UHGV virus genome: UHGV-0164984
DNA length: 35,681 nucleotides
Direction: 5' to 3' (one strand)
Source of the DNA: a virus
Shown: positions 1 through 35,681 of the stretch, one piece after another
How the letters are laid out: the number at the start of each line of letters is the position of its first letter
Position numbering within the stretch: position 1 is the stretch's first letter
Made by a program: the position numbers and the translations under genes
The notes under the pieces: generated by a model
Seen by the model: only the letters and a program-made list of their open reading frames with translations
Database searches by the model: none
What the model was told of the DNA's origin: nothing

Positions 1-262
1 CATGGACCTGCAAAACGGTACGACGCTGGAACCCTGACTGAAAGCCGCCGTGCGTCAGGAATACGCCGATTCTAACCAGGTGAAAGTTAATGACGATGGC
101 AAATTTAATAATGATGTGGCTGGAACCCGTGGCGTTTATCAGGCTGGGATAAGGTCATCGTTTACCCCGACGTTAAGCGGTCATTTGTCAGTCAGCTATG
201 GCAATGGCGCAGGGGTAGAATCGCCGTGGAATACTCAGGCGGGTGTGGTCTGGACGTTCTGA
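1..262 (+). CDS. 3' end of host outer-membrane beta-barrel / autotransporter-like protein (partial, continues upstream of window)
   Basis: Frame open from window edge to TGA at 260-262; C-terminus ...GVVWTF ends in an aromatic residue as in OMP beta-barrels; converges on the tRNA fragment; lies outside the att junction. Confidence 0.45.
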
Positions 263-323
263 TAACAAAAAATAAACAGGCTGTGATGTGTCACGGTCTG
301 TTTATCGAATTAATTGCAGATAT

Positions 324-356
324 AAAAAAAACCAACCGTAAAGGTTGGTTTTTTCT
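324..356. terminator. Bidirectional intrinsic terminator between host gene and tRNA fragment
   Basis: A-run, stem ACCAACC (331-337) / GGTTGGT (343-349), then T-run 350-355. Confidence 0.6.
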
Positions 357-365
357 TGGGATTTT

Positions 366-414
366 TGGTCGGCACGAGAGGATTTGAACCTCCGACCCCC
401 GACACCCCATGACG
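366..414 (-). tRNA. Partial tRNA-Pro, 3' terminal 49 nt only (prophage attR-type core copy)
   Basis: Reverse complement reads CGTCATGGGGTGTCGGGGGTCGGAGGTTCAAATCCTCTCGTGCCGACCA, which matches my recollection of the 3' part of E. coli tRNA-Pro(GGG) from anticodon loop through CCA; sequence 5' of it (415 onward) does not continue a tRNA. Confidence 0.65.
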
Positions 415-943
415 CCGCTTATAAACTGCTGAGAACCGCACCATTTCTGATGTTAGGTACTATTCGCATGTATAAACAAACAGTGCTTATTTAGCAAAAT
501 CTGCTCTATGTACATCAATGACTTAGGTGGTGGTTTCTCCCCATCATCTTTTCAAGAATCACCTCAGATTGGACCGTGCATATAGGTAACTCAATCAAAT
601 CTGTAGAACAAATCGTACAATACCATATTGAGTGTTGGATGTTGGCGACAGCCCGTCTGGCAGTCATCTTGCTTTTATATGTCCCAGATAATCGCCTTCT
701 GTTCCGGCATGTGACTAAAATGCGTTCTTCGTTCATAGCAGCATACCCCTTGTTAAAGGATTACGTTGCATCGACCAGTTTAACGCATAACTCGACGCTG
801 ACGTTTTGTTTTTGAAAATGAGCTGGTTTGACATTTTTCTGAAAATTATAATGACATTAAGATTAATAAAATATATATTTCAAATAGAAATGCAAGGAAT
901 GTGTTTTAAAATGTTTACTTTCTGTTTTGAGTTAAATACAAAA

Positions 944-1720
944 ATGAAAAAATTTAAGAAACACTGTATTGGTTGTGATAAAAAAATGAAGAATCCAACT
1001 AAAGAACATTTTTGGCCCAAATGGCTTATCAAACATACCAAAATGGAAAAACACAAAATAGCTTGGTTTAACGGAAAGAGAATACCGCCGTTAACTGCCA
1101 CAATCCCTCTTTGTGCGGAATGCAATTCAGAATTAGGAGGGAAGTTAGAGGATCCAATGAAGAATCTCTTAATTGATATTGAGTCTGGTAAAGGGATATC
1201 CGATAACGAAGCTGAGGTATTTATCCGATGGGCTTGGAAAATGGAAGGATTCTCATGGAGATTGGTTCTACCTGATGGGAATTATTCATCTGTTTATACA
1301 GTTAAAGATAGGGTATTAAAGAAAATAGATCAAATTAGAGGTGAACTGGTTTTAGCTATAGCCCTTGTCGAAGATGCATACGAGGGAAGAGAATATCTTC
1401 CGATGGGATTATGCAACTTCAACGAAGTCAATGCAATCATTGTATCAGGCGTTATAGGCCATGTGGCTTTTATTGTTCTTACTGAAGATCAAATTGGTAA
1501 ACTGCCTATAAATTATTCTTATTATAGATTAAATCCCTTGCGTGATAATTTGGGGGACGCAAAACTTTTTTATCCAGCGATTGGATTCAAAACGTTTCGT
1601 CAGGCACAAAATTTAACAAGATATGCTGCGCAATTAATATCCTATTCTCTTGATAAAGAGAAAGGTGACATTTTCAAACAGATAGAAAGAGAAGAAAACG
1701 GCAATGTTATCGTTTATTAA
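944..1720 (+). CDS. AT-rich cargo protein with N-terminal HNH-like zinc-ribbon nuclease motif and unknown C-terminal domain
   Basis: ORF 806-1720; plausible ATG starts at 890, 911 or 944 (806 is TTG). Motif CIGC...KEHFWPKWL...IPLCAECNSELG resembles CxxC...EH...CxxC of HNH nucleases; strongly AT-rich versus flanks; sits between att and int. Confidence 0.55.
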   Translation: MKKFKKHCIGCDKKMKNPTKEHFWPKWLIKHTKMEKHKIAWFNGKRIPPLTATIPLCAECNSELGGKLEDPMKNLLIDIESGKGISDNEAEVFIRWAWKMEGFSWRLVLPDGNYSSVYTVKDRVLKKIDQIRGELVLAIALVEDAYEGREYLPMGLCNFNEVNAIIVSGVIGHVAFIVLTEDQIGKLPINYSYYRLNPLRDNLGDAKLFYPAIGFKTFRQAQNLTRYAAQLISYSLDKEKGDIFKQIEREENGNVIVY

Positions 1721-1841
1721 TTTTTAATAAATTGTGTTGAATTTAGTGTTTGTTTTTAATGATTGAGATTTAAATTATTTTAAGATAGACCAAATCTTGG
1801 TGACTAAATCTAAAATAAAAATTTTTATAATCTCATCTTTT

Positions 1842-1881
1842 GGCATAGAGCTACCTATCCAATCAGGATTAACTCTATGCC
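1842..1881. repeat. 9-bp perfect inverted repeat (GGCATAGAG / CTCTATGCC) with 22-nt spacer, downstream of int
   Basis: Directly read at 1842-1850 and 1873-1881; no adjacent U-tract on either strand so not a classical terminator. Confidence 0.4.
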
Positions 1882-1928
1882 ACTTTAATATTCCAAAATC
1901 CAAAGAAATTTATTGTAGAGAGGGGTTC

Positions 1929-3107
1929 TTAACCAGTTTGAATTTCTCCATGGGGAACAACAACCCAATCTATATGGTTTTGCGTGTAGATCTTCGTCGA
2001 CTTCGCATCGCTATGCGCCATTCGTCCTTGTGGATCAATGCCTTGCTGATCGAAAAGATGCGCTGCTAATGCTCTAATTTCGTGAAAGGTTGGCCTTTCA
2101 TCCATCAGAAGATTGTCGCATAAACCTAACTTGTCGCGCGTAGCTGAAAATGACCGACTCAAATAGTCTGGTGCAACCTGAGTGGGGTGTGAAACCTCTT
2201 TGCTGCGTTTAACCTGCCGTTCTGGGAGCCTGTGAACGACAAACGGACTGGCCACATTATCTCGGCTATCGTCAATTATCCGTTTCAACTCTTCACCAAT
2301 TGGTATTGCAACGTGTGATGCCTCTTTTTTTTGCACTTTTTGCCTGTGGATGTAAAGCGTCCCATATATGCCATTTTGTGGTTGTTCGAACCAGACACAT
2401 CCACATATACCGTCTTTAGGTTCGCGAATTGAGTAACGGATTCGCGATACTTCGAGTCGTGCATGTGTAGTCTGCAATGCTAGGTCCATTGCTGTTCTTA
2501 ACCATGGTGCAGCGGCCTGCCTGATAGCTATAAAATGCTCGAGTGACAGGCGCCGTCTTTTCTTCTCATCAGTCCTACGCATTTTTTTTCTGATGGCCGG
2601 GTTATCCAGCATTAGTGATTCATCGACCGCATAAGAGAACAACTTTTTAAGAAAGCTGACCTTTCTGTTCTGCACATTTGCGGATGCGCTGGCATGATAT
2701 TTGTTGATGTAGGTATTAACGTGTTCAAGTTCGATATCGCATGCCGGAACATTTACGAAAAACGCTTTTACGCGTAGAGCGTCATTTTTCCAGTCATCTA
2801 AGGTGCTTTGGGAAGGACGTTCGTCTTCGATAATCCGGGTCATTATGTGATCAACATGTTCAGCAAATGGTTTTGCTTCTCCGATAACACCGCCAGATTC
2901 TCTAATAAGATTATCTACTGATGGAGATAATTCTGGTCGCATCCTCAGGTTGTACTCTCTGGCGATTGCAATGGCTATTGCCCTATCCTTACCTATATTT
3001 TTCTTCTTTCCGGTAATAAGTGTGAATTTATAAACACCTCGATCTTTATCAAAAATCAGATAATCAGGAAGATGTCTGTATTCTTTTTTACGTGGCCTTG
3101 CCGCCAT
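1929..3107 (-). CDS. Tyrosine-type site-specific integrase
   Basis: 392-394 aa ORF beside att and xis; C-terminal region with conserved R/H/Y-type catalytic residues (…HSDAKSTKIYTQ); second ATG at 3107 has GAGGG SD at 6 nt. Confidence 0.9.
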   Translation of the reverse strand: MAARPRKKEYRHLPDYLIFDKDRGVYKFTLITGKKKNIGKDRAIAIAIAREYNLRMRPELSPSVDNLIRESGGVIGEAKPFAEHVDHIMTRIIEDERPSQSTLDDWKNDALRVKAFFVNVPACDIELEHVNTYINKYHASASANVQNRKVSFLKKLFSYAVDESLMLDNPAIRKKMRRTDEKKRRRLSLEHFIAIRQAAAPWLRTAMDLALQTTHARLEVSRIRYSIREPKDGICGCVWFEQPQNGIYGTLYIHRQKVQKKEASHVAIPIGEELKRIIDDSRDNVASPFVVHRLPERQVKRSKEVSHPTQVAPDYLSRSFSATRDKLGLCDNLLMDERPTFHEIRALAAHLFDQQGIDPQGRMAHSDAKSTKIYTQNHIDWVVVPHGEIQTG

Positions 3108-3109
3108 GG

Positions 3110-3319
3110 TCATCCCTCATTTATTAACTTGCGAACAGCTTGACTAACCATTGAGTCGACTCCCCATTTTTCTGTTTCGCAGACAAAAACAGAACCGTCC
3201 ACGATGCGTCCCATGAGTAGACCGTTCTCGACCCAGCGTTTTATCGTTCGGTTGTCAGGAATTGAGCCATTAGAGAATTCACGGCGTCCCCATTGGCTCG
3301 CTTTCATTAGTTTTGCCAT
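3110..3319 (-). CDS. Excisionase (lambda Xis-like winged helix)
   Basis: MAKLMKASQWGRREFS...TIKRWVENG... parallels lambda Xis (…LQEWNARQRRPRSLETVRRWVREC…); GGAG SD 8 nt upstream of ATG at 3319; stop adjoins int start. Confidence 0.7.
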   Translation of the reverse strand: MAKLMKASQWGRREFSNGSIPDNRTIKRWVENGLLMGRIVDGSVFVCETEKWGVDSMVSQAVRKLINEG

Positions 3320-3380
3320 GGCTGTTTCTCCACTTAGCCCGCTGCACTCGGGCAGTAATATCAAATTCCAGTCCTGATAA

Positions 3381-3596
3381 TTAATTTTGTTCTCTGGTTG
3401 CTACCTGTTTTATTGGCCTGATGCTGTCCAGGATCAGACGGCGACGCATGTTTGGCGCACCCCAACGGTAACCAGTCTTTTTGTCGTAGGATTCACAACG
3501 TCCGGCAACCCAGGACGTTTCAGTGGAATGTAATTTCATCCGCTTTTCACCGTCTCGGGTGATAACAATTCCTGTATGAGTTTTTATCACGCTCAT
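3381..3596 (-). CDS. Hypothetical small prophage protein
   Basis: 71 aa ORF in the leftward operon, start overlapping the upstream gene stop. Confidence 0.45.
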   Translation of the reverse strand: MSVIKTHTGIVITRDGEKRMKLHSTETSWVAGRCESYDKKTGYRWGAPNMRRRLILDSIRPIKQVATREQN

Positions 3597-3955
3597 TTCT
3601 TAGTCTCCGGTGCTTTCGGCATTACTGCCCAGTGAGTGATATTGACGTTTTCAAGGTCCCCGACCTGAAATGTCCACTGCCATTCTCCGGTTTCTTTTTG
3701 CCCCCATGTGTACCAGAGAGAACGCCAGCCAATCAGCCAGCCTTCTCCACTAGCATCAAATAACAGAACACTTTCATTTGCTGGTGGCAGTTCAGCTGAC
3801 ACTGGTATTATTTTGTTTTCCAGTGCCGCACATTTAGCTTCAAGCGCGTTGAATTTACGTACTAGGTACTCAGCATTTGTTTCGTTCACTTTCAGATCTC
3901 GCGGTACACATTTCCCGCGAAGAAACCCTTCCATTTCGAAAACATTCATGCGCAT
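3593..3955 (-). CDS. Hypothetical prophage protein
   Basis: 120 aa ORF, Trp-rich C-terminal half, overlaps neighbouring gene ends (operon). Confidence 0.5.
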   Translation of the reverse strand: MRMNVFEMEGFLRGKCVPRDLKVNETNAEYLVRKFNALEAKCAALENKIIPVSAELPPANESVLLFDASGEGWLIGWRSLWYTWGQKETGEWQWTFQVGDLENVNITHWAVMPKAPETKK

Positions 3956-4482
3956 TTGCGTAACTCCGATAACTCGTTAAAACGTTCCATAAACATCCCG
4001 TAGGCCTGGCCCGGTGCCAGTGGAATCACGTTGAACATCTCTGTTGCCGGGATGCCTTCCAGTACAGGCCAGAAAGAGCCATCATCAAGCCCGAGATCGC
4101 GGCGTTCGGTTGCCAGCATGATGAGATCGGCATATTTCACATGCGTGCTCATAACCGGGGGTAACCCGTATTTCTCACGGATTACGGCGTCTATTTTTTC
4201 TTCCATCCGTTTATAGTCAGGAAGAAGGCGTTTCAGTGGAGCCGGGATGTCCTGGCAATACGCTTCTGTTGCATCATGCATTAACGCTTCAAAAGCAAAT
4301 TCCTGCGGTACCAGCTGGCTGCAAAGCACCGCATGTTGGGCGACGCTGTAGAAGTGTGAAAGATGTCCTGCAAAGCGACAGATATTTGAAAGGGAAACCG
4401 CGATATCGTTAATAACGATGTCGTCTTTATTTATCCTGTCATAATAAAAATGCTTCCCGGAAAAAGTTTTAATAAATGACAT
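3946..4482 (-). CDS. HD-domain metal-dependent phosphohydrolase
   Basis: His...HD motifs (FAGHLSH...LMHDATEAY); ATG at 4482 preceded by GGAGA SD; ORF track extends to a GTG at 4509. Confidence 0.8.
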   Translation of the reverse strand: MSFIKTFSGKHFYYDRINKDDIVINDIAVSLSNICRFAGHLSHFYSVAQHAVLCSQLVPQEFAFEALMHDATEAYCQDIPAPLKRLLPDYKRMEEKIDAVIREKYGLPPVMSTHVKYADLIMLATERRDLGLDDGSFWPVLEGIPATEMFNVIPLAPGQAYGMFMERFNELSELRKCA

Positions 4483-4606
4483 TTTGTTCTCCACGTATAT
4501 GCGCTGCACCGCGCTGAATTCGGGTAAAAGGAAGCCCTCACCGTCCGGCGATTATTGAGTCAATTACATTTCCATAAATGCCCCCGTAGGGGCGGTTAGT
4601 TTCTCC

Positions 4607-4695
4607 ACAAAACAGAGAAGAACACCTGTGGTGGCAGCCGCCCGGATGGATTGGGTTATGAGCCCGTCGTCCGATGATGCTCTTCTCTGTTTTGT
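4607..4695. repeat. Perfect 15-bp inverted repeat (ACAAAACAGAGAAGA / TCTTCTCTGTTTTGT) enclosing 59 nt, within GC-rich ORF-poor spacer
   Basis: Arms at 4607-4621 and 4681-4695 are exact reverse complements; flanked by hairpins at about 4580-4593 and 4706-4739. Confidence 0.6.
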
Positions 4696-4740
4696 AAAAA
4701 GGACGGTACCAGCCGGAAGCAAGGGTACAAGCTGGTACCG
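4696..4740 (-). terminator. Candidate intrinsic terminator for leftward transcripts
   Basis: On the minus strand: stem GGTACCAGC / GCTGGTACC (9 bp, extendable) followed by UUUUU (plus-strand A-run 4696-4700). Confidence 0.45.
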
Positions 4741-4960
4741 CCAAGACAACACACAGCATAAAGTTGTGGTGCCGGGTGCCTCCCGGTGCCTGGCGAAGGT
4801 TGTACACCAGACGGGTGGGTATCCACAGAAGGTCGACTGTCAGCCTCAACCTTAACCCGCGTGCGCTGAGCCGCATTCACCACAACGCTAAGGATTCTCT
4901 CTGGTTGAAAATACTTAGCTGTTATGTGCCTGCTTTTAGCCACATCAGGCGAGGTGGACC

Positions 4961-4995
4961 TGGTTATTCCCCAACAACAAGGATTCGGTATAATC
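4961..4995 (+). promoter_or_regulatory. Candidate sigma70 promoter for rightward accessory operon
   Basis: Perfect TATAAT at 4989-4994 about 30 nt upstream of the first micro-ORF; -35 region weak. Confidence 0.35.
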
Positions 4996-5026
4996 TGGAT
5001 ATCCCAACAACAGGTAGGAAGGAAAT

Positions 5027-5110
5027 ATGTACGTAGATAGCAATGAAAAATTTCATGTTCCGGTAAATCAGAGACCAGCACCGATCCCTGAGCCGAAACC
5101 TGAAATGTAA
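5027..5110 (+). CDS. Proline-rich micro-ORF A (27 aa; MYVDSNEKFHVPVNQRPAPIPEPKPEM)
   Basis: Strong SD AGGAAGG 4-5 nt upstream of ATG; shares an HVP...RP.P.PEPKP motif with two downstream micro-ORFs. Confidence 0.4.
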   Translation: MYVDSNEKFHVPVNQRPAPIPEPKPEM

Positions 5111-5120
5111 GGGAATAGAG

Positions 5121-5600
5121 ATGACTCGAGACGATCTAGCATTCGATATTCATTATTCTTTCTTTCTTGAGAAAATGAATTACACCCTTTTAAATCGGAT
5201 AGACAAGAGCATAACTCTTGTTCTCATTGTCTTGGGCTTTTCTGTTTTTGCGCCATATAGCAATATGTTTATTTTTGGCGCATCTGTAGCTATTTTGTCG
5301 GTGCTTCAATTGGTATACCAATTTGGGCAGGAAGCTGGCTTATCAAAGGAACAGATGCGACAGTATAAAAGGTTGATTGTTGAGTTTTCCTCCCTTTCTG
5401 ATGACGAACTACGCACTCGGTTTTTAAAGGTTCAAGACGCTGATAGTAATCCATGGAGATCTTTACAAGATGCTGCGTTCAAACGGACCTGTATTGCGCT
5501 GGGACGTGTTGATGAGTCAGAAATATCATTCATGCATAGCGTTATCGCATGGTTTGCTGGAGATTTGCCTCGGTCAAAAAGGTGTAATAATGACAAATAG
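5121..5600 (+). CDS. Small membrane protein, two predicted TM helices, unknown function
   Basis: 159 aa; hydrophobic stretch LVLIVLGFSVFAPYSNMFIFGASVAILSVLQLVY; AT-rich; in immunity-adjacent position on strand opposite to cI. Confidence 0.6.
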   Translation: MTRDDLAFDIHYSFFLEKMNYTLLNRIDKSITLVLIVLGFSVFAPYSNMFIFGASVAILSVLQLVYQFGQEAGLSKEQMRQYKRLIVEFSSLSDDELRTRFLKVQDADSNPWRSLQDAAFKRTCIALGRVDESEISFMHSVIAWFAGDLPRSKRCNNDK

Positions 5601-5706
5601 AATTCCCATAATCCCTAACCATGTACCTCCAAAGCCCAGACCACCATCACCAAAGTCACACAGGCTTTATGAGTATGAATTAATAATGGATTCTATATTG
5701 AGATGA
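5590..5706 (+). CDS. Proline-rich micro-ORF B (38 aa; ...IPNHVPPKPRPPSPKSHR...)
   Basis: ATG at 5590 overlaps the upstream gene end; AGGTG SD; motif paralogous to micro-ORFs A and C. Confidence 0.35.
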   Translation: MTNRIPIIPNHVPPKPRPPSPKSHRLYEYELIMDSILR

Positions 5707-5710
5707 CCAA

Positions 5711-5800
5711 ATGAATGCATTTATATATACATGGAAAGAGGATCATATACCCTTAAAACCTCGTCCTTCACCGCCAGAACCGAAGCCAAAATCCCGTTAA
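5711..5800 (+). CDS. Proline-rich micro-ORF C (29 aa; MNAFIYTWKEDHIPLKPRPSPPEPKPKSR)
   Basis: Starts 5 nt after micro-ORF B stop; same HIP.KPRP.PPEPKP motif encoded with synonymous codon differences. Confidence 0.35.
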   Translation: MNAFIYTWKEDHIPLKPRPSPPEPKPKSR

Positions 5801-5837
5801 GTGTTGGGGATCTCCAGATTGTTAAAGAGCGAAGCGT

Positions 5838-5866
5838 CCTATAGGGCGCTTTTTTGTTGCTAACGA
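5838..5866 (+). terminator. Intrinsic terminator ending the rightward accessory operon
   Basis: Stem AAGCGTCC / GGGCGCTT with loop TATA, followed by TTTTTTG. Confidence 0.5.
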
Positions 5867-5929
5867 ATCATCCTGGACTTCATATGCCCCAGGCGGCTAC
5901 TTCGTGGGCGTCCTGCCTGTTCGTTGTTT

Positions 5930-5970
5930 CGCTTGGGTACATTATGTATCTCAAAGGTACATTGTCAAGT
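5930..5970 (-). promoter_or_regulatory. Candidate pL-like early-left promoter with CI operator half-sites
   Basis: On minus strand TTGACA (plus 5963-5968), 16-17 nt, CATAAT/ATAATG (plus 5940-5946); GGTACA half-sites at 5936-5941 and 5956-5961 resemble the cI-cro operators. Confidence 0.45.
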
Positions 5971-5997
5971 ATAAAAAAACCTGCCGAAGCAGGTTCA
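5971..5997 (-). terminator. Intrinsic terminator downstream of cI
   Basis: On minus strand stem AACCTGC / GCAGGTT with loop TTCG then UUUUUUUAU, immediately after the cI stop. Confidence 0.55.
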
Positions 5998-6007
5998 TAA
6001 ACATTGA

Positions 6008-6682
6008 TTAGGCTTTGATTTTGTATCTTCTTGGTTTTCCTGAGAAAATCACTGTACCAATTATAGAGCAATTACCGTTGATCTTAATGTAAGGCTCAGG
6101 CCAGTTTGGGTTTAACGCTTTGAGATAACGCTGTGTCCCATCTTCTATCAACCTTTTGAAGGTGGTTTCACCTGTATCGTGCATCAATGCAATAACGTCG
6201 TCACCGTGGCAGGCAGGTACTTCAGGATCGACAAAAATCATGTCTCCCGGGCGGTACTCATCAATCATTGAATCACCTATCACCCGCAAGATATAAGTCA
6301 TTTCCCCACAGGGTACAGGGCAGGGATACGTTTCTGCTGTGCTCAAATCAACCTCAGAATATCCAACTTCTTTCCATGCTCCGGCCTGTACCCATGATAT
6401 GACAGGGACTAATGTGATTTGTTTATTAGTGATTGAAACATCAGGTTTTTTTGTGATGTTCGTTGTCTGGTGTTCTTGATCGAGCCATCCGACAGGCAGG
6501 TCGAAACATTTTTCGATGTGTCGTGCCATGCTGTCACCGATATTTTTAGTAGCACCATCTCCCATAAACCTGCTGGTCTGGGTTGGCTCGCGATCAATCA
6601 TAGTGGCAAAGGAAGAATTCCCGCCAACACCATCTCTCAGTTTTCTGGCGTTAGACCGCCGGATGTCATGGATTGTTTTCAT
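6008..6682 (-). CDS. CI-type phage repressor (HTH + S24 LexA-like peptidase domain)
   Basis: 224 aa; C-terminal GDSM serine motif and downstream Lys (TFKRL) typical of S24 autoproteolytic repressors; divergent from cro with operators between. Confidence 0.9.
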   Translation of the reverse strand: MKTIHDIRRSNARKLRDGVGGNSSFATMIDREPTQTSRFMGDGATKNIGDSMARHIEKCFDLPVGWLDQEHQTTNITKKPDVSITNKQITLVPVISWVQAGAWKEVGYSEVDLSTAETYPCPVPCGEMTYILRVIGDSMIDEYRPGDMIFVDPEVPACHGDDVIALMHDTGETTFKRLIEDGTQRYLKALNPNWPEPYIKINGNCSIIGTVIFSGKPRRYKIKA

Positions 6683-6688
6683 AACGAA

Positions 6689-6768
6689 ATTAAAACCCTT
6701 GTACCGTTAAGGTACAAGTATCTTGAAGGTTCATTTCAATCATGTAATATGTACACCAGAGGTACATA
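6689..6768. promoter_or_regulatory. Divergent pRM/pR region with palindromic operators
   Basis: Perfect palindrome CTTGTACC-GTTAA-GGTACAAG at 6698-6718; second site ATGTAC-N7-GTACAT at 6749-6767; pR-like TTGAAG (6723-6728) 16 nt TAATAT (6745-6750). Confidence 0.55.
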
Positions 6769-6772
6769 TTGT

Positions 6773-6973
6773 ATGAAAGCGTATTGGGACTCTTTAACCA
6801 AAGAACAGCAGGGCGAGTTGGCCGGAAAAGTTGGCTCAACACCTGGCTACTTACGGCTGGTTTTCAATGGCTATAAAAAAGCCAGTTTTGTGCTGGCTAA
6901 AAAACTTGAGCAATGCACGTCAGGTGCAATTACGAAATCTGACTTAAGACCGGATATCTATCCGAAAGATTAG
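6773..6973 (+). CDS. Cro-like HTH regulator
   Basis: 66 aa ORF divergent from cI immediately downstream of operator region; HTH-like GKVGSTPGYLRLVFNGYKK. Confidence 0.75.
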   Translation: MKAYWDSLTKEQQGELAGKVGSTPGYLRLVFNGYKKASFVLAKKLEQCTSGAITKSDLRPDIYPKD

Positions 6974-7004
6974 CAGAACACTTTCAATTTTTAACCACAG
7001 AACG

Positions 7005-7574
7005 ATGAGGCTAATCGTGGGTAAGCATCACTGGAAAATAGAAAAACAGCCTGAGTGGTACGTGAAAGCTGTCAGAAAAACTATCGCGGCGTTGCCGGGT
7101 GGTTACGCTGAAGCGGCTGACTGGCTCGATGTAACAGAAAACGCTTTATTCAACCGCCTTCGTGCAGATGGCGATCAGATTTTCCCGCTGGGATGGGCAA
7201 TGGTTTTACAGCGTGCTGGTGGCACTCACTTCATTGCTGATGCTGTGGCGCAGTCTGCAAATGGCGTCTTTGTGTCTCTTCCTGACGTCGAGGATGTGGA
7301 CAACGCCGATATTAACCAGCGTCTGCTGGAAGTCATTGAACAGATCGGCAGTTATTCAAAACAGATTCGTTCAGCAATCGAAGACGGTGTAGTGGAACCG
7401 CATGAGAAGACAGCAATTAACGACGAGCTGTATCTCTCAATTTCGAAGCTGCAGGAGCATGCAGCACTTGTCTACAAAATTTTTTGCATTTCAGAAAGTA
7501 ATGACGCCCGCGAGTGTGCAGCTCCGGGCGTCGTGGCGTCGATTGCTTCTGGTTGTGGAGAAACTAACGCATGA
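7005..7574 (+). CDS. CII-like phage regulatory protein (e14 YmfL-like, 189 aa)
   Basis: Position after cro; size and [19 protein letters not shown] segment resemble CII/CP76-type regulators as I recall them; alternative GTG start at 7017 with GAGG SD. Confidence 0.55.
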
Positions 7575-7909
7575 ACAGTTTAACAACACACTACCGTCGC
7601 TCGCAACTGATTGCGCTTCCTGTACCGGGTGGAAAAGCGAAGGTGGAATATTGCTATGCAGTGAATGTACCAGGTGACAGGGAAATTGTAACCCACAGCT
7701 TTGCAGAGTGGGCTGTGGGTGATTTCAACCGGCAGAAGGAGACAGTCCTTTGCGACAAGTTAACCGCTGGTTCAAAGATCACTACGGAGTGCCCGTCAGA
7801 GTCATTCGTTGGGAGCCGGAAACACAACGGGTTATCTACCTCCGCGAAGGTTATGAGCATGAATGCTTCAGTCCGCTCGAACAGTTTCGTCGTAAATTCA
7901 GGGAAATAG
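7571..7909 (+). CDS. Hypothetical protein (e14 YmfM-like size, 112 aa); C-terminal third of doubtful coding quality
   Basis: ORF in operon position; N-terminal two-thirds protein-like, C-terminal part low-complexity; an alternative-frame ORF overlaps (see findings). Confidence 0.45.
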
Positions 7910-7918
7910 AGGTCGGTC

Positions 7919-8860
7919 ATGAGCACTAAATTAACCGGCTATGTATGGGATGGTTGCGCTGCATCAGGCATGAAGTTATCCAGCGTGGCAATTATGGCCC
8001 GCCTGGCTGATTTCAGTAATGACGAAGGTGTGTGCTGGCCATCAATTGAAACCATTGCCCGTCAGATTGGCGCGGGGATGAGTACCGTCAGAACGGCTAT
8101 CGCACGGCTGGAAGCAGAAGGCTGGTTAACGCGTAAGGCGCGTCGCCAGGGTAACCGCAATGCGTCGAATGTTTATCAGCTTAACGTTGCGAAGCTTCAG
8201 GCAGCGGCATTTTCTCAACTGTCAGATTCTGACCCGTCAAAATCTGACGCATCAAAATCTGACCCGTCAAAATTTGATGCGTCGAAATCTGGCAAAAAAG
8301 CGGGTTTTCACCCGTCAGAATCTGGCGGGGATCCGTCAGTAAAATCAAAACATGATCCGTCAGATAAAAAACCTTCTCGTCCGGACGCTTCGCAACCGGA
8401 CACGCAGACGGCTGAACAGGATTTTTTAACTCGCCATCCTGATGCGGTTGTATTCAGCCCTAAAAAGCGCCAGTGGGGAACGCAGGATGATTTGACCTGC
8501 GCACAGTGGCTCTGGAAAAAAATCATCGCCCTGTACGAGCAGGCCGCCGAATGTGACGGCGAGGTGGTTCGTCCCAAAGAACCTAACTGGACAGCCTGGG
8601 CAAACGAAATTCGCCTGATGTGTGTGCAGGATGGTCGTACTCACAAACAAATCTGCGAGATGTACAGCCGCGTCAGCCGCGATCCGTTCTGGTGCCGTAA
8701 CGTGCTCAGCCCGTCGAAGTTGCGGGAAAAATGGGATGAGCTTTCCCTGCGCTTATCGCCGTCCGTCAGCACGCACACAGAAAAACGTGAAGACCCGTAC
8801 TTCAAAGCCAGTTACGACAACGTGGACTACAGCCAGATCCCGGCAGGATTCAGGGGGTGA
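7919..8860 (+). CDS. Replication initiator (O-like, N-terminal HTH; internal iteron-encoded linker)
   Basis: 313 aa; N-terminal winged-helix-like region (…WPSIETIARQIGAGMSTVRTAIARLEAEGWL…); tandem DNA repeats inside the gene; position after cII-like gene. Confidence 0.75.
   Translation: MSTKLTGYVWDGCAASGMKLSSVAIMARLADFSNDEGVCWPSIETIARQIGAGMSTVRTAIARLEAEGWLTRKARRQGNRNASNVYQLNVAKLQAAAFSQLSDSDPSKSDASKSDPSKFDASKSGKKAGFHPSESGGDPSVKSKHDPSDKKPSRPDASQPDTQTAEQDFLTRHPDAVVFSPKKRQWGTQDDLTCAQWLWKKIIALYEQAAECDGEVVRPKEPNWTAWANEIRLMCVQDGRTHKQICEMYSRVSRDPFWCRNVLSPSKLREKWDELSLRLSPSVSTHTEKREDPYFKASYDNVDYSQIPAGFRG
8231..8373 (+). repeat. Iteron-like direct repeats (putative replication origin) inside replication initiator gene
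   Basis: About 15-bp units GACCCGTCAAAATCT / GACGCATCAAAATCT / GACCCGTCAAAATTT / GATGCGTCGAAATCT (8231-8290), further CCGTCAG-containing copies to about 8373, followed by A-rich stretch. Confidence 0.6.
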
Positions 8861-8862
8861 TC

Positions 8863-9351
8863 ATGAGTCTGTTAAATGACGTTCAGAAATTCATTGAAGC
8901 CCATCCGGGGTGTACTTCCGGAGACATTGCGGATGCTTTTGCTGGTTACTCACGGCAGCGCGTTCTGCAGTCAGCAAGCAAGTTACGTCAGAGTGGGCGT
9001 GTGGCTCACCGTTGTGAAGGAGATACACGCAGACATTTCCCGCGCCTGACTGAGAGAGCGCAGGAACCGGAACCACAACCAGTTCGTGAAACCAGACCTG
9101 TGCGCAATTTCTATGTCGGCACTAACGACCCGCGGGTGATTTTGTGCCTGGCCCGCCAGGCGGAAGAACTGGAGTCCAGGGGCTTATTTCGTCGTGCTGC
9201 AACCGTGTGGATGGCGGCATTCCGTGAAAGCCACTCCCAGCCAGAACGAAACAATTTTCTGGCGCGTCGTGAGCGGTGCTTACGGAAAAGCAGCAAGCGC
9301 GCTGCATCGGGTGAAGAGTGGTATCTGTCAGGGAATTACGTGGGGGCTTAA
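8863..9351 (+). CDS. Putative transcriptional regulator with PerC-like C-terminal region
   Basis: ATG at 8863 with GGGGG SD; C-terminal LARQAEELESRGLFRRAATVWMAAFRESHSQPERNNFLARRERCLRK resembles the PerC/Pch family as I recall it. Confidence 0.5.
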   Translation: MSLLNDVQKFIEAHPGCTSGDIADAFAGYSRQRVLQSASKLRQSGRVAHRCEGDTRRHFPRLTERAQEPEPQPVRETRPVRNFYVGTNDPRVILCLARQAEELESRGLFRRAATVWMAAFRESHSQPERNNFLARRERCLRKSSKRAASGEEWYLSGNYVGA

Positions 9352-9677
9352 TGACGACGTTAACTCAATGCCAGCAGCAGGTGCTGGATATGCTGATTTC
9401 TTATCAGAAAGAACGTGGCTTCCCACCAACCAATCAGGAGGTGGCAACCATGCTGGGATACCGTTCGGTGAATGCAGCGGTGGAGCATCTTCGTGCTCTG
9501 GAGAAAAAAGGCGTCATCACGATAAAGCGTGGCGTGGCCCGGGGGATAACGCTTCATACCGCGGTGAAGGACGACGACAGCGAGGCGGTCGGGATTATCC
9601 GCTCACTGCTTGCCGGTGAGGAAAACGCCAGGCTGCGTGCAGCCCACTGGTTACATGAGAGGGGCCTGAAAGTATGA
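9351..9677 (+). CDS. LexA N-terminal DNA-binding-domain-like protein (no peptidase domain)
   Basis: LTQCQQQVLDMLISYQKERGFPPTNQEVATMLGYRSVNAAVEHLRALEKKGVI parallels the LexA winged-helix domain; TAATG stop-start overlap with upstream gene. Confidence 0.6.
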   Translation: MTTLTQCQQQVLDMLISYQKERGFPPTNQEVATMLGYRSVNAAVEHLRALEKKGVITIKRGVARGITLHTAVKDDDSEAVGIIRSLLAGEENARLRAAHWLHERGLKV

Positions 9678-10063
9678 AGCTTATTCTGCCTTTTCCGCCC
9701 AGCGTGAACACGTACTGGCGACACCCCAACAAAGGGGCGTTTGCTGGTAAGAGCCTGATAAGCACGGCGGGGCGAAAATTCCAGAGCGCGGCGTGCGCAG
9801 CAATAGTTGAGCAGTTACGTCGTCTGCCGAAACCAACGTCGGCACCTGCTGCAGTGGAGATCGTGTTGTTTCCACCGGATAACCGGATCCGCGATCTGGA
9901 CAACTATAACAAGGCGCTGTTTGACGCCCTGACCCACGCGGGTGTGTGGGAAGACGACAGTCAGGTGAAAAGAATGCTGGTGGAGTGGGGACCGGTTATC
10001 CCGAAAGGGAAGGTCGAGATCACTATCAGTAAGTATGAGAAACCGGCGGGTGCAGCCGCCTGA
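9674..10063 (+). CDS. RusA-family Holliday junction resolvase
   Basis: 129 aa; LPFPPSVNTYWRH...DLDNYNKALFDALTHAGVWEDDSQV matches RusA signature with catalytic Asp cluster. Confidence 0.85.
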   Translation: MKLILPFPPSVNTYWRHPNKGAFAGKSLISTAGRKFQSAACAAIVEQLRRLPKPTSAPAAVEIVLFPPDNRIRDLDNYNKALFDALTHAGVWEDDSQVKRMLVEWGPVIPKGKVEITISKYEKPAGAAA

Positions 10064-10082
10064 TTAAGAGGAGAAACGAAGT

Positions 10083-10880
10083 ATGAATAATCTGATGGTT
10101 ATTGATGGTATTGAAGTTCGTCGTGATGCTTATGGGCGTTACAGCCTGAACGATCTGCACAGGGCTGCCGGTTCTCTGGATAAGCATAAGCCTGCATTCT
10201 GGCTCCGCAATGAGCAAACTGAACGTTTAATAAGCGAGTTGCAGATTTGCAACTCGGTCAATATAGAGCCAGTTAACGTTATTCGTGGCGGAAATAACCA
10301 GGGGACGTATGTCTGCAAAGAACTGGTGTATGCCTATGCAATGTGGATAAGCCCGTCATTCCATCTTAAGGTGATCCGTACTTTCGACATGGTAACCAGC
10401 GCACCGGAAAAATTATCCGGACAGGCTGCTGACAAGATGCAGGCTGGTGTGATTCTGCTGGACTTTATGCGCCGGGAATTAAATCTGTCTAACTCTTCAG
10501 TGCTTGGTGCCTGTCAGAAACTCCAGGAGGCTGTTGGCTTACCGAATTTGGCACCGCGCTATGCCATTGATGCTCCTGCTGACGCGCCTGATGGCTCAAG
10601 CCGCCCCACGCTGTCACTGAGTGCACTGCTGAAGCAGTATGGTATCCGCCTGACAGCTAATCAGGCATATCACCAGATGGCGAAGCTGGGGATCGTTGAA
10701 CAACGTGAACGATACAGCCGCACTGCGATTAACAACATCAAAAAATTCTGGTCGCTGACGGCGAAAGGCTGCATGTTCGGCAAAAACATCACCAGTCCCG
10801 CAAATCCGCGCGAGACGCAGCCGCATTTCTTCGAATCCCGATTCCCTGAGCTGTTAAAGCTGCTCGATACCGTTCATTGA
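10083..10880 (+). CDS. KilA-N domain protein (antirepressor-like)
   Basis: N-terminal YSLNDLHRAAG...KPAFWLRNEQTERLI is the KilA-N signature; C-terminal domain unknown. Confidence 0.75.
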   Translation: MNNLMVIDGIEVRRDAYGRYSLNDLHRAAGSLDKHKPAFWLRNEQTERLISELQICNSVNIEPVNVIRGGNNQGTYVCKELVYAYAMWISPSFHLKVIRTFDMVTSAPEKLSGQAADKMQAGVILLDFMRRELNLSNSSVLGACQKLQEAVGLPNLAPRYAIDAPADAPDGSSRPTLSLSALLKQYGIRLTANQAYHQMAKLGIVEQRERYSRTAINNIKKFWSLTAKGCMFGKNITSPANPRETQPHFFESRFPELLKLLDTVH

Positions 10881-10881
10881 G

Positions 10882-11877
10882 GTGACCGTGAGAGCACTAC
10901 TGACCCCTGAAATTGCCCCGCGTATGGGGATCGTATTGTTCAGGCCAGGTTCAGAGCTGATGCCCCTGTTTATGCAGGGGCGTGTCCTGCTGGAGCCTGA
11001 GCCGGAACGTTACTCATCTTTCGCCAGTGGTGCCGTTCCGGCGGCATCACAACCGCTGGCGGATGATCCTGCCGTTCGGGCCGTGTTCCGCAATGAGGCA
11101 GTGATCCGTCGTGCTGGTGGCGTGGAATGTCTTGAAAGCTGGTTACTTCGTGAAAAAGGCTGCCAGTGGCCTCATTCCGACTGGCACAGCGAGAACATGA
11201 CCACAATGCGACACGCTCCGGGCGCAATCCGTCTGTGCTGGCACTGCGATAACCAGCTGCGCGATCAGTTCACGGAACGGCTGGAATCAATGGCAACGGA
11301 TAACTGTGCCCGCTGGGTGTTGTCTGTTGTGCGTCGGGATCTCGGTTTTGATGACAGTCACGTTGTGACAATGCCGGAACTGTGCTGGTGGTTGATTCGT
11401 AATGATCTGGCGGATGCCTTACCGGAAAGTGCAGCCCGTAAGGCACTGAGATTACCGAAGCCTGTTGTGCCATCTGTCACCCGGGAAAGTGACCTTGTGC
11501 CTTCGGTTCCTGCCACCAGCATCATCCAGGATAAAGCGAAAAAGGTGCTGGCGCTGAAAGTGGATCCGGAGTCGCCGGAGTCTTTTATGTTACGCCCAAA
11601 ACGTCGCCGCTGGGTTAATGAAAAGTACACGCGCTGGGTTAAGACGCAGCCGTGTGCATGTTGTGGAAAGCCTGCTGATGATCCCCACCATCTGATAGGC
11701 CACGGTCAGGGGGGAATGGGTACAAAAGCGCATGATCTCTTTGTGTTGCCTTTGTGCAGAAAGCATCACGACGAGCTGCATGCGGATACCGTGGTATTTG
11801 AAGAGAAGTATGGCTCCCAACTGGAGCTGATATTTCGTTTTATCGATCGTGCGCTGGCAATTGGCGTGCTAGCCTGA
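10882..11877 (+). CDS. DUF968-family prophage protein with C-terminal Cys/His cluster
   Basis: 331 aa; C-terminal PCACCGKPADDPHHLIGHG...LCRKHHDELH; typical of the lambdoid Nin-like region. Confidence 0.7.
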   Translation: MTVRALLTPEIAPRMGIVLFRPGSELMPLFMQGRVLLEPEPERYSSFASGAVPAASQPLADDPAVRAVFRNEAVIRRAGGVECLESWLLREKGCQWPHSDWHSENMTTMRHAPGAIRLCWHCDNQLRDQFTERLESMATDNCARWVLSVVRRDLGFDDSHVVTMPELCWWLIRNDLADALPESAARKALRLPKPVVPSVTRESDLVPSVPATSIIQDKAKKVLALKVDPESPESFMLRPKRRRWVNEKYTRWVKTQPCACCGKPADDPHHLIGHGQGGMGTKAHDLFVLPLCRKHHDELHADTVVFEEKYGSQLELIFRFIDRALAIGVLA

Positions 11878-11894
11878 TTTTGTGGAGAAGGTTG

Positions 11895-12242
11895 ATGCGT
11901 GATATGTATGAAGTATTGGAGCGCTGGGGAGCATGGGCTACAGCAGATAATAGTGGCGTGGACTGGCAGCCGATAGCAGCAGGCTTCAAGGGGCTTTTAC
12001 CTCATGGCAAAAAGTCCCGGATTCAGTGTGATGATGATGAGGGGCTCATGATCGATGGGTGCGTAGCTAGATTAAGAAAGTACAAACCAGAAGAGTATGA
12101 ACTTATCGTTGCCCATTTTGTTATAGGAGTATCAATACGTACCATTGCAAAGAAAAGGAAATGTTCAGATGGGACTGTCAGAAAAGAATTGCAAGCCGCA
12201 ATTGGATTTGTGGAAGGCGTATTTAGTATTTTAAATATGTAA
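11895..12242 (+). CDS. Late-gene antitermination protein Q
   Basis: LERWGAWA...VDW...GFKGLLPHGKKSRIQCDDDEGL...IAKKRKCSDGTVRKELQ resembles Q-antiterminator family; precedes lysis region. Confidence 0.7.
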   Translation: MRDMYEVLERWGAWATADNSGVDWQPIAAGFKGLLPHGKKSRIQCDDDEGLMIDGCVARLRKYKPEEYELIVAHFVIGVSIRTIAKKRKCSDGTVRKELQAAIGFVEGVFSILNM

Positions 12243-12257
12243 GGGGCGGTGCCCCTT
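12230..12257 (-). terminator. Weak hairpin terminator between Q and the convergent MBL gene
   Basis: Stem AAGGGGC / GCCCCTT (12241-12257) with a U-rich stretch on the minus-strand side. Confidence 0.35.
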
Positions 12258-13347
12258 ATAAGCAAACAGCAGCGTAATGTGTTTCAACCTTAGGACTAGA
12301 CGTTAAGCAATTACTAACAGCAACTATTCCAAATTTATTGTTATTATTTGAAAATGAAACTGAACTTTTCATCTTCGCTAATATGCTCCGTGCTTCAGCA
12401 ATCGCAGGTGATTTTTCTTGAGCGTTATCACTTTTAGGCATCGATGTACAGTATAATGCTGATGATTTTGATTTGTAGAGGTCGATCATATCCTGCCGTG
12501 GTAGTGATGATTTATCATAAGTGGTTAAAATCGAAATAGGGTCTTTTTTGATTAGCTTGTTCCATGTTTCCTCATGAAAGCCTGTTTGGGAACCGTGGTG
12601 TGGAAGTTTGAAAATACCTGCTAAGTTTGGTTCTGGACGATTTATTGCATTGCAAACGGAATTCCATCCAGTGTTTTTACTAACTTCTAAATCTGCGCCT
12701 AATAATACTTCATTATTTTCTGATGTTGGAGAGCATATTCTGATTACAACGCAGTAGTGATTAGGATTAACTAATTTAGCAGACATGGCTATTTCGCTAA
12801 AATTTGATGATAATTTTGTAGAGTTTGCGAATTCAAGATCAGAGTTTGTTATATCCATATCAGAAGGCGATAACGAATGTACTTGAATATTCTCGCTGCT
12901 TTTGAATAGTATGCAGTCTTTTTTTGCATGGACAAGACGATCATTTTTGTGCAAATCATAGAATAAAGACATGACCTTGTTTATTTCTTTAGTTTTTGCC
13001 ATATCCTCACCATTAACACTTAGTGCATTAATATATCCTCTAAATTCAGATGTGTTCAATGCTGCGCTAATTACAACTTTTGCATTTTTGCAACTATTAA
13101 TAATTTCGGCTATCCCTTTAATATGATCATCGTGAAAATGACTAATGACTATCAGTTTTACTTCATCTTGTGGATTAACACCTTTTTCTTTCAGATAATC
13201 TAATGCTGCGGGGCGTTTATTATCATTTAAACAGGAATCAATAATCATCCATTCATTTAACCCAAGACGAACGACAATTGATTCGCCAATACCTTTACCA
13301 AAAACAATTGTTTCACAGATAGAGTTTTGAACAGTAGGCACCTGCAT
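12256..13347 (-). CDS. Metallo-beta-lactamase-fold hydrolase (distal gene of AT-rich cassette)
   Basis: 363 aa; HxHxDH motif SHFHDDH encoded at 13123-13143; additional His (KLPHHGSQ); AT-rich. Confidence 0.8.
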   Translation of the reverse strand: MQVPTVQNSICETIVFGKGIGESIVVRLGLNEWMIIDSCLNDNKRPAALDYLKEKGVNPQDEVKLIVISHFHDDHIKGIAEIINSCKNAKVVISAALNTSEFRGYINALSVNGEDMAKTKEINKVMSLFYDLHKNDRLVHAKKDCILFKSSENIQVHSLSPSDMDITNSDLEFANSTKLSSNFSEIAMSAKLVNPNHYCVVIRICSPTSENNEVLLGADLEVSKNTGWNSVCNAINRPEPNLAGIFKLPHHGSQTGFHEETWNKLIKKDPISILTTYDKSSLPRQDMIDLYKSKSSALYCTSMPKSDNAQEKSPAIAEARSILAKMKSSVSFSNNNNKFGIVAVSNCLTSSPKVETHYAAVCL

Positions 13348-13370
13348 TCACCGTATTGCGTAATTTCTAA

Positions 13371-13943
13371 TTATTGTTTAAAAATTCTTCTTAGGCGAAA
13401 TTCGGATACTCTTTTTTCTTGTCCAAATAAAGTTTTTTCCATACCAACATACCAATAAAAAATAGCGTTTTCGACAAGTTTTTGTTGATCGCTTTTACTA
13501 AATTCATCTGAAGAGAACGTTATCTCATCAATGAATTCATGAGAGTTTATATCATATACTCTAGCATGTATTTCTTTATTTGATTTCATATTGACAATTT
13601 TGTCAATTATACCATAAGTATCTAATGCCTTTTCAAGAAAGGTTATTTTTTCTTTAAGTCTTGCCTTGAGTTTTTTATGCTGAGTTCTATTTTTCACTCC
13701 TTTTTGTGTAGATGGGAATGGTTGCGGAGTAGGTATTTCAATTATATTTGTTGAATATTTTGAGCTGCAAGTTTCTTGCTGCTGTTCAAATGTTTCAGAA
13801 TAATTTTCAAAACCTGTCTTAATTATACAGGAAAGAGTTATGTTGTGGGTCTTTACAAATGTTTCAATGTTTTTTTCTTTTTTTGTTACGCAACGTGTAT
13901 TACTAAGGCTGGAAGAATTTTCAGGATAGGTTAATATATTCAT
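13371..13943 (-). CDS. Hypothetical protein (middle gene of AT-rich cassette)
   Basis: 190 aa ORF; start overlaps the upstream gene stop (ATGA at 13940-13943), implying translational coupling. Confidence 0.65.
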   Translation of the reverse strand: MNILTYPENSSSLSNTRCVTKKEKNIETFVKTHNITLSCIIKTGFENYSETFEQQQETCSSKYSTNIIEIPTPQPFPSTQKGVKNRTQHKKLKARLKEKITFLEKALDTYGIIDKIVNMKSNKEIHARVYDINSHEFIDEITFSSDEFSKSDQQKLVENAIFYWYVGMEKTLFGQEKRVSEFRLRRIFKQ

Positions 13944-14695
13944 GATAGAATCCGCTTAAACATTTGTTCATGGCTGAGGATATCATTCTTAATTGCTGCG
14001 GAAATATGTTTTTGAATTATATTTGGGAGTAATTGAGTGAATGCAACAGCGTCACGAATATCTTTCAAAGCTAGATCGTGATTGTATTGAACGTTTAAAC
14101 CAAATACATCTGGACTAACTTTTCTATACGAAGCATAAGAGACATTGATAGCCTCTTTGTAAATTGATTTATCTTCCTTGTTAGAGTTTTCTATTGCAAT
14201 GACTAAATTTCTCATCCCATAATGATATTCAACTTCATCCTGAAGTATTTCTGATTTATTGTGTTCTTGCCAATAAATTTTGGGGACTAATGCATCTCCT
14301 AACTGATTCCAGTTGGTTTCATTATTAAAATGATAATCAAAAAGGGTGTTTATTCCAACAGCTTGTGTCTCAGAATGAGGAAACATAGAAAATATTGATG
14401 ACACTAAGTCTGCCAAGGAATTTTCAAGCCCTGTTTTTTTCAGTTGAAATACTACTTTTGTTGGTATGCACGTAATCTCAATCCAACCGTAATCTGTTGT
14501 TATTGAATCACCATCAAAAGTTGTGTTTGAATTTGCTATATCTTCCTCTCTTAGCAAATCGTATCTTCTAAACCATTCAGATGAAAACATCAATGGAGTA
14601 ATGATGTTAGAGATCCATACAACATTAATCGTATGCTTAATAAGTTTGAAAGTCATAAATTGTTCTTGGCCCTCAGAATGAAAACCTAAGTGCAT
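13940..14695 (-). CDS. Hypothetical protein (first gene of AT-rich cassette)
   Basis: 251 aa ORF; alternative ATG at 14656 preceded by GAGGG; no recognisable motif. Confidence 0.65.
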   Translation of the reverse strand: MHLGFHSEGQEQFMTFKLIKHTINVVWISNIITPLMFSSEWFRRYDLLREEDIANSNTTFDGDSITTDYGWIEITCIPTKVVFQLKKTGLENSLADLVSSIFSMFPHSETQAVGINTLFDYHFNNETNWNQLGDALVPKIYWQEHNKSEILQDEVEYHYGMRNLVIAIENSNKEDKSIYKEAINVSYASYRKVSPDVFGLNVQYNHDLALKDIRDAVAFTQLLPNIIQKHISAAIKNDILSHEQMFKRILS

Positions 14696-14861
14696 TTAGG
14701 CATAGCTACCGCACGACTGTTTTTAATAAAACAATCCGATTGATAGCTATAACCTATTGATGTCTAACGTTATAGTGCATAAGAAACATAGCAAAAATCT
14801 AACGCGTACGCAAAAATTCTTGTAATCTGTTAAGAGTGGTTACTTTGCCACGCAGATTAAC

Positions 14862-14889
14862 CCCGCCGATGAGCGGGTTTTGTTGTTTC
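14862..14889 (+). terminator. Intrinsic terminator upstream of lysis genes (possible tR'-like late terminator)
   Basis: Stem CCCGC / GCGGG with loop CGATGA followed by TTTTGTTGTTTC; no plus-strand gene immediately upstream. Confidence 0.55.
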
Positions 14890-15031
14890 TAGGCCTGGGT
14901 GTTCGTTGGGGTTGGTCTATCCCGTAGTTACCTGTGGCTCGGCTTCTTTTACGTTTCCGCTTCTGATTTGCGGTTCGTGGTACTCCCTCAATTTGCACCT
15001 CCTGTATCGGCGAGGTGAGAGATAACTACAA

Positions 15032-15358
15032 ATGCCTCATAACCCAAATACCTGGCTGGAGTTGGTCCAGAGCTGGTGGCGTGGAGACACACCGCTGGGC
15101 GCAGTGATTATGTCGATTGTTATGGCTGGTTTACGTATTGCCTATTTTGGCGGTGGTGGCGGCTGGAAGCGAAAAGCACTCGAAATTCTACTCTGTGGCG
15201 CTCTGACGCTGACTTTTGCATCCGCTCTTGAGTATGTCGGATGGCCTAAATCACTATCTGTTGCCATTGGTGGTGGCGTTGGGTTGATCGGTGTCGATGC
15301 TATTCGTGGGGCTGCAATGAGAGTAATCGGTAATAAGTTTGGTGGCTCTAAGGAGTAA
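15032..15358 (+). CDS. Holin
   Basis: 108 aa with about three hydrophobic helices, charged C-terminus, GAGGTGAGAG SD, immediately upstream of endolysin. Confidence 0.7.
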   Translation: MPHNPNTWLELVQSWWRGDTPLGAVIMSIVMAGLRIAYFGGGGGWKRKALEILLCGALTLTFASALEYVGWPKSLSVAIGGGVGLIGVDAIRGAAMRVIGNKFGGSKE

Positions 15359-15361
15359 TTT

Positions 15362-15838
15362 ATGCAGGTACTAAATTCCCAGCGTAAAGCTTTCCTCGAT
15401 ATGGTGGCATGGTCAGAAGGAACGGATAACGGGCGACAACCGACACGTAACCACGGTTATGATATTATTGTTGGTGGTGAACTCTTCACTGATTACTCCG
15501 ATCACCCTCGCAAGCTTGTCACGCTAAACCCGAAACTCAAATCAACAGCTGCAGGCCGTTATCAACTTCTTTCGCGCTGGTGGGATGCTTACCGCAAGCA
15601 GTTAGGGCTGACAGACTTCTCTCCTAAAAGCCAGGATGCTGTTGCATTACAGCAGATTAAAGAGCGTGGCGCTTTACCGATGATTGATCGCGGCGATATT
15701 CGTCAGGCTATCGATCGTTGCAGCAATATCTGGGCGTCGTTACCTGGTGCAGGTTACGGTCAGTATGAACATAAAATCGGTGACCTGATTTCCCGGTTTA
15801 AAGAGGCTGGTGGGGTGGTAAATGAAGTTGAGCTATAA
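15362..15838 (+). CDS. Endolysin, lambda R-like lytic transglycosylase
   Basis: Near-identical over long stretches to lambda R as I recall it (…QRKAFLDMVAWSEGTDNGRQPTRNHGYD…). Confidence 0.95.
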   Translation: MQVLNSQRKAFLDMVAWSEGTDNGRQPTRNHGYDIIVGGELFTDYSDHPRKLVTLNPKLKSTAAGRYQLLSRWWDAYRKQLGLTDFSPKSQDAVALQQIKERGALPMIDRGDIRQAIDRCSNIWASLPGAGYGQYEHKIGDLISRFKEAGGVVNEVEL

Positions 15839-16214
15839 GCTGGTTATCGCTGCATTCTTCTTTACTGTCATCGGTTCTTTCATCTGGTCTGCCAACCACT
15901 ACTACAGCAAATATCAGCACGAAAAGAAACGTGCTGATGAGGCTGTACAAAATGCTGAATCTGCAACAGCCATTACCCGTAACGTCCTGCAATCACTGCA
16001 AATCGTCAATACAGTTATAGAGGTTAACCAGCATGCAAAACAGCAGATCGCACTGGAGTCACAGAGAACCCAGAAAGATATCAAAGTGGCTGTTGCGGAT
16101 GATGATTGTGCTGCACGCCTTGTGCCTGCTGCCGCTGCTGAGCGGTTGCGGAAGTACGCGGACAGTTTACGTACAAGTTCCGGCAGTACCACTCCCGACG
16201 AATCTGATCGCTGA
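15822..16214 (+). CDS. Rz-like i-spanin
   Basis: N-terminal TM segment, coiled-coil-like body, start overlaps endolysin 3' end. Confidence 0.8.
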   Translation: MKLSYKLVIAAFFFTVIGSFIWSANHYYSKYQHEKKRADEAVQNAESATAITRNVLQSLQIVNTVIEVNQHAKQQIALESQRTQKDIKVAVADDDCAARLVPAAAAERLRKYADSLRTSSGSTTPDESDR

Positions 16215-16356
16215 AACCTCGCAACCAGTTATTCCTGAGCCGCTGACTTTTGAGGGCAGCCTAGATTTGAACGTTAGTCTGTTATCGGCGTTGGGTCAAT
16301 GTAACCTTGACAAGGCTAGCATCAGACAGATTGAACAATCACGATTCTCACAATAG
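16099..16356 (+). CDS. Rz1-like o-spanin lipoprotein (overlapping Rz in another frame)
   Basis: MMIVLHALCLLPLLSGC lipobox, Pro-rich mature region; begins inside Rz in +1 frame and extends past the Rz stop. Confidence 0.6.
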   Translation: MMIVLHALCLLPLLSGCGSTRTVYVQVPAVPLPTNLIAETSQPVIPEPLTFEGSLDLNVSLLSALGQCNLDKASIRQIEQSRFSQ

Positions 16357-16504
16357 CGAGTTTTTATCATAAGAAAGGTGCTTTTCACTAAATCCCTGCA
16401 TTTGAAGCTGAAGATGGAAAGAAACGCTACTGGGTATACTACTACTGGTCGCTTATTCTGAATCAGAAGAGAACGGCGTCCTTCAGCTCGAAGAGTCGGT
16501 TATA

Positions 16505-16530
16505 AACAGGCACTTTGGGTGCCTGTTAAT
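16505..16530 (-). terminator. Hairpin downstream of the minus-strand accessory gene
   Basis: Perfect 9-bp stem AACAGGCAC / GTGCCTGTT with 5-nt loop, adjacent to the stop codon at 16533. Confidence 0.4.
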
Positions 16531-16532
16531 GA

Positions 16533-16928
16533 TTAGTCCTGCATGAATCTCTCTCTTTCTATTTCATAACCGTCGCTTTCTTCTCGGCAGTTTTGACATA
16601 AGAGATCTCCATAGTAACCTTGTAAGTTATAAGCTTCTTCTAGCTCATAGCCAGAGATAACCTTAGAGCAACCGTTATGGTGCCCGCCTGGATTTCTAAC
16701 ACCACCACATGGGTGAGAAAGGAAAGGTTGCAATACCCTCTTTTGCGGTGCAGAAAGACTATCAAATCCTTTGGTTACAGCTAACTTAGCGATTCCACTA
16801 ACTTTGCCATCTTCATGATAAAATGCGTCACAATTAAGCATTGTATTGAGTAATGATTCTACTTCGTCAGACACTGGAAATACCTCTCTATAAACAAAAG
16901 TAATAGCTATCACACAAAGCTTAAGCAC
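16533..16928 (-). CDS. Hypothetical Cys/His-rich accessory protein
   Basis: ORF of 131 aa (GTG at 16928) or 113 aa (GTG at 16874 with AGAGAGG SD); motifs HPCGG...GGHHNGC...CQNC. Confidence 0.5.
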   Translation of the reverse strand: MLKLCVIAITFVYREVFPVSDEVESLLNTMLNCDAFYHEDGKVSGIAKLAVTKGFDSLSAPQKRVLQPFLSHPCGGVRNPGGHHNGCSKVISGYELEEAYNLQGYYGDLLCQNCREESDGYEIERERFMQD

Positions 16929-17046
16929 ATAAACTAAAATAAATCAAAATGTTAATGATAATCGTATAGTAAAAAGAAAAGGCTGAAGTAGCCGAGAGGT
17001 AGCAATAGCAGGTTAAGGCAGGCACTTAGTAAGTGCCTGCCACTGG

Positions 17047-17256
17047 TTAGTAACAAGATGGTGTATTGTTGAATCTGTAAGAGAGGCGAACTATTTCAGA
17101 AACCCCTTTTCGGTTTAACAATCGCCTTATATTCTCTGGATTTTTGTAAATAAAAGGATTCCTTAGATCCTCGAACACTCCTCCTGCAATGCAAATCAAA
17201 TATTCCAGATCTTCTTGTGTTGGTAAGGTTGAAAGTTTGTTATTTGCATTATTCAT
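17047..17256 (-). CDS. Hypothetical small accessory protein (69 aa)
   Basis: ATG at 17256 with AGGAGC SD 6 nt upstream; same strand and composition as 16533-16928. Confidence 0.45.
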   Translation of the reverse strand: MNNANNKLSTLPTQEDLEYLICIAGGVFEDLRNPFIYKNPENIRRLLNRKGVSEIVRLSYRFNNTPSCY

Positions 17257-17377
17257 TTTACAGCTCCTAATTATTGCCGTTATTGGCGTGGTGCATGATA
17301 GGAAGTTTGTGATTTTTAACGGTAGCTGGGGCAAGCTTTTTGTGAATCCTATGCACATCATCAAATCGAGTTTTTCA

Positions 17378-17728
17378 ATGCCACAACTAACCCCAAAAGC
17401 CTGCCGTGTTCGCGGCTGCCGCCATACCACTACTGACCCGTCAGGCTACTGCGAAAGCCACAAAAGCGAAGGCTGGAAGCAATACAAGCCAGGCCAGTCC
17501 CGACACCAGCGCGGTTATGGTTCGAAATGGGATGTTATCCGTGAACGTGTGCTCAAGCGTGACAAAGGCCTGTGCCAGTTGTGCCTGCGTGCTGGTGTGG
17601 TGCGCGAGGCGAAAACCGTTGACCACATCATCCCTAAAGCGCATGGCGGCACTGATGCCGACTGTAATCTGCAGAGTCTGTGCTGGCCGTGTCATAAGGC
17701 GAAGACGGCCCGTGAACGGTTGAAGTGA
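17378..17728 (+). CDS. Phage HNH endonuclease (terminase-associated)
   Basis: CxxC...DHIIPKAHGG...CWPCH HNH motif; immediately upstream of terminase small subunit. Confidence 0.85.
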   Translation: MPQLTPKACRVRGCRHTTTDPSGYCESHKSEGWKQYKPGQSRHQRGYGSKWDVIRERVLKRDKGLCQLCLRAGVVREAKTVDHIIPKAHGGTDADCNLQSLCWPCHKAKTARERLK

Positions 17729-17853
17729 TAATAATTCTCAACTGCCTGAGGGGAGGGGCGGGTCAAATCCCTGCGGCCTGATGTCTTCCGGACTGCCCGC
17801 CCCATCGTTTTTTTATACCCGCGAAAAATGAAATTTAACCAGGAGTGCCGCAT

Positions 17854-18348
17854 ATGGCTGGAACGGTGGGGCGTTCCGGGCGTCGCCCCAAGCCAACGGC
17901 GCGCAAGGCGCTGGCCGGAAACCCCGGCAAGCGAGCCCTGAATAAAGATGAACCTGTTTTTACGCCTATCAAAGGTGTTGAGCCACCGGAGTGGTTCGCT
18001 GAAGAAGATCTCCCTCTCGCTACGATCATGTGGCAACTGACAACTAAAGAACTCTGCGGTCAGGGCCTGCTGTGCGTGACTGACCTCGCGGTGCTTGAGC
18101 GGTGGTGCGTGGCCTACGAGTTCTGGCGACGTGCCGTGAAAAATATTGCCAGACAGGGCAACACCATCACCGGTGCAATGGGCGGTATGGTCAAAAATCC
18201 GGAGCTGACCGCCAAAAAAGAACAGGAGTCCGAGATGAGCAGTACGGGGGCAATGCTCGGACTCGACCCCAGCAGCCGCCAGCGTCTGATTGGTCTGGCG
18301 GGGCAGAAGAAAGCCACTAACCCGTTTCTGAAAATTATCGAATCATGA
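17854..18348 (+). CDS. Terminase small subunit (P27-family-like)
   Basis: AGGAG SD 8 nt before ATG at 17854; basic N-terminus; directly precedes terminase large subunit. Confidence 0.8.
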
Positions 18349-20078
18349 GCCGGAAATCTTACCCCAACGTAAATGCTGCCAATCAGTATGCCCGTGATGT
18401 CGTGCGCGGAAAGATTGTGGCCTGCCAGTTTGTGATTCAGGCCTGCCAGCGCCATCTTGATGACCTGATGGCGGAAAAAAGTAAGTCGTTTCGTTACCGC
18501 TTCGACAAGGACCTGGCTGAACGGGCCGCCAAATTTATTCAGCTGTTGCCGCACACCAAGGGTGAGTGGGCATTCAAGAGGATGCCCATCACGCTGGAGC
18601 CGTGGCAGCTCTTTGTGATCTGCTGCGCGTTTGGCTGGGTCAATAAAGGCTCCCGGCTGCGCCGCTTCAGGGAGGTGTATACCGAAATCCCCCGTAAGAA
18701 CGGCAAATCGGCAATCTCTGCCGGTGTCGCCCTGTATTGTTTTGCCTGTGATAACGAGTTTGGCGCGGAAGTGTATTCCGGTGCCACGACGGAGAAACAG
18801 GCGTGGGAAGTCTTTCGCCCGGCGCGACTGATGTGTAAACGCACACCCATGCTGACGGAAGCGTTCGGGATTGAGGTTAACGCCTCAAACATGAACCGTC
18901 CGGAGGATGGCGCGCGGTTTGAACCGCTGATCGGTAACCCCGGTGATGGTTCATCACCCCACTGTGCTGTGGTGGATGAATATCACGAGCACGCCACCGA
19001 TGCGCTTTACACCACGATGCTTACCGGGATGGGGGCGCGACGTCAGCCACTGATGTGGGCCATCACCACCGCCGGGTACAACATTGAGGGGCCGTGCTAC
19101 GACAAGCGGCGGGAAGTCATCGAGATGCTCAACGGCTCGGTGCCTAACGATGAACTGTTCGGGATCATCTATACCGTTGATGAAGGTGACGACTGGACCG
19201 ACCCGCAGGTGCTGGAAAAAGCCAATCCAAATATTGGCGTGTCGGTTTATCGCGAATTTTTGTTAAGTCAGCAGCAGCGTGCGAAAAATAACGCCCGTCT
19301 GGCAAACGTCTTTAAAACAAAACACCTCAATATCTGGGTGTCGGCGCGTTCGGCGTATTTCAACCTGGTGAGCTGGCAGAGCTGCGAGGATAAATCACTG
19401 ACCCTTGAGCAGTTCGAGGGGCAGCCGTGCATTCTGGCCTTTGACCTGGCGCGTAAGCTGGATATGAACAGCATGGCGCGACTTTATACCCGCGAGATTG
19501 ACGGTAAAACGCATTATTACAGTGTGGCCCCGCGTTTCTGGGTACCGTATGACACGGTGTACAGCGTCGAGAAAAATGAAGATCGACGGACAGCCGAACG
19601 CTTTCAGAAATGGGTGGAAATGGGCGTTCTGACCGTTACCGATGGTGCGGAGGTGGATTATCGCTACATCCTCGAGGAGGCCAAAGCGGCGAACAAAATC
19701 AGCCCGGTCAGTGAGTCACCCATCGACCCCTTCGGGGCGACCGGGTTGTCACATGACCTTGCTGATGAAGACCTGAACCCCATCACTATCATTCAGAACT
19801 ACACCAACATGTCCGACCCGATGAAAGAGCTGGAAGCGGCAATTGAATCGGGGCGCTTTCATCATGACGGCAATCCCATCATGACCTGGTGTATCGGCAA
19901 CGTGGTCGGCAAAACCATTCCGGGTAACGATGATGTGGTGAAGCCCGTCAAAGAGCAGGCGGAAAACAAAATCGATGGTGCAGTTGCGCTGATTATGGCG
20001 GTTGGCAGAGCCATGCTGTACGAGAAAGAAGACACGCTGTCTGACCACATTGAGTCCTATGGGATCCGCTCGCTTTAA
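18345..20078 (+). CDS. Terminase large subunit
   Basis: 577 aa; ATPase and nuclease-like regions; ATGA overlap with small subunit. Confidence 0.95.
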
Positions 20079-20089
20079 CTGAGGTAATT

Positions 20090-20272
20090 ATGATCATGCT
20101 GATTCTCGCGCCTCTGGTGGGCGTGCTGGGGGCGCTTTTGCTGGCGTATGGTGCCTGGCTGATTTATCCCCCGGCGGGGTTTGTTGTTGCCGGGGCGTTG
20201 TGCCTGTTCTGGTCGTGGCTGGTGGCGCGATATCTTGACCGTACACAGTCGTCTGTCGGCGGAGGTAAATAG
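20090..20272 (+). CDS. Small hydrophobic protein between terminase and portal
   Basis: 60 aa, two hydrophobic segments, GAGGTAA SD. Confidence 0.5.
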
Positions 20273-21513
20273 TGTTCTTTTCGGGATTATTTCAACGAAA
20301 AAGTGACGCACCGGTGACCACGCCAGCAGAGCTGGCGGATGCTATCGGGTTGTCCTACGACACCTATACCGGAAAGCAGATCAGCAGCCAGCGGGCCATG
20401 CGACTGACGGCGGTTTTTTCCTGTGTCAGGGTGCTGGCGGAGTCGGTCGGGATGTTGCCCTGCAACCTGTATCACCTGAACGGCAGCCTGAAGCAGAGAG
20501 CCACTGGCGAACGTCTGCATAAGCTGATCTCCACGCATCCCAATGGCTATATGACGCCGCAGGAGTTCTGGGAGCTGGTGGTCACCTGTCTGTGCCTGCG
20601 GGGAAACTTTTACGCCTACAAAGTGAAAGCATTTAGCGAAGTGGCTGAACTGCTGCCCGTCGATCCCGGCTGTGTGGTACCGAAGCTTAACAGTAGCTGG
20701 GAGCCGATCTATCAGGTCACATTCCCGGATGGCTCCACGGATGTACTGAGCCAGGAGGATATCTGGCATGTGCGCACGCTGACGCTGGACGGACTGGTGG
20801 GGCTGAATCCCATCGCCTATGCCCGCGAGGCAATATCGCTGGCAGCTGCGACCGAAGAGCACGGGGCCAGACTGTTCAGCAATGGCGCGGTGACGTCGGG
20901 TGTGTTGCGTACAGAGCAGACGCTGTCAGATCAGGCTTATGAGCGCCTGAAGAAAGATTTTGAGGAGCGTCACACCGGGCTTGGCAATGCTCACCGCCCG
21001 ATGATCCTTGAGATGGGGCTGGACTGGAAGTCGATGGCGCTGAACGCCGAGGACAGCCAGTTCCTGGAAACCCGCAAGTTTCAGCTTGAAGAAATCTGTC
21101 GTCTGTTCCGGGTGCCGTTGCACATGGTGCAGAACACCGATCGCGCCACCTTCAACAATATCGAAGAGCTGGGGCTGGGATTTATCAACTATTCACTGGT
21201 GCCGTATCTGACCCGCATCGAACAGCGGATCAACACCGGACTGGTACGAAAAAGTAAGCAGGGCGTTTATTACGCCAAATTTAACGCCGGGGCGTTACTG
21301 CGCGGGGATATGAAGTCCCGTTTTGAAGCCTACGCCACCGGGATCAACTGGGGAATTTACTCTCCCAATGACTGCCGCGACCTGGAAGATATGAATCCGC
21401 GTCCCGGTGGTGATGTCTATCTCACACCGATGAACATGACCACGAAACCCTCCGATGGCAGTAAGGCCGGTAAGCAGAAGGATAACGCCAATGCAGACGA
21501 AACAACGTCTTGA
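20272..21513 (+). CDS. Portal protein (HK97-family-like)
   Basis: 413 aa; GTG start with GGAGG SD; position and sequence character of portal. Confidence 0.9.
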   Translation: MFFSGLFQRKSDAPVTTPAELADAIGLSYDTYTGKQISSQRAMRLTAVFSCVRVLAESVGMLPCNLYHLNGSLKQRATGERLHKLISTHPNGYMTPQEFWELVVTCLCLRGNFYAYKVKAFSEVAELLPVDPGCVVPKLNSSWEPIYQVTFPDGSTDVLSQEDIWHVRTLTLDGLVGLNPIAYAREAISLAAATEEHGARLFSNGAVTSGVLRTEQTLSDQAYERLKKDFEERHTGLGNAHRPMILEMGLDWKSMALNAEDSQFLETRKFQLEEICRLFRVPLHMVQNTDRATFNNIEELGLGFINYSLVPYLTRIEQRINTGLVRKSKQGVYYAKFNAGALLRGDMKSRFEAYATGINWGIYSPNDCRDLEDMNPRPGGDVYLTPMNMTTKPSDGSKAGKQKDNANADETTS

Positions 21514-22141
21514 TGTACCGCTGAGTCTGAAATCTGTCAGTGACTCCGGTGAGTTTGAAGGGTATGGCTCCGTCTTTGGTGTAAAGGACAGCCACGATGA
21601 TGTGGTGATGTCCGGGGCATTTGCTGCTTCCCTGCGGGCGTGGAGTGACAGAAAAGCGTTACCTGCGCTGCTCTGGCAGCACCGCATGGATGAACCCATC
21701 GGTGTTTACACCGAAATGAAGGAAGACGATGTCGGGCTTTACGTCAGGGGACGGTTGCTTATTGATGATGATCCCCTCGCAAAACGCGCACATGCACACA
21801 TGAAGGCCGGTTCGTTAACCGGCCTTTCTATTGGGTACGTCCTGAAAGACTGGGAATACGACCGGAGCAAAGAAGCCTTTCTGCTGAAAGAAATCGACCT
21901 CTGGGAAGTCAGCCTGGTGACGTTCCCGTCTAACGACGAGGCGCGGATCAGCGACGTCAAGAACGCACTGGCCCGCGGGGAAATCCCCGAACAGAAAAAA
22001 ATCGAAAGAGTCCTGCGTGATGTCGGACTCTCCCGTACCCAGGCCAAAGCATTCATGGCCGGGGGCTATGGCGCACTGTCCCTGCGCGACGCTGAGGATG
22101 TGGGCTCTGCACTGAATGCACTGAAAAATCTGAACTTCTAA
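21491..22141 (+). CDS. Prohead maturation protease (HK97-type)
   Basis: ATG at 21491 overlapping portal 3' end; EGYGSVFGVKDSHDDVV... resembles S78 prohead protease. Confidence 0.85.
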   Translation: MQTKQRLDVPLSLKSVSDSGEFEGYGSVFGVKDSHDDVVMSGAFAASLRAWSDRKALPALLWQHRMDEPIGVYTEMKEDDVGLYVRGRLLIDDDPLAKRAHAHMKAGSLTGLSIGYVLKDWEYDRSKEAFLLKEIDLWEVSLVTFPSNDEARISDVKNALARGEIPEQKKIERVLRDVGLSRTQAKAFMAGGYGALSLRDAEDVGSALNALKNLNF

Positions 22142-22155
22142 TCAGGAGAAATACG

Positions 22156-23361
22156 ATGGCGGTTGATATTAAAGATGTCGAACAGGTCGCGCAGGAGCTG
22201 CAGCAGAAGTTTGACGACTTCAAAGCAAAGAACGACAAGCGCGTGGATGCGATTGAGCAGGAAAAAGGCAAGCTTGCCGGGCAGGTGGAAACCCTGAACG
22301 GGAAACTCAGCGAGCTGGAAAATCTCAAAAGCGACCTTGAAAAAGAGCTGCTTGAGCTGAAACGTCCGGCAGGTGGAGCGCAAAATAAACTGGCCACCGA
22401 GCATAAAGAGGCGTTTGTGGGCTTCCTGCGTAAAGGCCGTGAAGACGGTCTGCGCGATCTGGAGCGTAAGGCATTGCAGGTGGGTACCGATGAAGACGGT
22501 GGCTACGCCGTGCCGGAAGAACTGGATCGCAACATTCTTAACCTGCTGAAAGATGAAGTTGTGATGCGTCAGGAAGCCACGGTGATCACCGTTGGCGGTT
22601 CCGACTACAAAAAACTGGTGAATCTGGGCGGTACGGCTTCCGGATGGGTGGGGGAAACGGATACGCGATCCCAGACTGCCACCTCCAGACTGGAGCTGAT
22701 TGAACCTCTCATGGGGGAAATCTACGGCAACCCGCAGGCTACCCAGAAAATGCTGGACGATGCCTTCTTCAACGTGGAGGCCTGGATCAACAGCGAGCTG
22801 GCAACCGAATTTGCCGAACAGGAAGAAATTGCCTTTACCTCAGGCGATGGCACCAAGAAGCCGAAAGGGTTCCTGGCGTATGAATCCACCGATGAAACCG
22901 ACAAGGTCCGGGCGTTCGGCAAACTTCAGCATATTGTATCCGGCGAAGCGACCGCGGTGACCGCAGACGCCATTATCAAACTGATTTACACGCTGCGTAA
23001 GGCACACCGCACTGGCGCGAAGTTCATGATGAACAACAACAGCCTGTTTGCCATCCGTCTGCTGAAAGACACCGAGGGTAACTATCTGTGGCGTCCGGGG
23101 CTGGAACTGGGGCAGCCGTCCTCTCTGGCGGGTTACGGTATCGCTGAAAACGAACAGATGCCGGATATCGCCGCTGATGCGAAAGCCATTGCATTTGGTA
23201 ACTTCAAACGGGGTTACACCATCGTTGACCGTATCGGCACCCGCATTCTGCGTGACCCGTACACCAATAAACCGTTTGTCGGTTTTTATACCACCAAGCG
23301 CACCGGCGGGATGCTGGTCGATTCGCAGGCCATCAAACTGCTGAAGATTGCAGCGGCGTAA
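22156..23361 (+). CDS. Major capsid protein (HK97-fold, N-terminal scaffold-like coiled coil)
   Basis: 401 aa; coiled-coil N-terminal delta-like domain then capsid body; AGGAGA SD. Confidence 0.9.
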   Translation: MAVDIKDVEQVAQELQQKFDDFKAKNDKRVDAIEQEKGKLAGQVETLNGKLSELENLKSDLEKELLELKRPAGGAQNKLATEHKEAFVGFLRKGREDGLRDLERKALQVGTDEDGGYAVPEELDRNILNLLKDEVVMRQEATVITVGGSDYKKLVNLGGTASGWVGETDTRSQTATSRLELIEPLMGEIYGNPQATQKMLDDAFFNVEAWINSELATEFAEQEEIAFTSGDGTKKPKGFLAYESTDETDKVRAFGKLQHIVSGEATAVTADAIIKLIYTLRKAHRTGAKFMMNNNSLFAIRLLKDTEGNYLWRPGLELGQPSSLAGYGIAENEQMPDIAADAKAIAFGNFKRGYTIVDRIGTRILRDPYTNKPFVGFYTTKRTGGMLVDSQAIKLLKIAAA

Positions 23362-23368
23362 TCACTCA

Positions 23369-23395
23369 GGGGCGCGGAACCGCGCCCCCTGTTCT
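23369..23395 (+). terminator. Partial terminator hairpin after major capsid gene
   Basis: GC stem GGGGCGCG / CGCGCCCC with GAAC loop; weak U-tract. Confidence 0.4.
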
Positions 23396-23410
23396 GACGG
23401 GTGAAGAATC

Positions 23411-23611
23411 ATGATCCTGAAACAAGATCTGAAATGGTCACCGGACGGTATGCGTGTTGAGGTCATTCGGGCCGGTGAGTATGACGACGGGGCGCTTCCT
23501 GCCCGGGTGCAGGAGATTGCACTTCAGGCCGGGTTAGCAGAGCGCGGAATCAGTGCAAAAAGCAGTAAAGCGGCAAAAGAGAAAAAAGCCACGACCAGTA
23601 AAGAGGGCTGA
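23411..23611 (+). CDS. Hypothetical small head-module protein
   Basis: 66 aa ORF with Lys-rich C-terminus between capsid and connector genes. Confidence 0.5.
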   Translation: MILKQDLKWSPDGMRVEVIRAGEYDDGALPARVQEIALQAGLAERGISAKSSKAAKEKKATTSKEG

Positions 23612-23613
23612 GT

Positions 23614-23937
23614 ATGCTTCTGACAATGGAAGAGATTAAAGCCCAACTCCGGCTGGATGAGGATTTCGATACTGATGACCGCCATCTGCAACTGCTGGCA
23701 TGTGCGGCACAAAAGCGGACGGAAACGTATCTGAACCGGAAGCTCTATGCACCGGATGAAACCATTCCGGACAGCGATCCGGACGGGCTGCACCTGCCGG
23801 ATGATATTCGTCTGGGGATGCTGATGCTTATCAGCCATTTTTACGAAAACCGCTCGTCGGTTACGGAAGTGGAGAAACTCGACATGCCGCAGAGTTTTGG
23901 CTGGCTTGTCGGCCCGTACAGGTACTTTCCGCAATGA
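23614..23937 (+). CDS. Head-tail connector (gp6-like)
   Basis: 107 aa; position and MEEIKAQLRLDEDFDTDD N-terminus typical of head-tail connector proteins. Confidence 0.7.
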   Translation: MLLTMEEIKAQLRLDEDFDTDDRHLQLLACAAQKRTETYLNRKLYAPDETIPDSDPDGLHLPDDIRLGMLMLISHFYENRSSVTEVEKLDMPQSFGWLVGPYRYFPQ

Positions 23938-24344
23938 AAATTCGTCAGGCGCAGACCAGCGCAACCTACATTCTGCCGGACCCCGGTGAACTGAATAAAC
24001 GCGTCCTGATCCGCCTGCGGGTGGATATGCCCGCGGATAACTTTGGCGTGGAGCCTCAATACCCGGTTACGTTCCGGACATGGGCGAAGGTTATCCAGAC
24101 CAGTGCCACCACCTGGCAGGAAACCGCGCAGACCGGGGACGCCATCACCCATTACATCACTATTCGTTACCGCCGGGGGATCACCGCTGATTATGAGGTG
24201 GTCTGCGGTGACAGTGTGTACCGGGTGAAACGTCAGCGCGATCTGAACGGGGCGCGGCGCTTTCTGCTGCTGGAGTGTACGGAGCTGGGCGAATGTAGGC
24301 AGAGTCACGGAGGCAACAATGACGACTTCCTTTTTGCACGTTGA
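23934..24344 (+). CDS. Head closure / head-tail adaptor protein
   Basis: 136 aa, ATGA overlap with upstream gene, structural-module position. Confidence 0.65.
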   Translation: MKIRQAQTSATYILPDPGELNKRVLIRLRVDMPADNFGVEPQYPVTFRTWAKVIQTSATTWQETAQTGDAITHYITIRYRRGITADYEVVCGDSVYRVKRQRDLNGARRFLLLECTELGECRQSHGGNNDDFLFAR

Positions 24345-24825
24345 TTTTCAGCAGCCCGCGGAGATGCGCTTTAACCGCGCCCGTGTCCGGCGGGCGTTTG
24401 TCACGATTGGTCAGCGTCATATGCGTGATGCCCGTCGGCTGGTGATGCGCCGTGCGCGGTCGGCACCGGGTGAAAACCCCGGTTATCAGACCGGACGCCT
24501 GGCTCGTTCGATTGGTTACATGGTACCCAGAGCCAGTAAACATCGCCCTGGTTTTATGGCACGTATAGCCCCTAACCAGCGTAATGGAGAGGGAAACCGC
24601 CGTATCACCGGTGATTTTTATCCGGCTTTTTTGTTCTATGGCGTGAGGCGAGGGGCAAAGCGTCGTCGCAGCCATCATCGTGGTGCATCCGGTGGCAGCG
24701 GCTGGCGACTGGCTCCACGTAATAACTTCATGGTGGAAACGCTTGAAAAGAACCGCAGCTGGACACGCTATTTTCTGGCGCGGGAATTGCGTAAATCACT
24801 GAAGCCGGAGCGACGACACAGATGA
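24319..24825 (+). CDS. Tail-completion protein (HK97 gp10-like)
   Basis: 168 aa, Arg-rich; GGAGG SD. Confidence 0.65.
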   Translation: MTTSFLHVDFQQPAEMRFNRARVRRAFVTIGQRHMRDARRLVMRRARSAPGENPGYQTGRLARSIGYMVPRASKHRPGFMARIAPNQRNGEGNRRITGDFYPAFLFYGVRRGAKRRRSHHRGASGGSGWRLAPRNNFMVETLEKNRSWTRYFLARELRKSLKPERRHR

Positions 24826-25382
24826 AACTGACGCCTGTTATTGCTGCACTGCGTGCCCGTTGTCCGTATTTTGAAAACCGGGTTGCAGGCGCGGCCCAGT
24901 TCAAAAATCTGCCGGAGGTCGGAAAGCTGAAACTCCCGGCGGCATATGTTGTACCGGGTGATGATTCTCCGGGAGAAAACAAAAGCCAGACCGACTACTG
25001 GCAGGAGCTGAAAGAGGGTTTCTCCGTGGTTGTCATACTGAGTAACGGGCGTGATGAGCGCGGTCAGTTTGCCTCGTATGATGTGGTGGACGATGTCCGG
25101 CAGATGCTCTTTAAGGCTCTGCTGGGCTGGAACCCGGAGGCGTGCGGTAACCCGATTACCTATGACGGCGGCACGCTGCTGGATCTGAATCGTCATGAGC
25201 TGATTTATCAGTTCGATTTTTCGGTCATCAGCGAGCTGACTGAAGACGATACCCGCCAGCAGGATGATCTGAACAGTCTGGATGAACTGCAAACGCTGGC
25301 GATTGATGTTGATTATCTCGAGCCCGGTAACGGGCCTGACGGCGATATCGAACATCACACCGAAATAACCCTTCCTTCCTGA
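24822..25382 (+). CDS. Tail terminator / tail-completion protein
   Basis: 186 aa; ATGA overlap; upstream of sheath. Confidence 0.6.
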   Translation: MKLTPVIAALRARCPYFENRVAGAAQFKNLPEVGKLKLPAAYVVPGDDSPGENKSQTDYWQELKEGFSVVVILSNGRDERGQFASYDVVDDVRQMLFKALLGWNPEACGNPITYDGGTLLDLNRHELIYQFDFSVISELTEDDTRQQDDLNSLDELQTLAIDVDYLEPGNGPDGDIEHHTEITLPS

Positions 25383-25390
25383 GGATCCTC

Positions 25391-25561
25391 ATGTTTGTCA
25401 AACCTGTTAAAGGGCGGTCAGTTCCTGACCCTGCCCGCGGCGACCTTTTGCCCGCCGAAGGGCGAAATGTTGACGAGAACAACTACTGGCTGCGCCGTGA
25501 AGCAGTGGGTGATATCCGGCGCGTGAATAAAAAGGTGAATACCGATGACGATAAGCTTTAA
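25391..25561 (+). CDS. Small conserved tail-module protein (56 aa)
   Basis: Not in the ORF track (under 60 aa); GAGGA SD 5 nt upstream of ATG; overlaps sheath start; basic, protein-like sequence. Confidence 0.5.
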   Translation: MFVKPVKGRSVPDPARGDLLPAEGRNVDENNYWLRREAVGDIRRVNKKVNTDDDKL

Positions 25562-27041
25562 CACCATTCCGTCGAATACGCTGGTTCCGCTGTTTTATGC
25601 GGAAATGGATAACCAGGCAGCGAATACTGCACAGGACAGCGGAGCATCGCTGCTGATTGGTCATGCCAGTAACGGTGCAGAGATTGTTGCCAACAGTCTG
25701 GTGTTGATGCCGTCGGCAGACTATGCACGCCAGATTTGTGGTGCGGGAAGTCAGCTGGCGCGTATGGTCGAGGCTTATCGCCAGACCGACCCGTTTGGTG
25801 AGCTGTATGTGATTGCCGTTCCGGAAGCCACAGGCGCGGCGGCAACGGTTACGCTGACGGTGACCGGGGAAGCAACCGAAAGCGGCACGGTGAATGTCTA
25901 TGTGGGACGTACCCGCGTGCAGGCTCCGGTGACCAACGGCGATAACGTCACGACGATTGCCAGCAGTATCCAGGATGCCATCAATGCCGTTCCGACTCTG
26001 CCGTTTACAGCTTCATCTTCGGCTGGTGTTGTCACGCTGACCGCGCGTCATAAGGGGCTTTGCGGGAATGAAATTCCTGTCAGCCTCAATTACTACGGCT
26101 TCGGTGGGGGCGAAGTGCTGCCAGCGGGCGTACAGATTGCCGTGGCGACGGGGACCGCCGGAACGGGCGCTCCGGTTCTCACCGGCGCGGTGGCTGCAAT
26201 GGCGGATGAGCCGTTTGATTATATCGGTCTGCCGTTCAACGACACGGCCTCCATTAACATGCTGGTGACCGAGATGAACGATACCAGCGGTCGCTGGAGC
26301 TATGCGCGTCAGCTGTATGGTCATGTGTATACGGCAAAGACCGGCACACTGTCAGAACTGGTGAACGCAGGTGACCAGTTTAACCAGCAGCACATCACCC
26401 TGGCGGGGTACGAAAAAGAGACCCAGACGCCTGCCGACGAGCTGGTGGCAAGCCGTACCGCCCGCGCAGCGGTGTTTATCCGCAACGATCCGGCACGTCC
26501 CACGCAGACCGGTGAGCTGGTGGGTATGCTGCCTGCGCCGAAGGGGAAACGGTTCACGATGACCGAGCAGCAGACCCTGCTGTCTCATGGCGTGGCAACG
26601 GCGTATGTCGAAAGCGGGGTGCTGCGCATTCAGCGTGATGTCACCACGTACAGGAAAAATGCTTACGGGGTTGCGGATAACAGCTACCTCGACAGCGAGA
26701 CGCTGCATACCAGTGCGTATGTACTGCGCAAACTGAAATCCGTCATTACCAGTAAGTACGGGCGTCACAAGCTTGCCAGCGACGGTACCCGCTTTGGTCC
26801 CGGTCAGGCGATTGTCACCCCGGCGGTAATCAAAGGCGAACTGCTGGCAACCTACCGTCAGCTCGAGCGTGCGGGCATCGTGGAAAACTACGAACTGTTT
26901 AAGCAGTACCTGGTTGTGGAGCGTGATGCCAGCGATCCGAACCGCCTGAACACGCTGTTCCCGCCTGACTATGTTAACCAGTTGCGTGTCTTTGCCGTGG
27001 TTAACCAGTTCCGTCTTCAGTATTCAGAGGAGTCTGCATAA
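25545..27041 (+). CDS. Contractile tail sheath protein (Mu gpL-like)
   Basis: 498 aa; size, position and sequence character of myovirus sheath. Confidence 0.9.
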   Translation: MTISFNTIPSNTLVPLFYAEMDNQAANTAQDSGASLLIGHASNGAEIVANSLVLMPSADYARQICGAGSQLARMVEAYRQTDPFGELYVIAVPEATGAAATVTLTVTGEATESGTVNVYVGRTRVQAPVTNGDNVTTIASSIQDAINAVPTLPFTASSSAGVVTLTARHKGLCGNEIPVSLNYYGFGGGEVLPAGVQIAVATGTAGTGAPVLTGAVAAMADEPFDYIGLPFNDTASINMLVTEMNDTSGRWSYARQLYGHVYTAKTGTLSELVNAGDQFNQQHITLAGYEKETQTPADELVASRTARAAVFIRNDPARPTQTGELVGMLPAPKGKRFTMTEQQTLLSHGVATAYVESGVLRIQRDVTTYRKNAYGVADNSYLDSETLHTSAYVLRKLKSVITSKYGRHKLASDGTRFGPGQAIVTPAVIKGELLATYRQLERAGIVENYELFKQYLVVERDASDPNRLNTLFPPDYVNQLRVFAVVNQFRLQYSEESA

Positions 27042-27397
27042 TGGCCCGTATCGGGGGAACCTGTTATTTCAAAATTGACGGTCAGCAGCTATCGCTGACC
27101 GGCGGCATTGAGGTGCCCATGAACAGGACGGTCAATGATGACATCATCGGCCTGGACGGTTCAGTGGACCGCAAGGAAACTCACCGTGCGCCTTATGTCA
27201 AAGGGACCTTCAAGGTGCCGAAGAATTTTCCGGTGAGCAAAATCACCTCGTCTGATGAGATGACCATCACTGCCGAGCTGGCGAACGGTCAGGTCTATGT
27301 ACTGTCGTCTGCCTGGCTGCACGGCGAAGCGAACCATAATGCCGAAGAAGGCACGGTCGATCTTGAGTTCCACGGTGAAGAAGGGGATTACCAGTAA
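27041..27397 (+). CDS. Tail tube protein
   Basis: 118 aa immediately after sheath. Confidence 0.8.
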   Translation: MARIGGTCYFKIDGQQLSLTGGIEVPMNRTVNDDIIGLDGSVDRKETHRAPYVKGTFKVPKNFPVSKITSSDEMTITAELANGQVYVLSSAWLHGEANHNAEEGTVDLEFHGEEGDYQ

Positions 27398-27666
27398 TGA
27401 AAGAGCTTGAGTTAAAGAAACCGATTATCGCTCATGGTGAGACACTCTCCGTACTGGAGTTTGATGAACCCACCGGGAAGGATGTCCGCGAGCTGGGGTA
27501 TCCCTACCAGATGAATCAGGATGAGTCCGTCAGACTTCTGGCGCATGTGGTGTCGAAATACATTGTGCGGCTGGCGAAAGTGCCGCAAAGCTCTGTCGAT
27601 CAGATGTCTCCGGCAGACCTGAATGCAGCGGCGTGGCTTGTGGCTGGTTTTTTCCTCCAGGCCTGA
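27397..27666 (+). CDS. Tail assembly chaperone (short form)
   Basis: 89 aa between tube and tape measure; ends just after slippery T_TTT_TTC. Confidence 0.7.
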   Translation: MKELELKKPIIAHGETLSVLEFDEPTGKDVRELGYPYQMNQDESVRLLAHVVSKYIVRLAKVPQSSVDQMSPADLNAAAWLVAGFFLQA

Positions 27667-27815
27667 CGGCTGAATACCTCACTGATCGATTCTTTGACTG
27701 CGCCAGCTACTGGCGCATTAATCCCTTCGAATTGCTGAATATGCCGATCAGTGAAATTCCCTTGCTGGTCAGTCAGGCAAACAGGATAGAGCAGGAGAAA
27801 CGCACACATGGCTGA
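27633..27815 (+). CDS. Tail assembly chaperone -1 frameshift extension
   Basis: ORF in -1 frame overlapping the chaperone 3' end; slippery heptamer TTTTTTC at 27648-27654; ends at tape measure start. Confidence 0.55.
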   Translation: MACGWFFPPGLTAEYLTDRFFDCASYWRINPFELLNMPISEIPLLVSQANRIEQEKRTHG

Positions 27816-29643
27816 ATTTGAGCTTAAGGCGTTGATCACCGGTGTCGACAGGCTTTCTCCCGCGCTGTCGAAAATGCAAAAGAAAATCCGGGGATTTAAA
27901 CGCCAGGCGGAAGAAGCGTCACAGGGTGGGCTGGCGCTTGGTGGCGGACTGGCAGCGGGTCTGACGCTTTCCCTGAAATCTTATGCCGATCAGGAAAACG
28001 CCGCCACCGGGCTGAAAGTCGCCATGATGGATGCGAACGGCGAGGTTGGAAAGAGCTTTCAGGACATCAATAAACTGGCTATTGGCCTGGGTAACCAGCT
28101 ACCCGGTACAACGGCTGATTTCCAGAACATGATGCAGATGCTGGTGCGTCAGGGGATCCCGGCAGAAAACATTCTTGGTGGTGTGGGTAAAGCGACAGCT
28201 TATCTTGCGGTACAACTGAAAAAAACACCGGAAGCGGCTGCTGAGTTTGCTGCAAAGATGCAGGATGCTACCGGAACGGCGTCAGAAGACATGATGGGGC
28301 TGTTCGACACTATCCAGAAGGCGTTTTATCTGGGCGTTGACGATACCAACATGTTGTCCTTCTTCACTAAAACCAGTTCTGTTCTGAAGATGGTGAATAA
28401 GGACGGACTTCAGGCTGCACAGAGCCTTGCCCCTATCAGCGTCATGATGGATCAGATGGGGATGAACGGGGAGTCGGCAGGTAATGCCCTGCGAAAAGTT
28501 ATCCAGTCCGGATTAAGCGTTAAGAAAATCAGGGACGTCAATAAAGTCATGGCCCGCCAGAAACTCGGAGTGCAGCTCGATTTTACTGACGGCAAAGGGA
28601 GTTTTGGCGGTCTTGATAACATGTTCAGGCAACTGGCAAAGCTGCGAAAACTGACCGACGTTAAGCGAACAGGTGTACTTAAGGCAATATTTGGTGATGA
28701 TGCCGAAACCCTTCAGGTGGTCAATGCTCTGATCGATAAAGGAAAGGATGGTTACGATCAGATCCAGCAGAAGATGAATAAACAGGCCAGCCTGAATAAA
28801 CGTGTTCAGGCACAGCTTGGTACGCTGTCCAACCTGTGGGAGGCAATGACAGGGACCGCAACTAACGGCCTTGCGGCTATTGGCGGCGCATTTTCTGGTG
28901 ACGCCAAAAATATCACGCAATGGCTGGGGGAGTTGGGGGAAAAATTCACGAAGTTTGCGGATGAAAATCCCCGGGTTATTCGCGGCGTCGTCGGGCTTGC
29001 TGCCGGTCTTGCGATTCTGAAACTGGGATTGATGGGCGTGGGCAGTGCCATCAGTATCGTCAGCAGGATCATGTCGATGACGCCGATTGGCATGATTGCG
29101 ACGGCGATTGCCCTGGCTGCGGGATTAATTATCACTAACTGGGATGTTGTCGGACCTTATTTTAAGAAACTCTGGGAAACCATTAGTCCTTATTTTGAGG
29201 CTGGCCGGGAACTTCTGAAGAAGGTTTTTGCCTGGTCGCCGCTGGGGATGGTGATCAATAACTGGGGACCGGTTGTTAAGTGGTTTCAGGATATGTGGGA
29301 TAAGCTGAAGCCGATTATTGAATGGTTTACCGACAGTTCCGGTGACACGGTCGATGCCATTAACTCTGCGCAGTGGGGCGCGGGTGCTTATGATGCTTAT
29401 GGGACGGGAATACCGGCGCGGGGATACACACCTTATCCGGCGGTGGATCCGGCTCAGTCAAACAACGCCTCCGATGCCACAGGCTCGAATCCCTTCATGA
29501 TTAACAAAGCTTCTGCGCCAAAAGTTGATGGTGAGATCAAGGTCTCTTTTGTGAATTCGCCTCCGGGGATGCGGGTTATGGAAACGCGATCCAGCGGTTT
29601 TGATGTCAGCCATGATGTTGGCTATACGCGCTTTGGCAGGTAA
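27808..29643 (+). CDS. Tail tape measure protein
   Basis: 611 aa, Ala/Gly-rich helical protein with hydrophobic segment. Confidence 0.9.
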   Translation: MAEFELKALITGVDRLSPALSKMQKKIRGFKRQAEEASQGGLALGGGLAAGLTLSLKSYADQENAATGLKVAMMDANGEVGKSFQDINKLAIGLGNQLPGTTADFQNMMQMLVRQGIPAENILGGVGKATAYLAVQLKKTPEAAAEFAAKMQDATGTASEDMMGLFDTIQKAFYLGVDDTNMLSFFTKTSSVLKMVNKDGLQAAQSLAPISVMMDQMGMNGESAGNALRKVIQSGLSVKKIRDVNKVMARQKLGVQLDFTDGKGSFGGLDNMFRQLAKLRKLTDVKRTGVLKAIFGDDAETLQVVNALIDKGKDGYDQIQQKMNKQASLNKRVQAQLGTLSNLWEAMTGTATNGLAAIGGAFSGDAKNITQWLGELGEKFTKFADENPRVIRGVVGLAAGLAILKLGLMGVGSAISIVSRIMSMTPIGMIATAIALAAGLIITNWDVVGPYFKKLWETISPYFEAGRELLKKVFAWSPLGMVINNWGPVVKWFQDMWDKLKPIIEWFTDSSGDTVDAINSAQWGAGAYDAYGTGIPARGYTPYPAVDPAQSNNASDATGSNPFMINKASAPKVDGEIKVSFVNSPPGMRVMETRSSGFDVSHDVGYTRFGR

Positions 29644-29666
29644 TGAAAAATTAATCTGTTAATGAG

Positions 29667-29688
29667 TCCCACTCCGGTGGGATTTTTT
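29667..29688 (+). terminator. Intrinsic terminator / attenuator after tape measure gene
   Basis: Stem TCCCAC / GTGGGA with loop TCCG followed by TTTTTT. Confidence 0.45.
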
Positions 29689-29703
29689 ATGTACGGAGTT
29701 TAT

Positions 29704-31032
29704 ATGACGTGGAAAGACAGACTTCAGGACGCGTCATTTCGCGGTGTGCCGTTTAAGGTTGAAGAAGAAAGTGCGGGAACCGGCCGTCGTGTGGAAACAC
29801 ACGAATATCCGAACCGCGACAAACCCTATACCGAAGATCTGGGAAAAGTCACTTTCCGCCCGTCCATCACGGCTTATGTGGTGGGCGATGACTGCTTTGA
29901 CCAGCGCGATCGCCTGATTGACGCGCTGAATAAACCCGGTCCCGGCACGCTTGTCCATCCGACATACGGTGAGCTGAAAGTCTGTGTTGACGGGGAAGTT
30001 CGGGTCAGCACATCGAAGAATGAAGGGCGTATTGTCCGCTTTGACCTGAAGTTTGTCGAAGCGGGAGAACTCTCTTACCCCATATCAGGTGCGGCGACGG
30101 CGCAGACGCTGATGTCATCCTGTTCTGCACTGGATGACTGCATCAGTGACAGTTTCAGAGGTTTCAGTATCGATGGCGTGGCGGATTTTGTGCAGAACGA
30201 CGTCGTCGGTAATGCCAGCACAATGCTGGGGTATGTTTCTGATGCGATGAAAGTGGTGGATTCTGCCGTATCGGATGCCGCCAGGCTGTTGCAGGGGGAT
30301 ATCTCGGTACTTCTGTCGCCGCCATCGTCAGGCAAAAATTTCGTTGAGCAGGTGCAGAAAATGTGGCGTACCGGGAAACGCCTTTATGGTAACGCCAGCG
30401 ACCTGGTCACCATGATCAAAACGCTTTCCGGTGTCAGCCTCGGCAGCGATCTGCAACCGCGCGGCGTCTGGAAAACGGACAGTAAAACCACCGCCACGGC
30501 GACGCAGCAGCGTAACGTGGTTGCCAGCACCCTTCGTACGACCGCAATCAGCGAAGCGGCGTATGCCGTCACCCGATTGCCTGCGCCAACAACTTCCGCG
30601 GTGATGCAGAATGCCGCAGTGGGGCAGGCAACAACACCCGCGCAGAGCACTGGCTGGCCTTCCGTCACGCATCCGGCACTGAACAATGCACCGGCGGTGA
30701 AAAGCACGGTTGACCTGCCAACGTGGGAAGAACTGACTGACATTCGCGACACACTGAATACGGCAATTGATAAGGAGTTGTCCCGTACAACCAGTGATGC
30801 GCTGTTTCTGGCGCTGCGCCGGGTGAAAGCAGATCTGAATGCGGATATCAACACGCGCCTTGAACAGTCTGCACGGATCATTCAGCGCACGCCGGATGAG
30901 GTTTTACCCGCGCTGGTGCTGGCGGCGACCTGGTTTGATAACGCGGCGCGTGACGGGGACATTATCCGGCGTAATGCCATTACGCATCCCGGCTTTGTGC
31001 CGGTGATCCCTCTGAAGGTGCCAGTGCAATGA
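29704..31032 (+). CDS. DNA circularization protein (Mu gpN-like) of baseplate module
   Basis: ATG at 29704 with GGAG SD; N-terminus WKDRLQDASFRGVPF...HEYPNRD resembles Mu N family. Confidence 0.8.
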   Translation: MTWKDRLQDASFRGVPFKVEEESAGTGRRVETHEYPNRDKPYTEDLGKVTFRPSITAYVVGDDCFDQRDRLIDALNKPGPGTLVHPTYGELKVCVDGEVRVSTSKNEGRIVRFDLKFVEAGELSYPISGAATAQTLMSSCSALDDCISDSFRGFSIDGVADFVQNDVVGNASTMLGYVSDAMKVVDSAVSDAARLLQGDISVLLSPPSSGKNFVEQVQKMWRTGKRLYGNASDLVTMIKTLSGVSLGSDLQPRGVWKTDSKTTATATQQRNVVASTLRTTAISEAAYAVTRLPAPTTSAVMQNAAVGQATTPAQSTGWPSVTHPALNNAPAVKSTVDLPTWEELTDIRDTLNTAIDKELSRTTSDALFLALRRVKADLNADINTRLEQSARIIQRTPDEVLPALVLAATWFDNAARDGDIIRRNAITHPGFVPVIPLKVPVQ

Positions 31033-32108
31033 ACGATAACGTCACGCTACGGGTAAATGGCCGGGAGTGGAATGGCTGGACATCGGTGCGCATCGGTGCC
31101 GGTGTTGAACGACTGGCGCGGGATTTCAGTGTGGAGATCACCCGCCAGTGGCCGGGAGATGAGGGTATCACCACGCTTCAGCCGCGCATTAAAAACGGTT
31201 CAAAAGTGGAAGTGCTGATTGGTGATGAGCTGGTGATCACTGGCTGGGTGGAGGCGACGCCCGTTCGTTACGATGCCCGTTCGGTCAGCACCGGTATTGC
31301 CGGACGCAGTCTGACCGCTGACCTGATTGACTGTGCAGCCGAACCGACACAGTTTAACGGACGATCGCTGGTACAGATTGCGCAGGCGCTTGCTGCGCCT
31401 TTCGGCATTGAGGTGGTGAACAGCGGTGCGCCGTCGGGTGTTATTCCTGATGTCCAGCCTGATCACGGTGAAACGGTGATCGAGGTGATCAACAAAATAC
31501 TCGGTCAGCAGCAGGCGCTGGCTTACGACGACTCGCACGGCAGGCTGGTGATTGGCGGTATTGGCTCAACGCGGGCACATACCGCGCTGGTACTCGGGGA
31601 AAACATCCTTTCCTGCGATACGGAGAAGAGTATCCGGGAGCGGTTTTCTGTTTACCAGGTGGCGGGGCAGCGTGCCGGAAACGACGATGATTTCGGTGAG
31701 GCCACCACCACCGCGCTGCGGGCCCGCACAGAGGACGCATTTATTGCCCGTTACCGTCCGATGTATATCAGGCAGACAGGGCAGGCTACGGGGGCAGGCT
31801 GTATTGCCCGTGCTGACTTTGAAGCCCGACAACGGGCGGCACGGACGGATGAAACCACCTATGTGGTGCAGGGCTGGCGACAGGGTAACGGTACGCTGTG
31901 GCAGCCCAACCAGCGGGTGATTGTCTTCGATCCGGTCTGTGGTTTCGATAATACCGAACTGCTTGTTTCGGAAGTCACGTTTACTCAGGACCAGAACGGC
32001 ACCCTGACGGAAATCCGTGTCGGCCCGCCTGATGCTTATCTGCCTGAACCCGAAGCCCCCGGCGCGCGGAAAAAGAAAAAAGCCAGAGTACAGGAGGACC
32101 CGTTCTGA
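31029..32108 (+). CDS. Baseplate hub protein (Mu gpP-like)
   Basis: 359 aa; ATGA overlap. Confidence 0.8.
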   Translation: MNDNVTLRVNGREWNGWTSVRIGAGVERLARDFSVEITRQWPGDEGITTLQPRIKNGSKVEVLIGDELVITGWVEATPVRYDARSVSTGIAGRSLTADLIDCAAEPTQFNGRSLVQIAQALAAPFGIEVVNSGAPSGVIPDVQPDHGETVIEVINKILGQQQALAYDDSHGRLVIGGIGSTRAHTALVLGENILSCDTEKSIRERFSVYQVAGQRAGNDDDFGEATTTALRARTEDAFIARYRPMYIRQTGQATGAGCIARADFEARQRAARTDETTYVVQGWRQGNGTLWQPNQRVIVFDPVCGFDNTELLVSEVTFTQDQNGTLTEIRVGPPDAYLPEPEAPGARKKKKARVQEDPF

Positions 32109-32656
32109 TGAGGACGATTGAAGCCATGCAGCGACAACTCCTCGGCCTGATTGGGCGGGCCGTGGTGAAAAGCATCAGTGCCGCCACGAAATGTCAGACC
32201 GTGGATGTGTCCCTGATTGCCGGTGAACCCAAAGCCGGGGTTGAGCATCTTGAACCCTACGGTTTTACCGCAAGGGCAAACAGCGGTGCAGAAGCGGTGG
32301 TGTTGTTTCCGGATGGCGACCGTTCTCATGCGGTAGTTGTTACGGTGTCGGACCGGCGCTACCGCCTGAAAGGGCTGCAGACGGGTGAGGTGGCTGTCTA
32401 TGACGATCAGGGGCAGTCCGTGATGCTGACCCGGGAGGGGATCGTGGTGGACGGTGCAGGTAAAACGATCACGTTTCGCAATGCACCTGAAGCACGTTTT
32501 GAAATGGACCTTGAAGTGACCGGACAGGTGAAAGACCTGTGCGACTCCGGCGGCACCACCATGTCAGCGATGCGGCTTGCTTATAACGGGCATCGTCACA
32601 GAGAGAACGGTCAGGGCAGTAACACCGACAAACCTGATAAAGCGATGGAGGCATGA
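32108..32656 (+). CDS. Baseplate assembly protein V / spike
   Basis: 182 aa; gpV-like. Confidence 0.8.
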   Translation: MRTIEAMQRQLLGLIGRAVVKSISAATKCQTVDVSLIAGEPKAGVEHLEPYGFTARANSGAEAVVLFPDGDRSHAVVVTVSDRRYRLKGLQTGEVAVYDDQGQSVMLTREGIVVDGAGKTITFRNAPEARFEMDLEVTGQVKDLCDSGGTTMSAMRLAYNGHRHRENGQGSNTDKPDKAMEA

Positions 32657-33081
32657 TGGAACTGTGGCTGACGGTGAACGGTAAACGCACCTGCGCCAGC
32701 GCACCGCTGGATCCGCTGACCCGCGCCGTGGTGATTTCCCTGTTCACCTGGCGGCGGGCGGAGCCTGATGACAATGCCGACGTCCCGATGGGATGGTGGG
32801 GGGATACCTGGCCTGCGGTACAGAATGACCGTTACGGCTCCCGACTGTGGCTGCTTCAGCGCAGCAAACTGACCAATCAGCTGGTGCAGACGGTAAGGGG
32901 GTATATCCGCGAATGCCTGCAATGGATGATTGATGACGGCGTGGTGTCCCGTATTGATCTGGATATCCGCCGCACCGGGATTAATGAACTGGGTAACAGT
33001 ATCACTCTCTGGCGTCGTGACGGACCGGTAATGATTTCTTTTGATGATCTGTGGAGTGCGATAACGCATGGCGGACAGTGA
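32653..33081 (+). CDS. Baseplate protein (Mu gp46-like)
   Basis: 142 aa; position between gpV-like and gpJ-like genes. Confidence 0.75.
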   Translation: MMELWLTVNGKRTCASAPLDPLTRAVVISLFTWRRAEPDDNADVPMGWWGDTWPAVQNDRYGSRLWLLQRSKLTNQLVQTVRGYIRECLQWMIDDGVVSRIDLDIRRTGINELGNSITLWRRDGPVMISFDDLWSAITHGGQ

Positions 33082-34126
33082 ATTTCAGCGCCCGACGCTG
33101 GCAGAAAATATCAGTATGCTCCGTAACGATTTATTCGCCAGGCTGGACGTCAGCGACACGCTCCGGCGCATGGATGAAGACGTGCGGGCAAAGGTGTATG
33201 CGGCGGCGCTGCATACGGTTTACGGGTACATCGATTATCTGGCAATGAATATGCTGCCTGACCTGTGCGATGAGTCCTGGCTGGCGCGACATGCTGCGAT
33301 GAAACGGTGTCCGCGCAAGGGGGCCACGGCTGCCAGCGGGTATATGCGCTGGGAAGGTGTCAGCGATGGCCTGAAGGTGACTGCCGGGAGCGTGATTCAG
33401 CGCGATGACCTGGTTCAGTACACGGCAACTGCCGATGCAACCAGCTCCGGTGGTGTCCTGCGTGTGCCGATCACTTGCTCAACTACAGGCGCGGTCGGTA
33501 ACGCTGACGACGGTACGGCATTAATCCTGGTCACGCCGGTGAATGGTCTGCCGTCTTCCGGTGTGGCTGACACCCTGACAGGCGGATTTGATACTGAAGA
33601 GCTGGAAACGTGGCGCGCCCGCGTCATTGAGCGGTATTACTGGACGCCTCAGGGCGGGGCTGACGGGGACTATGTCGTCTGGGCTAAAGAAGTGCCCGGC
33701 ATTACCCGCGCATGGACATACCGACACTGGATGGGAACGGGGACTGTCGGTGTGATGATTGCCAGCAGTGACCTGATTAATCCCATTCCGGAAGAGTCAA
33801 CGGAAACGGCGGCAAGACAACATATCGAGCCACTGGCCCCGGTGGCAGGCTCTGATTTGTATGTATTCAGGCCGGTGGCGCATAAAGTGGATTTTCATAT
33901 CCGCGTGACGCCGGACACACCGGAAATACGGGCTGCCATCACCGCGGAGTTGCGTTCGTTCTTGCTGCGTGATGGTTATCCGCAGGGAGAACTGAAGGTG
34001 TCGCGTATCAGTGAGGCGATTTCCGGTGCGAACGGGGAATACAGCCATCAGTTGCTTGCACCGGCGGACAATATCTCCATTGCAAAAAATGAACTGGCGG
34101 TACTGGGGACGATTTCATGGACGTGA
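33068..34126 (+). CDS. Baseplate J-like wedge protein
   Basis: 352 aa; baseplate J family character. Confidence 0.85.
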
Positions 34127-34701
34127 CAAACGATGATTACATCCGTCTGTTGTCGGCACTGTTGCCCCCCGGTCCGGCGTGGTCAGCCAGCGATCCGGCG
34201 ATTGCCGGTGCGGCACCGTCATTAACCCGCGTTCATCAGCGTGCGGATGCCCTGATGCGGGAGCTGGATCCGCGCACCACCACTGAACTGATAAACCGCT
34301 GGGAGCGTCTGTGCGGTCTGCCGGATGAATGTATTCCCGCAGGGACACAGACCCTTCGCCAGCGTCAGCAACGGCTGGATGCGAAGGTTAACCTGGCGGG
34401 CGGCATCAACGAGAATTTTTATCTTGCACAGCTTGCTGCCCTGGGCAGACCAGATGCCAACATCACGCGATACGACAAAAGCACGTTCACCTGCTCATCA
34501 GCCTGTACTGACGCGGTGAATGCGCCGGAATGGCGGTATTACTGGCAGGTCAACATGCCAGCCGCCACCAACACCACCTGGATGACATGTGGCGATCCCT
34601 GCGATTCCGCACTGCGTATCTGGGGGGACACCGTTATCGAGTGCGTGCTTAACAAACTCTGCCCGTCGCATACCTACATAATTTTTAAATATCCGGAGTA
34701 A
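34117..34701 (+). CDS. Tail protein, YmfQ-like (DUF2313; Mu gp48 / P2 gpI-like)
   Basis: 194 aa; same size and position as e14 YmfQ; Cys cluster at C-terminus. Confidence 0.8.
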
Positions 34702-34704
34702 TCC

Positions 34705-35631
34705 ATGCATCGTATAGACACGAAAACCGCGCAAAAGGATAAGTTCGGCGCGGGTAAGAACGGTTTTACCCGTGGTAACCCCCAGACAGGCACGCCTGCC
34801 ACCGATCTGGATGATGACTACTTTGACATGTTGCAGGAAGAGCTCTGCAGCGTGGTGGAGGCATCCGGTGCCAGCCTGGAGAAGGGGCGGCATGACCAGC
34901 TGCTTACCGCGCTTCGTGCGCTGCTGTTAAGTCGCAAAAATCCGTTTGGCGATATCAAATCGGACGGCACGGTGAAAACGGCTCTACAAAACCTTGGTTT
35001 GGGAGATACAAGCGGATACGTGGGACGCCGGCTGAGTACCCGGGTTTTCACGTCATCAGGTACGTACACCCCGACGCCAGGAACAAAACGGATCAGGGTC
35101 ACAATAACGGGCGGCGGTGGCGGAGGGTGCGGCTGCAAAGCAGCATCCAGTAACGAAACGTTTTTTGGTGCAGGCGGTGGAGCAGGTGGAACAACAATTT
35201 CAACAATGACCCTGACAGAGAATAGTTATCCTGTCGTTATCGGTGCAGGCGGTGGAGGCGGTGTCGGTGCGTCAGTGGGTTACAAGGGAGGTGATAGCTC
35301 GTTCTCATCGTTAATTGCTCCAGGAGGTGAAGGTGCCGGAAAACCAGGAATCACAAACACAAACGGTGGTTACGGAGGCGTACCGAATATTGGCGATATC
35401 CGCATCACTGGTGGAGATGGAGGCGACGGTCAGTCAGGGAATATCGGCGTCAGCGGTGAAGGCGGTGCATCGTACTGGGGAGGCGGTGGACGCGCAGGCG
35501 CTGGCGGTGGTGTTAGCGGTAAGGCATATGGTTCAGGCGGTGGTGGTGCATACGATGCCGGTTATAGCGGAGCCAGTATGACGGGCGGGAAAGGCGCTGC
35601 AGGGATTTGTATTATCGAGGAGTTTGCATAA
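34705..35631 (+). CDS. Tail fiber protein with glycine-rich C-terminal repeat domain
   Basis: Conserved tail-fiber N-terminus (…[16 protein letters not shown]…) followed by GGxGG-type repeats. Confidence 0.8.
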
Positions 35632-35681
35632 TGAATGCGTCATATGCAGTTATTGAAAATGGGATGGTTGTGAATGTCATT
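35631..35681 (+). CDS. Tail fiber assembly protein (5' end only; continues beyond window)
   Basis: TAATG stop-start overlap with tail fiber; [18 protein letters not shown]-terminus. Confidence 0.5.
   Translation, partial: MNASYAVIENGMVVNVI

Follow-up and report, generated by a model that had tools for sequence, protein, structure and literature searches.

A displaced tRNA-Pro(GGG) fragment at the integrase-proximal junction of a probable proL prophage of Escherichia coli

The DNA analyzed here, the UHGV virus genome UHGV-0164984 (35,681 nucleotides, referred to below as the window), contains near its left end the junction between host and prophage sequences, and at this junction lies the 3' portion of a tRNA gene. 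We consider it very probable that positions 358-414 represent the att core at the junction nearest the integrase, in a prophage of about 39-41 kb, that this prophage was inserted at proL by recombination of the lambda-Int type and that the tRNA fragment was displaced from its gene in the process. The features that bear on this conclusion are collected in Table 1.

Table 1. Features of the host-prophage junction and its surroundings, in window coordinates.
Feature	Position	Strand	Remarks
yejO 3' end, host autotransporter gene	50-262	+	last 70 codons; so annotated in all matching E. coli genomes
Hairpin just past the yejO stop	272-305	+	inverted repeat, 15-nt arms, 87% complementary
Native proL terminator hairpin, AAAAAACCAACC / GGTTGGTTTTTT	326-354	-	host DNA; 12-nt arms, 100% complementary
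att core, 57-bp perfect direct repeat	358-414	-	also present at the intact-tRNA junction in related lysogens
Displaced 3' fragment of tRNA-Pro(GGG) proL	366-414	-	positions 28-76 including CCA; incomplete tRNA
Anticodon loop ATGGGGT, presumed 7-bp strand-exchange region	404-410	-	inferred; flanked by an imperfect inverted repeat (anticodon stem)
Phage att arm, integrase side, P-arm-like	415-546	-	kept among proL prophage variants and free phages
IHF-like element CATCAATGACTTA, ATCAA-N4-TTA	513-525	+	conserved in Eeyore and Flotzy; motif reading
Candidate arm-type integrase site ATGGGGAGAAACC	532-544	-	block kept in the window, APEC O78, EC20, Eeyore and Flotzy
AT-rich cargo gene, 258 aa, HNH-like N-terminal domain	944-1720	+	inserted between att arm and integrase
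Lambda-Int-type tyrosine integrase (int) with arm-binding domain	1929-3107	-	same direction as the tRNA fragment; PGAP annotation
Small 70-codon ORF directly upstream of int	3110-3319	-	WP_001096409.1, hypothetical in all relatives

The reverse complement of window 366-414 is CGTCATGGGGTGTCGGGGGTCGGAGGTTCAAATCCTCTCGTGCCGACCA. The initial annotation had recognized in it the 3' portion of a tRNA-Pro, and the comparison with E. coli bears this out, with 49 of 49 nucleotides identical to the corresponding part of proL. When as many as 3 mismatches are allowed the sequence occurs a single time in the window, and it was matched in none of 100 dinucleotide-preserving shuffles. As a reference for the intact gene we used the tRNA-Pro(GGG) predicted by ARAGORN in strain MLI107 (L001 42123-42199). 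The identity of the fragment to this copy ends exactly at 414, as had been proposed, and the same breakpoint is obtained with native proL loci. Beyond CCA the 8 nt AAAATCCC are also identical to the intact copy, and the perfect direct repeat therefore measures 57 bp (window 358-414, equivalent to L001 42115-42171), with no extension past 414. Thus, of the 49-nt shared segment described initially, the tRNA part is exact and the perfect repeat is longer. Because the phage supplies a terminator as well, the repeat reaches about 90 bp in imperfect form, continuing through the terminator to 325 with 91% identity over 91 columns.

On the 3' side of the fragment the initial annotation had placed a host-like gene and a terminator, and these can now be named as the 3' end of yejO and the native terminator of proL. 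The first of the two hairpins in Table 1 is probably the yejO terminator. The second, at 326-354, lies between an A-run and a T-run and could terminate transcription in both directions. It was not listed by a simple terminator scan, and thousands of E. coli genomes contain it as part of their native proL locus. A comparison of window 300-546 with 5426 complete E. coli genomes showed that the great majority match query positions 1-115 only, corresponding to window 300-414, and the feature that underlies these native-locus matches is an intact tRNA-Pro. Since the native matches cover an intact tRNA-Pro and end at 414, the native locus and the window diverge exactly at this position. We also assembled an uninterrupted site in silico, using window 1-414 for one side and, for the other, the MLI107 sequence that comprises the 5' part of the tRNA and the yejM flank. 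This reconstructed attB is contiguous with 100% identity in many strains, and 3784 of the 5426 complete genomes contain 80% or more of it in one place. The suggestion that a host/prophage junction is present was therefore correct, and the integration site is proL, between yejM and yejO. proL is a documented integration site in Shigella flexneri 1c, in which an island lies between yejM and yejO (PMC4924310), and it is included among the prophage sites of STEC O121:H19 (PMC8767318).

If the fragment is one product of integration, an intact tRNA-Pro would be expected at the other end of the prophage, and the initial annotation had predicted one some 40 kb or more away, beyond the right edge of the window. 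Five complete genomes possess the same junction with 99.3-100% identity, namely MLI107, LH09-a, LD91-1, USDA-ARS-USMARC-50748 and E203449. In the four closest lysogens an intact tRNA-Pro adjoining yejM was indeed seen to the right, on the same strand as the fragment, at distances of 39.8 kb (MLI107), 38.3 kb (LH09-a and USDA-ARS-USMARC-50748) and 40.1 kb (LD91-1). The MLI107 prophage is 99.2% identical to window 1-12226, and at its far junction a DinI-like gene and a DUF262 gene are located on the phage side of the intact tRNA-Pro. In the collection of 5426 genomes, the integrase-end junction, consisting of terminator, core and arm, is present in 115, and the intact-tRNA junction, consisting of the DinI-like gene, tRNA-Pro and yejM, in 103. 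An element that targets a tRNA gene is defined by a regenerated tDNA together with a displaced 3' fragment (Islander/Williams, PMC4383910). In the present case the displaced fragment and the uninterrupted site were both found, the integrase gene is located within the element, and in the four closest lysogens the opposite end carries an intact cognate tRNA that is oriented like the fragment; the source contig ends before that site. The fragment is accompanied by no remainder of the gene, and the intact copy lies opposite in the relatives. To call this junction a partial-copy, attR-type end is correct under the tRNA convention, whereas the lambda convention would name the integrase-proximal junction attL.

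The source contig was located by searching for exact copies of the tail-fibre protein that 34705-35631 encodes. NODE_1 of ENA ERZ654576 (243,636 bp) is 100% identical to window 24705-35681 and runs 2511 nt past the window, ending inside the transposase gene of an IS3-family element. This element (HTH_Tnp_1 orfA, L011 13025-13488) is situated approximately 2.0-2.5 kb past the right end of the window and lies within the DUF262/GmrSD gene. The sequence remains homologous to MLI107 as far as the IS (L011 13024 = L001 39998). No tRNA is present in the stretch of NODE_1 beyond the window. The far att site is missing from the source contig because the contig ends in the IS3-family element, and since it stops only 2511 nt past the window, the lack of a second core on it is technical and uninformative. 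Our picture of the intact tRNA-Pro and right end of the source strain is drawn from relatives that are 97-99% identical. Judging from these, the intact tRNA-Pro should be located on another contig, beyond the contig end by about 2.1 kb in addition to the remainder of the IS.

On the 5' side of the fragment the initial annotation had placed prophage genes, and the arm, cargo, integrase, lysogeny, replication, lysis, head and tail genes are all found there. To the right of 414 the order is the att arm, the cargo gene, int, the small ORF at 3110-3319 and then a lambdoid regulatory and replication region. These are followed by a lysis cassette and by head, contractile-tail and baseplate genes. PGAP gives e14 names to many of these genes. 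The prophage thus combines e14- and P27-like genes with a contractile tail. No complete E. coli genome shows identity over the whole window. Three segments (12227-14788, 15775-17377 and 29635-29675) have no counterpart, or a weaker one, in the MLI107 prophage, which is otherwise 97-99% identical. The structural module, which is mosaic, occurs also in prophages at other sites, and the tail module is shared with prophages elsewhere on the chromosome. Judged by these comparisons, the prophage as a whole is a mosaic.

Two sets of cargo genes deserve comment. The gene at 944-1720 is outside the recombination machinery. Its product has no match in Pfam or PADLOC and belongs to a small gammaproteobacterial family, and an AlphaFold2 model of it, which is confident (pLDDT 89.5), gave no Foldseek match in the PDB. 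A homologue in Vibrio parahaemolyticus is located within an apparent integron-cassette array. A duplicated int 3' end was considered as an explanation for the insertion of this gene, and only chance matches of 8-9 nt were found. The second set is a block at 12256-14695 on the minus strand, downstream of the Q antiterminator, which encodes an MBL-fold protein of 363 aa and proteins of 190 and 251 aa. MLI107 has a different two-gene block in its place. The 363-aa protein is matched in PADLOC by RTasMBL (DRT, 4e-12) and by LmuA (2e-7), and the block may be a defence system.

The integrase gene lies beside the fragment, so that the integrase is at the partial-copy end, as the initial annotation had stated. 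At the N-terminus of the protein the arm-binding domain PF09003 scores 26.7 bits, compared with a cut-off of 22. The protein aligns over its full length with the lambda Int structures 5j0n and 1z1g (E 6e-11), and the alignment begins at residue 3. Inspection of the catalytic region shows that TFHEIRAL is aligned with TFHELRSL of lambda, providing the HxxR motif, and that the C-terminal sequence MAHSDAKSTKIY provides the H and the Y. An Arg is one position off the column of lambda R212, there is no Lys in the K235 column, and PF00589 alone is below its cut-off in this protein (20.8 versus 27.1). Both an R...HxxR...H...Y catalytic domain and an N-terminal arm-binding domain, two of the marks of a heterobivalent recombinase, are present. 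The ORF at 3110-3319 shows only a weak HTH match, and we regard its product as a putative excisionase on the basis of its position and size.

The layout of attP could be examined in phages that are not integrated. We combined the two phage arms in silico into an attP and compared this with phage genomes, among which Eeyore (PP925821) and Flotzy (PP925827) showed approximately 78% identity over terminator, tRNA fragment and integrase-side arm. The integrase of these phages is 77% identical to that of the window. We found no mention of phages Eeyore or Flotzy in the literature. In both genomes tail fibre genes are followed by DinI-like and UmuD-like genes, and then come the terminator hairpin, the tRNA-Pro 3' fragment, some 140 nt and int; Eeyore has a DNA invertase gene in addition. 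The attP is thus found in unintegrated elements that are relatives of the prophage and not the same phage. They share with it the integrase family and the attP order (DinI/UmuD-like genes, terminator, tRNA fragment, arm, int), but their tRNA identity begins at C31 instead of C28 and ends 3-4 nt past CCA, and no cargo gene separates the arm from int. This layout accounts for the location of the integrase gene. It lies at the partial-copy end because in attP int flanks the core on its tRNA-5' side and has the orientation of the fragment.

The terminator that the phage provides for the regenerated gene is of the same design as the native one, CCAGCC...GGCTGG followed by a T-run. The two are homologous (window 325-357 compared with L001 42083-42114, 91% over 91 columns including the core), which suggests that attP originated by capture of a proL 3' region extending beyond the tRNA fragment alone. 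A related stretch occurs in Gifsy-2, where 78 nt (NC_010393.1, 44256-44334) are 91% identical to the phage-type terminator and the last ~43 nt of tRNA-Pro. Gifsy-2 is not known to integrate at proL, and the stretch may be a relic of an att module gained by mosaicism.

The extent of the identity carries information about where strands are exchanged. In every variant the block of identity starts on the 5' strand of the anticodon stem and extends past CCA; its first nucleotide is C28 for the window type and C31 for the types represented by Eeyore, Flotzy and APEC O78. A block that extends from the anticodon stem through the 3' end is the pattern of anticodon-loop strand exchange (Williams 2002, as cited in bioRxiv 10.1101/2020.11.02.365908). 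Because the pattern in the window fits integrases of this class as that citation describes them, we place the probable overlap at 404-410, and strand exchange most likely takes place there, in the anticodon loop. The T-loop is also inside the identity block, and for this reason the placement is something that we infer.

Variant prophages at proL match the window as far as approximately 546 and then diverge, and the arm delimited in this way aligns with attP of Eeyore and Flotzy. It contains a short conserved motif, ATGGGGA(G/A)AAACC. At 513-525 the sequence CATCAATGACTTA fits the IHF consensus and is a candidate site. On the opposite arm, MLI107, Eeyore and Flotzy all have three tandem GGGGA/T-A-rich repeats, with a spacing of 11-12 bp. 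It is plausible that the motif at 532-544, the element at 513-525 and the tandem repeats serve as arm-type and IHF sites. An unannotated ORF of 73 codons (515-736, minus strand) overlaps the arm. It is probably spurious, because the part of it that lies past 546 is not conserved in the other variants.

These observations may be assembled into the following scheme. The phage attP would carry tRNA positions 28-76, the next 8 nt and a terminator hairpin of its own. An integrase of the lambda-Int type would recombine this attP with proL of the host, most likely in the anticodon loop. The 5' part of the host tRNA would then be joined to the 3' part and terminator of the phage, giving a functional proL beside yejM at the far end of the prophage. 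The original host 3' part, with the native terminator, would be displaced by about 40 kb and would now abut the phage arm, the cargo gene, int and the putative xis. The position of the crossover, the arm-type and IHF sites, the role of the excisionase and the present-day competence for excision are, in this scheme, deductions from sequence.

Other interpretations of the fragment attribute to it a continuing role as RNA. The sequence of the phage arm beside the core may not be fortuitous, since in the proL prophages of E. coli it retains the heptamer described below and some relatives have a PGAP tRNA-Pro at the junction. In that case the junction at the integrase end might yield a tRNA-like RNA, for example a processing or stability signal at the 3' end of int read-through transcripts or a chimeric or decoy tRNA, and attP would have arisen by capture of the whole proL locus, the phage terminator being homologous to the native one. 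We consider this unlikely. A more specific version, in which a phage-derived 5' half and the host 3' half make up a complete, possibly expressed tRNA-Pro gene, appears very unlikely. In its favor, PGAP annotates a 78-nt tRNA-Pro at the equivalent site in APEC O78 (L002 3365-3442) and in about a dozen other genomes. Also, the heptamer TGGTGCG (437-443, minus strand), which is in near-tRNA register 32 nt upstream of C31, can pair with the 3' acceptor strand through 4 Watson-Crick and 3 G-U pairs, and in the APEC O78 type this pairing would consist of 6 Watson-Crick pairs and 1 G-U. However, the acceptor complement is absent from the free phages, and we regard the heptamer as weak and unexplained. 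The initial annotation had noted that the sequence upstream of the fragment does not complete a tRNA, and several results agree. ARAGORN calls no complete tRNA anywhere in the window, nor does it call one at the APEC O78 junction. A broad Rfam scan likewise showed none at the site. A narrow scan (141 nt) with the Rfam tRNA model RF00005 gave 15.0 bits on 369-414, in an alignment without the D and anticodon arms, and the APEC O78 site scored 18.1 bits, compared with a gathering score of 29. The MFE fold of the 79 nt that a tRNA would occupy lacks a cloverleaf and is not more stable than the folds of shuffled sequences (z = +0.63). A four-arm cloverleaf scoring above the family threshold, as expected of a functional tRNA gene, is thus not found at 366-414. 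We also considered whether the phage flank is a decayed tRNA 5' half, and rejected this; in global and semi-global alignments its similarity to the tRNA 5' half did not exceed that of shuffles in any variant (p 0.2-0.9). The PGAP tRNA-Pro in APEC O78 is probably an over-call of a chimeric pseudo-tRNA.

A different kind of doubt concerns whether the junction still has a functional partner. The partner repeat may have been lost or the prophage rendered defective, for instance by an IS-mediated rearrangement, leaving the fragment as a dead scar. The IS3-family element does interrupt the DUF262/GmrSD gene near the right end, where the contig ends, and shortened remnants are known at the same site, of ~16 kb in APEC O78 and as a deleted form in EC20-4B-2. 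Yet the window possesses a full complement of lysogeny, replication, lysis, head and tail genes together with an intact int, and the homology with MLI107 extends to the IS, a type of sequence at which short-read contigs commonly break and which need not indicate a deletion. We judge loss of this kind to be improbable, and it would in any case bear only on present-day activity and not on the identity of the fragment. Finally, the resemblance to tRNA-Pro could be due to chance, or the fragment could be a phage-borne tRNA remnant unconnected with integration. The probability of this is negligible, given the 49/49 identity and the lack of matches among the shuffles, and given that the left flank is the native downstream region of proL and that the breakpoint at 414 recurs in thousands of genomes. 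The preferred reading, that the fragment is the displaced host 3' part of proL at an att core, is the one with which we compare known systems below.

Lambda resembles the present system in possessing a heterobivalent recombinase with an N-terminal arm-binding domain and in the direction of int, which is transcribed towards attP. The candidate arm-type repeats may also be disposed in a lambda-like manner, with one apparent site on one arm and three in tandem on the other. However, the integrases are only about 24-26% identical and the lambda target is intergenic, whereas that of the window is a tRNA gene. In lambda, P'1-3 adjoin int. In this respect, too, the systems would differ, since the three tandem candidate repeats of the relatives appear to be on the int-distal arm. 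CP4-6, at thrW of K-12, has an intact tRNA at one end, a partial copy at the integrase end and a repeat that starts from tRNA position 28, all as described here for proL. Its repeat is 60 bp long (49 nt of thrW and 11 nt downstream), and the partial copy is 110 bp from intF. It differs in that the tRNA is a tRNA-Thr and that intF points away from the junction, whereas int of the window points towards it, and BLASTP detected no sequence similarity between IntF and the window integrase (E 0.26). DLP12, at argU of K-12, is lambdoid, occupies a tRNA-gene site and has its int transcribed towards att, like the window, but intD is 15 bp from the intact argU and converges with it, so that the integrase is at the intact-copy end. 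IntD likewise has no detectable sequence similarity to the window integrase. The P4/CP4-57-like island that carries gtrIC in Shigella flexneri 1c, also present in E. coli 042, uses the same proL target between yejM and yejO, but it encodes an integrase of another family on the yejM side, 210 bp downstream of the intact tRNA, and the Shigella strain no longer has attR (PMC4924310).

As a whole, these comparisons identify the junction as a textbook prophage/tRNA scar, at a documented site and of a kind already known. Its value is for annotation. It locates the left prophage boundary with single-base precision, the junction lying at 414/415 and the core at 358-414, names the integration site and predicts the other boundary. 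The presence of the integrase at the partial-copy end is no anomaly; it is set by how core and int are oriented to each other in attP, and K-12 provides examples of either arrangement.

Follow-up and report, generated by a model that had tools for sequence, protein, structure and literature searches.

A candidate single-gene anti-phage nuclease of the HNH type in the att-int interval of a yejO/proL prophage

What does an AT-rich gene with an HNH-like motif do between the attachment site and the integrase of a prophage? The question is raised by the left end of the window, by which we mean the whole stretch of viral DNA analysed here (UHGV-0164984, 35,681 nucleotides). The original prediction, made from the sequence alone, had singled out an open reading frame at this place and had suggested that it is a single-protein defence or toxin gene carried as prophage cargo. 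We propose that the gene specifies a self-contained, single-protein anti-phage defence nuclease that would be expressed by the lysogen as a prophage moron, a reading based on genomic context and motifs to which we give a probability a little above even, about 0.55.

The gene and its place in the prophage

The plus strand holds an open reading frame of 304 codons (806-1720) that opens with TTG; by our own estimate, DNA of 35% GC would yield so long a frame by chance with a probability of about 1e-9 per start. The AT-rich frame that had been predicted is real, but its start was probably set 138 nt too early. Homologues from Marinomonas, Porticoccus, Aeromonas, Vibrio and metagenomes begin with MKKFKK, which corresponds to ATG 944 here (for the Aeromonas and Vibrio homologues once their gene calls are corrected), and the first 46 codons of the frame are therefore probably untranslated. 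PGAP places the start at ATG 851. From the alignment of homologue starts, we regard ATG 944 as the most likely start, and with it a protein of 258 amino acids (Table 1), whose numbering is used throughout. The gene so delimited has a GC content of 35.5% and a GC3 of 29.7%, against 44.0% GC for the integrase and 50.3% for the whole window. The best promoter-like site in a consensus scan, ATGACA-17-TATATT, is 5' of the likely start, and the scan finds such sites no commoner in the region than in shuffled sequence; because AT-rich shuffled sequence gives as many, the site is only a suggestion of a promoter.

Judged by its substitutions, the gene is under purifying selection. Compared with the Salmonella copy it shows a dN/dS of 0.17 (3 synonymous and 2 non-synonymous changes), and set against the Vibrio, Marinomonas, Porticoccus and Aeromonas homologues it gives a pN of 0.18-0.23 with pS saturated at 0.75-0.90; the corresponding figure for the Marinomonas-Porticoccus pair is 0.04. 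The reading frame is unbroken in every copy examined, including that of locus L033, where the integrase is apparently split into two ORFs, and no homology to a housekeeping enzyme was seen; these were the two kinds of finding that the original prediction had named as speaking against it. A cluster of 187-aa E. coli proteins (P0009) was considered as a disrupted form of the gene and rejected: the full ORF is intact upstream, so the cluster is a gene-caller artefact. A 73-aa ORF at 515-736 on the minus strand gave no match in our searches.

The window is chromosomal DNA of E. coli. Its bases 300-3400 match the yejO-proL region of strain MLI107 with a reported identity of 100.0%, the single mismatch falling within the cargo module, and bases 1-262 hold the terminal part of yejO, an autotransporter gene. 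The location between att and int that had been proposed is borne out. The minus strand of the proL remnant ends in a tRNA 3' end, ...GGTTCAAATCCTCTCGTGCCGACCA, and PGAP labels the equivalent stretch of a related prophage (L003) tRNA-Pro; ARAGORN found no intact tRNA. We take the remnant to be attL because the sequences of three related loci agree perfectly as far as about position 411 and diverge beyond it. The gene and int lie on opposite strands, as had been described.

Homology to related yejO/proL prophages is lost at 543/544 and regained at about the int stop codon, at 1929 in comparison with L002 and at 1941 in comparison with L003. Between these breakpoints, the related prophages carry five alleles, counted from five individually inspected loci, that are mutually unrelated, AT-rich and unannotated; an empty slot was not found among the loci examined. 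The interpretation of the gene as cargo is thus supported by five unrelated alleles in one slot. Of 5426 complete E. coli genomes, 5 carry the present module, each time at the same site, and its copies in E. coli, Salmonella and other assemblies are ungapped and 98.5-99.9% identical; the Salmonella copy (98.5%) adjoins the same integrase type. A search with bases 412-4509 was dominated by the widespread yfdR region. For the small gene downstream of int, its location and a weak helix-turn-helix match suggest a possible excisionase; further on, an early region similar to that of CPS-53 contains yfdR. Bases 300-2000 contain no Rfam match and no notable repeats, which makes an RNA partner of the gene unlikely.

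Table 1. Features at the left end of the prophage (window coordinates; aa, residues of the 258-aa protein)
Feature	Position	Strand	Basis
tRNA-Pro (proL) 3' half; core of attL, marking the left prophage boundary	366..411	-	Sequence, locus comparison, PGAP
Phage-side att arm, common to related prophages	412..543	.	blastn to L002 and L003, 92-97% identity, stops at 543/544
Hypervariable cargo slot, here a 1385-bp module of 34.1% GC	544..1928	.	Homology breakpoints against related prophages
Promoter-like site ATGACA-17-TATATT, 5' of the likely start	851..879	+	Consensus scan, 10/12 matches
Most likely coding sequence of the HNH-like protein	944..1720	+	Homologue starts, purifying selection, AlphaFold model
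Predicted HNH (beta-beta-alpha-metal) core, C8xxC11, E21-H22, C57xxC60-N61	965..1126	+	
Conserved helical segment, aa 81-110, SDNEAE..RW.WK..G..W, part of the common N-terminal module	1184..1273	+	Invariant residues, hhalign
Family-specific C-terminal alpha/beta domain with long terminal helix, aa 111-258	1274..1717	+	
Tyrosine integrase with lambda-type arm-binding domain	1929..3113	-	Pfam Arm-DNA-bind_1 (E 5.8e-6), weak Phage_integrase; PGAP agrees
Small 69-aa gene downstream of int	3110..3319	-	PGAP CDS; weak sub-threshold DUF4817 helix-turn-helix match

A common HNH module and a family-specific C-terminal domain

The three N-terminal motifs on which the nuclease prediction was built were found where they had been described: CIGC at aa 8-11 (nt 965-976), KEHFWPKWL at aa 20-28 (nt 1001-1027) and CAEC, followed by N, at aa 57-61 (nt 1112-1126). 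Together they spell out the full grammar C8xxC11 ... E21-H22 ... C57xxC60-N61-xxx-G65, which is of the T4 endonuclease VII type (D40-H41 ... C-x2-C-N62). When the first 182 relatives retrieved were scanned with the regular expression CxxC...[D/E/N]H...CxxC[N/H/D], the pattern was detected in 96, all of which have EH and the N; of the other 86, most are fragments or have a called start that lies beyond the first CxxC, and in one full-length member (P0091) the motif has been lost. On this sequence conservation, the HNH motif is more than a chance pattern.

Searches with profile HMMs of HNH and Abi families, proposed as a check of the prediction, matched the former below threshold only. Pfam HNH_5 (PF14279) matches at 16.4 bits (E 0.0087), short of the gathering threshold of 27.5 bits. 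It is the sole recurrent Pfam match of the family, found in 20 of 27 members at E <= 0.1 (best 9.5e-4), and none of the 27 reaches the gathering score. The remaining Pfam match, Orthopox_B11R, is sub-threshold too, and no Abi family appears among the Pfam matches. PDB sequence searches, whether run with the protein itself or with two profiles, gave nothing meaningful. An AlphaFold model of the protein (pLDDT 89.2, pTM 0.89) was used for structure searches, and its fold matches are HNH nucleases only, including IscB, T5 SciA, GVE2, Gme and ZRANB3 and also Cap5, McrA and PtuB, which are effectors of defence. The segment that carries the motif is strongly basic (pI 9.5, charge +8), and the middle structural Asn of canonical HNH domains is not conserved. 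By predicted fold and motif, we accept the protein as a member of the HNH/His-Me superfamily.

The motif is followed by some 200 residues that had been described as unknown sequence, and so they have proved: Pfam has no family that matches the roughly 190 residues past the motif, and no solved fold matches the last 150 or so. Invariant residues of the family include G84, A90, R95, W98, K99 and W105, which lie in or beside a helix at 87-108. The C-terminal domain is not basic, and it resembles no modified-base reader or known sensor. A structure search of BFVD returned one full-length analogue, which is uncharacterised, and a word-indexed search of 5.8 billion protein clusters (90% identity) returned 34 homologue clusters, all of them unnamed or 'hypothetical', the largest with 123 members.

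An exhaustive profile search against representatives of clusters at 50% identity found 64 with E <1e-30, 121 with E <1e-10 and 1024 with E <1e-3. Among the matches listed, those below 1e-10 are mostly the family itself, either full-length proteins of about 230-290 aa or fragments, and the others are mostly proteins of about 300-400 aa that align only at profile positions 5 to 105 or so. The N-terminal module is common to more than 900 other clusters whose C-terminal parts are not detectably homologous. One sister family of about 350 aa (for example P0141), all of whose members are 'hypothetical', aligns by hhalign with a probability of 99.1% (E 8e-19), and because only the first 105 columns align, we conclude that a constant HNH-plus-helix module is joined to differing C-terminal domains. 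As far as can be read from alignments, this architecture is the pattern of a constant effector with a variable sensor.

Distribution and genomic neighbourhoods

One cluster at 90% identity covers Salmonella, E. coli, Enterobacter and Klebsiella, and a second covers V. parahaemolyticus, V. coralliilyticus and V. cholerae, the last with one contig listed. In a V. parahaemolyticus locus (L004), the two attC sites that flank the homologue are 917 nt apart and enclose no other ORF; these attC-type repeats (7940-8082 and 8857-8969) belong to a family of 16-24 repeats, and the homologue begins about 20 nt past the upstream attC in a long cassette array. The Vibrio homologue is a one-gene integron cassette. 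The neighbouring cassette in this array carries PDC-S31, a PADLOC candidate, and one with HEPN_AbiV lies nearby.

Other copies are found in a variety of settings. The Aeromonas copy is at a prophage end, and that of Marinomonas is part of a three-gene islet where it adjoins a gene of the UDG superfamily. On a metagenomic contig (L012), the gene lies 25 nt 3' of hsdR-hsdM-hsdS-mrr on the same strand and adjoins a ParE-like toxin-antitoxin pair. We found 16 further loci, in Ignavibacteria, Chloroflexi, Acidobacteriota, Verrucomicrobia, Alphaproteobacteria and Firmicutes, and in all but one of these the GC content of the gene is below that of its surroundings. Defence genes near it in this set include DruE, located 2 kb upstream of the gene in L031, PDC-S73 in L028, PD-T4-6 and a Schlafen-type helicase. 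Many neighbourhoods contain housekeeping genes only. The location expected of defence genes, in islands or mobile cargo hotspots, is found for this family as raw co-occurrence.

The claim that the system consists of a single protein gained support from the one-gene Vibrio cassette and from the lack of a conserved neighbour. All-against-all BLAST of the neighbours in the 16 genome loci and 8 other loci revealed no conserved partner, and among the 135 neighbour proteins of the 16 loci, no family recurs more than 4 times, the recurrent ones being resolvase and helicase domains. There is one exception, a sequence represented by two contigs (L015 and L016) in which an upstream gene of 315 aa overlaps the start of the homologue by 4 nt. 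The gene travels as an autonomous mobile single gene that is rare and patchy across many phyla.

A possible role in defence, and the alternatives

How might such a protein act? The basic N-terminal ~110 residues would form a zinc-stabilised beta-beta-alpha-metal (HNH) nuclease in which C8, C11, C57 and C60 hold a structural zinc, H22 serves as the general base, and E21 and N61 ligate the catalytic Mg2+/Mn2+; in T4 endonuclease VII, D40, H41 and N62 play this part. The C-terminal domain is predicted to pack onto the helical linker, and may either limit the nuclease to a phage-specific substrate or hold off its activity until a phage-derived cue appears. DNA cleavage would then halt replication of a superinfecting phage. 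It could do so by direct (Type IV-like) restriction of the phage DNA or by abortive, indiscriminate cutting, and we consider these two modes about equally likely. We infer the nuclease activity, the sensing or regulatory role of the C-terminal domain and the defence phenotype alike. A nuclease that looks catalytically competent, is encoded by a single mobile gene and lacks an immunity partner must itself spare self DNA, and might do so through its substrate specificity or by remaining inactive until it is triggered.

A stand-alone defence nuclease fits the settings of the gene in a cargo slot, an integron and a restriction island, its patchy rarity and its constant-effector architecture. Small defence systems are now known to abound in the cassettes of chromosomal and mobile integrons, and approximately 18-20% of those tested are defensive (bioRxiv 10.1101/2024.07.02.601686; 10.1101/2025.10.29.685425). 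The 258-aa protein matched no family of PADLOC-DB 2.0.0 even at E <= 10, the sister family likewise had no match there, the protein matched no NCBIfam family, and literature searches by accession found nothing. The mrr and UDG-like neighbours, together with the precedent of McrA, are hints of a restriction-like mode that would be directed at modified DNA. We note on the other side that the C-terminal domain is neither basic nor a recognisable base reader.

Free-standing HNH genes are classic homing endonucleases, and a selfish or mobility-associated enzyme that spreads by cutting empty sites, with no benefit to the host, would account for the presence/absence polymorphism of the gene, for its AT-rich composition and perhaps for the serine recombinase or resolvase genes that make up 4 of the 135 neighbour proteins scanned. 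We think this improbable, however: in no locus examined is the slot empty, five unrelated alternative cargos having been found in it; the 50,697 phage records contain no full-length homologue; and Pfam detects none of the DNA-binding modules to be expected of homing enzymes (NUMOD, IENR1, AP2). The gene is, moreover, also found as an integron cassette and within an array resembling a restriction-modification operon, and purifying selection acts strongly on it across phyla. A nuclease of the phage life cycle, whether a structure-specific resolvase like endonuclease VII or NinG/Rap or an HNH protein associated with terminase, is unlikely for reasons of location. The gene occupies the variable att-int slot, opposite to int and outside the nin/recombination and packaging regions, it is absent from related prophages, and its homologues occur in an integron cassette, a restriction-modification island and chromosomal islets. 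What speaks for such a role is the CxxC...(D/E)H...CxxCN motif, which is of endonuclease VII type, and the fact that lambdoid phages encode His-Me recombination nucleases, for example NinG (bioRxiv 10.1101/2024.07.02.601686). The terminase-associated version was rejected on position. A Type II restriction enzyme was likewise considered and rejected, since a methyltransferase is absent.

It has also to be asked whether the protein could be a toxin or addiction factor that stabilises the prophage or the cassette array, or attacks competitors, under an unrecognised control element that is perhaps an RNA or a host factor. HNH domains are common as toxin warheads, a ParE-like pair adjoins the homologue in L012, the E. 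coli module contains 400 bp of unexplained sequence upstream of the gene (544-943), and chromosomal integrons often hold toxin-antitoxin cassettes (bioRxiv 10.1101/2024.07.02.601686). This explanation is weakened by the absence of a conserved immunity or antitoxin gene and is, in our judgement, a poor prospect; the leader of the Vibrio cassette, at about 20 nt, is too short to hold another gene or an RNA of appreciable size, the lack of Rfam matches and notable repeats in bases 300-2000 points the same way, and the sequence, read by eye, has no secretion signal. A lipoprotein or secreted toxin was rejected on that same reading of the protein, which showed no signal sequence. Inactive HNH folds exist, and the sub-threshold HNH_5 score and the unconserved middle Asn would suit a catalytically inert zinc-ribbon or HNH-fold protein that binds DNA or protein and regulates prophage, host or other defence genes. 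We nevertheless regard an inert protein as very improbable: EH and the metal-ligand Asn are kept wherever the motif is found, in the family and in sister families alike, and catalysis is favoured because this conservation is hard to explain otherwise.

If the proposed role in defence is correct, the gene encodes a compact immune nuclease of 258 aa that current annotation resources, PADLOC v2 included, have missed, and that moves among prophages, integron cassettes and restriction islands, both in Enterobacteriaceae (Salmonella and Klebsiella among them) and in vibrios and distant phyla. We would then have a new sensing or regulatory fold in its C-terminal domain, a flag for about 1000 further candidate proteins in its N-terminal module, and a site of discovery in the att-int interval of yejO/proL prophages, with four other unrelated and unannotated alleles. 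If the proposal is wrong, we have yet another orphan HNH protein, and its interest is limited. The gene makes a worthwhile and inexpensive experimental candidate. It is also possible, and we suggest it tentatively, that the HNH-plus-helix module of ~105 residues is the mark of an extensive superfamily, so far undescribed, of immune sensors that each consist of one protein and have interchangeable C-terminal domains of new fold, of which the 258-aa family would be the prophage and integron branch in enterobacteria and vibrios, sensing a phage cue. The contexts of the sister family show no clear link to defence.

Known HNH proteins of defence systems resemble the 258-aa protein in part. McrA has an N-terminal reader of 5mC and a C-terminal HNH domain. 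Relative to the protein described here, the domain order of EcoKMcrA, an HNH Type IV restriction enzyme, is reversed; its reader is unlike the C-terminal domain, and the two proteins have no detectable sequence relationship. No reader of the McrA N-terminal, SRA, EVE/PUA-like or SBD type is recognisable in the 258-aa protein. Cap5, the HNH-SAVED effector of CBASS, is matched in its HNH fold. PtuB, of Septu and of retrons Eco7/Ec83, needs the ATPase PtuA, with or without a retron, and its dependence on a partner differs from the situation of a one-gene cassette with no conserved partner. T4 endonuclease VII and HNH_5 proteins have the same grammar of CxxC, (D/E)H and CxxC-N-xxx-G, but the 258-aa protein has about 150 additional C-terminal residues without a known fold, and its gene differs in genomic role from that of the T4 enzyme, which is a phage resolvase.

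Sirona and Nemetona are single-gene cassettes of the V. cholerae chromosomal integron for which protection against phage has been shown experimentally, and they encode small proteins, found in many genera, that are distantly related to His-Me/HNH nucleases (bioRxiv 10.1101/2024.07.02.601686). They are described as similar to a Type II restriction domain and to lambda NinG, not to HNH_5. Going by cluster sizes, it seems unlikely that the 258-aa protein is one of them, because no homologue cluster is as large as would be expected of a gene of seventh-pandemic V. cholerae, a lineage that has been heavily sequenced.

The nearest relatives outside the family, the sister family of ~350 aa and a protein of phage R18C, have the HNH-plus-helix module in common with the 258-aa protein; their C-terminal parts cannot be aligned with it, and they are uncharacterised too. 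The R18C protein (QDP43509.1, 246 aa) is the sole match in the phage records searched, an N-terminal one to one protein in two R18C records, and tblastn aligns it over aa 8-108 with 31.7% identity. PHROGs likewise gave a match only to the N-terminus, by a family of unknown function (PHROG 10503). R18C is a P2-like phage, and its gene has the tail-completion gene on one side and the baseplate V gene on the other, a place that we read as a moron position.

Cargo of the prophage family

In the yejO/proL prophage family, comparison of the att-int slot of the window with its equivalents in four related loci (L002, L003, L043 and L044) revealed at least five AT-rich cargo alleles that are mutually unrelated. 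Those other than the HNH-like gene encode products of 239 aa, of 66 and 283 aa, of 283 aa, and of 256 and 118 aa, and the annotation is hypothetical throughout. We found no significant match to Pfam or PADLOC for the three cargo products of L002 and L003. The prophage also contains a second AT-rich island, with three ORFs in the same orientation whose products are 363, 190 and 251 aa long. The 363-aa product matches the PADLOC model RTasMBL (E 4.4e-12) and also the model LmuA (E 1.7e-7), and this island is probably a further cargo or defence module, in addition to the att-int slot.

Positions of the features discussed, by locus
Feature	Position	Strand	GC
att-int slot	window 544-1928
AT-rich island within prophage	window 12256-14695	minus	0.31-0.34
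yejO, flanking autotransporter gene	window 1-262; L001 372-2963
tRNA-Pro remnant region at attL	window 366-443; L003 2067-2144
Gene for QDP43509.1, phage R18C	L010 3908-4648
Sister-family member P0221, gut metagenome contigs	L037 13938-14515; L038 9145-9722
Gene preceding distant homologue	L015 2892-3839; L016 2-985
Three-gene islet, Marinomonas profundimaris	L006 7225-9599
Integrase beside the module, E. coli assembly	L033 3773-4949

Left flank and a variant of the integrase

Most of the strains we inspected carry the flanking gene yejO as an annotated pseudogene, with an internal stop and/or a frameshift; in strain 100181 it is intact. At attL, tRNA-Pro is reduced to its 3' half, and an intact copy presumably lies at the far end of the prophage, beyond the window. 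Neither the window nor the related loci L001-L003 gave a tRNA with ARAGORN; despite this, PGAP calls a 78-nt "tRNA-Pro" in strain ET791 at the position equivalent to the attL remnant. In one E. coli assembly (L033) gene calling splits the integrase adjacent to the module into two ORFs of 158 and 192 aa beside an intact HNH-like gene, and a second integrase gene and an AlpA-like gene are found upstream of the module. This arrangement suggests an element, decaying or tandem, that has retained its cargo.

Homologues, relatives and their neighbours

A distant homologue (38% identity) is found downstream of groES-groEL in L015 and L016, where it is preceded by an unannotated gene of 315-327 aa whose stop overlaps the homologue's start by 4 nt. 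This upstream gene, which is common to none of the other loci compared, is a possible partner gene and the only sign of one. In Marinomonas profundimaris the homologue belongs to an islet that separates dctQ from a phosphate ABC-transporter (pst-like) operon, and is flanked by a 217-aa gene of unknown function and a 235-aa UDG-superfamily gene; an anti-phage defence role of UDG-like glycosylases was shown recently (bioRxiv 10.1101/2025.10.29.685425).

The P2-like phage R18C encodes a 246-aa protein (QDP43509.1) that shares only the N-terminal HNH module with the 258-aa protein (31.7% identity over aa 8-108). The tail-completion and baseplate V genes flank the one encoding it, a location that we read as a moron position. 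On two gut metagenome contigs P0221 (215 member sequences), which belongs to the ~350-400-aa sister family, lies upstream of a Cas9 gene at a distance of about 6 kb; the interval contains several unknown genes and one of the 23S_rRNA_IVP family.

Follow-up and report, generated by a model that had tools for sequence, protein, structure and literature searches.

A conserved, folded non-coding RNA related to STnc100 lies ahead of the early-left genes in virus genome UHGV-0164984

The minus strand of virus genome UHGV-0164984 (35,681 nt, the whole of which is called the window here) encodes a conserved, strongly folded non-coding RNA ahead of the early-left genes, which is a relative of STnc100. 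This RNA unit (4957-4603) is assembled from interchangeable modules, and the inverted repeats of the region are parts of it. From 5' to 3' on the minus strand it consists of two small hairpins, the P0 hairpin, a 124-nt X domain, a linker, the terminator T1 and a long hairpin, module B (Table 1). The unit probably forms part of the leader of the pL transcript, with T1 gating the expression of the early-left genes and the RNA terminated at T1 resembling an Hfq-type sRNA.

The inverted repeats between 4540 and 5020 are genuine and occur far beyond chance. The longest perfect one measures 15 nt (4607-4621/4681-4695), compared to a mean of 7.7 and a maximum of 11 in 200 dinucleotide shuffles, and extends to 18 nt with one mismatch (4607-4624/4678-4695). 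Another pair, GGTACCAGC/GCTGGTACC, is a 10-nt perfect repeat (4704-4713/4731-4740), and a GCCCC/GGGGC hairpin is located at 4580-4593. These are the three repeats listed in the initial annotation, each found where it had been placed. The interval had also been described as a GC-rich spacer, which agrees with its GC content of 0.54-0.55 versus about 0.43-0.45 in the flanks. That it would represent a structured RNA and not a gene is supported by fold z-scores down to -6.8, by covariation and by the lack of a coding signature. Among the functions then proposed, a structured small RNA agrees with the homology to STnc100/PasD, and the suggested covariance analysis across related prophages showed conserved stems and covarying helices.

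Table 1. Coordinates of the RNA unit and its surroundings in the window.
Feature	Coordinates	Strand	Remarks
pL	5941..5968	-	TTGACA-16-CATAAT right after the cI terminator; outside the interval
rrn-type boxA, exact (GCUCUUUAACAA)	5819..5830	-	preceded by a hairpin; ~105 nt past the pL start; outside the interval
Block outside the RNA unit	4958..5020	+	TATAAT 4989-4994; two GTTGTTGGGGAWAWCCAG-like direct repeats
Module Z	4920..4957	-	CCACCUCGCCUGAUGUGG hairpin, then CUAAAAGCAGGCACAUAAC; two small hairpins at the conserved 5' end of the unit
P0 hairpin	4887..4919	-	GCUAAGUAUUUUC...GAGAAUCCUUAGC; -10.4 kcal/mol, z = -4.8
X domain	4763..4886	-	STnc100-like core, 124 nt; inside the Rfam STnc100 match 4693-4916
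P1	4886-4878 with 4771-4763	-	9-bp closing helix; AAU junction after the 5' strand
P2	4874-4859	-	X-domain helix
P3a, P3b, P3c	4853-4829, 4826-4815, 4812-4788	-	X-domain centre
P4	4786-4772	-	adjoins the 3' strand of P1
Linker	4740..4767	-	RprA-like stretch ACAACUUUAUGCUGUGUGUUGUCUUGGC, versus RprA nt 52-80 ACAACGAAUUGCUGUGUGUAGUCUUUGC
T1 intrinsic terminator	stem 4742-4730/4714-4702, U5 4700-4696	-	13 bp, 15-nt loop
Module B	4603..4700	-	25-bp stem 4700-4676/4627-4603; small hairpins 4673-4644 and 4643-4634 on top
GCCCC-UAC-GGGGGC hairpin	4580..4593	-	specific to this junction variant

The Rfam STnc100 model (RF02076) aligns from position 1 to 206, including its 3' terminator, with a score of 39.6 bits that lies below the Rfam gathering cut-off of 47; at gathering cut-offs Rfam returned nothing, and the match was seen only in E-value mode (5e-7 on 800 nt, 2.2e-5 on the whole window). 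Full-length alignments to STnc100 were likewise obtained for SfV, phiES15, ST64B and e14. A canonical copy (VT2-Sakai) scores 207.7 bits and has the same P1-AAU-P2...P4-P1' plan, and independent folds of canonical STnc100 and of at least seven unrelated centre types gave the same architecture. The custom covariance model R1, made for the X domain, scores 110.6 bits here, which is a self-match as the sequence is in the R1 seed. In the pair counts of the X domain, 98.6% are paired and both sides have changed in eight out of 17 pairs, with the covariation of P1 stemming mostly from a few splits and with P1 fixed in the search patterns. None of 500 shuffles matched either the observed percentage paired or the covariation score, and slid controls were 33-67% paired. 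MAFFT did not bring P4 and P3c of the different types into one register; for P4 this was solved via alignment to R1. A search of the window for a second X copy by Rfam, a descriptor scan and model R1 found none, and a descriptor match at 19932-20051 was dropped since it had no R1 support. Elsewhere, X also occurs within phage tRNA arrays with no terminator after it. A candidate tRNA-like reading of X has P1 stacked on P4 and a possible contact between the P2 and P4 loops, and an upstream CACAAC could pair alternatively with the 5' strand of P1.

The modules upstream of X are conserved to different extents. Module Z is kept in e14, SfV, phiES15, LLS, Eeyore and Klebsiella phage Kp4866-6, and in LLS it starts about 15-20 nt past a predicted pL. 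The P0 slot holds a closed 'Y' domain of 90-120 nt in related phages; the sequences of ST64B, phiES15 and Stx2 phages differ at this position and retain a closing helix. The block preceding module Z exchanges between loci independently of the RNA; its TATAAT faces opposite to the RNA unit, and the block is likely the promoter and 5' region of a plus-strand insert with a small ORF followed by an ORF of 159 aa (5121-5600). At the other end, the conservation common to SfV, e14 and mEp460 stops at about 4596. The slot of the GCCCC hairpin is taken in other phages by GACC-UUGCA-GGGUC, directly followed by the ribosome-binding site for the first early-left gene.

T1 has a GC-rich stem followed by a U-tract on the transcribed strand, as is typical of intrinsic terminators, and its fold reaches -23 kcal/mol (z = -5.0). 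It aligns with the terminator of the Rfam STnc100 model, and 114 of 123 related copies have a hairpin with a T-run behind the X domain. A simple terminator scan misses T1 because its loop is larger than usual. The initial annotation had noted a 9-bp stem with an A-run, terminator-like on the minus strand; this is the core of T1, the U5 of which corresponds to the plus-strand A-run 4696-4700. The cluster of terminators proposed at the same time was not recovered, T1 being the sole good one. The 15-bp stem closes a three-way-junction hairpin and lacks a U-tract, and the GCCCC hairpin is variant-specific with only a weak AUUUAU as tail. No further strong minus-strand terminator was found downstream in the operon. 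Phage phiES15 has a very strong T1 immediately ahead of kil-gam, and LLS and Eeyore carry an additional leader terminator, T0. A riboswitch-style antiterminator pairing of X with the 5' arm of T1 was considered and rejected, as by inspection it is not conserved between types.

Module B has a stem of -45.6 kcal/mol (z = -6.8) that none of 200 shuffles attained. Its stem base pairs with the U-tract of T1 via G-U pairs, and the sole DNA mismatch in the 18-nt arms becomes a G-U pair in the minus-strand RNA. A comparison of 17 distinct arm pairs showed changes on both sides, or three pair types, at six of the 18 stem positions. The G-U pairs are found on the minus strand only, which identifies this strand as the RNA strand. 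Module B accompanies other X types in mEp460, Stx2 phages, Klebsiella and Kosakonia.

The linker matches RprA at 23 out of 28 positions, with a local alignment score of 28 that was not reached in 1000 shuffles. In LLS and Eeyore, 24 nt are identical to RprA and the terminator is alike, giving an Rfam RprA match of 41.2 bits over the 3' part only; in the window, the RprA model (RF00034; cut-off 70 bits) found no match at E-values up to 10. The motif is present in 75 of 77 type-A copies and in none of 128 canonical STnc100 copies. A kinship between RprA nt 30-50 and the 5' part of canonical STnc100 (19/22 positions) was rejected, since it is not significant on its own (reached by 53 of 1000 shuffles). 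The minimum free energy (MFE) fold pairs the linker with upstream GGCACAUAAC, and the linker may therefore be unavailable as a seed; no covariation support was obtained for this long-range GGCACAUAAC-linker helix. A search of the window for complementary targets of the linker matched only the element itself.

The unit occurs in about half of the complete E. coli genomes and in phages SfV, SfII, SfIV, ST64B and e14. It is invariably flanked by the cI side and the first early-left gene and encoded on the same strand as these, as seen in SfV, ST64B, mEp460, Stx2a_WGPS2, LLS, Eeyore and phiES15, in agreement with the early-left location initially assigned. In the window, pL is overlapped by an operator (ATGTAC-N7-(G/A)TACAT) that resembles those between cI and cro, and e14 has the same promoter and leader. 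Untranslated leaders of such modules span 600-900 nt in related phages. Eeyore has the contiguous order pL, leader, Z, Y, X, T1, B and gene, and in L178-type phages pL ends 10 nt ahead of P1, so that X begins about 4 nt into the transcript. Neither a scan nor inspection by eye across variants revealed a convincing sigma-70 promoter directly upstream of Z or P0. We found no N-like ORF, as had been noted before, but the leader does contain an exact rrn-type boxA, and no other site in the window matches with one mismatch or fewer. In 38 out of 128 related loci the boxA precedes X by 700-950 nt on the RNA strand. In e14 and phiES15 the N slot is filled by YmfJ, which is not arginine-rich.

Under the reading we prefer, transcripts from pL would either halt at T1 or read through it, which would make T1 a gate for the early-left genes comparable to tL1. 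The halted transcripts would have the anatomy of an Hfq-type sRNA (a structured body, a conserved linker and a terminator hairpin with U-tail), and may bind Hfq and possibly act on targets in trans. The read-through transcripts would fold the 25-bp hairpin and continue into yfdR...xis-int. The e14 homologue fits this reading, as DNA damage co-induces ymfH, ymfJ, xisE and intE (PMC11228462; PMC12132413). Most simply, the hairpin would be a double-strand processing or stability site, possibly cleaved by RNase III, that parts the leader from the mRNA. Several points speak against this reading: the STnc100 score under the cut-off, a context unlike that of the canonical copies, which have their own promoter and lie in the late region, the possible base-pairing of the linker, the missing complementary target in the window, and a P1 covariation that stems mostly from a few splits. 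As no own promoter is adjacent, the RNA may not be made in a repressed lysogen, which weakens a trans-acting role. Furthermore, the very strong T1 of phiES15 before kil-gam suggests some active antitermination outside this model.

Other readings keep the RNA and change its role. It is conceivable, though rather unlikely, that the element is a purely cis-acting leader, in which T1 is a leaky attenuator, no RNA acts in trans, and cleanly folding structures that resist Rho and RNase E help a long untranslated pL leader to survive. This would fit the missing promoter for the window RNA, the long untranslated leaders of like modules in related phages, a boxA near pL that agrees with the shielding of untranslated RNA from Rho, and a linker that may be base-paired in the MFE fold. 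However, homologues of the X-T1 unit exist elsewhere as independent sRNA genes, each driven by its own promoter, and the conserved RprA segment (exact in LLS and Eeyore) is retained across divergent X types, which makes the linker hard to explain by structure alone. We give still less weight to X being a widespread exchangeable RNA device that acts on the polymerase or a host factor to set the fate of the terminator and may be a put-like or riboswitch-like gate, with RprA as its cut-down descendant or its donor. Phages have X in the first nucleotides of pL transcripts, within tRNA arrays and, in the late operon, ahead of nanS-p. Processive antitermination of the put type, with X (possibly together with Z) staying on RNA polymerase, passing T1 and terminators further on and replacing N, appears improbable. 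It would account for the missing N-like gene, the X domain of L178-type phages, which begins some 4 nt after the pL start, the location of all early-left genes behind T1 (which is very strong in phiES15), the second terminator T0 in the leaders of LLS and Eeyore, and the co-induction of e14 xisE and intE with ymfH. An HK022 put-type RNA had also been suggested in the initial annotation, but the comparison failed for every tested feature (sequence, models, copy number, and size and fold). The best blastn-short match to known put RNAs is 10 nt long (E 0.42), and neither R1 nor the STnc100 model has a match in HK022. The put sites are paired, whereas the window has a single X copy about 1 kb from pL and none downstream of pR. 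The put RNA, of about 70 nt with two stems, differs from X in size and fold (PMC9378689). Moreover, transcripts of canonical relatives stop at T1, and the resulting RNAs of about 200 nt accumulate (PMC5331693). X in phage tRNA arrays has no terminator behind it.

Two further readings are a protein-coding gene and a DNA-level element. The element is annotated in E. coli K-12 as protein YmfH, and a genuine ymfH gene (112 aa here) that is incidentally rich in inverted repeats is very improbable. The interval, initially called ORF-free, does contain mechanical ORFs of 112 and 141 aa on the minus strand and of 75 and 90 aa on the plus strand, and this description needs qualifying. No Pfam or PADLOC family was assigned to any of these ORFs, nor is the frame conserved. 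RefSeq lists the 112-aa ORF, a homologue of e14 ymfH, as a frameshifted hypothetical protein. In favor of a gene, ymfH is annotated in K-12 and many RefSeq genomes, the frame that starts at a conserved AUG stays open in most type-A copies, continuing in-frame into the next gene at 42 loci, and its synonymous fraction is slightly above that of the other two frames. In contrast, the frame shuts after 6-45 codons in all other X types with the same neighbours, and variants are spread over the codon positions as 15/11/19, with 19 synonymous and 23 non-synonymous changes and three stop alleles. The frame is open in this subtype alone and carries no coding signature, so that the protein-coding gene named initially as the refuting case is not borne out. 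The ORF would also have to include an intrinsic terminator and the 25-bp hairpin. A DNA-level element is hardly credible, whether as a palindrome bound by a protein, a site of recombination or a small transposable insert between the 18-bp repeats. The terminal repeats of 18 bp are near-perfect with 53 nt between them, and modules are exchanged between phages at sharp boundaries. Against this, the G-U pair of the commonest variant would read A-C on the opposite strand and is a mismatch at the DNA level. More wobble pairs, all on the same strand, occur in other variants, the stem pairs with the terminator U-tract through G-U, and the hairpin keeps a constant position with respect to T1 and the following gene.

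In a large group of lambdoid phages (SfV, ST64B, e14, mEp460 and some Stx2 phages), the early-left operon opens with a structured leader of 0.2-0.9 kb, which contains a terminator, and has no evident N gene. The K-12 'y-gene' ymfH and many 'hypothetical protein' copies in RefSeq can be re-read as structured RNA. STnc100/PasD, so far a late-region sRNA of Stx phages, becomes a modular superfamily, most of these subtypes being missed by the Rfam model, and the exact RprA segment in phage leaders suggests traffic of sRNAs between core genome and phages.

STnc100, PasD1 and PasD2 are Hfq-associated sRNAs of lambdoid prophages and, like the window unit, prophage-borne and modular. STnc100 was confirmed by Northern blot as a discrete RNA of about 200 nt (PMC5331693); PasD, a proposed relative, depends on Hfq for its stability (PMC8550237), and its RIL-seq partners have been recorded (PMC8550237; bioRxiv 10.64898/2026.05.13.724894). 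The window unit shares with STnc100 P1, AAU, P2, a variable centre, P4 on P1, a linker and an intrinsic terminator, as well as an identical CACCGGGAGGCACCCGGCACCA segment, while P2 and the outer pairs of P1 differ through compensatory changes. Canonical STnc100 is a stand-alone gene of the late region, located between stx2B and the nanS-p esterase gene and transcribed from its own promoter, whereas the window unit lies in the pL leader and adds modules Z, P0 and the long hairpin.

RprA is a core-genome, Hfq-dependent sRNA that activates rpoS and ricI. Its 5' hairpin is missing from the window unit, which has its own, different terminator sequence. The rpoS-pairing region of RprA shares with the aligned 28 nt no more than its 3' end (ACAAC). 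The putL and putR sites of HK022 are likewise structured RNA in a lambdoid pL leader, upstream of a terminator and with no N gene, and in some relatives of the window unit the RNA starts a few nucleotides from the pL start. In contrast to put (about 70 nt, two stems), the window element measures about 125 nt plus flanks and forms a multi-helix junction, and its relatives terminate at the following terminator. StxS (Sy, Lan and Tree, PNAS 2020) is reportedly an sRNA that arises from early termination of the pR' transcript in Stx phages. The idea is the same, namely a terminated phage-operon leader that doubles as a regulatory sRNA while antiterminated polymerase reads through, but promoter, operon and sequence are unrelated to those of the window, and StxS has no large structured domain. 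Finally, the pL leader of lambda (nutL, tL1 and the RNase III site in the N leader) has a similar layout of promoter-proximal RNA signals. The window differs in that no N-like gene was found and in that its boxA, of the rrn type, lies on an inserted cassette. Common to both layouts are a boxA near pL, a long double-stranded hairpin just before the first gene, and a terminator that gates the early-left genes in lambda and would do so in the window.

The interval 4540-5020 holds, on the minus strand, a conserved, covarying and strand-specific RNA of the STnc100 superfamily, situated in the pL leader with every early-left gene downstream of it, and equipped with an intrinsic terminator. At the curated cut-offs, Rfam yields no match in the interval. 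When matches are taken by E-value instead, minus-strand positions 4916-4693 align to the entire STnc100 model (RF02076), scoring 39.6 bits where the cut-off is 47 (E-value of 5e-7 in the region, 2.2e-5 in the window as a whole), and the terminator end of this alignment is the 9-bp stem with A-run pointed out in the initial annotation. The same model scores 39.5 bits in SfV, 40.6 in phiES15, 35.1 in ST64B and 29.2 in e14, and 207.7 for a canonical (ordinary) STnc100 copy in phage VT2-Sakai. STnc100, a prophage sRNA, is present 11 times in EDL933, with Northern confirmation for one copy (PMC5331693); the distance from stx2B to a copy downstream of it is 75 nt (PMC12370729). STnc100 has been related in a 2026 preprint to PasD, an sRNA with Hfq-dependent stability and known RIL-seq partners (PMC8550237). 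The unit is best filed as a member of the STnc100/PasD superfamily that falls under the formal family cut-off, with a new genomic role and new attached modules. Upstream of canonical STnc100 cores, promoter-like hexamers (TTGACA / TTGCCT ... TGTTAAAAA) are conserved (L371 3940-4000 and canonical loci); the Rfam model overlaps them with its initial ~30 positions and may therefore include promoter DNA.

All three inverted repeats described in the initial annotation are in place and go beyond chance, the longest perfect one measuring 15 nt, against at most 11 when 4540-5020 was dinucleotide-shuffled 200 times. The region is more stable than shuffles on both strands (z = -4.0 for minus versus -2.7 for plus), as are the long hairpin of module B (z = -6.8), the hairpin of the 10-bp repeat (z = -5.0) and the P0 hairpin (z = -4.8). 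The GC content is 0.54-0.55 in the interval and ~0.43-0.45 in its flanks. Positions 4958-5020 lie outside the unit; they contain a plus-strand TATAAT with two direct repeats ahead of the insert, and swap between loci independently of the RNA.

Features of the RNA unit (modules Z to B) and of the surrounding E. coli lambdoid prophage
Feature	Position	Strand	Remarks
Z	4957-4920	-	small hairpins
P0 hairpin	4919-4887	-	
X domain	4886-4763	-	P1, AAU junction, P2, three central hairpins, P4
P1		-	9-bp helix closing X domain, GUUGUGGUG/CACCACAAC
P4		-	CCGGG-AGGCA-CCCGG, abuts P1
Linker	4762-4743	-	between X domain and T1
T1	stem-loop 4742-4702, U5 4700-4696	-	intrinsic terminator
Module B	4700-4676/4627-4603	-	25-bp stem bearing two small hairpins
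GCCCC hairpin	4593-4580	-	particular to the window's junction variant
int	1929-3113	-	
Excisionase-like gene, small genes	between int and yfdR	-	
yfdR	3946-4482	-	just left of interval
cI/LexA-like repressor	6008-6682	-	followed by cro- and cII-like genes
Q antiterminator	11880-12242		
pL	5968-5941	-	TTGACA-16-CATAAT, directly after cI terminator
Insert	4958-5852	+	antisense to pL
Insert TATAAT	4989-4994	+	with two GTTGTTGGGGAWAWCCAG-like direct repeats, ahead of insert genes
Insert small ORF	from 5028	+	
Insert 159-aa ORF	5121-5600	+	hydrophobic stretches; no Pfam or PADLOC match
Insert terminator	5831-5852	+	

The RNA unit is real and widespread. Of 5426 complete E. coli genomes, 2771 contain a match to the interval (1274 of them spanning 80% or more of it), as do phages SfV, SfII, SfIV, ST64B and others; by BLAST, mEp460 and the Stx2 phages have only T1 and module B in common with the interval. 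The unit is placed alike in SfV, ST64B, mEp460, Stx2a_WGPS2, LLS, Eeyore and phiES15: it has the repressor side on one flank and, on the other, the first early-left gene, whose strand it shares. A gapped-pattern scan of viral contigs collected 40 X cores that differ in sequence and measure 110-135 nt; among their centres are at least seven unrelated sequences. Each core folds independently to P1, AAU, P2, centre and P4, a plan common to canonical STnc100. Our covariance model R1, built from 14 sequences, recovers every X type at E <= 1e-3, finds no second X copy in the window and has no match in HK022. In the R1-made alignment, which is fitted to R1 itself and whose search patterns held P1 fixed in most sequences, 98.6% of cells are paired (33-67% in slid controls) and 8 of 17 pairs have changed on both sides, several pair changes being single splits, e.g., early-left versus canonical copies, A-U at the outer P1 pair in phiES15, or GGUGG/CCACC as P4 in LLS and Klebsiella copies. 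None of 500 shuffles matches the observed pairing, both-side changes or covariation score.

Covariation of the module B stem is better supported than that of the X domain: in a set of 17 distinct arm pairs, both-side changes or three pair types occur at positions 4, 9, 11, 12, 15 and 16. Its wobble pairs are confined to the minus-strand RNA, and on that strand the one ‘mismatch’ of the 18-nt DNA repeat in the window is such a G-U pair. This fixes the strand and favours RNA over a DNA palindrome, so that we give a DNA element hardly any credence.

In viral contigs, X and upstream Y domains (closed domains at the P0 position in related phages) are also associated with phage tRNA arrays, lying within them or immediately ahead of them (L139, L147, L169, L227), separated by ACACAAC spacers and at times in tandem; in L155, L168 and L179 they are found next to portal genes, in non-coding stretches of ~0.7 kb. 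The leader Y domain of Stx2 and Klebsiella phages (L006 3230-3355; L367; L204) has two hairpins with T-loop-like GGUUCAAUUCC and GUUCGAUUC, which may derive from a tRNA or form a T-loop tertiary module; ARAGORN, applied to L204 among these three, found no tRNA gene there. C4 antisense RNA and isrK, both over their Rfam cut-offs, are located in the antirepressor-like region right of cro in the related phages L003-L006 and L178-type, and neither is present in the window. Weak Rfam matches in the window at 261-404 (+) and 29899-30051 (+) (HPnc0260, 38 bits, E 0.8; Polynucleobacter-1, 25 bits, E 0.1) and one descriptor match to an X-like closing helix at 19932-20051 (+) are without R1 support and probably due to chance.

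The pL promoter is overlapped by an ATGTAC-N7-(G/A)TACAT site resembling those between cI and cro, and e14 has the same promoter and leader. In L178-type phages, the pL hexamers equal those of pR and pL ends 10 nt before P1, which makes X the very start of the pL transcript. Stx2a_WGPS2 has a predicted pL followed by ~665 untranslated nt with Y domain, X, T1 and module B, and the leaders of LLS, Eeyore and a Klebsiella phage span 0.6-0.9 kb and in some cases contain an extra terminator, T0. The first ~80 nt of the window's pL transcript (5934-5855, minus strand) are conserved in e14 (L002) and correspond to the first leader module of Eeyore (L370). They contain a hairpin with a covarying stem (CCUGG/CCAGG versus CCGG/CCGG) and UAUGAA in the loop, and could be a nut-like site. 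Other genes are inserted between this module and Z in the window and e14, and the slot holds different genes in other loci (ymfI and ymfJ in e14). We found no convincing promoter adjoining Z or P0; the window copy is therefore most likely read from pL, ~1 kb upstream, through the insert in antisense. At the entry to this stretch, ~105 nt downstream of the pL start, lies an exact rrn-type boxA (GCUCUUUAACAA, 5830-5819, minus strand), the sole match in the window, preceded by a hairpin whose plus-strand counterpart is the insert terminator (5831-5852). Of 128 related loci, 38 have the 12-mer on the RNA strand at a distance of 700-950 nt upstream of X; it may shield pL transcription from Rho across the antisense, untranslated insert. 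In e14, DNA damage co-induces ymfH, ymfJ, xisE and intE (PMC11228462), which also belong to a common expression module (PMC12132413). This fits one inducible early-left unit passing T1 at least in part.

Judged by its nucleotides, the linker of the unit is RprA-like. Eeyore and LLS have 24 identical nt (AUUGCUGUGUGUAGUCUUUGCCCA) with nt 59-82 of E. coli RprA (reference from PMC5606850 and PMC7311995) and a similar terminator, and in Eeyore and phiES15 P4-linker-T1 is covered by weak Rfam RprA matches (41 bits; cut-off 70). The window linker ACAACUUUAUGCUGUGUGUUGUCUUGGC aligns to RprA ACAACGAAUUGCUGUGUGUAGUCUUUGC with a score of 28, reached by 0 of 1000 shuffles. Among the X-domain subtypes, the motif is present in 75/77 type-A, 2/2 type-F and 3/5 ST64B-type copies, and in 0/32 mEp460-type and 0/128 canonical STnc100 copies. 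RprA nt 30-50 match the 5' part of canonical STnc100 at 19/22, a score reached by 53 of 1000 shuffles. The Pas preprint makes no mention of RprA, and our literature search found no paper on RprA-like prophage RNAs.

The interval had been described as ORF-free; mechanical ORFs are present, and none has a Pfam or PADLOC family. A 112-aa minus-strand ORF is annotated in RefSeq as a frameshifted hypothetical protein, and its K-12 e14 homologue is ymfH (89% DNA identity). Starting at the AUG within the conserved GGUGAAUGCGG junction, the ymfH frame would cross X, T1 and the long hairpin; most type-A copies keep it open. In 42 type-A loci (e.g., L144), it continues in frame into the next gene (MASERSTDV...), so gene callers may predict N-terminally extended proteins. 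Yet in every other X type with the same neighbours the frame is shut after 6-45 codons. The 45 variant alleles among 44 distinct type-A sequences fall 15/11/19 at codon positions 1/2/3 (19 synonymous, 23 non-synonymous, 3 stops). A protein-coding gene ymfH is very improbable. Over-expression of a ‘ymfH’ clone sets off the retron Sen2 toxin (bioRxiv 10.1101/2020.06.22.160242); as this clone starts at an AUG inside X, the RNA rather than a protein could be the agent.

The initial annotation had offered a cluster of terminators, put-like antitermination or a structured small RNA for the interval; this was partly right, with one of the stems an intrinsic terminator (T1) and the small-RNA reading in keeping with the STnc100 homology. 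Antitermination by X in the manner of put would suit the missing N gene, the fact that some phages begin their pL transcripts with X, and the very strong T1 directly ahead of kil in phiES15, but this reading fails every testable put feature, canonical STnc100 relatives stop at T1, and X also lies within tRNA arrays with no terminator after it. We regard it as unlikely. In the reading that we favour, T1, downstream of which we found no other strong minus-strand terminator, would divide pL transcripts into terminated and read-through products. The terminated product would have the anatomy of an Hfq-type sRNA, and canonical relatives act as such; a leader working purely as a structure in cis seems doubtful to us. 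The read-through product would fold the long hairpin of module B, whose 25 bp are, by analogy, the kind of substrate cut by RNase III. The N leader of lambda contains an RNase III site, to which this hairpin corresponds in place.

Follow-up and report, generated by a model that had tools for sequence, protein, structure and literature searches.

Comparison of related prophage loci indicates that three proline-rich micro-ORFs, together with the two-transmembrane (2TM) protein gene that they flank, form one genetic module. On this evidence, the micro-ORFs constitute a conserved gene family under purifying selection as peptides and are tightly coupled to the 2TM gene. The arrangement is kept across many diverged prophages and we therefore regard it as a real, undescribed small-protein module; literature searches found no description of a proline-rich micro-ORF/2TM module. 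It lies in a stretch of 35,681 nt of the virus genome UHGV-0164984, the whole of which is called the window below. An earlier note on this DNA had pointed to three micro-ORFs with a shared core, and all three were found in the window at the positions it gave. The features of the locus are as follows.

4900-5012, no strand assigned: conserved sequence that flanks a variable cargo slot on the left, with TATAAT at 4989-4994 and two CCCAACAAC repeats
5027-5110, + strand: ORF A (U class), 27 aa, proline-rich, with an acidic C-terminal end
5121-5600, + strand: 159-aa 2TM ORF, two-transmembrane and all-helical; 'hypothetical protein' in RefSeq
5590-5706, + strand: ORF B (D1 class), 38 aa, basic, proline-rich; it begins within the 3' end of the 2TM ORF
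5711-5800, + strand: ORF C (D2 class), 29 aa, basic, proline-rich
5831-5858, + strand: intrinsic terminator with a 9-bp stem, a 4-nt loop and a T-run (hairpin 5831-5852), closing the rightward unit

The cassette occupies a variable, accessory-gene slot adjoining the cI-like repressor of a lambdoid prophage of the SfV/e14/CPS-53 type. It is oriented opposite to the early-left operon and convergent with cI. The left flank (the first ~113 nt of the query 4900-5900) is present at 90-100% identity in ~1,880 E. coli genomes and also in 19 phage records, in both cases with other cargo, and the right flank with the terminator is likewise conserved in loci carrying other cargo. The cassette is carried by ~1% of complete E. 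coli genomes. A promoter scan of the left flank (4900-5012) called no sigma-70 site, and no cassette promoter was identified there. The single rightward unit ending at a terminator, as proposed in the earlier note, is borne out; the hairpin and T-run lie slightly to the left of the proposed 5838-5866. In the RefSeq annotation of the copy in E. coli strain GE3, the 159-aa ORF is the only cassette gene annotated, and the three micro-ORFs are all missing.

For comparison we used 57 prophage loci related to this one; the identity of their 2TM proteins to that of the window is 45-100%. There are 142 motif-bearing micro-ORFs in these loci, in line with the small-peptide family inferred in the earlier note; 139 of them begin with ATG, and an SD-like element is found for 141. 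The shared core of the peptides is H-Φ-P-x-x-x-R-P-x-P. The motif occurs 142 times in the modules (52 kb, forward frames) against three times in the other 239 kb (six frames). In a six-frame translation of the 35.7-kb window, the loose pattern H.P.{1,5}[RK]P.{0,2}P gives four matches, namely the three micro-ORFs and one unrelated site at 8351. A scan of GTDB species representatives returned only three loci. Profile searches with the peptide alignments recovered the same family only, named 'hypothetical protein' wherever the source had named it; they provide no independent genomic context for the peptides, because the downstream ones are mostly too short for gene calling.

Nucleotide diversity in the 11 codons of the core is 0.34, 0.28 and 0.68 at the first, second and third positions, and pooling gives a pN/pS of 0.40, pS being saturated (0.77). 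The His, Arg and Pro residues are kept, Arg being encoded by both AGR and CGN codons. Between the three cores of the window, pS is 0.51-0.71 and pN is 0.23-0.35. The earlier observation that codons diverge under a conserved peptide, and the selection on the peptide deduced from it, are upheld by these values. Homologous loci that had lost the in-frame motif, which according to the same note would speak against a translated product, were looked for, and the motif was found to be kept in frame. In one locus (L003), the equivalents of ORFs B and C are a single 53-aa ORF with both motifs; indels have therefore shifted the frame between motif copies, each copy staying open and startable.

These patterns bear on a trivial explanation, in which the motif is a repeated DNA or RNA element, or reflects an opposite-strand ORF, and the micro-ORFs are incidental. 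All of them are very short and unannotated in RefSeq, as such an explanation would have it. We nevertheless find it barely credible: third positions are saturated and first and second positions conserved, Arg toggles between its two codon families, indels never break a motif copy, and the strand opposite the micro-ORFs has no long ORF. The distribution of the motif, the retention of ATG and SD and the codon-position pattern effectively refute it.

The micro-ORFs fall into two classes of opposite charge, acidic upstream peptides (U) and basic downstream peptides (D). With 21-35 aa, the peptides are probably unstructured. The opposite charges, the SLATT-like membrane protein and the peptide-membrane protein fusion (see below for both) go beyond the earlier note.

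The U peptide of the window, encoded by ORF A, is MYVDSNEKFHVPVNQRPAPIPEPKPEM; it starts with ATG, and its SD is AGGAAGGA at 5016-5023, the earlier note having already pointed to a strong SD for this ORF. U-class orthologues are present in 56 of the 57 loci, with a length of 24-35 aa and a median net charge of -2. Between the U stop and the 2TM start there are 6-20 nt, most often 8 nt (16 of 26 distinct cases). The TGA of U is fused to the GGT of the 2TM SD (TGAGGT-N5-ATG) in 15 of 24 distinct junctions; the junction of the window reads TAAGGGA. Of the module, U is what the most distant relatives retain, in every case directly before the 2TM gene: it persists beside 2TM proteins that are only 25-35% identical, in Salmonella phage Fels-2, in a Yersinia P2-like phage and in the loci L060 and L063. 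The Fels-2 U peptide, MSDSDNFHVLPRPAPAPKPEPGQDKK, encoded just before position 30367 of NC_010463, is the closest peptide to ORF A in a distant relative.

A short ORF that directly precedes a gene and ends at or near the ribosome-binding site of that gene is typical of leader peptides, and U has this position. What counts might be the translation of the micro-ORFs and not their free products, with U gating the synthesis of the 2TM protein. The proline-rich nascent chain and acidic tail of U would slow elongation, or termination at the stop lying on the 2TM SD, and 2TM output would be throttled or tuned by the translational state (EF-P, prolyl-tRNA, Mg2+ or intrinsic ribosome destabilisation, or the supply of release factors); the D ORFs would act on the fate of the mRNA or on coupling. 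TnaC, SpeFL and MgtL/MgtP are regulatory leader or arrest peptides, TnaC and SpeFL arresting at their own stop codons, and polyproline motifs (PP, PPP, APP) are EF-P-dependent. Most U and D peptides contain such motifs. U resembles these leaders in being short, immediately upstream and proline-rich, with its stop overlapping or abutting the next SD in most loci, and at its length the whole peptide would be inside the exit tunnel at termination, as for TnaC and SpeFL. By its overlap with the 2TM SD, the U stop is as compatible with an action purely in cis as with a role of U as a protein.

Several observations are nevertheless difficult to reconcile with control in cis. Most U peptides contain a Pro-Pro dipeptide, but this determinant of stalling is absent from ORF A (HVPVNQRPAPIPEPKPEM), from the Fels-2 U and from the P0238/P0241/P0243 group. 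The last PP lies 21-51 nt from the 2TM ATG, and steric occlusion by a polyproline-stalled ribosome is therefore no conserved feature. Folding of positions 4995-5150 of the window sequence detected no significant RNA structure at the U/2TM junction (z = 0.2 relative to shuffles), and, unlike for known leaders, no alternative structure was found in that sequence. The conserved His and Arg and the class-specific N-termini are unneeded for polyproline stalling. Again unlike known leaders, the cassette has extra paralogues downstream, and these D genes are followed by the terminator, which leaves no gene after them to regulate. The stalling leader suggested in the earlier note is thus backed by the position of the U stop and weakened by the downstream copies, which it leaves unexplained, and by the PP-free peptides. 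We consider exclusive control in cis, the strongest competitor of the partner model set out below, rather unlikely.

Each locus has one to three D peptides downstream of the 2TM gene, rich in Pro, Lys and Arg, with a median net charge of +3 to +4. In the window, ORF B encodes MTNRIPIIPNHVPPKPRPPSPKSHRLYEYELIMDSILR and has the SD-like element AAGGTG; from its ATG on, it overlaps the 159-aa ORF by 11 nt, in the +1 frame. ORF C encodes MNAFIYTWKEDHIPLKPRPSPPEPKPKSR. In 18 of 23 distinct cases, the D1 orthologue is in the +1 frame relative to the 2TM ORF and begins 7-28 nt within it. The N-terminus of D1 is conserved (MS[KR]P..P[NF]H). The tail that follows the motif has 19 residues in ORF B, which is atypical; 2-7 residues follow PRPP in most D peptides.

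A natural fusion was found in Pectobacterium, where D1 is joined in frame to the C-terminus of the 2TM protein (...GDLPTEKESKMAKPPVDGHIPPRPRPPAPPKAQN). The fusion protein is present on six contigs, and three assemblies were inspected. In its AF2 model the D1 tail has a pLDDT of ~65 and the preceding linker is below 50. The fused sequence differs by one base from the junction in Sodalis.

Programmed frameshifting or transcriptional slippage could also fuse the 2TM protein to D1, as hinted by the usual +1 frame of D1 and by the A-runs of 5-8 that precede its ATG (A8 in three loci). As a general mechanism we rejected this, since no D1 lacks an ATG and SD of its own and most loci, including the window (A5), have short A-runs. 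Two further candidate identities for the peptides were ruled out: the lipobox Cys of an Rz1-like spanin is missing, as is any maturation or export gene expected for a RiPP or microcin.

The D core, [H]-[VI]-P-P-[KR]-P-R-P-P-x-P, resembles the apidaecin YIPQPRPPHP and the oncocin YLPRPRPP. The basic D peptides might thus be phage-encoded, intracellular analogues of proline-rich antimicrobial peptides (PrAMPs; apidaecin type II, oncocin/Bac7 type I), binding the ribosomal exit tunnel, where type II PrAMPs trap release factors, or DnaK, and modulating translation in trans. They are 21-29 aa long, within the range of 20-30 aa shared with PrAMPs, and positively charged; in both groups the PRPP core comes after an aromatic residue or His, then an aliphatic one, then Pro; and in many D peptides PRPP is located 4-7 residues from the C-terminus (PKPRPPAPKG-COOH versus PQPRPPHPRL-COOH). 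Type II PrAMPs are defined by a conserved C-terminal octapeptide PRPPHPRL with a free carboxylate and an Arg-Leu warhead (PMC11549390). The D peptides end in PRPPAPKG, PRPPQPGK, PRPPAPPKR or PRPPAPQPKPK, none in HPRL, and the distance from motif to C-terminus varies; the likeness to ribosome-targeting peptides raised in the earlier note fails on this point. Unlike PrAMPs, the cassette peptides would be made by a prophage inside the bacterium, the U peptides are acidic, and the Pectobacterium fusion ties D1 to a membrane protein. An active ribosome inhibitor made constitutively from a prophage would harm its host, and likeness among low-complexity Pro/Arg sequences is weak evidence. We judge a PrAMP-like function of the D peptides to be quite improbable.

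The charge and composition of the D peptides would also suit binding to DNA or RNA in the manner of SPKK or AT-hook tails, with degradation of nucleic acid by an infecting phage freeing the peptides and switching the effector on. There is precedent for a nucleoid-associated sensor protein acting with a transmembrane effector in the recently described PANGU systems. However, the D peptides have no DNA-binding fold or known motif, and U, the most conserved partner, is acidic; such a sensor appears highly improbable.

The AF2 model of the 2TM protein (pLDDT 78) predicts a hydrophobic hairpin of helices 3-41 and 49-66, with the hydrophobic stretches ITLVLIVLGFSVFAPYS and MFIFGASVAILSVLQLVY; four cytosolic helices come after it. 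The cytosolic domain comprises residues ~68-150, and DSNPW and AWxAGDLP are conserved motifs of the protein. Two adjacent transmembrane helices in a small all-helical protein are characteristic of SLATT proteins, and the top matches of the 2TM protein in BFVD are enriched in SLATT proteins. The families SLATT_1 to SLATT_6 are reportedly those of Burroughs et al. 2015. Among 46 distant members of the 2TM family, 20 match the NCBIfam model SLATT_4 (best E 2.2e-5), six match SLATT_1 and one matches SLATT_fungal; none of the 46 matches the Pfam SLATT models. Three 2TM homologues are named SLATT in UniRef. The window protein itself, a member of PHROG 6315, a family of unknown function, has no match at E <= 1 among the Pfam and NCBIfam SLATT models, and scans of the window proteins with Pfam, PADLOC and NCBIfam gave nothing significant. 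The profile matches of its relatives and the predicted fold identify the 2TM protein as a divergent relative of SLATT proteins, with SLATT_4 as the closest family.

SLATT proteins act as effectors in phage-defence systems, and the control and triggering of SLATT-type membrane effectors have been described as an open question. The cassette shares with known SLATT effectors (e.g. that of DRT10/UG17) a small two-helix membrane hairpin, cytosolic helices, a SLATT-matching fold and a defence-type position on a mobile element. In contrast to these effectors, the window protein matches no curated SLATT model, and the cassette has proline-rich micro-ORFs instead of a nucleotide-generating or reverse-transcriptase partner. 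No SMODS, SLOG or RT-type nucleotide partner was found in the window or in any inspected locus, where the conserved neighbours of the 2TM gene are solely micro-ORFs and ordinary prophage genes. The SLATT-like protein here is thus accompanied not by an enzyme but by two to four conserved micropeptides.

We tentatively favour, at a little under even confidence, a membrane exclusion or abortive-infection module expressed in the lysogen, in which the 2TM protein would be the effector and the micropeptides its protein partners or regulators. The four genes, encoding in order the acidic U, the SLATT-like 2TM protein, the basic D1 and D2, would be translationally coupled and expressed in the lysogen. 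The micropeptides might bind the 2TM protein as ligands of the polyproline-II type, keeping a potentially toxic effector inactive or setting its trigger, much as small labile antitoxins or sensors would, and the cassette may serve in phage defence. We prefer this partner model because the ORFs are conserved, coupled and selected as peptides, one is fused to a SLATT-related 2TM protein and the charge classes differ, and also because the D genes face no downstream gene, U persists in distant relatives and the slot adjoins a repressor.

Lambda RexA/RexB and P22/lambda SieB are lysogen-expressed membrane exclusion modules beside the immunity region. SieB has a small modulator, Esc, which is made in frame from within sieB rather than as a separate proline-rich peptide. 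The cassette likewise combines an accessory membrane protein beside a lambdoid repressor with a possible small modulator. However, there is no sequence relationship, and the cassette is convergent with cI, not co-transcribed with it; SieB and Rex families gave no Pfam match at E <= 1 and no PADLOC match.

Tight coupling and the natural fusion are also consistent, at the level of gene arrangement, with a toxin-antitoxin pair. An example among toxin-antitoxin or abortive-infection pairs with a small protein antitoxin is Sofic, which is regulated by a short protein (PMC12249575). Like such pairs, the cassette is carried by a mobile element and has a small upstream gene in tight coupling to an effector that may be toxic. 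It differs from them in its two to four paralogous peptides, of opposite charge and on both sides of the putative effector.

A combined reading, which we think improbable, would have the peptides act as ligands of the exit tunnel, nascent at their own stops and/or free in the manner of PrAMPs, and so link the translational state of an infected cell directly to the synthesis or opening of a SLATT-type pore in the membrane. If true, the module would be a phage-encoded counterpart of the proline-rich antimicrobial peptides of animals, used as an intracellular sensor; any action through the ribosome would make these peptides the first phage or bacterial analogue of that group. If the peptides are instead regulators of the 2TM protein, as in the partner model, they would represent a new bacterial small-protein family missed by annotation pipelines, and a minimal control system, readily studied by genetics, for an effector of the pore type. 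The module is also present in the Salmonella LT2 phage Fels-2, which makes it testable with public data and standard genetics.

The earlier note described three proline-rich micro-ORFs with a common core at 5027–5110, 5590–5706 and 5711–5800, and they were found as read. They lie with the gene of a two-transmembrane (2TM) protein in the following arrangement:

5027–5110, plus strand: ORF A, 27 aa, with the Shine–Dalgarno (SD) sequence AGGAAGGA at 5016–5023
5121–5600, plus strand: 2TM protein ORF, 159 aa
5590–5706, plus strand: ORF B, 38 aa, its ATG 11 nt within the 3' end of the 159-aa ORF, in the +1 frame
5711–5800, plus strand: ORF C, 29 aa
5831–5858, plus strand: terminator, a 9-bp GC-rich hairpin and a T-run, ending the unit

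The rightward unit is thus closed as described, by a terminator located here at 5831–5858 and previously placed at 5838–5866. Peptides A (HVPVNQRPAPIPEPKP), B (HVPPKPRPPSPK) and C (HIPLKPRPSPPEPKP) share the core H-[VI]-P-x-x-x-R-P-x-P. A loose regular expression for this core, applied to the six-frame translation of the whole window, matched four times, in the three ORFs and at one unrelated site. On the strand opposite the motifs, no ORF exceeds 24 codons. In pairwise comparisons of the three cores, the proportions of differences are 0.51–0.71 for synonymous and 0.23–0.35 for non-synonymous sites, so the peptide is indeed conserved while its codons differ.

Seventy-eight Enterobacterales homologues of the 159-aa protein are 47–100% identical to it over full-length matches. 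A set of 57 loci, with 2TM proteins 45–100% identical to that of the window, was established from the window, three species-representative genomes and 53 viral contigs, and the forward frames around the gene were scanned in each. The earlier note had proposed looking for homologous loci where the motif is out of frame; motif-bearing micro-ORFs were found in all 57. There are 142 of them: two in 30 loci, three in 23, four in three and one in a single locus (L047), where the expression missed a further upstream peptide, MANDEGDKYFERHMPGRKIPPPPPKPKDEDEK. Nearly all start with ATG (139/142) and have an SD-like element 3–11 nt upstream (141/142). The 52 kb of module sequence contain these 142 motifs, against three in the other 239 kb, all six frames considered. 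Across 60 distinct DNA versions of the ungapped 11-codon core, codon positions 1, 2 and 3 have nucleotide diversities of 0.34, 0.28 and 0.68. The pooled pN/pS ratio is 0.40, pS being saturated (0.77), and the near-invariant arginine is encoded by AGG, AGA, CGT, CGC, CGA and CGG. This pattern is explicable only by selection at the amino-acid level, as had been proposed from the window. In one locus (L003), a single ORF with both motifs corresponds to B and C, which occupy separate frames in the window; indels have therefore moved the frame between motif copies, never closing a copy. By these comparisons, the micro-ORFs are genes.

The peptides fall into two classes. The upstream class (U, including ORF A) comprises acidic peptides of 24–43 aa with the consensus ..[YF]EE[KR]H[MLV]P.x[QK]RP[PE].PPKP followed by an acidic tail, and a median net charge of −2. 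A few are present in public protein sets, where any name given is 'hypothetical protein'. The U stop lies 6–20 nt upstream of the 2TM start (16 of 26 distinct versions have a gap of exactly 8 nt) and forms part of the SD of the 2TM gene in 15 of 24 distinct junctions (gacTGAGGTgnnnnATG; TAAGGGAATAGAGATG in the window). This stop within the SD, together with PP, PPP or APP in most peptides, is what the main rival explanation draws on, namely cis-acting translational control by the micro-ORFs. We consider it rather unlikely: the ATG follows the last PP at anything from 21 to 51 nt, and the window sequence shows no sign of an RNA switch. The stalling leader peptide suggested in the earlier note shares these points, but ORF A itself contains no Pro-Pro. 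A whole U subgroup (including ORF A, the Fels-2 peptide and peptides P0238, P0241 and P0243) has alternating xPxP without Pro-Pro, so polyproline-II propensity is kept and the EF-P-dependent stalling motif is not.

The downstream class (D, including ORFs B and C) comprises basic peptides of about 19–30 aa, for example MS[KR]P..IPNH[VI]PP[KR]PRPPAP[KG].. or MSRPIEPFHVPPRPRPPQPGK, with a median net charge of +3 to +4. Peptide B of the window, with 19 residues after the motif, is atypical. The earlier note had compared the motif with proline-rich antimicrobial peptides (PrAMPs). By eye the likeness is striking (D, ...PKPRPPAPKG-COOH; apidaecin, ...PQPRPPHPRL-COOH). However, type II PrAMPs are defined by a conserved C-terminal PRPPHPRL with an Arg-Leu warhead (PMC11549390), which the phage peptides lack, and the distance from the motif to the C-terminus varies among them; we keep this reading of the D peptides at low probability.

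Of 23 distinct versions, 18 have the first D gene starting in the +1 frame, 7–28 nt within the 2TM ORF. Beyond a conserved ...AGDLP, the 2TM protein varies in length and content, and the conserved frame of the overlap is that of D. Pectobacterium has a 180-aa protein in which the 2TM protein and the first D peptide share one reading frame (...AWIAGDLPTEKESKMAKPPVDGHIPPRPRPPAPPKAQN). The fusion protein is identical on six contigs, and in the three assemblies inspected U is retained upstream. It is the only true fusion among 224 family proteins scanned; a second regex match was rejected as a mis-called ORF.

In some loci (L004, about 3440–3475; L045; L016), the last part of the 2TM ORF contains a run of seven or eight A directly before the start of the first D gene. 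A single base in this run separates the in-frame fusion of Pectobacterium from the Sodalis junction (GGAAAAAAAAGATGG and GGAAAGCAAGATGG; L068, about 1950–2000). Slippage could thus give some fused product in loci with A7–8 runs; the run in the window is A5 only.

The AlphaFold2 model of the 159-aa protein is all-helical (pLDDT 78), with a long N-terminal helix running into TM1 (3–41), TM2 at 49–66 and four cytosolic helices. The protein has no match in Pfam, NCBIfam or PADLOC and belongs to PHROG 6315, of unknown function. Foldseek against viral structures returned mainly SLATT-domain proteins (probability near 1, E-values 5.6e-3 to 0.3), 20 of 46 distant family members match NCBIfam SLATT_4 (best E 2.2e-5) and six SLATT_1, and UniRef names three homologues SLATT. 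On these grounds it is treated as a divergent SLATT branch. Described SLATT systems have an enzyme partner, whereas none was found for this cassette in the window or the inspected loci.

A profile search extended the 2TM family to 246 clusters at 50% identity; among the 150 listed, nearly all proteins have about 105–190 aa and are matched over most of their length. Genomic context was taken for eight relatives about 25–35% identical. A clear proline-rich ORF ends just before the 2TM relative in L060 (MKYINSCGERRDYQPPRPRPTPPPK), L063 (...HVPPKKPPQPTKR) and L061/62 (...KGAPPKAPPKK). It is weakly recognizable in L059 and L071, reduced to YHV...acidic tail on the AT-rich contig L072, and absent from the inspected context of L064 and L073. 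Two cultured P2-like phages carry relatives 34–35% identical with U directly upstream: Salmonella LT2 phage Fels-2 (NC_010463, 30256–30798; MSDSDNFHVLPRPAPAPKPEPGQDKK, much like ORF A) and Yersinia phage vB_YenM_42.18 (2950–3615; ...NDFHILHKPAPPEEKKTDDEE). Since U is kept before distant relatives, U and the 2TM gene constitute the core of the module; the D genes, as distributed among these loci, represent an elaboration within the enterobacterial lambdoid clade. In both phage records the 2TM relative and U lack annotation, and the opposite strand is given hypothetical ORFs over them instead, probably a misannotation.

The comparisons show an operon whose small genes are conserved at the peptide level and, to judge from the junctions, coupled in translation to the gene of a SLATT-like membrane protein; a natural fusion of one peptide to that protein also exists. 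A role of the peptides as products is favoured by the opposite and conserved charges of U and D, the conserved N-terminal segment of D, the lack of anything downstream for D to regulate, the Pectobacterium fusion and the xPxP pattern throughout the U subgroup. The most likely reading, which we hold tentatively, is that the 2TM protein is a membrane effector expressed in the lysogen and the peptides are its protein partners. The former would act on the lysogen membrane in exclusion or abortive infection; the latter, as extended polyproline-II-type ligands, would hold it inactive or set its trigger. Partnership and cis control can both hold. Signal sensing by SLATT effectors is described in the literature as an open question, and the literature searched contains no account of proline-rich micropeptides with a SLATT-like or any other prophage membrane protein. 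The family of small-peptide partners would thus be new, within the known kind of SLATT-type prophage accessory membrane-effector cassettes. As a feature the cassette is real and conserved, it has escaped annotation, and E. coli lysogens or Salmonella LT2/Fels-2 allow it to be tested directly.

The window represents an SfV/e14/CPS-53-type lambdoid prophage of E. coli and is 100% identical to strain GE3 over 4900–5900. In GE3, the cassette is annotated between yfdR (5'-deoxynucleotidase) on the left and a LexA-family cI-like repressor, a Cro/YdaS-like protein and YmfL on the right; RefSeq annotates the 159-aa gene alone, as 'hypothetical protein', and none of the micro-ORFs. The whole cassette is found in only 53 of 5426 complete E. 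coli genomes, and about 1880 have its first approximately 110 nt and last approximately 100 nt (4900–5012 and 5800–5900 in the window) with other cargo between, for example an ECs1072-family gene with a small antisense, convergent ORF (L002, 2500–3370). The cassette is therefore one alternative cargo of a variable slot beside the immunity region. The GE3 prophage, otherwise identical, carries ISEc23, an IS66-family element, between yfdR and the cassette (L001, 2045–4461), at a site corresponding to 4509 to about 4560 in the window, which lacks it.

The minus strand carries an exact boxA consensus (CGCTCTTTAACAA, 5831–5819), unique in the window, that adjoins the base of the terminator hairpin (5852–5831), position 5831 being common to both. 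About 110 nt upstream of boxA lies a strong leftward promoter-like site, TTGACA-16-CATAAT (5968–5941), flanked by GGTACATT repeats. The pair has the look of pL with an rrn/nut-type antitermination site after it, which would explain the conservation of this flank whatever the cargo. With the STnc100 match described below, it suggests that the conserved flanks of the slot are part of the early-left (pL) transcript with its antitermination signals. The cargo would then be antisense within that transcript, and the cassette could be silenced on prophage induction. At 4916–4693 (minus strand), a full-length match to the Rfam model STnc100 scores 39.6 bits (E about 1e-6), short of the gathering score of 47. 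RefSeq lists this stretch as a frameshifted hypothetical pseudogene; it is conserved in all related prophages and may be a structured RNA of the leftward transcript, not a decayed gene.

What the first reader, a model, noticed from the sequence alone, without database searches (positions are those of the whole stretch)
5121..5600. Immunity-adjacent membrane protein transcribed convergently to the early-left promoter (candidate superinfection exclusion)
Seen in sequence: a 159-aa AT-rich ORF with two predicted TM helices lies next to cI on the opposite strand, with its own candidate promoter (TATAAT at 4989-4994) and terminator (5838-5866), facing a strong pL-like promoter (TTGACA / CATAAT on the minus strand at 5940-5968). 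Established knowledge: genes next to repressor genes expressed in lysogens often mediate exclusion (lambda rexAB, sieB). Inference: a lysogen-expressed exclusion or abortive-infection function silenced by convergent transcription on induction.
Basis: inference. Interest (0 to 1): 0.55.

Follow-up and report, generated by a model that had tools for sequence, protein, structure and literature searches.

The report
Prophage membrane protein with proline-rich micropeptides
Next to the repressor of this E. coli prophage sits a small operon, pointing against the phage's early-left promoter, that encodes a two-helix membrane protein distantly related to SLATT immune effectors and two or three unannotated proline-rich micropeptides; it is probably a lysogen-expressed anti-phage or toxin-like module, but nobody has tested it.

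Summary
ORF 5121-5600 is a real, AT-rich (39.8% vs 50.3% GC) gene for a 2-TM hairpin protein. It lies opposite cI and faces a repressor-controlled pL (11/12 promoter match, two operators shared with pR).

- The protein belongs to a family of about 250 clusters of stand-alone, roughly 155-aa proteins. This family is a sub-threshold relative of SLATT membrane effectors.
- It is flanked by conserved, translationally coupled, proline-rich micro-ORFs: A at 5027-5110, B at 5590-5706 and C at 5711-5800, with core H-x-P-x3-R-P-x2-P-P-K. An upstream micro-ORF recurs in 34%-identical relatives in P2-like and other phages. In Pectobacterium peptide B is fused to the protein.
- The operon occupies a cargo slot with near-invariant 5' and 3' frame elements that holds at least eight unrelated cargos.

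In all 12 contexts examined the gene is antisense to the flanking lytic genes. That fits expression in lysogens and silencing on induction.

Defence, by abortive infection or exclusion, is the most likely function, but this is inference. No known defence, Sie or Rex model matches.

The TATAAT comes from a 1-nt insertion specific to the E. coli cassette and has a poor -35.

The parts
4926..5012 (+). Conserved 5' frame element of the cargo slot. It holds a hairpin (CCAC...GTGG), two CCCCAACAACA repeats, the candidate -10 and the 5' arm of the inverted repeat.
   Evidence: About 50 nt are invariant across E. coli, Pseudescherichia, Sodalis, Pectobacterium and Klebsiella loci whose coding DNA is only ~67% identical. 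The element is also shared with SfIV and PhiR29, which carry different cargo. Its core is present in at least 120 IMG/VR contigs.
4989..4994 (+). Candidate -10 (TATAAT) of the cassette promoter.
   Evidence: Read directly from the sequence. The -35 is poor and the site was not called by the scan. The perfect hexamer arises from a 1-nt A insertion absent from all relatives.
4992..5008 (+). 5' arm of the long-range inverted repeat (AATCTGGATATCCCAAC).
   Evidence: It is the reverse complement of 5803-5820. The two arms pair in both the MFE and the centroid fold of the 878-nt transcript.
5027..5110 (+). Micro-ORF A, 27 aa: MYVDSNEKFHVPVNQRPAPIPEPKPEM. It has its own Shine-Dalgarno site, and its stop lies 10 nt before the ORF159 ATG.
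   Evidence: A Pro-rich upstream ORF is conserved in every enterobacterial relative at a 6-10 nt gap (8 nt in most). It also occurs in Fels-2, the Yersinia phage, Providencia, EKP1, Pantoea, the Salmonella megaplasmid and L105. Codons vary synonymously at the invariant H, P, R and P residues.
5121..5600 (+). ORF159, a 2-TM hairpin inner-membrane protein. It is SLATT-like and falls in PHROG 6315.
5590..5706 (+). Micro-ORF B, 38 aa: MTNRIPIIPNHVPPKPRPPSPKSHRLYEYELIMDSILR. Its ATG overlaps the end of ORF159.
   Evidence: Conserved downstream of the relatives in Pseudescherichia, Sodalis, Klebsiella, L083, L087 and L105. In Pectobacterium it is fused in frame to the protein (P0022).
5711..5800 (+). 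Micro-ORF C, 29 aa: MNAFIYTWKEDHIPLKPRPSPPEPKPKSR. It is a second downstream paralogue.
   Evidence: It has the same H-x-P-x-K-P-R-P core, written in different codons from B. A second motif is also present in Pseudescherichia and L087.
5803..5820 (+). 3' arm of the inverted repeat (GTTGGGGATCTCCAGATT), inside the conserved 3' frame element 5802-5860.
5831..5859 (+). Intrinsic terminator of the cassette: stem-loop 5831-5852 plus a T-run.
   Evidence: Found by the terminator scan. It is ~90-100% conserved across genera and across different cargos.
5925..5961 (.). OL operators, two copies of TGTAYC-N5-GGTACA (5925-5941 and 5945-5961).
   Evidence: The same motif occurs three times at 6700-6766 between cI and cro.
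5941..5968 (-). pL, the early-left promoter (TTGACA-16-CATAAT).
   Evidence: 11/12 match. OL1 overlaps its spacer and -10.
5977..5996 (-). Terminator of the cI transcript.
6008..6682 (-). cI repressor (YmfK-type, S24 peptidase).

Best explanation
Anatomy (shown). Window ~4990-5860 (+) is a self-contained moron operon in a dedicated cargo slot between pL/OL and the early-left genes. In order it holds:
- a conserved 5' leader;
- micro-ORF A (27 aa, Pro-rich, acidic in relatives);
- ORF159;
- micro-ORF B (38 aa, Pro-rich, basic);
- micro-ORF C (29 aa);
- a terminator.
The stop codon of A sits on or next to the ORF159 ribosome-binding site, and the start of B overlaps the ORF159 stop.

Inferred from the anatomy:
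- The cistrons are made together (translational coupling).
- ORF159 is an N-in/C-in hairpin protein of the inner membrane. It is a divergent, stand-alone relative of SLATT effectors.

Most likely working (inference):
- In the lysogen pL is repressed and the operon is expressed.
- ORF159 is a latent membrane-permeabilising effector.
- The cytoplasmic proline-rich peptides hold it in check or tune it, acting like an antitoxin or a sensor.
- Infection by a heterologous phage releases the block. The membrane is depolarised and the infection aborts, or DNA entry is blocked.
- On induction, derepressed pL drives transcription antisense through the whole cassette and shuts it off, sparing the phage's own lytic cycle.
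For: Real gene and family:
- 78 close homologues.
- 252 cluster representatives at 50% identity, almost all 145-180 aa and single-domain.
- PHROG 6315, E=2.8e-51.

Membrane hairpin.

SLATT link:
- 44 of 116 family members hit NCBIfam NF033632 (SLATT_4), best E=2.2e-5.
- 12 hit SLATT_1, 8 hit TIGR04402 and 2 hit SLATT_fungal.
- Three homologues carry SLATT names in UniRef.
- The top BFVD fold matches are enriched for annotated SLATT proteins, with probability 0.9-1.0.

SLATT proteins as required defence components: all three DRT10 components, including the SLATT protein, are needed for antiviral activity (10.64898/2026.04.29.721553).

Micro-ORFs:
- Present and in register in all enterobacterial loci and in most distant ones.
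- All have Shine-Dalgarno sites.
- Codon alignment shows synonymous change at invariant residues.
- Only 0.4% of small ORFs in the fetched loci are Pro-rich with the motif.
- Peptide B is naturally fused to the protein in Pectobacterium.

Lysogen-phase logic:
- Antisense orientation in all 12 contexts.
- pL carries operators.
- No minus-strand terminator is predicted between pL and the early-left genes.

Swappable slot with unrelated cargos.
Against: - There are no expression or phenotype data.
- PADLOC has no hit.
- The window protein itself has no SLATT hit at E<=0.1 in Pfam or NCBIfam. The SLATT link rests on sub-threshold hits of relatives and on weak Foldseek E-values (0.04-1).
- Known SLATT systems have a signal-generating partner (SMODS, SLOG, RT); none is present here.
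- The promoter is weak or uncertain outside the E. coli variant.
- The other cargos of the same slot are also uncharacterised, so the slot is not an established defence hotspot.
- An antitoxin-like partner is usually encoded upstream in excess. Here peptides lie on both sides, and their role is not determined.
- The AlphaFold2 model of the natural fusion does not confidently dock the Pro-rich tail.
Confidence: 0.45

Rival explanations
1. Classical superinfection exclusion. ORF159 sits in the inner membrane and blocks DNA injection or an inner-membrane receptor or channel used by incoming phages, as HK97 gp15, P22 SieA or DicB do. The cell does not die.
For: It is a small inner-membrane protein expressed from a moron next to the immunity region. 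The orientation fits expression in lysogens.
Against: The sub-threshold kinship is to SLATT pore-type effectors, not to any Sie family. There is no Pfam SieB or Imm match. The need for two or three coupled micropeptides is not explained.
Confidence: 0.15
2. Toxin-type addiction or self-regulation module, comparable to hok/mok/sok. ORF159 is a membrane toxin whose translation depends on the upstream micro-ORF. A 5'-3' fold-back keeps its mRNA inert or stable. Antisense transcription from pL counteracts it. Its role would be prophage maintenance or timing of host killing, not defence.
For: The stop of the uORF overlaps the main Shine-Dalgarno site at a fixed 6-10 nt gap (8 nt in most loci). An 17-18 nt inverted repeat joins the 5' leader to the 3' UTR and closes the transcript in both the MFE and the centroid fold. 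The only antisense promoter is pL.
Against: ORF159 is three times the size of type I toxins and has a ~90-aa soluble domain. No dedicated antisense sRNA promoter was found. No covariation supports the fold-back: the 5' arm is invariant and the 3' arm only partly conserved. With a start site ~7 nt after the -10, only ~9 nt of the 5' arm would be transcribed.
Confidence: 0.15
3. The proline-rich micro-ORFs are purely cis-acting translational devices, not functional peptides. They could be EF-P- or proline-dependent stalling elements, arrest peptides, or re-initiation ramps that set ORF159 expression.
For: Consecutive prolines (PPKPRPP, RPPAPP) are the kind of motif known to stall ribosomes and to depend on EF-P (established knowledge). 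The position of the uORF on the main ribosome-binding site is fixed. RAPP-type arrest peptides provide a precedent (PMC10951233, PMC7897499).
Against: Micro-ORFs B and C lie after ORF159 with nothing downstream to regulate. B functions as a C-terminal fusion in Pectobacterium. Non-proline residues (H, R, K) are conserved. There is no RAPP or RGPP motif. No conserved RNA structure occurs at the junction that a stall could remodel.
Confidence: 0.2
4. Lysogenic-conversion factor unrelated to phages, for example one that alters membrane physiology, stress tolerance or colonisation.
For: Many morons benefit the host in other ways. The slot also carries a predicted LprI-like periplasmic protein as another cargo.
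Against: The family is confined to phage, prophage and phage-plasmid contexts in everything examined. It is SLATT-like.
Confidence: 0.08

Closest known systems
[quoted passage not shown]
   Same: Two-TM helical hairpin with flanking helices. Found in conflict or mobile-element contexts. Sub-threshold HMM matches to SLATT_4, SLATT_1 and TIGR04402 in many family members. Fold matches to annotated SLATT proteins.
   Different: No nucleotide- or cDNA-generating partner (SMODS, SLOG, RT, TIR). The protein stands alone apart from Pro-rich micropeptides. The window protein does not reach any curated SLATT threshold.
Lambda rexA/rexB (and other immunity-adjacent exclusion genes: 933W stk, BTP1 bstA, P22/lambda sieB)
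   Same: Encoded beside the repressor gene. Presumed to be expressed in the lysogen. RexB is a membrane effector that depolarises the cell (established knowledge).
   Different: rexAB is co-transcribed with cI from pRM. This cassette is on the opposite strand with its own signals. There is no sequence relation (no Pfam or PADLOC hit). There is no RexA-like sensor protein; instead there are micropeptides.
hok/mok/sok type I toxin-antitoxin
   Same: A membrane protein whose translation is coupled to an upstream or overlapping small ORF. Predicted 5'-3' fold-back of the mRNA. Antisense transcription as the off-switch.
   Different: The toxin is 159 aa with 2 TM plus a soluble domain, against ~50 aa. 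The small ORFs encode conserved Pro-rich peptides. No dedicated sRNA was found. The fold-back is not supported by covariation.
RAPP-type ribosome arrest peptides (ApdA/ApdP, SecM-like monitoring substrates)
   Same: Short upstream ORFs with an Arg followed by prolines, placed immediately before a membrane-related gene.
   Different: No RAPP or RGPP motif. No N-terminal signal or TM segment. Copies also lie downstream of the gene. Not associated with Sec or YidC genes (PMC7897499, PMC10951233).
Proline-rich antimicrobial peptides (oncocin, Bac7, apidaecin)
   Same: Basic PRP-repeat cores such as PPRPRPPAP resemble the ribosome-tunnel-binding PRPRPP cores. This is recalled from memory and is a lead only.
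   Different: Those peptides are secreted by animals and imported through SbmA. These are bacterial, made inside the cell, 22-53 aa long and genetically tied to a membrane protein.

Membership tests
SLATT superfamily | Two transmembrane helices forming a hairpin within an all-helical domain | tested here: met
   Hydropathy peaks at residues ~31-47 and 50-68. AlphaFold2 helices 3-43 and 50-87, pLDDT 78.
SLATT superfamily | Significant match to a curated SLATT profile (Pfam PF18181/18183/18184/18186/18160; NCBIfam NF033632-35) | tested here: inconclusive
   The window protein has no SLATT hit at E<=0.1. Among relatives, 44/116 hit NF033632 SLATT_4 (best E=2.2e-5), 12/116 SLATT_1 and 2/116 SLATT_fungal, all weak. 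One member each hits Pfam SLATT_5 and SLATT_4 at E~0.03-0.04.
SLATT superfamily | Fold similarity to SLATT structures | tested here: inconclusive
SLATT superfamily | Genomic coupling to a signal generator (SMODS, SLOG, RT, TIR) | tested here: not met
   No such neighbour in any of 12 contexts.
Lambda RexAB-type exclusion | RexA plus RexB pair, co-transcribed with cI from pRM | tested here: not met
   The gene is on the opposite strand to cI and has its own terminator. There is no Rex family hit in Pfam or PADLOC.
SieB (PF14163) and other known Sie families | Profile match | tested here: not met
   No Pfam hit at E<=0.1. No PADLOC hit at E<=1.
hok/sok type I TA | Toxin of ~50 aa with a single TM, and a cis-encoded antisense sRNA | tested here: not met
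   The protein is 159 aa with 2 TM. The only antisense promoter found between 4400 and 7100 that faces the cassette is pL.
hok/sok type I TA | Translation coupled to an upstream reading frame, and a 5'-3' fold-back of the mRNA | tested here: inconclusive
   The uORF stop lies 6-10 nt (8 nt in most loci) before the main ATG in the close (enterobacterial lambdoid) relatives. The fold-back appears in the MFE and centroid folds, but no covariation supports it.
RAPP-type arrest peptides | C-terminal RAPP or RGPP motif upstream of Sec or YidC genes | tested here: not met
   The peptide sequences have R-P-[PAE]-x-P-P, not R-[AG]-P-P, and the downstream gene is not a localisation factor.
Phage moron (promoter-gene-terminator unit in a variable slot) | Autonomous cassette flanked by conserved phage DNA, replaced by other cargo in relatives, with deviant GC | tested here: met
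   SfV, SfIV and PhiR29 share the flanks but not the cargo. At least 8 cargo types occur in 94 IMG/VR loci. GC is 0.40 against 0.50. A terminator is present.

The most novel reading that the evidence does not exclude
The conserved H-x-P-x3-R-P-P-x-P-P-K micropeptides are the sensing or gating half of a new two-part immune module. One possibility is that their synthesis reports on the state of the translation apparatus (polyproline and EF-P dependence), so that a phage-induced translational disturbance stops the supply of an unstable inhibitor and opens the SLATT-like pore. Another is that the basic peptides are themselves PrAMP-like ligands of the ribosome tunnel or of a phage protein. Either case would be a peptide-gated, stand-alone SLATT system with no nucleotide second messenger.
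Probability: 0.15. Interest if true: 0.8.

Novelty: new variant of a known kind. Interest (0 to 1): 0.58.

Why it matters
If the reading is right:
- It adds an undescribed architecture to prophage-encoded immunity: a SLATT-like membrane protein controlled by proline-rich micropeptides rather than by a nucleotide-signalling enzyme.
- These micropeptides are absent from protein databases. A search of 5.8 billion sequences found only the query itself.
- It defines a portable "frame", a near-invariant 5' leader and 3' terminator, that marks an immunity-adjacent cargo slot in hundreds of enterobacterial prophages. At least eight unknown cargos sit in it. The slot is a ready-made place to mine for lysogen-expressed functions.
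- The module is only ~870 bp, occurs in about 1% of complete E. coli genomes, and can be tested directly by cloning.

Tried and rejected
- Rfam found nothing over the whole window at gathering thresholds, and only chance-level hits at 4850-5950.
- AgvB-type anti-sRNA was considered because of the CAACAACA repeats. It was rejected because AgvB lies at the PR' moron site and is a 51-60 nt sRNA (PMC4104026).
- "Empty-site" hypothesis (cargo inserted into the palindrome AATCTGGATATCCAGATT): the four IMG/VR matches are unrelated coding sequences.
- Attenuator-type RNA structure at the uORF/ORF159 junction: none is conserved.
- Direct cI control of the cassette: there is no operator motif near the 5' element.
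- The search for related loci with family sub-alignments failed for lack of conserved word stretches, and the genome-contig scan returned only two loci.
- AFDB Foldseek was unavailable.
- A literature search for STM2734, the presumed Fels-2 homologue tag, found nothing.
- Searches for SLATT with "proline-rich", and for prophage small-protein exclusion, found nothing relevant.
- E. coli K-12 e14 shares only the first half of the 5' element and carries a different cargo, ymfI/ymfJ.
- Pfam and PADLOC scans of the other slot cargos gave no informative hits.

Full report
**1. The observation**

The window is a complete lambdoid prophage of E. coli, a mosaic of SfV/SfIV, CPS-53 and e14 types.
- Integrase is at 1929-3113 (-) and xis at 3110-3364 (-).
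- A DUF551 gene and yfdR lie at 3593-4509 (-).
- cI (YmfK-type S24 repressor) is at 6008-6682 (-). A cro-like gene and a cII-like gene (7005-7574) follow on the + strand.

ORF 5121-5600 (+) encodes 159 aa.
- Its GC content is 0.398 against 0.503 for the window.
- It has two hydrophobic stretches, residues ~31-47 and 50-68. AlphaFold2 models them as one long helical hairpin followed by four short helices (pLDDT 78).

The minus-strand promoter TTGACA-16-CATAAT at 5968-5941 matches 11/12.
- It is overlapped by two copies of a 17-mer, TGTAYC-N5-GGTACA.
- The only other copies in the window are the three between cI and cro. It is therefore a genuine operator-controlled pL.

Further checks on the signals:
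- The cassette terminator is 5831-5852 plus a T-run.
- The TATAAT at 4989-4994 exists but has a poor -35.
- The perfect hexamer is produced by a single-base insertion found only in the E. coli version. All relatives read GGTTAATCT.

**2. The gene is real and belongs to a phage-borne family**
- The identical 901-bp segment is present in 52 of 5426 complete E. coli genomes.
- Homologues of 47-99% identity occur in Salmonella, Cronobacter, Enterobacter, Klebsiella, Citrobacter, Leclercia, Pectobacterium, Brenneria and Sodalis.
- A profile search of 1.84 billion representatives finds 252 clusters. Nearly all are stand-alone proteins of 145-180 aa.
- The protein matches PHROG 6315, of unknown function (E=2.8e-51).
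- It matches nothing in Pfam or PADLOC.

**3. Relation to SLATT**

Evidence for a link:
- Scanned one by one, 44 of 116 diverse family members hit NCBIfam SLATT_4 (best E=2.2e-5). Twelve hit SLATT_1, eight hit the related TIGR04402 and two hit SLATT_fungal.
- Foldseek against viral models returns mostly annotated SLATT proteins at the top, though with weak E-values.

Evidence against:
- The window protein itself reaches no SLATT threshold.
- PDB searches give only generic hairpins.

I therefore call it SLATT-like: a probable distant, stand-alone relative. It fails the contextual hallmark of SLATT systems, because no SMODS, SLOG, RT or TIR partner is present in any context examined.

**4. It is not a lone gene**

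Immediately upstream lies a 27-aa ORF (5027-5110, MYVDSNEKFHVPVNQRPAPIPEPKPEM).
- It has its own Shine-Dalgarno site.
- Its stop is 10 nt before the ORF159 ATG.

Overlapping the ORF159 stop is a 38-aa ORF (5590-5706, MTNRIPIIPNHVPPKPRPPSPKSHRLYEYELIMDSILR). A 29-aa paralogue follows (5711-5800, MNAFIYTWKEDHIPLKPRPSPPEPKPKSR).

Comparable micro-ORFs flank every enterobacterial homologue examined.
- Upstream peptides include MSDEDFDYFEKHMPVRQRPPAPPKED, MSKANREDGYEEKHLPLKQRPPAPPKPKEDDD and MSYDYEERHMPPFKRPEPPPKPDDSD, at a gap of 6-10 nt (8 nt in most).
- Downstream peptides include MAKPPAGGHIPPRPRPPAPPKTKR and MSSPIIPNHAPPFPRPPAPQPKPK.

A Pro-rich upstream ORF also precedes relatives of only 26-39% identity:
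- Fels-2 (MSDSDNFHVLPRPAPAPKPEPGQDKK);
- a Yersinia P2-like phage;
- Providencia PSTNGR2lys (annotated there as QPB11296.1);
- phage EKP1;
- a Pantoea prophage;
- a prophage on a Salmonella megaplasmid.

Evidence that the micro-ORFs are translated and under selection:
- Codons at the invariant His, Pro, Arg and Pro positions vary synonymously.
- Only 0.4% of small ORFs in all fetched loci are Pro-rich with the motif.
- In Pectobacterium the downstream peptide is fused in frame to the C-terminus of the membrane protein (P0022). A fusion of this kind points to a functional link at the protein level.

These peptides are effectively unannotated. A search of 5.8 billion proteins with one of them returned only itself. 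No conserved RNA structure spans the uORF/ORF junction.

**5. The slot**

Compared with SfIV and PhiR29, only 5013-5801 differs. The flanks 4582-5012 and 5802-6100 are 95-97% identical, and those phages carry other + strand cargos.

Both edges are far more conserved than the coding DNA.
- About 50 nt of the 5' element are invariant in Sodalis, Pectobacterium and Klebsiella, where the gene itself is ~67% identical.
- The terminator region is ~90% identical there.

The slot is widespread. In IMG/VR, 94 of 120 contigs with the 5' core have the 3' element 450-850 nt downstream. They hold at least eight unrelated cargo types, none with an informative Pfam or PADLOC match.

The two edges contain a 17-18 nt inverted repeat (4992-5008 and 5803-5820).
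- It closes the predicted transcript in both the MFE and the centroid fold.
- No covariation supports this pairing.

SfV, whose cargo is on the minus strand, lacks both elements.

**6. Orientation**

In all 12 independent contexts the family member is antisense to the flanking lytic genes. The contexts fall into three positions:
- the pL slot of lambdoid prophages;
- the early operons of P2-like phages and phage-plasmids;
- the late region of EKP1 (between Q and the holin) and of a Pantoea prophage (between the terminase and lysis genes).

In Fels-2, and apparently in the Yersinia phage, the deposited annotation places a CDS on the wrong strand over the homologue.

No minus-strand intrinsic terminator is predicted between pL and the early-left genes. 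Derepressed pL should therefore transcribe straight through the cassette in antisense.

**7. Mechanism**

Shown:
- the anatomy of the operon;
- conservation of the protein and of the peptides;
- the orientation rule.

Inferred:
- translational coupling of the cistrons;
- a latent membrane-permeabilising effector kept in check or tuned by the cytoplasmic Pro-rich peptides;
- triggering by a heterologous phage, leading to abortive infection or exclusion;
- silencing by pL on induction.

SLATT proteins are predicted pore-forming effectors, and the SLATT component is required for DRT10 defence (10.64898/2026.04.29.721553).

Rivals, with my confidence (the third concerns only the peptides' role and is compatible with the others):
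- a pure injection block (0.15);
- a hok/mok/sok-like toxin module using uORF coupling, fold-back and antisense transcription (0.15);
- micro-ORFs acting only as cis-acting stalling or re-initiation devices (0.2). The downstream copies, the natural fusion and the absence of a RAPP motif argue against this;
- a conversion function unrelated to phages (0.08).

**8. Verdict**

The finding is a real and fairly common prophage moron. It is a SLATT-like 2-TM protein embedded among conserved, unannotated proline-rich micropeptides, sitting in a framed cargo slot.

It is a new variant of a known kind, namely lysogen-expressed membrane effectors and SLATT-type systems. Its function is untested.

Noticed in passing
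window 4926-5012 and 5802-5860: Near-invariant 5' and 3' "frame" elements bracket a swappable + strand cargo between pL and the early-left genes. In IMG/VR, 94 of 120 contigs with the 5' core also have the 3' element 450-850 nt downstream. They hold at least 8 unrelated, uncharacterised cargos: a 144-aa protein (53 contigs), coiled-coil/zinc-ribbon proteins, a 167-aa protein, an LprI-like secreted protein and others.
   Followed up: partly
window 4992-5008 and 5803-5820: A 17-18 nt inverted repeat joins the cassette's 5' leader to its 3' UTR just before the terminator. It closes the transcript in both the MFE and the centroid fold (z = -2.0). It could be an mRNA fold-back or a pair of protein-binding half-palindromes around GGATATCC. 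No covariation supports it.
   Followed up: partly
window 4969-4980 and 5003-5012: Two CCCCAACAACA repeats sit in the invariant 5' element. They are C/A-rich, resembling a GcvB R1 target or an Hfq ARN motif. The second would lie in the 5' UTR just before the micro-ORF A ribosome-binding site. This is not AgvB, which lies elsewhere in lambdoid phages.
   Followed up: partly
window ~4582-4593: Relative to SfV, SfIV and PhiR29, about 1.3 kb carrying yfdQ and yfdP (SfV orf31/orf32) is deleted. RefSeq annotates the remnant 4564-4876 (-) as a frameshifted pseudogene.
   Followed up: partly
window 12256-14695 (minus strand): This is a second antisense island, three genes inside the rightward operon. 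The 363-aa protein is a metallo-beta-lactamase-fold protein that matches the PADLOC models RTasMBL (E=4e-12) and LmuA (E=2e-7). It is a candidate defence cargo.
   Followed up: partly
L002 (Fels-2, NC_010463.1 30256-30798) and L003 (Yersinia phage vB_YenM_42.18, 2950-3615): The deposited annotations place hypothetical CDSs (STM2733.1; vBYenM4218_008) on the strand opposite the conserved 2-TM homologue and its Pro-rich uORF. These are probably mis-annotations.
   Followed up: partly
L009-L011 (Pectobacterium), gene 4001-4543: In-frame natural fusion of the 2-TM protein with the downstream Pro-rich peptide (...KMAKPPVDGHIPPRPRPPAPPKAQN). In the AlphaFold2 model the linker has pLDDT below 50, and the last ten residues rise to 64.
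   Followed up: yes
L141 (E. coli K-12 e14, NC_000913.3 1201380-1202260): e14 shares the same cI/pL block and the first half of the 5' element (the hairpin). It lacks the CCCCAACAACA core and carries ymfI (+) and ymfJ (-) as its cargo.
   Followed up: partly
window 5925-5961 and 6700-6766: The operator set of this immunity type is TGTAYC-N5-GGTACA, with two copies at pL and three at pR/pRM. There are no other good copies in the window except a weak one inside cI (6301-6317).
   Followed up: yes

Follow-up and report, generated by a model that had tools for sequence, protein, structure and literature searches.

The evidence gathered here suggests that positions 7750–7909 of the window (the whole stretch of 35,681 nucleotides that we analyzed, an e14/SfIV-like prophage of E. 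coli) are read in two frames that are both maintained by selection. One frame would encode a small DUF4222 protein, whereas the other, the tail of ymfM, would be kept as an open ribosome track; we put the probability of this reading at about 0.7. The locus would thus represent a long-lived case of overprinting in a temperate phage, in which the amino acid constraint falls entirely on one frame and the other needs only to stay free of stops. Such cases are useful for understanding how gene overlaps arise and why gene finders pick one frame or the other. At this locus, the K-12 reference annotates ymfM only and the RefSeq pipeline (PGAP) annotates the DUF4222 gene only, and the comparative evidence suggests that both are right but each is incomplete.

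The overlap lies between the cII-like regulator gene ymfL and a replication gene (Table 1). The TGA stop of ymfL (7572–7574) overlaps the ATG of ymfM to form ATGA, and the start context of ymfM is kept in most loci. The 112-codon frame corresponds to K-12 b1148, with which it shares the immunity-region context; unlike e14 of K-12, which carries the chimeric ymfN, the prophage in the window has an intact replication gene. All of the elements that had led the initial annotation to propose a TTG-initiated small gene are present in the sequence: the AAGGAG Shine-Dalgarno (SD) motif, the 8-nt spacing and the TTG at 7750–7752. The predicted overlap with the replication gene is also there and measures 11 nt, from the replication ATG at 7919 to the TAA stop at 7927–7929. 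Going upstream from the TTG, the first stop in its frame is a TGA at 7720–7722, which makes this TTG the first possible start. Downstream, 9 nt separate the ymfM stop from the replication ATG, which in turn precedes the DUF4222 stop by 8 nt. A search for an internal promoter for the DUF4222 gene between 6600 and 8100 found none. On the opposite strand, a 90-aa ORF (7654–7926) is open in just 26 of 36 relatives; it is therefore not conserved and was rejected as a gene.

Table 1. Features of the ymfL–replication gene interval (positions in the window)
Feature	Positions	Strand	Remarks
ymfL, cII-like regulator	7005–7574	+	Phage_CP76 / NF041471 matches
ymfM ribosome-binding site, GGAGAA	7557–7562	+	Within start context GGAGAAACTAACGC-ATG-AACAGT
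ymfM ORF, 112 aa	7571–7909	+	K-12 b1148, ‘cell division inhibitor YmfM’; PHROG 1170
ymfM part without overlap, N-terminal domain	7571–7749	+	Evolves as coding sequence
AAGGAG Shine-Dalgarno of DUF4222 gene	7736–7741	+	8 nt before TTG; inside ymfM codons K-E
DUF4222 gene, 59 codons, TTG start, TAA stop	7750–7929	+	RefSeq WP_001250269.1
Dual-coding segment	7751–7906	+	ymfM codons 61–112, one base downstream of DUF4222 codons 1–53
ymfM stop TAG (7907–7909) and GAGG ribosome-binding site (7909–7912) of replication gene	7907–7912	+	The two elements merge
Replication gene, HTH_36, 313 aa	7919–8860	+	ATG at 7919, same frame as ymfM

Sequence comparisons identify the 59-codon ORF as a real, widely conserved small prophage gene. 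Its product matched the Pfam family DUF4222 (PF13973) with a score of 67.3 bits (E 8.6e-19), well above the curated gathering cut-off of 27 bits, with residues 2–53 aligned to profile positions 3–52 of 53, and it matched PHROG 1343 over its full length (residues 1–59 of 59, E 2e-34). Nearly all of its 139 homologues are named DUF4222, their conservation spans the Enterobacterales at identities down to ~45%, and the exact 180-nt ORF has already been annotated by PGAP in E. coli genomes, of which ~2,700 contain the region. Every relative has an ATG, GTG or TTG at the same start position (ATG in 27 of 30 distinct sequences; TTG in the e14 clade only), and an SD-like purine-rich motif precedes it in most of them within the 20 nt that we inspected upstream. 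Thus, the first of the two options left by the initial annotation, a genuine overlapping small gene, holds for an ORF that is strongly selected and has its own conserved SD and start. We also considered an RNA hairpin that masks this SD and start. The minimum-energy fold has a 6-bp stem that pairs 7735–7740 with 7746–7751, but the stability of the region was no greater than that of shuffled sequences (z = -0.78) and the hairpin was rejected; the 20 nt upstream of the start in relatives contained no obvious complement to their SD.

The pattern of substitutions indicates that amino-acid-level constraint in the overlap is carried entirely by the DUF4222 frame. In this frame pN/pS was 0.17–0.37 and third codon positions accounted for 51–68% of the differences. 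Furthermore, each of the six sites that are polymorphic within E. coli in the overlap is synonymous in DUF4222 and non-synonymous in YmfM. The AF2 model of the DUF4222 protein (pLDDT 82.9) contains five strands arranged as a barrel plus a helix, confidently predicting a small SH3/Tudor-like beta-barrel. Sequence searches of PDB chains and NCBIfam with this protein and with YmfM returned no significant matches.

These results provide a first handle on an almost uncharacterised family whose genes are always found at the start of a replication gene. The only characterised member is RgdR (ECs1581), from the EHEC prophage Sp7/OI-51, for which activation of LEE1 and type III secretion and repression of motility have been reported. 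The window protein shares 41% identity with RgdR across 49 residues, and both are small prophage proteins encoded just upstream of, and overlapping, the start of a replication gene. However, RgdR is longer (99 aa), being extended at both termini, and it carries an RGD motif, whereas the window protein, at 59 aa, is essentially the domain alone and carries D-H-Y-G at the position aligned to RGD. The sequence features of the RgdR-type subgroup (RGD motif, extensions, 99 aa) are therefore absent from the window protein. The two genes also differ in their surroundings, because no other ORF overlaps the RgdR gene.

The frame that the DUF4222 gene overlaps also has the properties of a gene. Over its full length (1–112 of 112), YmfM matched PHROG 1170 with an E value of 7.6e-70, and it differs from K-12 b1148 by a single residue (V101A), position 7872 being the one base at which K-12 departs from the window here; no Pfam or NCBIfam family was found for it. 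Upstream of the overlap, pN/pS in the ymfM frame was 0.14–0.49 and third codon positions varied most. AF2 confidence was moderate for the N-terminal domain (pLDDT ~60–72) and 48.5 for the YmfM model as a whole. The initial annotation had described the C-terminal part of the 112-aa ORF as low in complexity, and the last ~52 residues are indeed rich in S, T, G and A. Across the DUF4222 gene, the ymfM frame was open in 36 of 36 diverged relatives and the third sense frame in none of them. Synonymous resampling put the chance of openness at 0.02–0.17 per sequence. Overlap persists even where DUF4222 identity has fallen to ~45–50% (loci L042, L045 and L047).

Codon usage in the DUF4222 gene indicates selection against stops in the ymfM frame. 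We defined as risk sites those Leu and Val codons at which NTA, or NTA and NTG, would create a stop in the ymfM frame. None of 128 codons at risk sites ended in A or G, compared with 31 of 69 at safe sites. Before codons starting with A, Leu and Val codons ended in T (62) or C (34), and before codons starting with G they ended in C (18) or T (14), with no A or G in either case; at safe sites the endings were G (28), C (23), T (15) and A (3). In the DUF4222 gene, the codons for V4 (7759–7761), V16 (7795–7797), V18 (7801–7803), V28 (7831–7833) and L43 (7876–7878) all end in T or C and the ymfM frame is therefore free of stops. When changes were counted on the tree, all 16 third-base changes at three strict risk columns replaced one pyrimidine with the other, whereas control four-fold sites had 27 pyrimidine-to-pyrimidine and 28 pyrimidine-to-purine changes. 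Stop avoidance is absent from stand-alone DUF4222 genes (BZS1, SaltyDalty, LMessi and RgdR), which have stops in the frame equivalent to ymfM, and the RgdR gene uses GTA and GTG at sites equivalent to the risk sites. To allow for shared ancestry among the sequences, we used synonymous-site saturation and the parsimony count as approximations of lineage independence; for 5–7 lineages with saturated synonymous sites, the joint probability of openness was 10^-5.7 to 10^-8.5.

These observations run against the second option of the initial annotation, that the coding frame is misassigned here. The 7571–7909 frame also appears to be under selection, given its openness and avoidance of stop-creating synonymous codons in the relatives and the conservation of its start context and stop position. 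The alignment of related prophages that the initial annotation had called for thus revealed conservation of both frames, not of the 7571–7909 frame alone, the outcome that would have counted against the small gene. Selection on both frames therefore points to a conserved dual-coding segment instead of a misassigned frame.

What selection maintains in the ymfM tail appears to be limited. The tail is predicted to be disordered (AF2 pLDDT 32–41), and the comparisons indicate that it is conserved just in openness and stop position and free in sequence. Its pN/pS was 1.2–2.1 in its own frame, with differences concentrated at its second codon positions. It is possible, if rather unlikely, that the tail is nonetheless a functional protein segment such as a disordered linker, a degron or an interaction region (part of an FtsZ-inhibiting activity, for example). 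Disordered segments tolerate sequence change, and the length of the tail is nearly constant, with total YmfM lengths of 112–117 aa. At column 46, Leu is encoded by CTG in 0 of 28 sequences, although CTG would give Trp, and not a stop, in the ymfM frame. In phages of the mEp460, SfV and Stx types, moreover, the out-of-frame stretch connects the N-terminal part with ASH and Rha domains within a single long ORF (80 of 80 loci in mEp460-type phages), where it must serve as a peptide linker. Against a protein role for the e14-type tail stand the substitution rates, the exclusively non-synonymous changes within the species and the low pLDDT, together with a DUF4222 pS that is not depressed, as added suppression of synonymous change would predict, and a tail composition that is mostly imposed by the DUF4222 sequence. 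Variants of YmfM without the tail (63 aa) occur in databases; though rare, they suggest that the tail is dispensable for prophage persistence.

Improbable in light of the same data is a scenario in which DUF4222 is the sole gene in the overlap and the 112-aa ymfM is an annotation artefact, open by chance or recent ancestry. PGAP gives DUF4222 without ymfM in every genome listed, ymfM lacks a Pfam or NCBIfam family, and amino acid constraint is absent from the tail. Openness of the window sequence alone is also unremarkable, with a probability of 0.095 and an empirical baseline of 11% open among comparable windows. Yet chance does not account for openness in all 36 loci with saturated synonymous sites (joint probability at most about 1e-6), nor for the specific avoidance of stop-creating codons relative to internal and external controls. 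Nor does an artefact explain why the 179 nt upstream evolve as ymfM coding sequence and retain the SD, ATG and ATGA. We regard as very unlikely a programmed -1 frameshift that yields a single protein from the N-terminal domain of YmfM and the DUF4222 domain. DUF4222 does lie in the -1 frame with respect to ymfM, and a fusion of this kind is found in one database protein (P0085), but it arose via a ~50-nt deletion. The window has no slippery heptamer from 7723 to the domain, its sole A-AAG-like site (F8-K9) lacks conservation, with Arg replacing K9 in 7 of 30 sequences, and no significant RNA structure was found; further, several relatives close the DUF4222 frame with a stop 0–6 nt before its ATG, and every relative has retained an SD and a start codon of its own. 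Least likely of all is the reading implied by the K-12 reference annotation (NC_000913.3, followed by several phage records), in which ymfM is the sole gene and the 59-codon ORF is spurious, because the curated DUF4222 family has stand-alone members and a characterised representative, RgdR, whose point mutants alter function, the protein is modeled as a confident fold and its frame alone is under purifying selection for amino acids in the overlap.

Dual reading of the segment, with the tail as a ribosome track, is also consistent with the anatomy of the junction with the replication gene. The ymfM stop is made by a rare DUF4222 Ile codon, ATA, followed by GAG, and rare NTA codons make this stop in 28 of 30 sequences. 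Where e14-type loci have an intact replication ORF downstream, the ymfM stop is, in all but two cases, in frame with the replication ATG and 6–12 nt upstream of it, irrespective of replication gene type. In L029 and L030, no long ORF follows from the replication ATG, yet the ATGAGC start motif is at the usual position; in loci of the L042/L047 type the ymfM stop lies 8 nt after the replication ATG. By comparison, the position of the DUF4222 stop wanders (+177 to +258). The initial annotation had suggested translational coupling between the small ORF and the replication gene, which would fit this anatomy; however, the ymfM stop is the more constant of the two relative to the replication start. 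The ATGA junction and the spacing between stop and start have, as far as sequence can tell, the arrangement expected for termination-reinitiation coupling. Conservation of the stop could be a by-product, because the A that creates it is also part of the replication-gene SD, and the in-frame relation between ymfM and the replication gene does not count as independent evidence because it is inherited with the shared junction. RNA structure was also sought at the replication-gene junction and the region was found to be unstructured. Programmed read-through of the ymfM stop, continuing in frame into the replication gene, was set aside because about a third of the relatives use TAA.

We propose a model in which translation of ymfM begins by ATGA coupling to ymfL, proceeds through a conserved N-terminal domain of ~58 aa and then through 52 codons out of frame with DUF4222, and ends on the ribosome-binding site of the replication gene. 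The DUF4222 protein would be translated from its own AAGGAG and TTG as an independent internal gene. Its frame is probably the older of the two, because stand-alone DUF4222 genes exist, and the ymfM tail would be an overprinted extension. Selection on the tail would act to ensure that ribosomes are not stopped, whatever the resulting peptide, and the open tail would hold ymfL, ymfM and the replication gene together in a single chain of translational coupling.

The dual-coding segment also has implications for SfiC, the SOS-inducible and FtsZ-directed division inhibitor of prophage e14. The activity has been credited to ymfM, with the 112-aa product taken as the inhibitor, and the ‘cell division inhibitor YmfM’ of K-12 thus stands for a 40-year-old activity in a genome where the DUF4222 protein is unannotated. 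The SD, start and domain of DUF4222 are present both in the pBAD24 clone of the ymfM ORF (whose 3' end we deduced from the wording ‘the open reading frame’) and in the library clone D1-8E, and they are lost in the delta-ymfM deletion. The published ymfM work neither detected a protein nor made frame-specific mutants, and the literature that we searched reports no frame-specific ymfM/DUF4222 constructs. The division phenotype, a SulA-independent loss of Z rings, was obtained with DNA that encodes both products and is as yet assignable to neither. This matters for studies of filamentation in urinary tract infection, where delta-ymfM has served as a tool yet also removes the DUF4222 gene. We tentatively suggest that the SfiC activity may reside in the 59-aa DUF4222 protein or require both products, with the tail acting as an open ribosome track. 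If so, the tail would present a rare case of an ORF kept solely as a ribosome track that feeds an in-frame replication gene.

Division inhibition by small prophage proteins has precedents in lambda Kil, KilR of Rac and DicB of Qin, which block Z-ring formation and cause filamentation when they are de-repressed along with the prophage. We found no sequence or fold relationship to these three proteins, and the location of the genes described here also differs, as they lie in the rightward operon between the cII-like gene and the replication gene. The closest architectural parallel is with Rz/Rz1 of lambda, where a larger gene contains, on the same strand but out of frame, a small gene that has its own start. 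As in Rz/Rz1-type overlaps, the arrangement occurs in a lambdoid phage and one frame appears to be ancestral and structured and the other younger. However, the DUF4222 gene is not fully embedded, as it runs 20 nt past the ymfM stop, and the overlapped part of the outer gene, ymfM, shows stop avoidance without amino acid constraint.

An intact lambdoid prophage of Escherichia coli, of the e14/SfIV-like kind, makes up the window. Complete E. coli replicons with a match to bases 7400-8100 number 2,694, from 2,685 genomes, and identity is 99.9% in the K-12 derivatives among them. The K-12 reference record carries a sole annotation at the spot following ymfL, the 112-aa ORF ymfM (b1148, 'cell division inhibitor YmfM'). 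RefSeq genomes annotated with the NCBI pipeline, including that of the K-12 derivative DH1, carry a 180-nt gene for a 'DUF4222 domain-containing protein' (WP_001250269.1) and lack ymfM. The pipeline gene is exactly the TTG-started 59-codon ORF singled out in the initial annotation. This ORF is real, and as an ORF it had been annotated before. The conserved dual-coding unit that it forms with ymfM appears to be previously undescribed, as does its bearing on the identity of a classic division inhibitor; we found no mention of the overlap in the literature searched. Overlapping genes are a known arrangement in phages, and ymfM/DUF4222 is a new form of it with experimental consequences.

Features of the locus, in window coordinates unless a relative locus is named
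Feature	Coordinates	Strand	Remark
LexA-like repressor	6008-6682	minus	first in the local gene order
Cro-like gene			between the LexA-like repressor and ymfL
ymfL, cII-like regulator	7005-7574		precedes ymfM
ymfM, 112-aa ORF	7571-7909		between ymfL and the replication gene
Antisense ORF, 90 codons	7654-7926	minus	over the dual-coding segment
DUF4222 gene, 59 codons	7750-7929		-1 frame relative to ymfM
HTH_36 replication gene, 313 aa	7919-8860		last in the local gene order
15-bp tandem repeat	8228-8291		inside the replication gene
PerC-family (YfdN-like) gene	8857-9351		3' of the replication gene
Short LexA-like ORF, 119 aa	9318-9677		3' of the replication gene
ASH/Rha-fused ymfM-frame ORF, phage mEp460	L035 1852-3003		continues past DUF4222
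ASH/Rha-fused ymfM-frame ORF, Stx2a phage	L041 1484-2317		continues past DUF4222

Re-reading the sequence confirmed all of the coordinates first given for the small ORF: AAGGAG at 7736-7741 with an 8-nt spacer to the TTG at 7750, a TAA stop at 7927-7929 and an 11-nt overlap with the replication gene (ATG at 7919). The nearest upstream in-frame stop is TGA 7720-7722. The suggestion that this is a genuine overlapping small gene was borne out by a Pfam match, homologues, purifying selection and a confident structural model. The ORF matched the whole DUF4222 profile (67.3 bits, E 8.6e-19) as well as PHROG 1343, and 139 database homologues, with identities down to 64%, came from Escherichia, Salmonella, Klebsiella, Enterobacter, Citrobacter, Kosakonia and others, and all had the identical first residue position. 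In a survey of 31 loci (one genome per species), most starts were ATG, with TTG confined to the e14/E. coli/Shigella clade, and most were preceded by a purine-rich, Shine-Dalgarno-like motif. The ORF evolves as a protein: pN/pS was 0.17-0.37, third codon positions held 51-68% of the differences, and all six polymorphic sites within 7750-7909 among the E. coli strains compared were synonymous in this frame. AlphaFold modeled the product as a five-strand barrel with a short helix (pLDDT 82.9). The one characterized DUF4222 member, RgdR (ECs1581), is a prophage protein of 99 aa that regulates motility and LEE1/type III secretion; it shares 41% identity with the window protein across 49 residues.

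Overlapped or stand-alone, DUF4222 genes always adjoin the 5' side of a replication gene and overlap its start, as in the window and in the relative loci L037, L038, L039, L040 and L129 (3720-4019), and the neighbor may be O-like, of the HTH_36 type or a P4-type primase. This position hints at a replication-linked role. Inside the window's replication gene, 4.3 tandem copies of the unit TCTGACCCGTCAAAA encode the low-complexity stretch SDPSKSDASK and, by analogy with lambda O, look like origin iterons within an initiator gene. The two ORFs on its 3' side recur in related prophages.

The other option raised initially, a misassigned coding frame, did not hold, because the ymfM frame is also under selection, as seen in its openness and avoidance of stop codons; nor was conservation in relatives confined to the 7571-7909 frame, as comparison shows both frames conserved. 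The ymfM frame, offset by one base in the downstream direction from that of DUF4222, was uninterrupted at all 36 loci compared: it begins with a conserved 'MNSLT...', traverses the entire DUF4222 domain and ends at a stop whose position is the same or nearly so. The third sense frame was open in 0 of 36. Openness in one sequence alone is nothing unusual: when synonymous DUF4222 codons were resampled exactly, its probability was 0.02-0.17 per sequence (0.095 for the window), and the +1 frame was open in 11% of 52-codon windows from neighboring genes. Between lineages, four-fold degenerate sites are essentially randomized (identity mostly 0.1-0.5 versus 0.28 expected for unrelated sequences), and the joint probability of openness, restricted to 5-7 lineages with saturated synonymous sites, was 10^-5.7 to 10^-8.5. 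Leu and Val codons before an A-starting codon, where both NTA and NTG create a ymfM-frame stop, had T (62) or C (34) as their third base, and A or G in no case; before G-starting codons the third bases were C (18) and T (14). With C or T next, no stop can arise, and there the third bases were G (28), C (23), T (15) and A (3). For example, Leu before CGN was CTG in 19 of 28 sequences, and the Leu/Val before AAC was only GTT, CTT, CTC or ATT. The bias is specific to stop-creating codons. On a neighbor-joining tree, all 16 inferred third-base changes at three strict risk columns were pyrimidine-to-pyrimidine, and changes from pyrimidines at twelve control four-fold columns led to pyrimidines 27 times and to purines 28 times. 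Both same-strand frames are maintained by selection, DUF4222 through amino-acid constraint and ymfM through stop avoidance. Two codon biases, noted at 7876-7878 (DUF4222 Leu43) and in the 7909-7911 region, are unaccounted for by stop avoidance: all 28 relatives use CTC or CTT for Leu43, though CTG would read as Trp in YmfM without a stop, and Arg51 is encoded throughout by the rare AGG or AGA.

Among stand-alone DUF4222 genes, the picture is that expected of a single-coding gene. The equivalent frame was shut within 1-19 nt in Serratia phage BZS1 and coliphages SaltyDalty and LMessi, and in the RgdR gene it is interrupted by four stops, with GTA and GTG in use before A-starting codons. The exception was Yersinia phage YeP1, in which the frame is open and no upstream ORF feeds it.

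The two parts of ymfM differ in what is conserved. Across the 179 nt free of overlap (7571-7749), the ymfM frame behaves like coding sequence, with pN/pS of 0.14-0.49 and the third codon position most variable. This N-terminal part comes in several sequence types with motifs in common and was modeled with modest confidence (AF2 pLDDT about 60-72); its start context, GGAGAAACTAACGC-ATG-AACAGT, is common to most loci, with the ATG and the ymfL stop sharing bases in ATGA. In the overlapped tail, pN/pS in its own frame was 1.2-2.1, differences were concentrated at its second codon positions (the third positions of DUF4222), synonymous divergence of DUF4222 was not depressed relative to the upstream part, and pLDDT was 32-41. 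Thus, the amino-acid sequence of the tail is essentially free, and only its openness and end are conserved. In 28 of 30 distinct sequences, the ymfM stop arises from otherwise rare DUF4222 NTA codons followed by GAG or AAG (ATA 18, TTA 7, GTA 2, CTA 1). With two exceptions, every e14-type locus whose downstream replication ORF is intact has this stop 6-12 nt 5' of the replication ATG, in the same frame and coinciding with the ribosome-binding site of the replication gene, independently of which replication gene comes next. The DUF4222 stop varies in position (+177 to +258). Roles are exchanged in the deeper type of loci L042 and L047, where DUF4222 overlaps the replication gene as ATGA and the ymfM stop follows 8 nt later.

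The arrangement extends beyond e14-type loci. YmfM-like ORFs of 114-117 aa, 44-55% identical to that of the window, also have a DUF4222-like ORF with a GTG start inside them, in the -1 frame; Pfam E is 1.6e-17 for one of these. In mEp460, SfV and many Stx phages the ymfM frame continues past DUF4222 into Phage_ASH and Phage_pRha as one ORF of ~280-390 codons, and all 80 IMG/VR loci of this type (L048-L127) retained a 59-codon, GTG-started DUF4222, out of frame in the 5' part of the annotated 'antirepressor/Rha' gene. Database proteins also include natural or assembly variants: P0185 and P0182 (63 aa) are tail-less YmfM, frameshifted near window 7715 and ending 11 nt into DUF4222; P0085 (102 aa) joins the YmfM N-terminal part in frame with DUF4222 through a ~50-nt deletion; and P0115 is a DUF4222 sequence with an internal stretch in the ymfM frame.

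Because DUF4222 is found alone in distant phages, we infer that it is the older frame and the ymfM tail an overprinted extension. The YeP1 gene (L038 1168-1230) starts MTNPSLTTTHS, and its DNA, CAGTTTAAC.AC, resembles the ymfM start (window 7571-7600). This resemblance offers a lead, and only that, to a ~170-nt insertion between an ancestral leader and the domain that may have split the frames and given the e14-type arrangement. As to why the frame stays open, we favor, with a probability of roughly 0.45, uninterrupted ribosome travel: ribosomes entering at ymfL and ymfM would have to reach the replication-gene start without interruption, DUF4222 being made meanwhile from its own internal start. 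A less likely explanation, the main alternative, is that the tail acts as a sequence-tolerant peptide linker or tail, as it must in the ASH/Rha fusions. Frameshifting, RNA structure, an internal promoter and the antisense ORF were considered and rejected, the last being open in only 26 of 36 relatives and thus probably a side effect of the constraints on the two sense frames.

The dual-coding unit leaves open the identity of the classic division inhibitor SfiC, credited to ymfM. The e14 library clone that the filamentation screen yielded, D1-8E, carries codons 142-185 of ymfL, the complete ymfM and codons 1-92 of ymfN, and therefore includes the whole DUF4222 gene. In the decisive published experiment, 'the open reading frame' of ymfM was cloned in pBAD24; if the insert was 7571-7909, it carries the DUF4222 Shine-Dalgarno sequence, TTG and codons 1-53, the entire Pfam domain. 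Deletions of ymfM take out both genes. That the 112-aa product is the one that inhibits division is therefore an assumption. The ymfM preprint reported no protein detection, tagging or frame-specific mutation, and later papers still cite YmfM as the inhibitor. Single-base changes that kill one frame and are silent in the other do exist (C7756T, T7750C and T7761G).

Follow-up and report, generated by a model that had tools for sequence, protein, structure and literature searches.

Does an array of short repeats in the middle of a phage replication gene merely lengthen the protein, or is it a DNA element in its own right, such as a replication origin? The question is raised by the gene at 7919-8860 (+ strand) of the window (the whole stretch of DNA that was analysed, 35.7 kb), which is an SfII/SfIV/CPS-53-type lambdoid prophage of E. 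coli. The original prediction took the repeats within this gene to be the origin of the prophage, and comparative sequence analysis supports that reading. The gene belongs to the rightward early operon and comes after cI-cro-cII. A cI-like repressor gene (6008-6682, minus strand) and the gene for a CP76-type CII (7005-7574) have cro between them; small ORFs and then the gene under study come after CII, and farther downstream lie, in order, the genes for PerC/YfdN-like, LexA-like, RusA, KilA-N and DUF968 proteins and for Q. A promoter scan of 6600-9600 found no sigma-70-like promoter. Replication-protein genes in several E. coli phages and in SfIV and SfII of Shigella are 98-99% identical to the gene at 7919-8860, and of 5426 complete E. 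coli genomes, 1576 contain at least 80% of it. In the databases, the SfIV/SfII-type relatives are labeled "replication protein", "primosomal protein" or "replication protein O". A 5'-truncated copy in the CPS-53 remnant of K-12 (yfdO) adjoins yfdN. Two circular, phage-sized "plasmid" records (CP081716 and CP085522) were considered as evidence of autonomous replication and rejected, being indel-ridden assemblies without replicon information.

The 313-aa product matches phrog_391, "replication initiation O-like", over its whole length (E=9e-136), which bears out the prediction that the gene encodes a replication initiator. Its N-terminal domain (aa ~1-98) is a winged helix, with Pfam HTH_36 (PF13730) at aa 23-70 (E=4e-11) and further Pfam matches to GntR, MarR and DnaD_N-like families. 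In addition, weak profile matches of the initiator to DnaD_N and to replisome-organiser phrogs were obtained, a sequence search of the PDB returned weak MarR-type matches only, and family searches found no homology to Rep_3 or RepA. The linker (aa ~99-170) is rich in S, D, K and P, unstructured and encoded by the repeats. The C-terminal domain (aa ~172-304) is homologous to that of lambda O (BLASTP E=8e-26), with clear similarity between aa 183-277 and lambda residues 187-270; Pfam holds no model for this lambda-O-type domain, which in lambda interacts with P. The parallel with lambda, drawn in the original prediction for an origin inside the initiator gene, covers the C-terminal domain as well, but it does not extend to the N-terminal DNA-binding domain, which does not belong to the lambda O family: BLASTP detects no similarity to lambda O in this part, and Phage_rep_O (PF04492), which lambda O itself matches at E=6e-36, is absent from the protein. 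An AF2 model of low confidence (pLDDT 51), too poor to support contacts and used for the coarse domain layout alone, places helices at aa 4-99 and 189-279 and none at aa 100-188.

Tandem Repeats Finder, motif search, dyad arms and codon fixation together delimit five head-to-tail units of 15 bp, which are putative iterons, at 8219-8293 (no strand assigned). In codon register these are CTGTCAGATTCTGAC (unit 1, 8219-8233), CCGTCAAAATCTGAC (unit 2, 8234-8248), GCATCAAAATCTGAC (unit 3, 8249-8263), CCGTCAAAATTTGAT (unit 4, 8264-8278) and GCGTCGAAATCTGGC (unit 5, 8279-8293, degenerate). A sixth unit, CCGTCAGAATCTGGC, is full but isolated at 8312-8326 (no strand assigned); the 9 bp of its core, CAGAATCTG, form a perfect palindrome. 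Together, the repeats occupy nt 301-408 of the gene. Tandem Repeats Finder itself reports 8228-8291 with a period of 15, 4.3 copies and 81% matches, or alternatively a period of 30 with 2.1 copies. The tandem units of about 15 bp originally placed at 8231-8290 were thus recovered, whereas the limits of the array had to be moved: it starts about 12 nt to the left of 8231, and constraint at the DNA level runs to about 8400, past the end set at 8373. The family consensus of the units is NNN-TCA-A/G-A-A/T-TCTGAC. They are partly dyad-symmetric (TCA-N5-TGA), and unit 1 is a perfect 13-bp palindrome. Searched with up to three mismatches, the consensus 15-mer gives eight matches, all in 8219-8328, where 0.91 would be expected in the whole window, and none of 100 shuffles reached eight; because of the dyad symmetry, the eight matches correspond to six sites, two of which are counted again on the minus strand. 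The further copies of CCGTCAG in the original prediction are present as half-sites at 8333-8339 and 8357-8363. The same heptamer at 8059 and 8085, in the HTH-coding part, was not counted, since its synonymous sites are not conserved in relatives.

With the N-terminal domain, 80 loci were gathered from one-genome-per-species contigs, of which ~67 were usable homologues, spread over more than 25 enterobacterial genera with N-domain identities of 69-100%. Because the N-domain alone, as a protein query, retrieved mainly fusions and short fragments, the divergence analysis used locus scans. Escherichia, Citrobacter, Kosakonia, Yersinia, Proteus, Providencia, Rahnella, Erwinia and Pantoea are among the genera. 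A more distant, KH16-043-like group from viral contigs, with ~62-64% N-domain identity to the window, was analysed separately as clade B. Absence or lack of conservation of the repeats in close relatives with the same initiator had been named in advance as the finding that would speak against an origin; the outcome strongly supports the origin reading, the 13-nt core of the unit occurring two to six times, at the same position in the gene, at almost every locus whose N-domain is at least 72% identical. The copy number varies among relatives, as anticipated: E. coli ESY002 has gained three units (+45 nt), locus H159 differs by +45 nt and H160 by +15 nt, and the number of units ranges from two to nine between genera, with up to nine in Providencia. 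Meanwhile, unit 5 and unit 6 keep a fixed distance of 33 nt, start to start, in most genera, and the ~80 bp from unit 6 to the second of two GATC sites show zero indels in 12 genera, whereas unit count and right flank are variable.

The spacer between unit 5 and unit 6 (8294-8311, no strand assigned) contains an A6 tract, and a small palindrome in it, CGGGTTTTCACCCG, extends into unit 6. Its TTTT(C/G)ACCC part is conserved across genera and free of indels in the 12-genus alignment and the family consensus, and the spacer also scores as a weak terminator-like hairpin on the minus strand. To the right of unit 6, the stability profile, AT skew and conservation mark 8330-8371 (no strand assigned) as a candidate DNA-unwinding segment. 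It contains the two GATC sites (8330-8333 and 8354-8357), each with a CCGTCAG half-site immediately 3' of it, and the A/T-rich runs TAAAATCAAAACAT and ATAAAAAA, which flank or come after the GATC and half-sites. The least stable 40-mer of the initiator gene (8338-8378) sits directly to the right of the repeats. The A-rich stretch that was predicted to follow the repeats therefore exists, but it is modest: the 40-mer has 68% AT and a dG of -48.3, at the 93rd percentile of the window, whereas the lambda tract has 78% AT and a dG of -44.4, and the GC-containing half-sites interrupt the A/T tract. The segment 8330-8371 is near-invariant across 12 genera, with both GATC sites invariant, and it is common to alleles with different iterons.

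The exchange of modules between phages points to a coupling of the repeats with the DNA-binding domain. In Citrobacter phage phiNP, the N-domain and the repeats are kept while the C-domain differs (Phg_2220_C-type); mEp460 has the C-domain of the window from SRPDASQPD onward, together with a different N-domain and repeats of 23-bp period. About 890 E. coli records share the window sequence only from 8330 rightwards. One of these, an ST131 prophage, has 88% identity from that position on, and its N-domain is a diverged homologue with the recognition helix STVKSAI; the allele carries five units of 15-bp period at the same gene position, with GTTGAC-CC-GTCAAC in place of TCTGAC-CC-GTCAAA. In loci with the helix STVITAI (Trabulsiella, L165-167) the units are always TTCA..TGAA, a change that probably represents a single evolutionary event. 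A simple covariation of the outer unit positions between clades, G..C to T..A, was rejected, as clade B mixes both (G/T and A/C) while its helix STVRTAI is unchanged. Consistent unit changes are thus confined to the STVITAI and STVKSAI alleles, and with few independent events and a mixed clade B the covariation of recognition helix and unit sequence is suggestive rather than statistically established. Among distant homologues (34-41% identity), tandem repeats of their own, with periods of 12-23 bp, occur at gene nt ~280-440; Psychrobacter, Thorsellia, Thermomonas and Phlomobacter provide such homologues. The "O" of Stx phage 24B has a 24-bp repeat at the corresponding gene position. The module swaps and the separate repeats of distant homologues show that this arrangement, with a winged helix first and its cognate repeats in the linker behind it, is general and parallels lambda. 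Comparison of these alleles shows a cis-acting element that travels and covaries with the N-terminal winged-helix domain of the initiator.

It is likely that about 8213-8400 is the replication origin of the prophage, laid out on the lambda plan with an unrelated DNA-binding domain. The 15-bp units, with their partial dyad symmetry, would each be a binding site for a dimer of the HTH_36 domain of the initiator, the isolated unit as well as the five tandem ones, and the units and half-sites with bound initiator would form an O-some-like nucleoprotein complex. This complex may destabilise the adjoining A/T-rich, GATC-containing segment at 8330-8371, after which the lambda-O-like C-terminal domain would recruit the helicase. 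Rightward early transcription through the initiator gene, as in lambda, would probably aid activation. Family searches found no homologue of P, DnaC or DnaB in the early region of the prophage, and because the phage encodes none of these, it is presumably the host DnaB-DnaC complex that is recruited; with no loader gene in the early region, this step is our conjecture. In the sister allele of the ST131 prophage, a gene for an IstB/DnaC-like AAA+ protein comes after the initiator, and in several relatives the module includes an adenine methyltransferase. A broader scheme is conceivable, though on balance doubtful, in which a widespread module carries out P-independent initiation of lambda type: the HTH_36/O-type-C fusion would load host DnaB directly, through host DnaC, the sister alleles would do so through a phage DnaC-like protein, and Dam/SeqA would gate initiation at the two GATC sites.

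A binding-site array need not be an origin. The units might be bound by the winged-helix protein or by a host factor for purposes other than initiation, such as autoregulation or a transcriptional roadblock, copy control by handcuffing, or replication exclusion and incompatibility, with the true origin elsewhere. Plasmid iterons do double as control and incompatibility elements, and the comparative data above link the DNA element to the binding domain rather than to initiation itself; in addition, the A/T-rich tract is weak, and K-12 keeps the repeat array without the binding domain. However, the protein has a lambda-O-type C-terminal domain and matches families of replication initiators, the motif search found no other copy of the unit in the window, for example at promoters, and repeats in the middle of the gene followed by an A/T-rich segment reproduce the layout of the lambda origin, a layout that is the same in distant homologues. 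We therefore regard a role outside initiation as unlikely.

The origin reading also depends on the level at which selection acts on the repeats, and this was examined through codons. Within the units, which encode xS(K/D)S(D/G) pentapeptides, the first codon is free (A/P/T/L/G/V/R), whereas the following 12 nt hold particular codons; the entropy profile of the unit accordingly separates a variable spacer of 3 nt from a constrained block of 12 nt, with no 3-periodicity. As picking units by DNA match would be biased, they were picked for the codon count by peptide only (S[KE]SD; n=134 from 59 loci). The first Ser is encoded by TCA in 98% of the units (16% in the rest of the same genes), the second by TCT in 89% (8%), Lys by AAA in 100% (62%) and Asp by GAC in 79% (47%). 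Shared ancestry was controlled by comparing columns of one alignment among loci that share the amino acid, and the fraction of the major codon is 0.3-0.7 at aa 2-97 and ~0.9-1.0 at aa ~99-161. Over 2211 locus pairs, synonymous-codon identity rises from 0.42 (N-domain) to 0.845 (linker), and it is the linker that has the higher value in 100% of the pairs, whereas amino-acid identity shows the opposite trend (0.80 in the N-domain, 0.60 in the linker). Clade B repeats this pattern, with synonymous identities of 0.46 (N-domain) and 0.87 (linker) against amino-acid identities of 0.88 and 0.57. Furthermore, the motif is kept in two reading frames in 51 of 53 distinct clade B loci, the array copies encoding S-D/K-S-E and the distal copy R/L-Q-N-L-T. 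The major-codon fraction and the pairwise statistics delimit the synonymous-site constraint to 8213-8400 (no strand assigned), the putative cis-acting origin region.

Synonymous constraint might also come from an overlapping gene or from a structured RNA, with the inverted repeats pairing into an mRNA hairpin or an sRNA. The window does have open alternative-frame ORFs of 55-60 aa, at 8160-8342 (+) and 8181-8348 (-); however, of the 67 loci, 65-67 have stops in each of four alternative frames, only 42 leave even the best frame open, and the variability is not 3-periodic. As for RNA, the transcript of 8205-8400 folds with z=-4.8 relative to shuffles, a strength that is expected of dyad repeats, and Rfam hairpin matches stay below threshold, the best being a miRNA hairpin model with 30.7 bits against a gathering score of 97. 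The consensus fold of 12 genera by RNAalifold has an energy of -9.9 kcal/mol, to which covariation contributes only -0.06; changes in copy number would disrupt long-range pairs, and both half-sites are conserved in sequence, beyond mere complementarity. Neither source of constraint is at all probable here. Finally, the original prediction that the repeats encode a low-complexity S/D/K/P linker holds for the xS(K/D)S(D/G) pentapeptides of the 313-aa ORF, but that they are nothing else, i.e. a slippage-prone xSKSD linker with no function as DNA, is contradicted by the alignments and scarcely credible: the array is read in frame as a disordered stretch, the number of units shifts by multiples of 15 nt and such linkers are common, yet the linker is less conserved than the N-domain in amino acids and far more in synonymous codons, specific rare codons are fixed across more than 25 genera, the motif recurs in a second frame with another peptide in clade B, and spacing is strictly kept over ~80 bp.

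The synonymous constraint, the motif in two frames and the fixed ~80-bp spacing show together that selection acts on the DNA itself between about 8213 and 8400. The part of this O-like initiator gene that codes for the linker contains a cis-acting DNA element whose nucleotide sequence is under strong purifying selection. The protein linker would tolerate any peptide that the DNA element dictates, and this tolerance would account for the odd xSKSD repeats as well as for the in-frame gain and loss of units.

The principle of an origin within the initiator gene, in the style of lambda, is textbook knowledge; for the SfII/SfIV/CPS-53-type phage group such an element appears to be previously undescribed. 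The genome papers of SfIV and SfI describe a "replication module" and mention no origin or iterons, and the relatives found for the DNA-binding domain include none of the classical phages whose origin has been mapped (phi80, 82, P22, HK97). Our analysis defines a precise putative origin of ~190 bp, together with candidate binding sites, in a prophage family that is very common among enterobacteria and takes in the serotype-converting Shigella phages SfII and SfIV and the yfdO-containing CPS-53 remnant of K-12. It also offers a very clean case of a DNA element overriding selection at the protein level within a gene, which matters for dN/dS analyses, for recoding and synthetic-genome work, and for the annotation of "low-complexity linkers". 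The absence of a loader gene beside a lambda-O-type C-domain raises the question of what this domain has as its partner when P is missing. Current understanding is not overturned; rather, the lambda paradigm would be extended to another DNA-binding fold.

Among known systems, the "initiator-only" phage modules reportedly covered in the review by Weigel and Seitz (2006), with initiators of DnaD/replisome-organiser type and internal origins, resemble the present module in having a single initiator gene, an N-terminal winged helix, internal repeats and reliance on host helicase-loading functions. Unlike those initiators, however, the window protein has a lambda-O-like C-domain, neither DnaD- nor Phg_2220_C-like, the latter type being that of the phiNP allele. 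Iteron plasmids with RepA/pi-type initiators (pPS10, R6K, F, P1) share the tandem repeats, a cognate winged-helix initiator (binding is predicted here) and an adjoining A/T-rich element. GATC sites also lie in or near plasmid origins, as in P1 oriR. Plasmid iterons lie outside the rep gene, and Rep monomers bind the iterons while dimers bind an inverted-repeat operator. The window repeats, in contrast, are inside the initiator gene, for which family searches gave no Rep_3 or RepA homology.

The closest likeness of the putative origin is to ori-lambda, inside gene O. In both, an origin-like element lies mid-gene in the linker-coding part, at nearly the same position (the four lambda iterons at nt 349-433 of O, the window repeats at the gene nt given above), and consists of several partly dyad-symmetric direct repeats with A-tracts, to the right of which comes an A/T-rich segment; the C-terminal domains are homologous, the gene comes after cI-cro-cII in the rightward early operon, and exchange moves the N-domain together with the repeats, independently of the C-domain. 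Lambdoid origins consist of iterons and an AT-rich tract in the middle of O, and Stx phages have six iterons instead of four, which adds 13 residues to O (PMC7466680). The in-frame changes in copy number found here are of the same kind as this iteron gain, the number of repeats varying in frame and altering the length of the linker as between lambda and the six-iteron variants of the Stx phages 933W and P27. The differences from lambda are equally clear. The DNA-binding domain is HTH_36 and not Phage_rep_O; the units are 15 bp long and abutting, which puts neighboring sites on different helical faces, unlike the 18-19-bp iterons of lambda spaced at ~20-24 bp; and there are five tandem units, an isolated one and two half-sites, unrelated in sequence to the four lambda iterons. 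In addition, the A/T-rich tract is weaker and holds two conserved GATC sites, and no P or other loader gene follows the initiator as in the O/P module. Since the N-domain falls outside the lambda O family, the putative origin is best described as an analogue of ori-lambda rather than a copy of it.

In the E. coli K-12 prophage CPS-53, the yfdO copy of the initiator gene corresponds to window positions 8152-8860 with 99% identity and retains both the intact repeat array and the C-domain. Nucleotides 1-233 of the gene, the part coding for the winged helix, are absent from this copy, so that K-12 has an orphan array whose cognate binding domain is missing. Many database proteins of about 138-140 aa consist of the initial ~79 residues of the N-domain joined to other phage sequences, such as RusA; the database proteins P0047-P0059 and the homologous loci L055 and L075 are examples. 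These fusions indicate recurrent deletions in decaying prophages, with breakpoints at or before the repeat region.

Alleles of the initiator family pair freely with differing partner genes (L168 1039-2754, and the homologous loci L001, L002 and L003). The partner is a DnaC/IstB-like AAA+ gene in the E. coli ST131 prophage (L168), while adenine methyltransferase genes lie immediately downstream of the ESY002, phiNP and mEp460 alleles; the alleles of the window and SfIV are accompanied by neither. These varied partners, along with the pair of invariant GATC sites that the putative unwinding segment contains, hint at a link to methylation. Immediately 5' of the initiator, window 7571-7929 holds two overlapping ORFs that public records annotate differently, namely a 112-aa ORF (7571-7909; SfIVp40, phrog_1170) and a 59-aa DUF4222 ORF (7750-7929) of the RefSeq annotation, which shares 11 nt with the start of the initiator gene.

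Further downstream, three genes are inserted at 12256-14695 between the antiterminator gene Q (11880-12242) and the lysis genes, on the minus strand and against the flow of transcription. They encode a metallo-beta-lactamase-fold protein of 363 aa, a 190-aa product with a sub-threshold match to Rep_Org_C, and a 251-aa product assigned to no family. The insert occupies the classic moron position and is possibly a defence or accessory cassette.

The heptamer CCGTCAG is about 5-fold enriched over the whole window (21 copies observed, 4.1 expected), a count reached by none of 100 shuffles. Outside the replication region there are fourteen copies, most of them within structural genes and on the minus strand (for example at 17438, 18852, 20404, 23394, 25336 and on to 33660), and the excess may come from codon-pair bias (CTG-ACG-G) and not from binding sites.

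BLASTP did not align window 8313-8334 with lambda 39161-39183 (L085), and their match is therefore a resemblance, not established common descent: CGTCAGAATCTGGCGGGGATCC, comprising unit 6 and the first GATC, is similar to CGTCAGAGAATTCTGGCGAATCC of the lambda right-arm origin.
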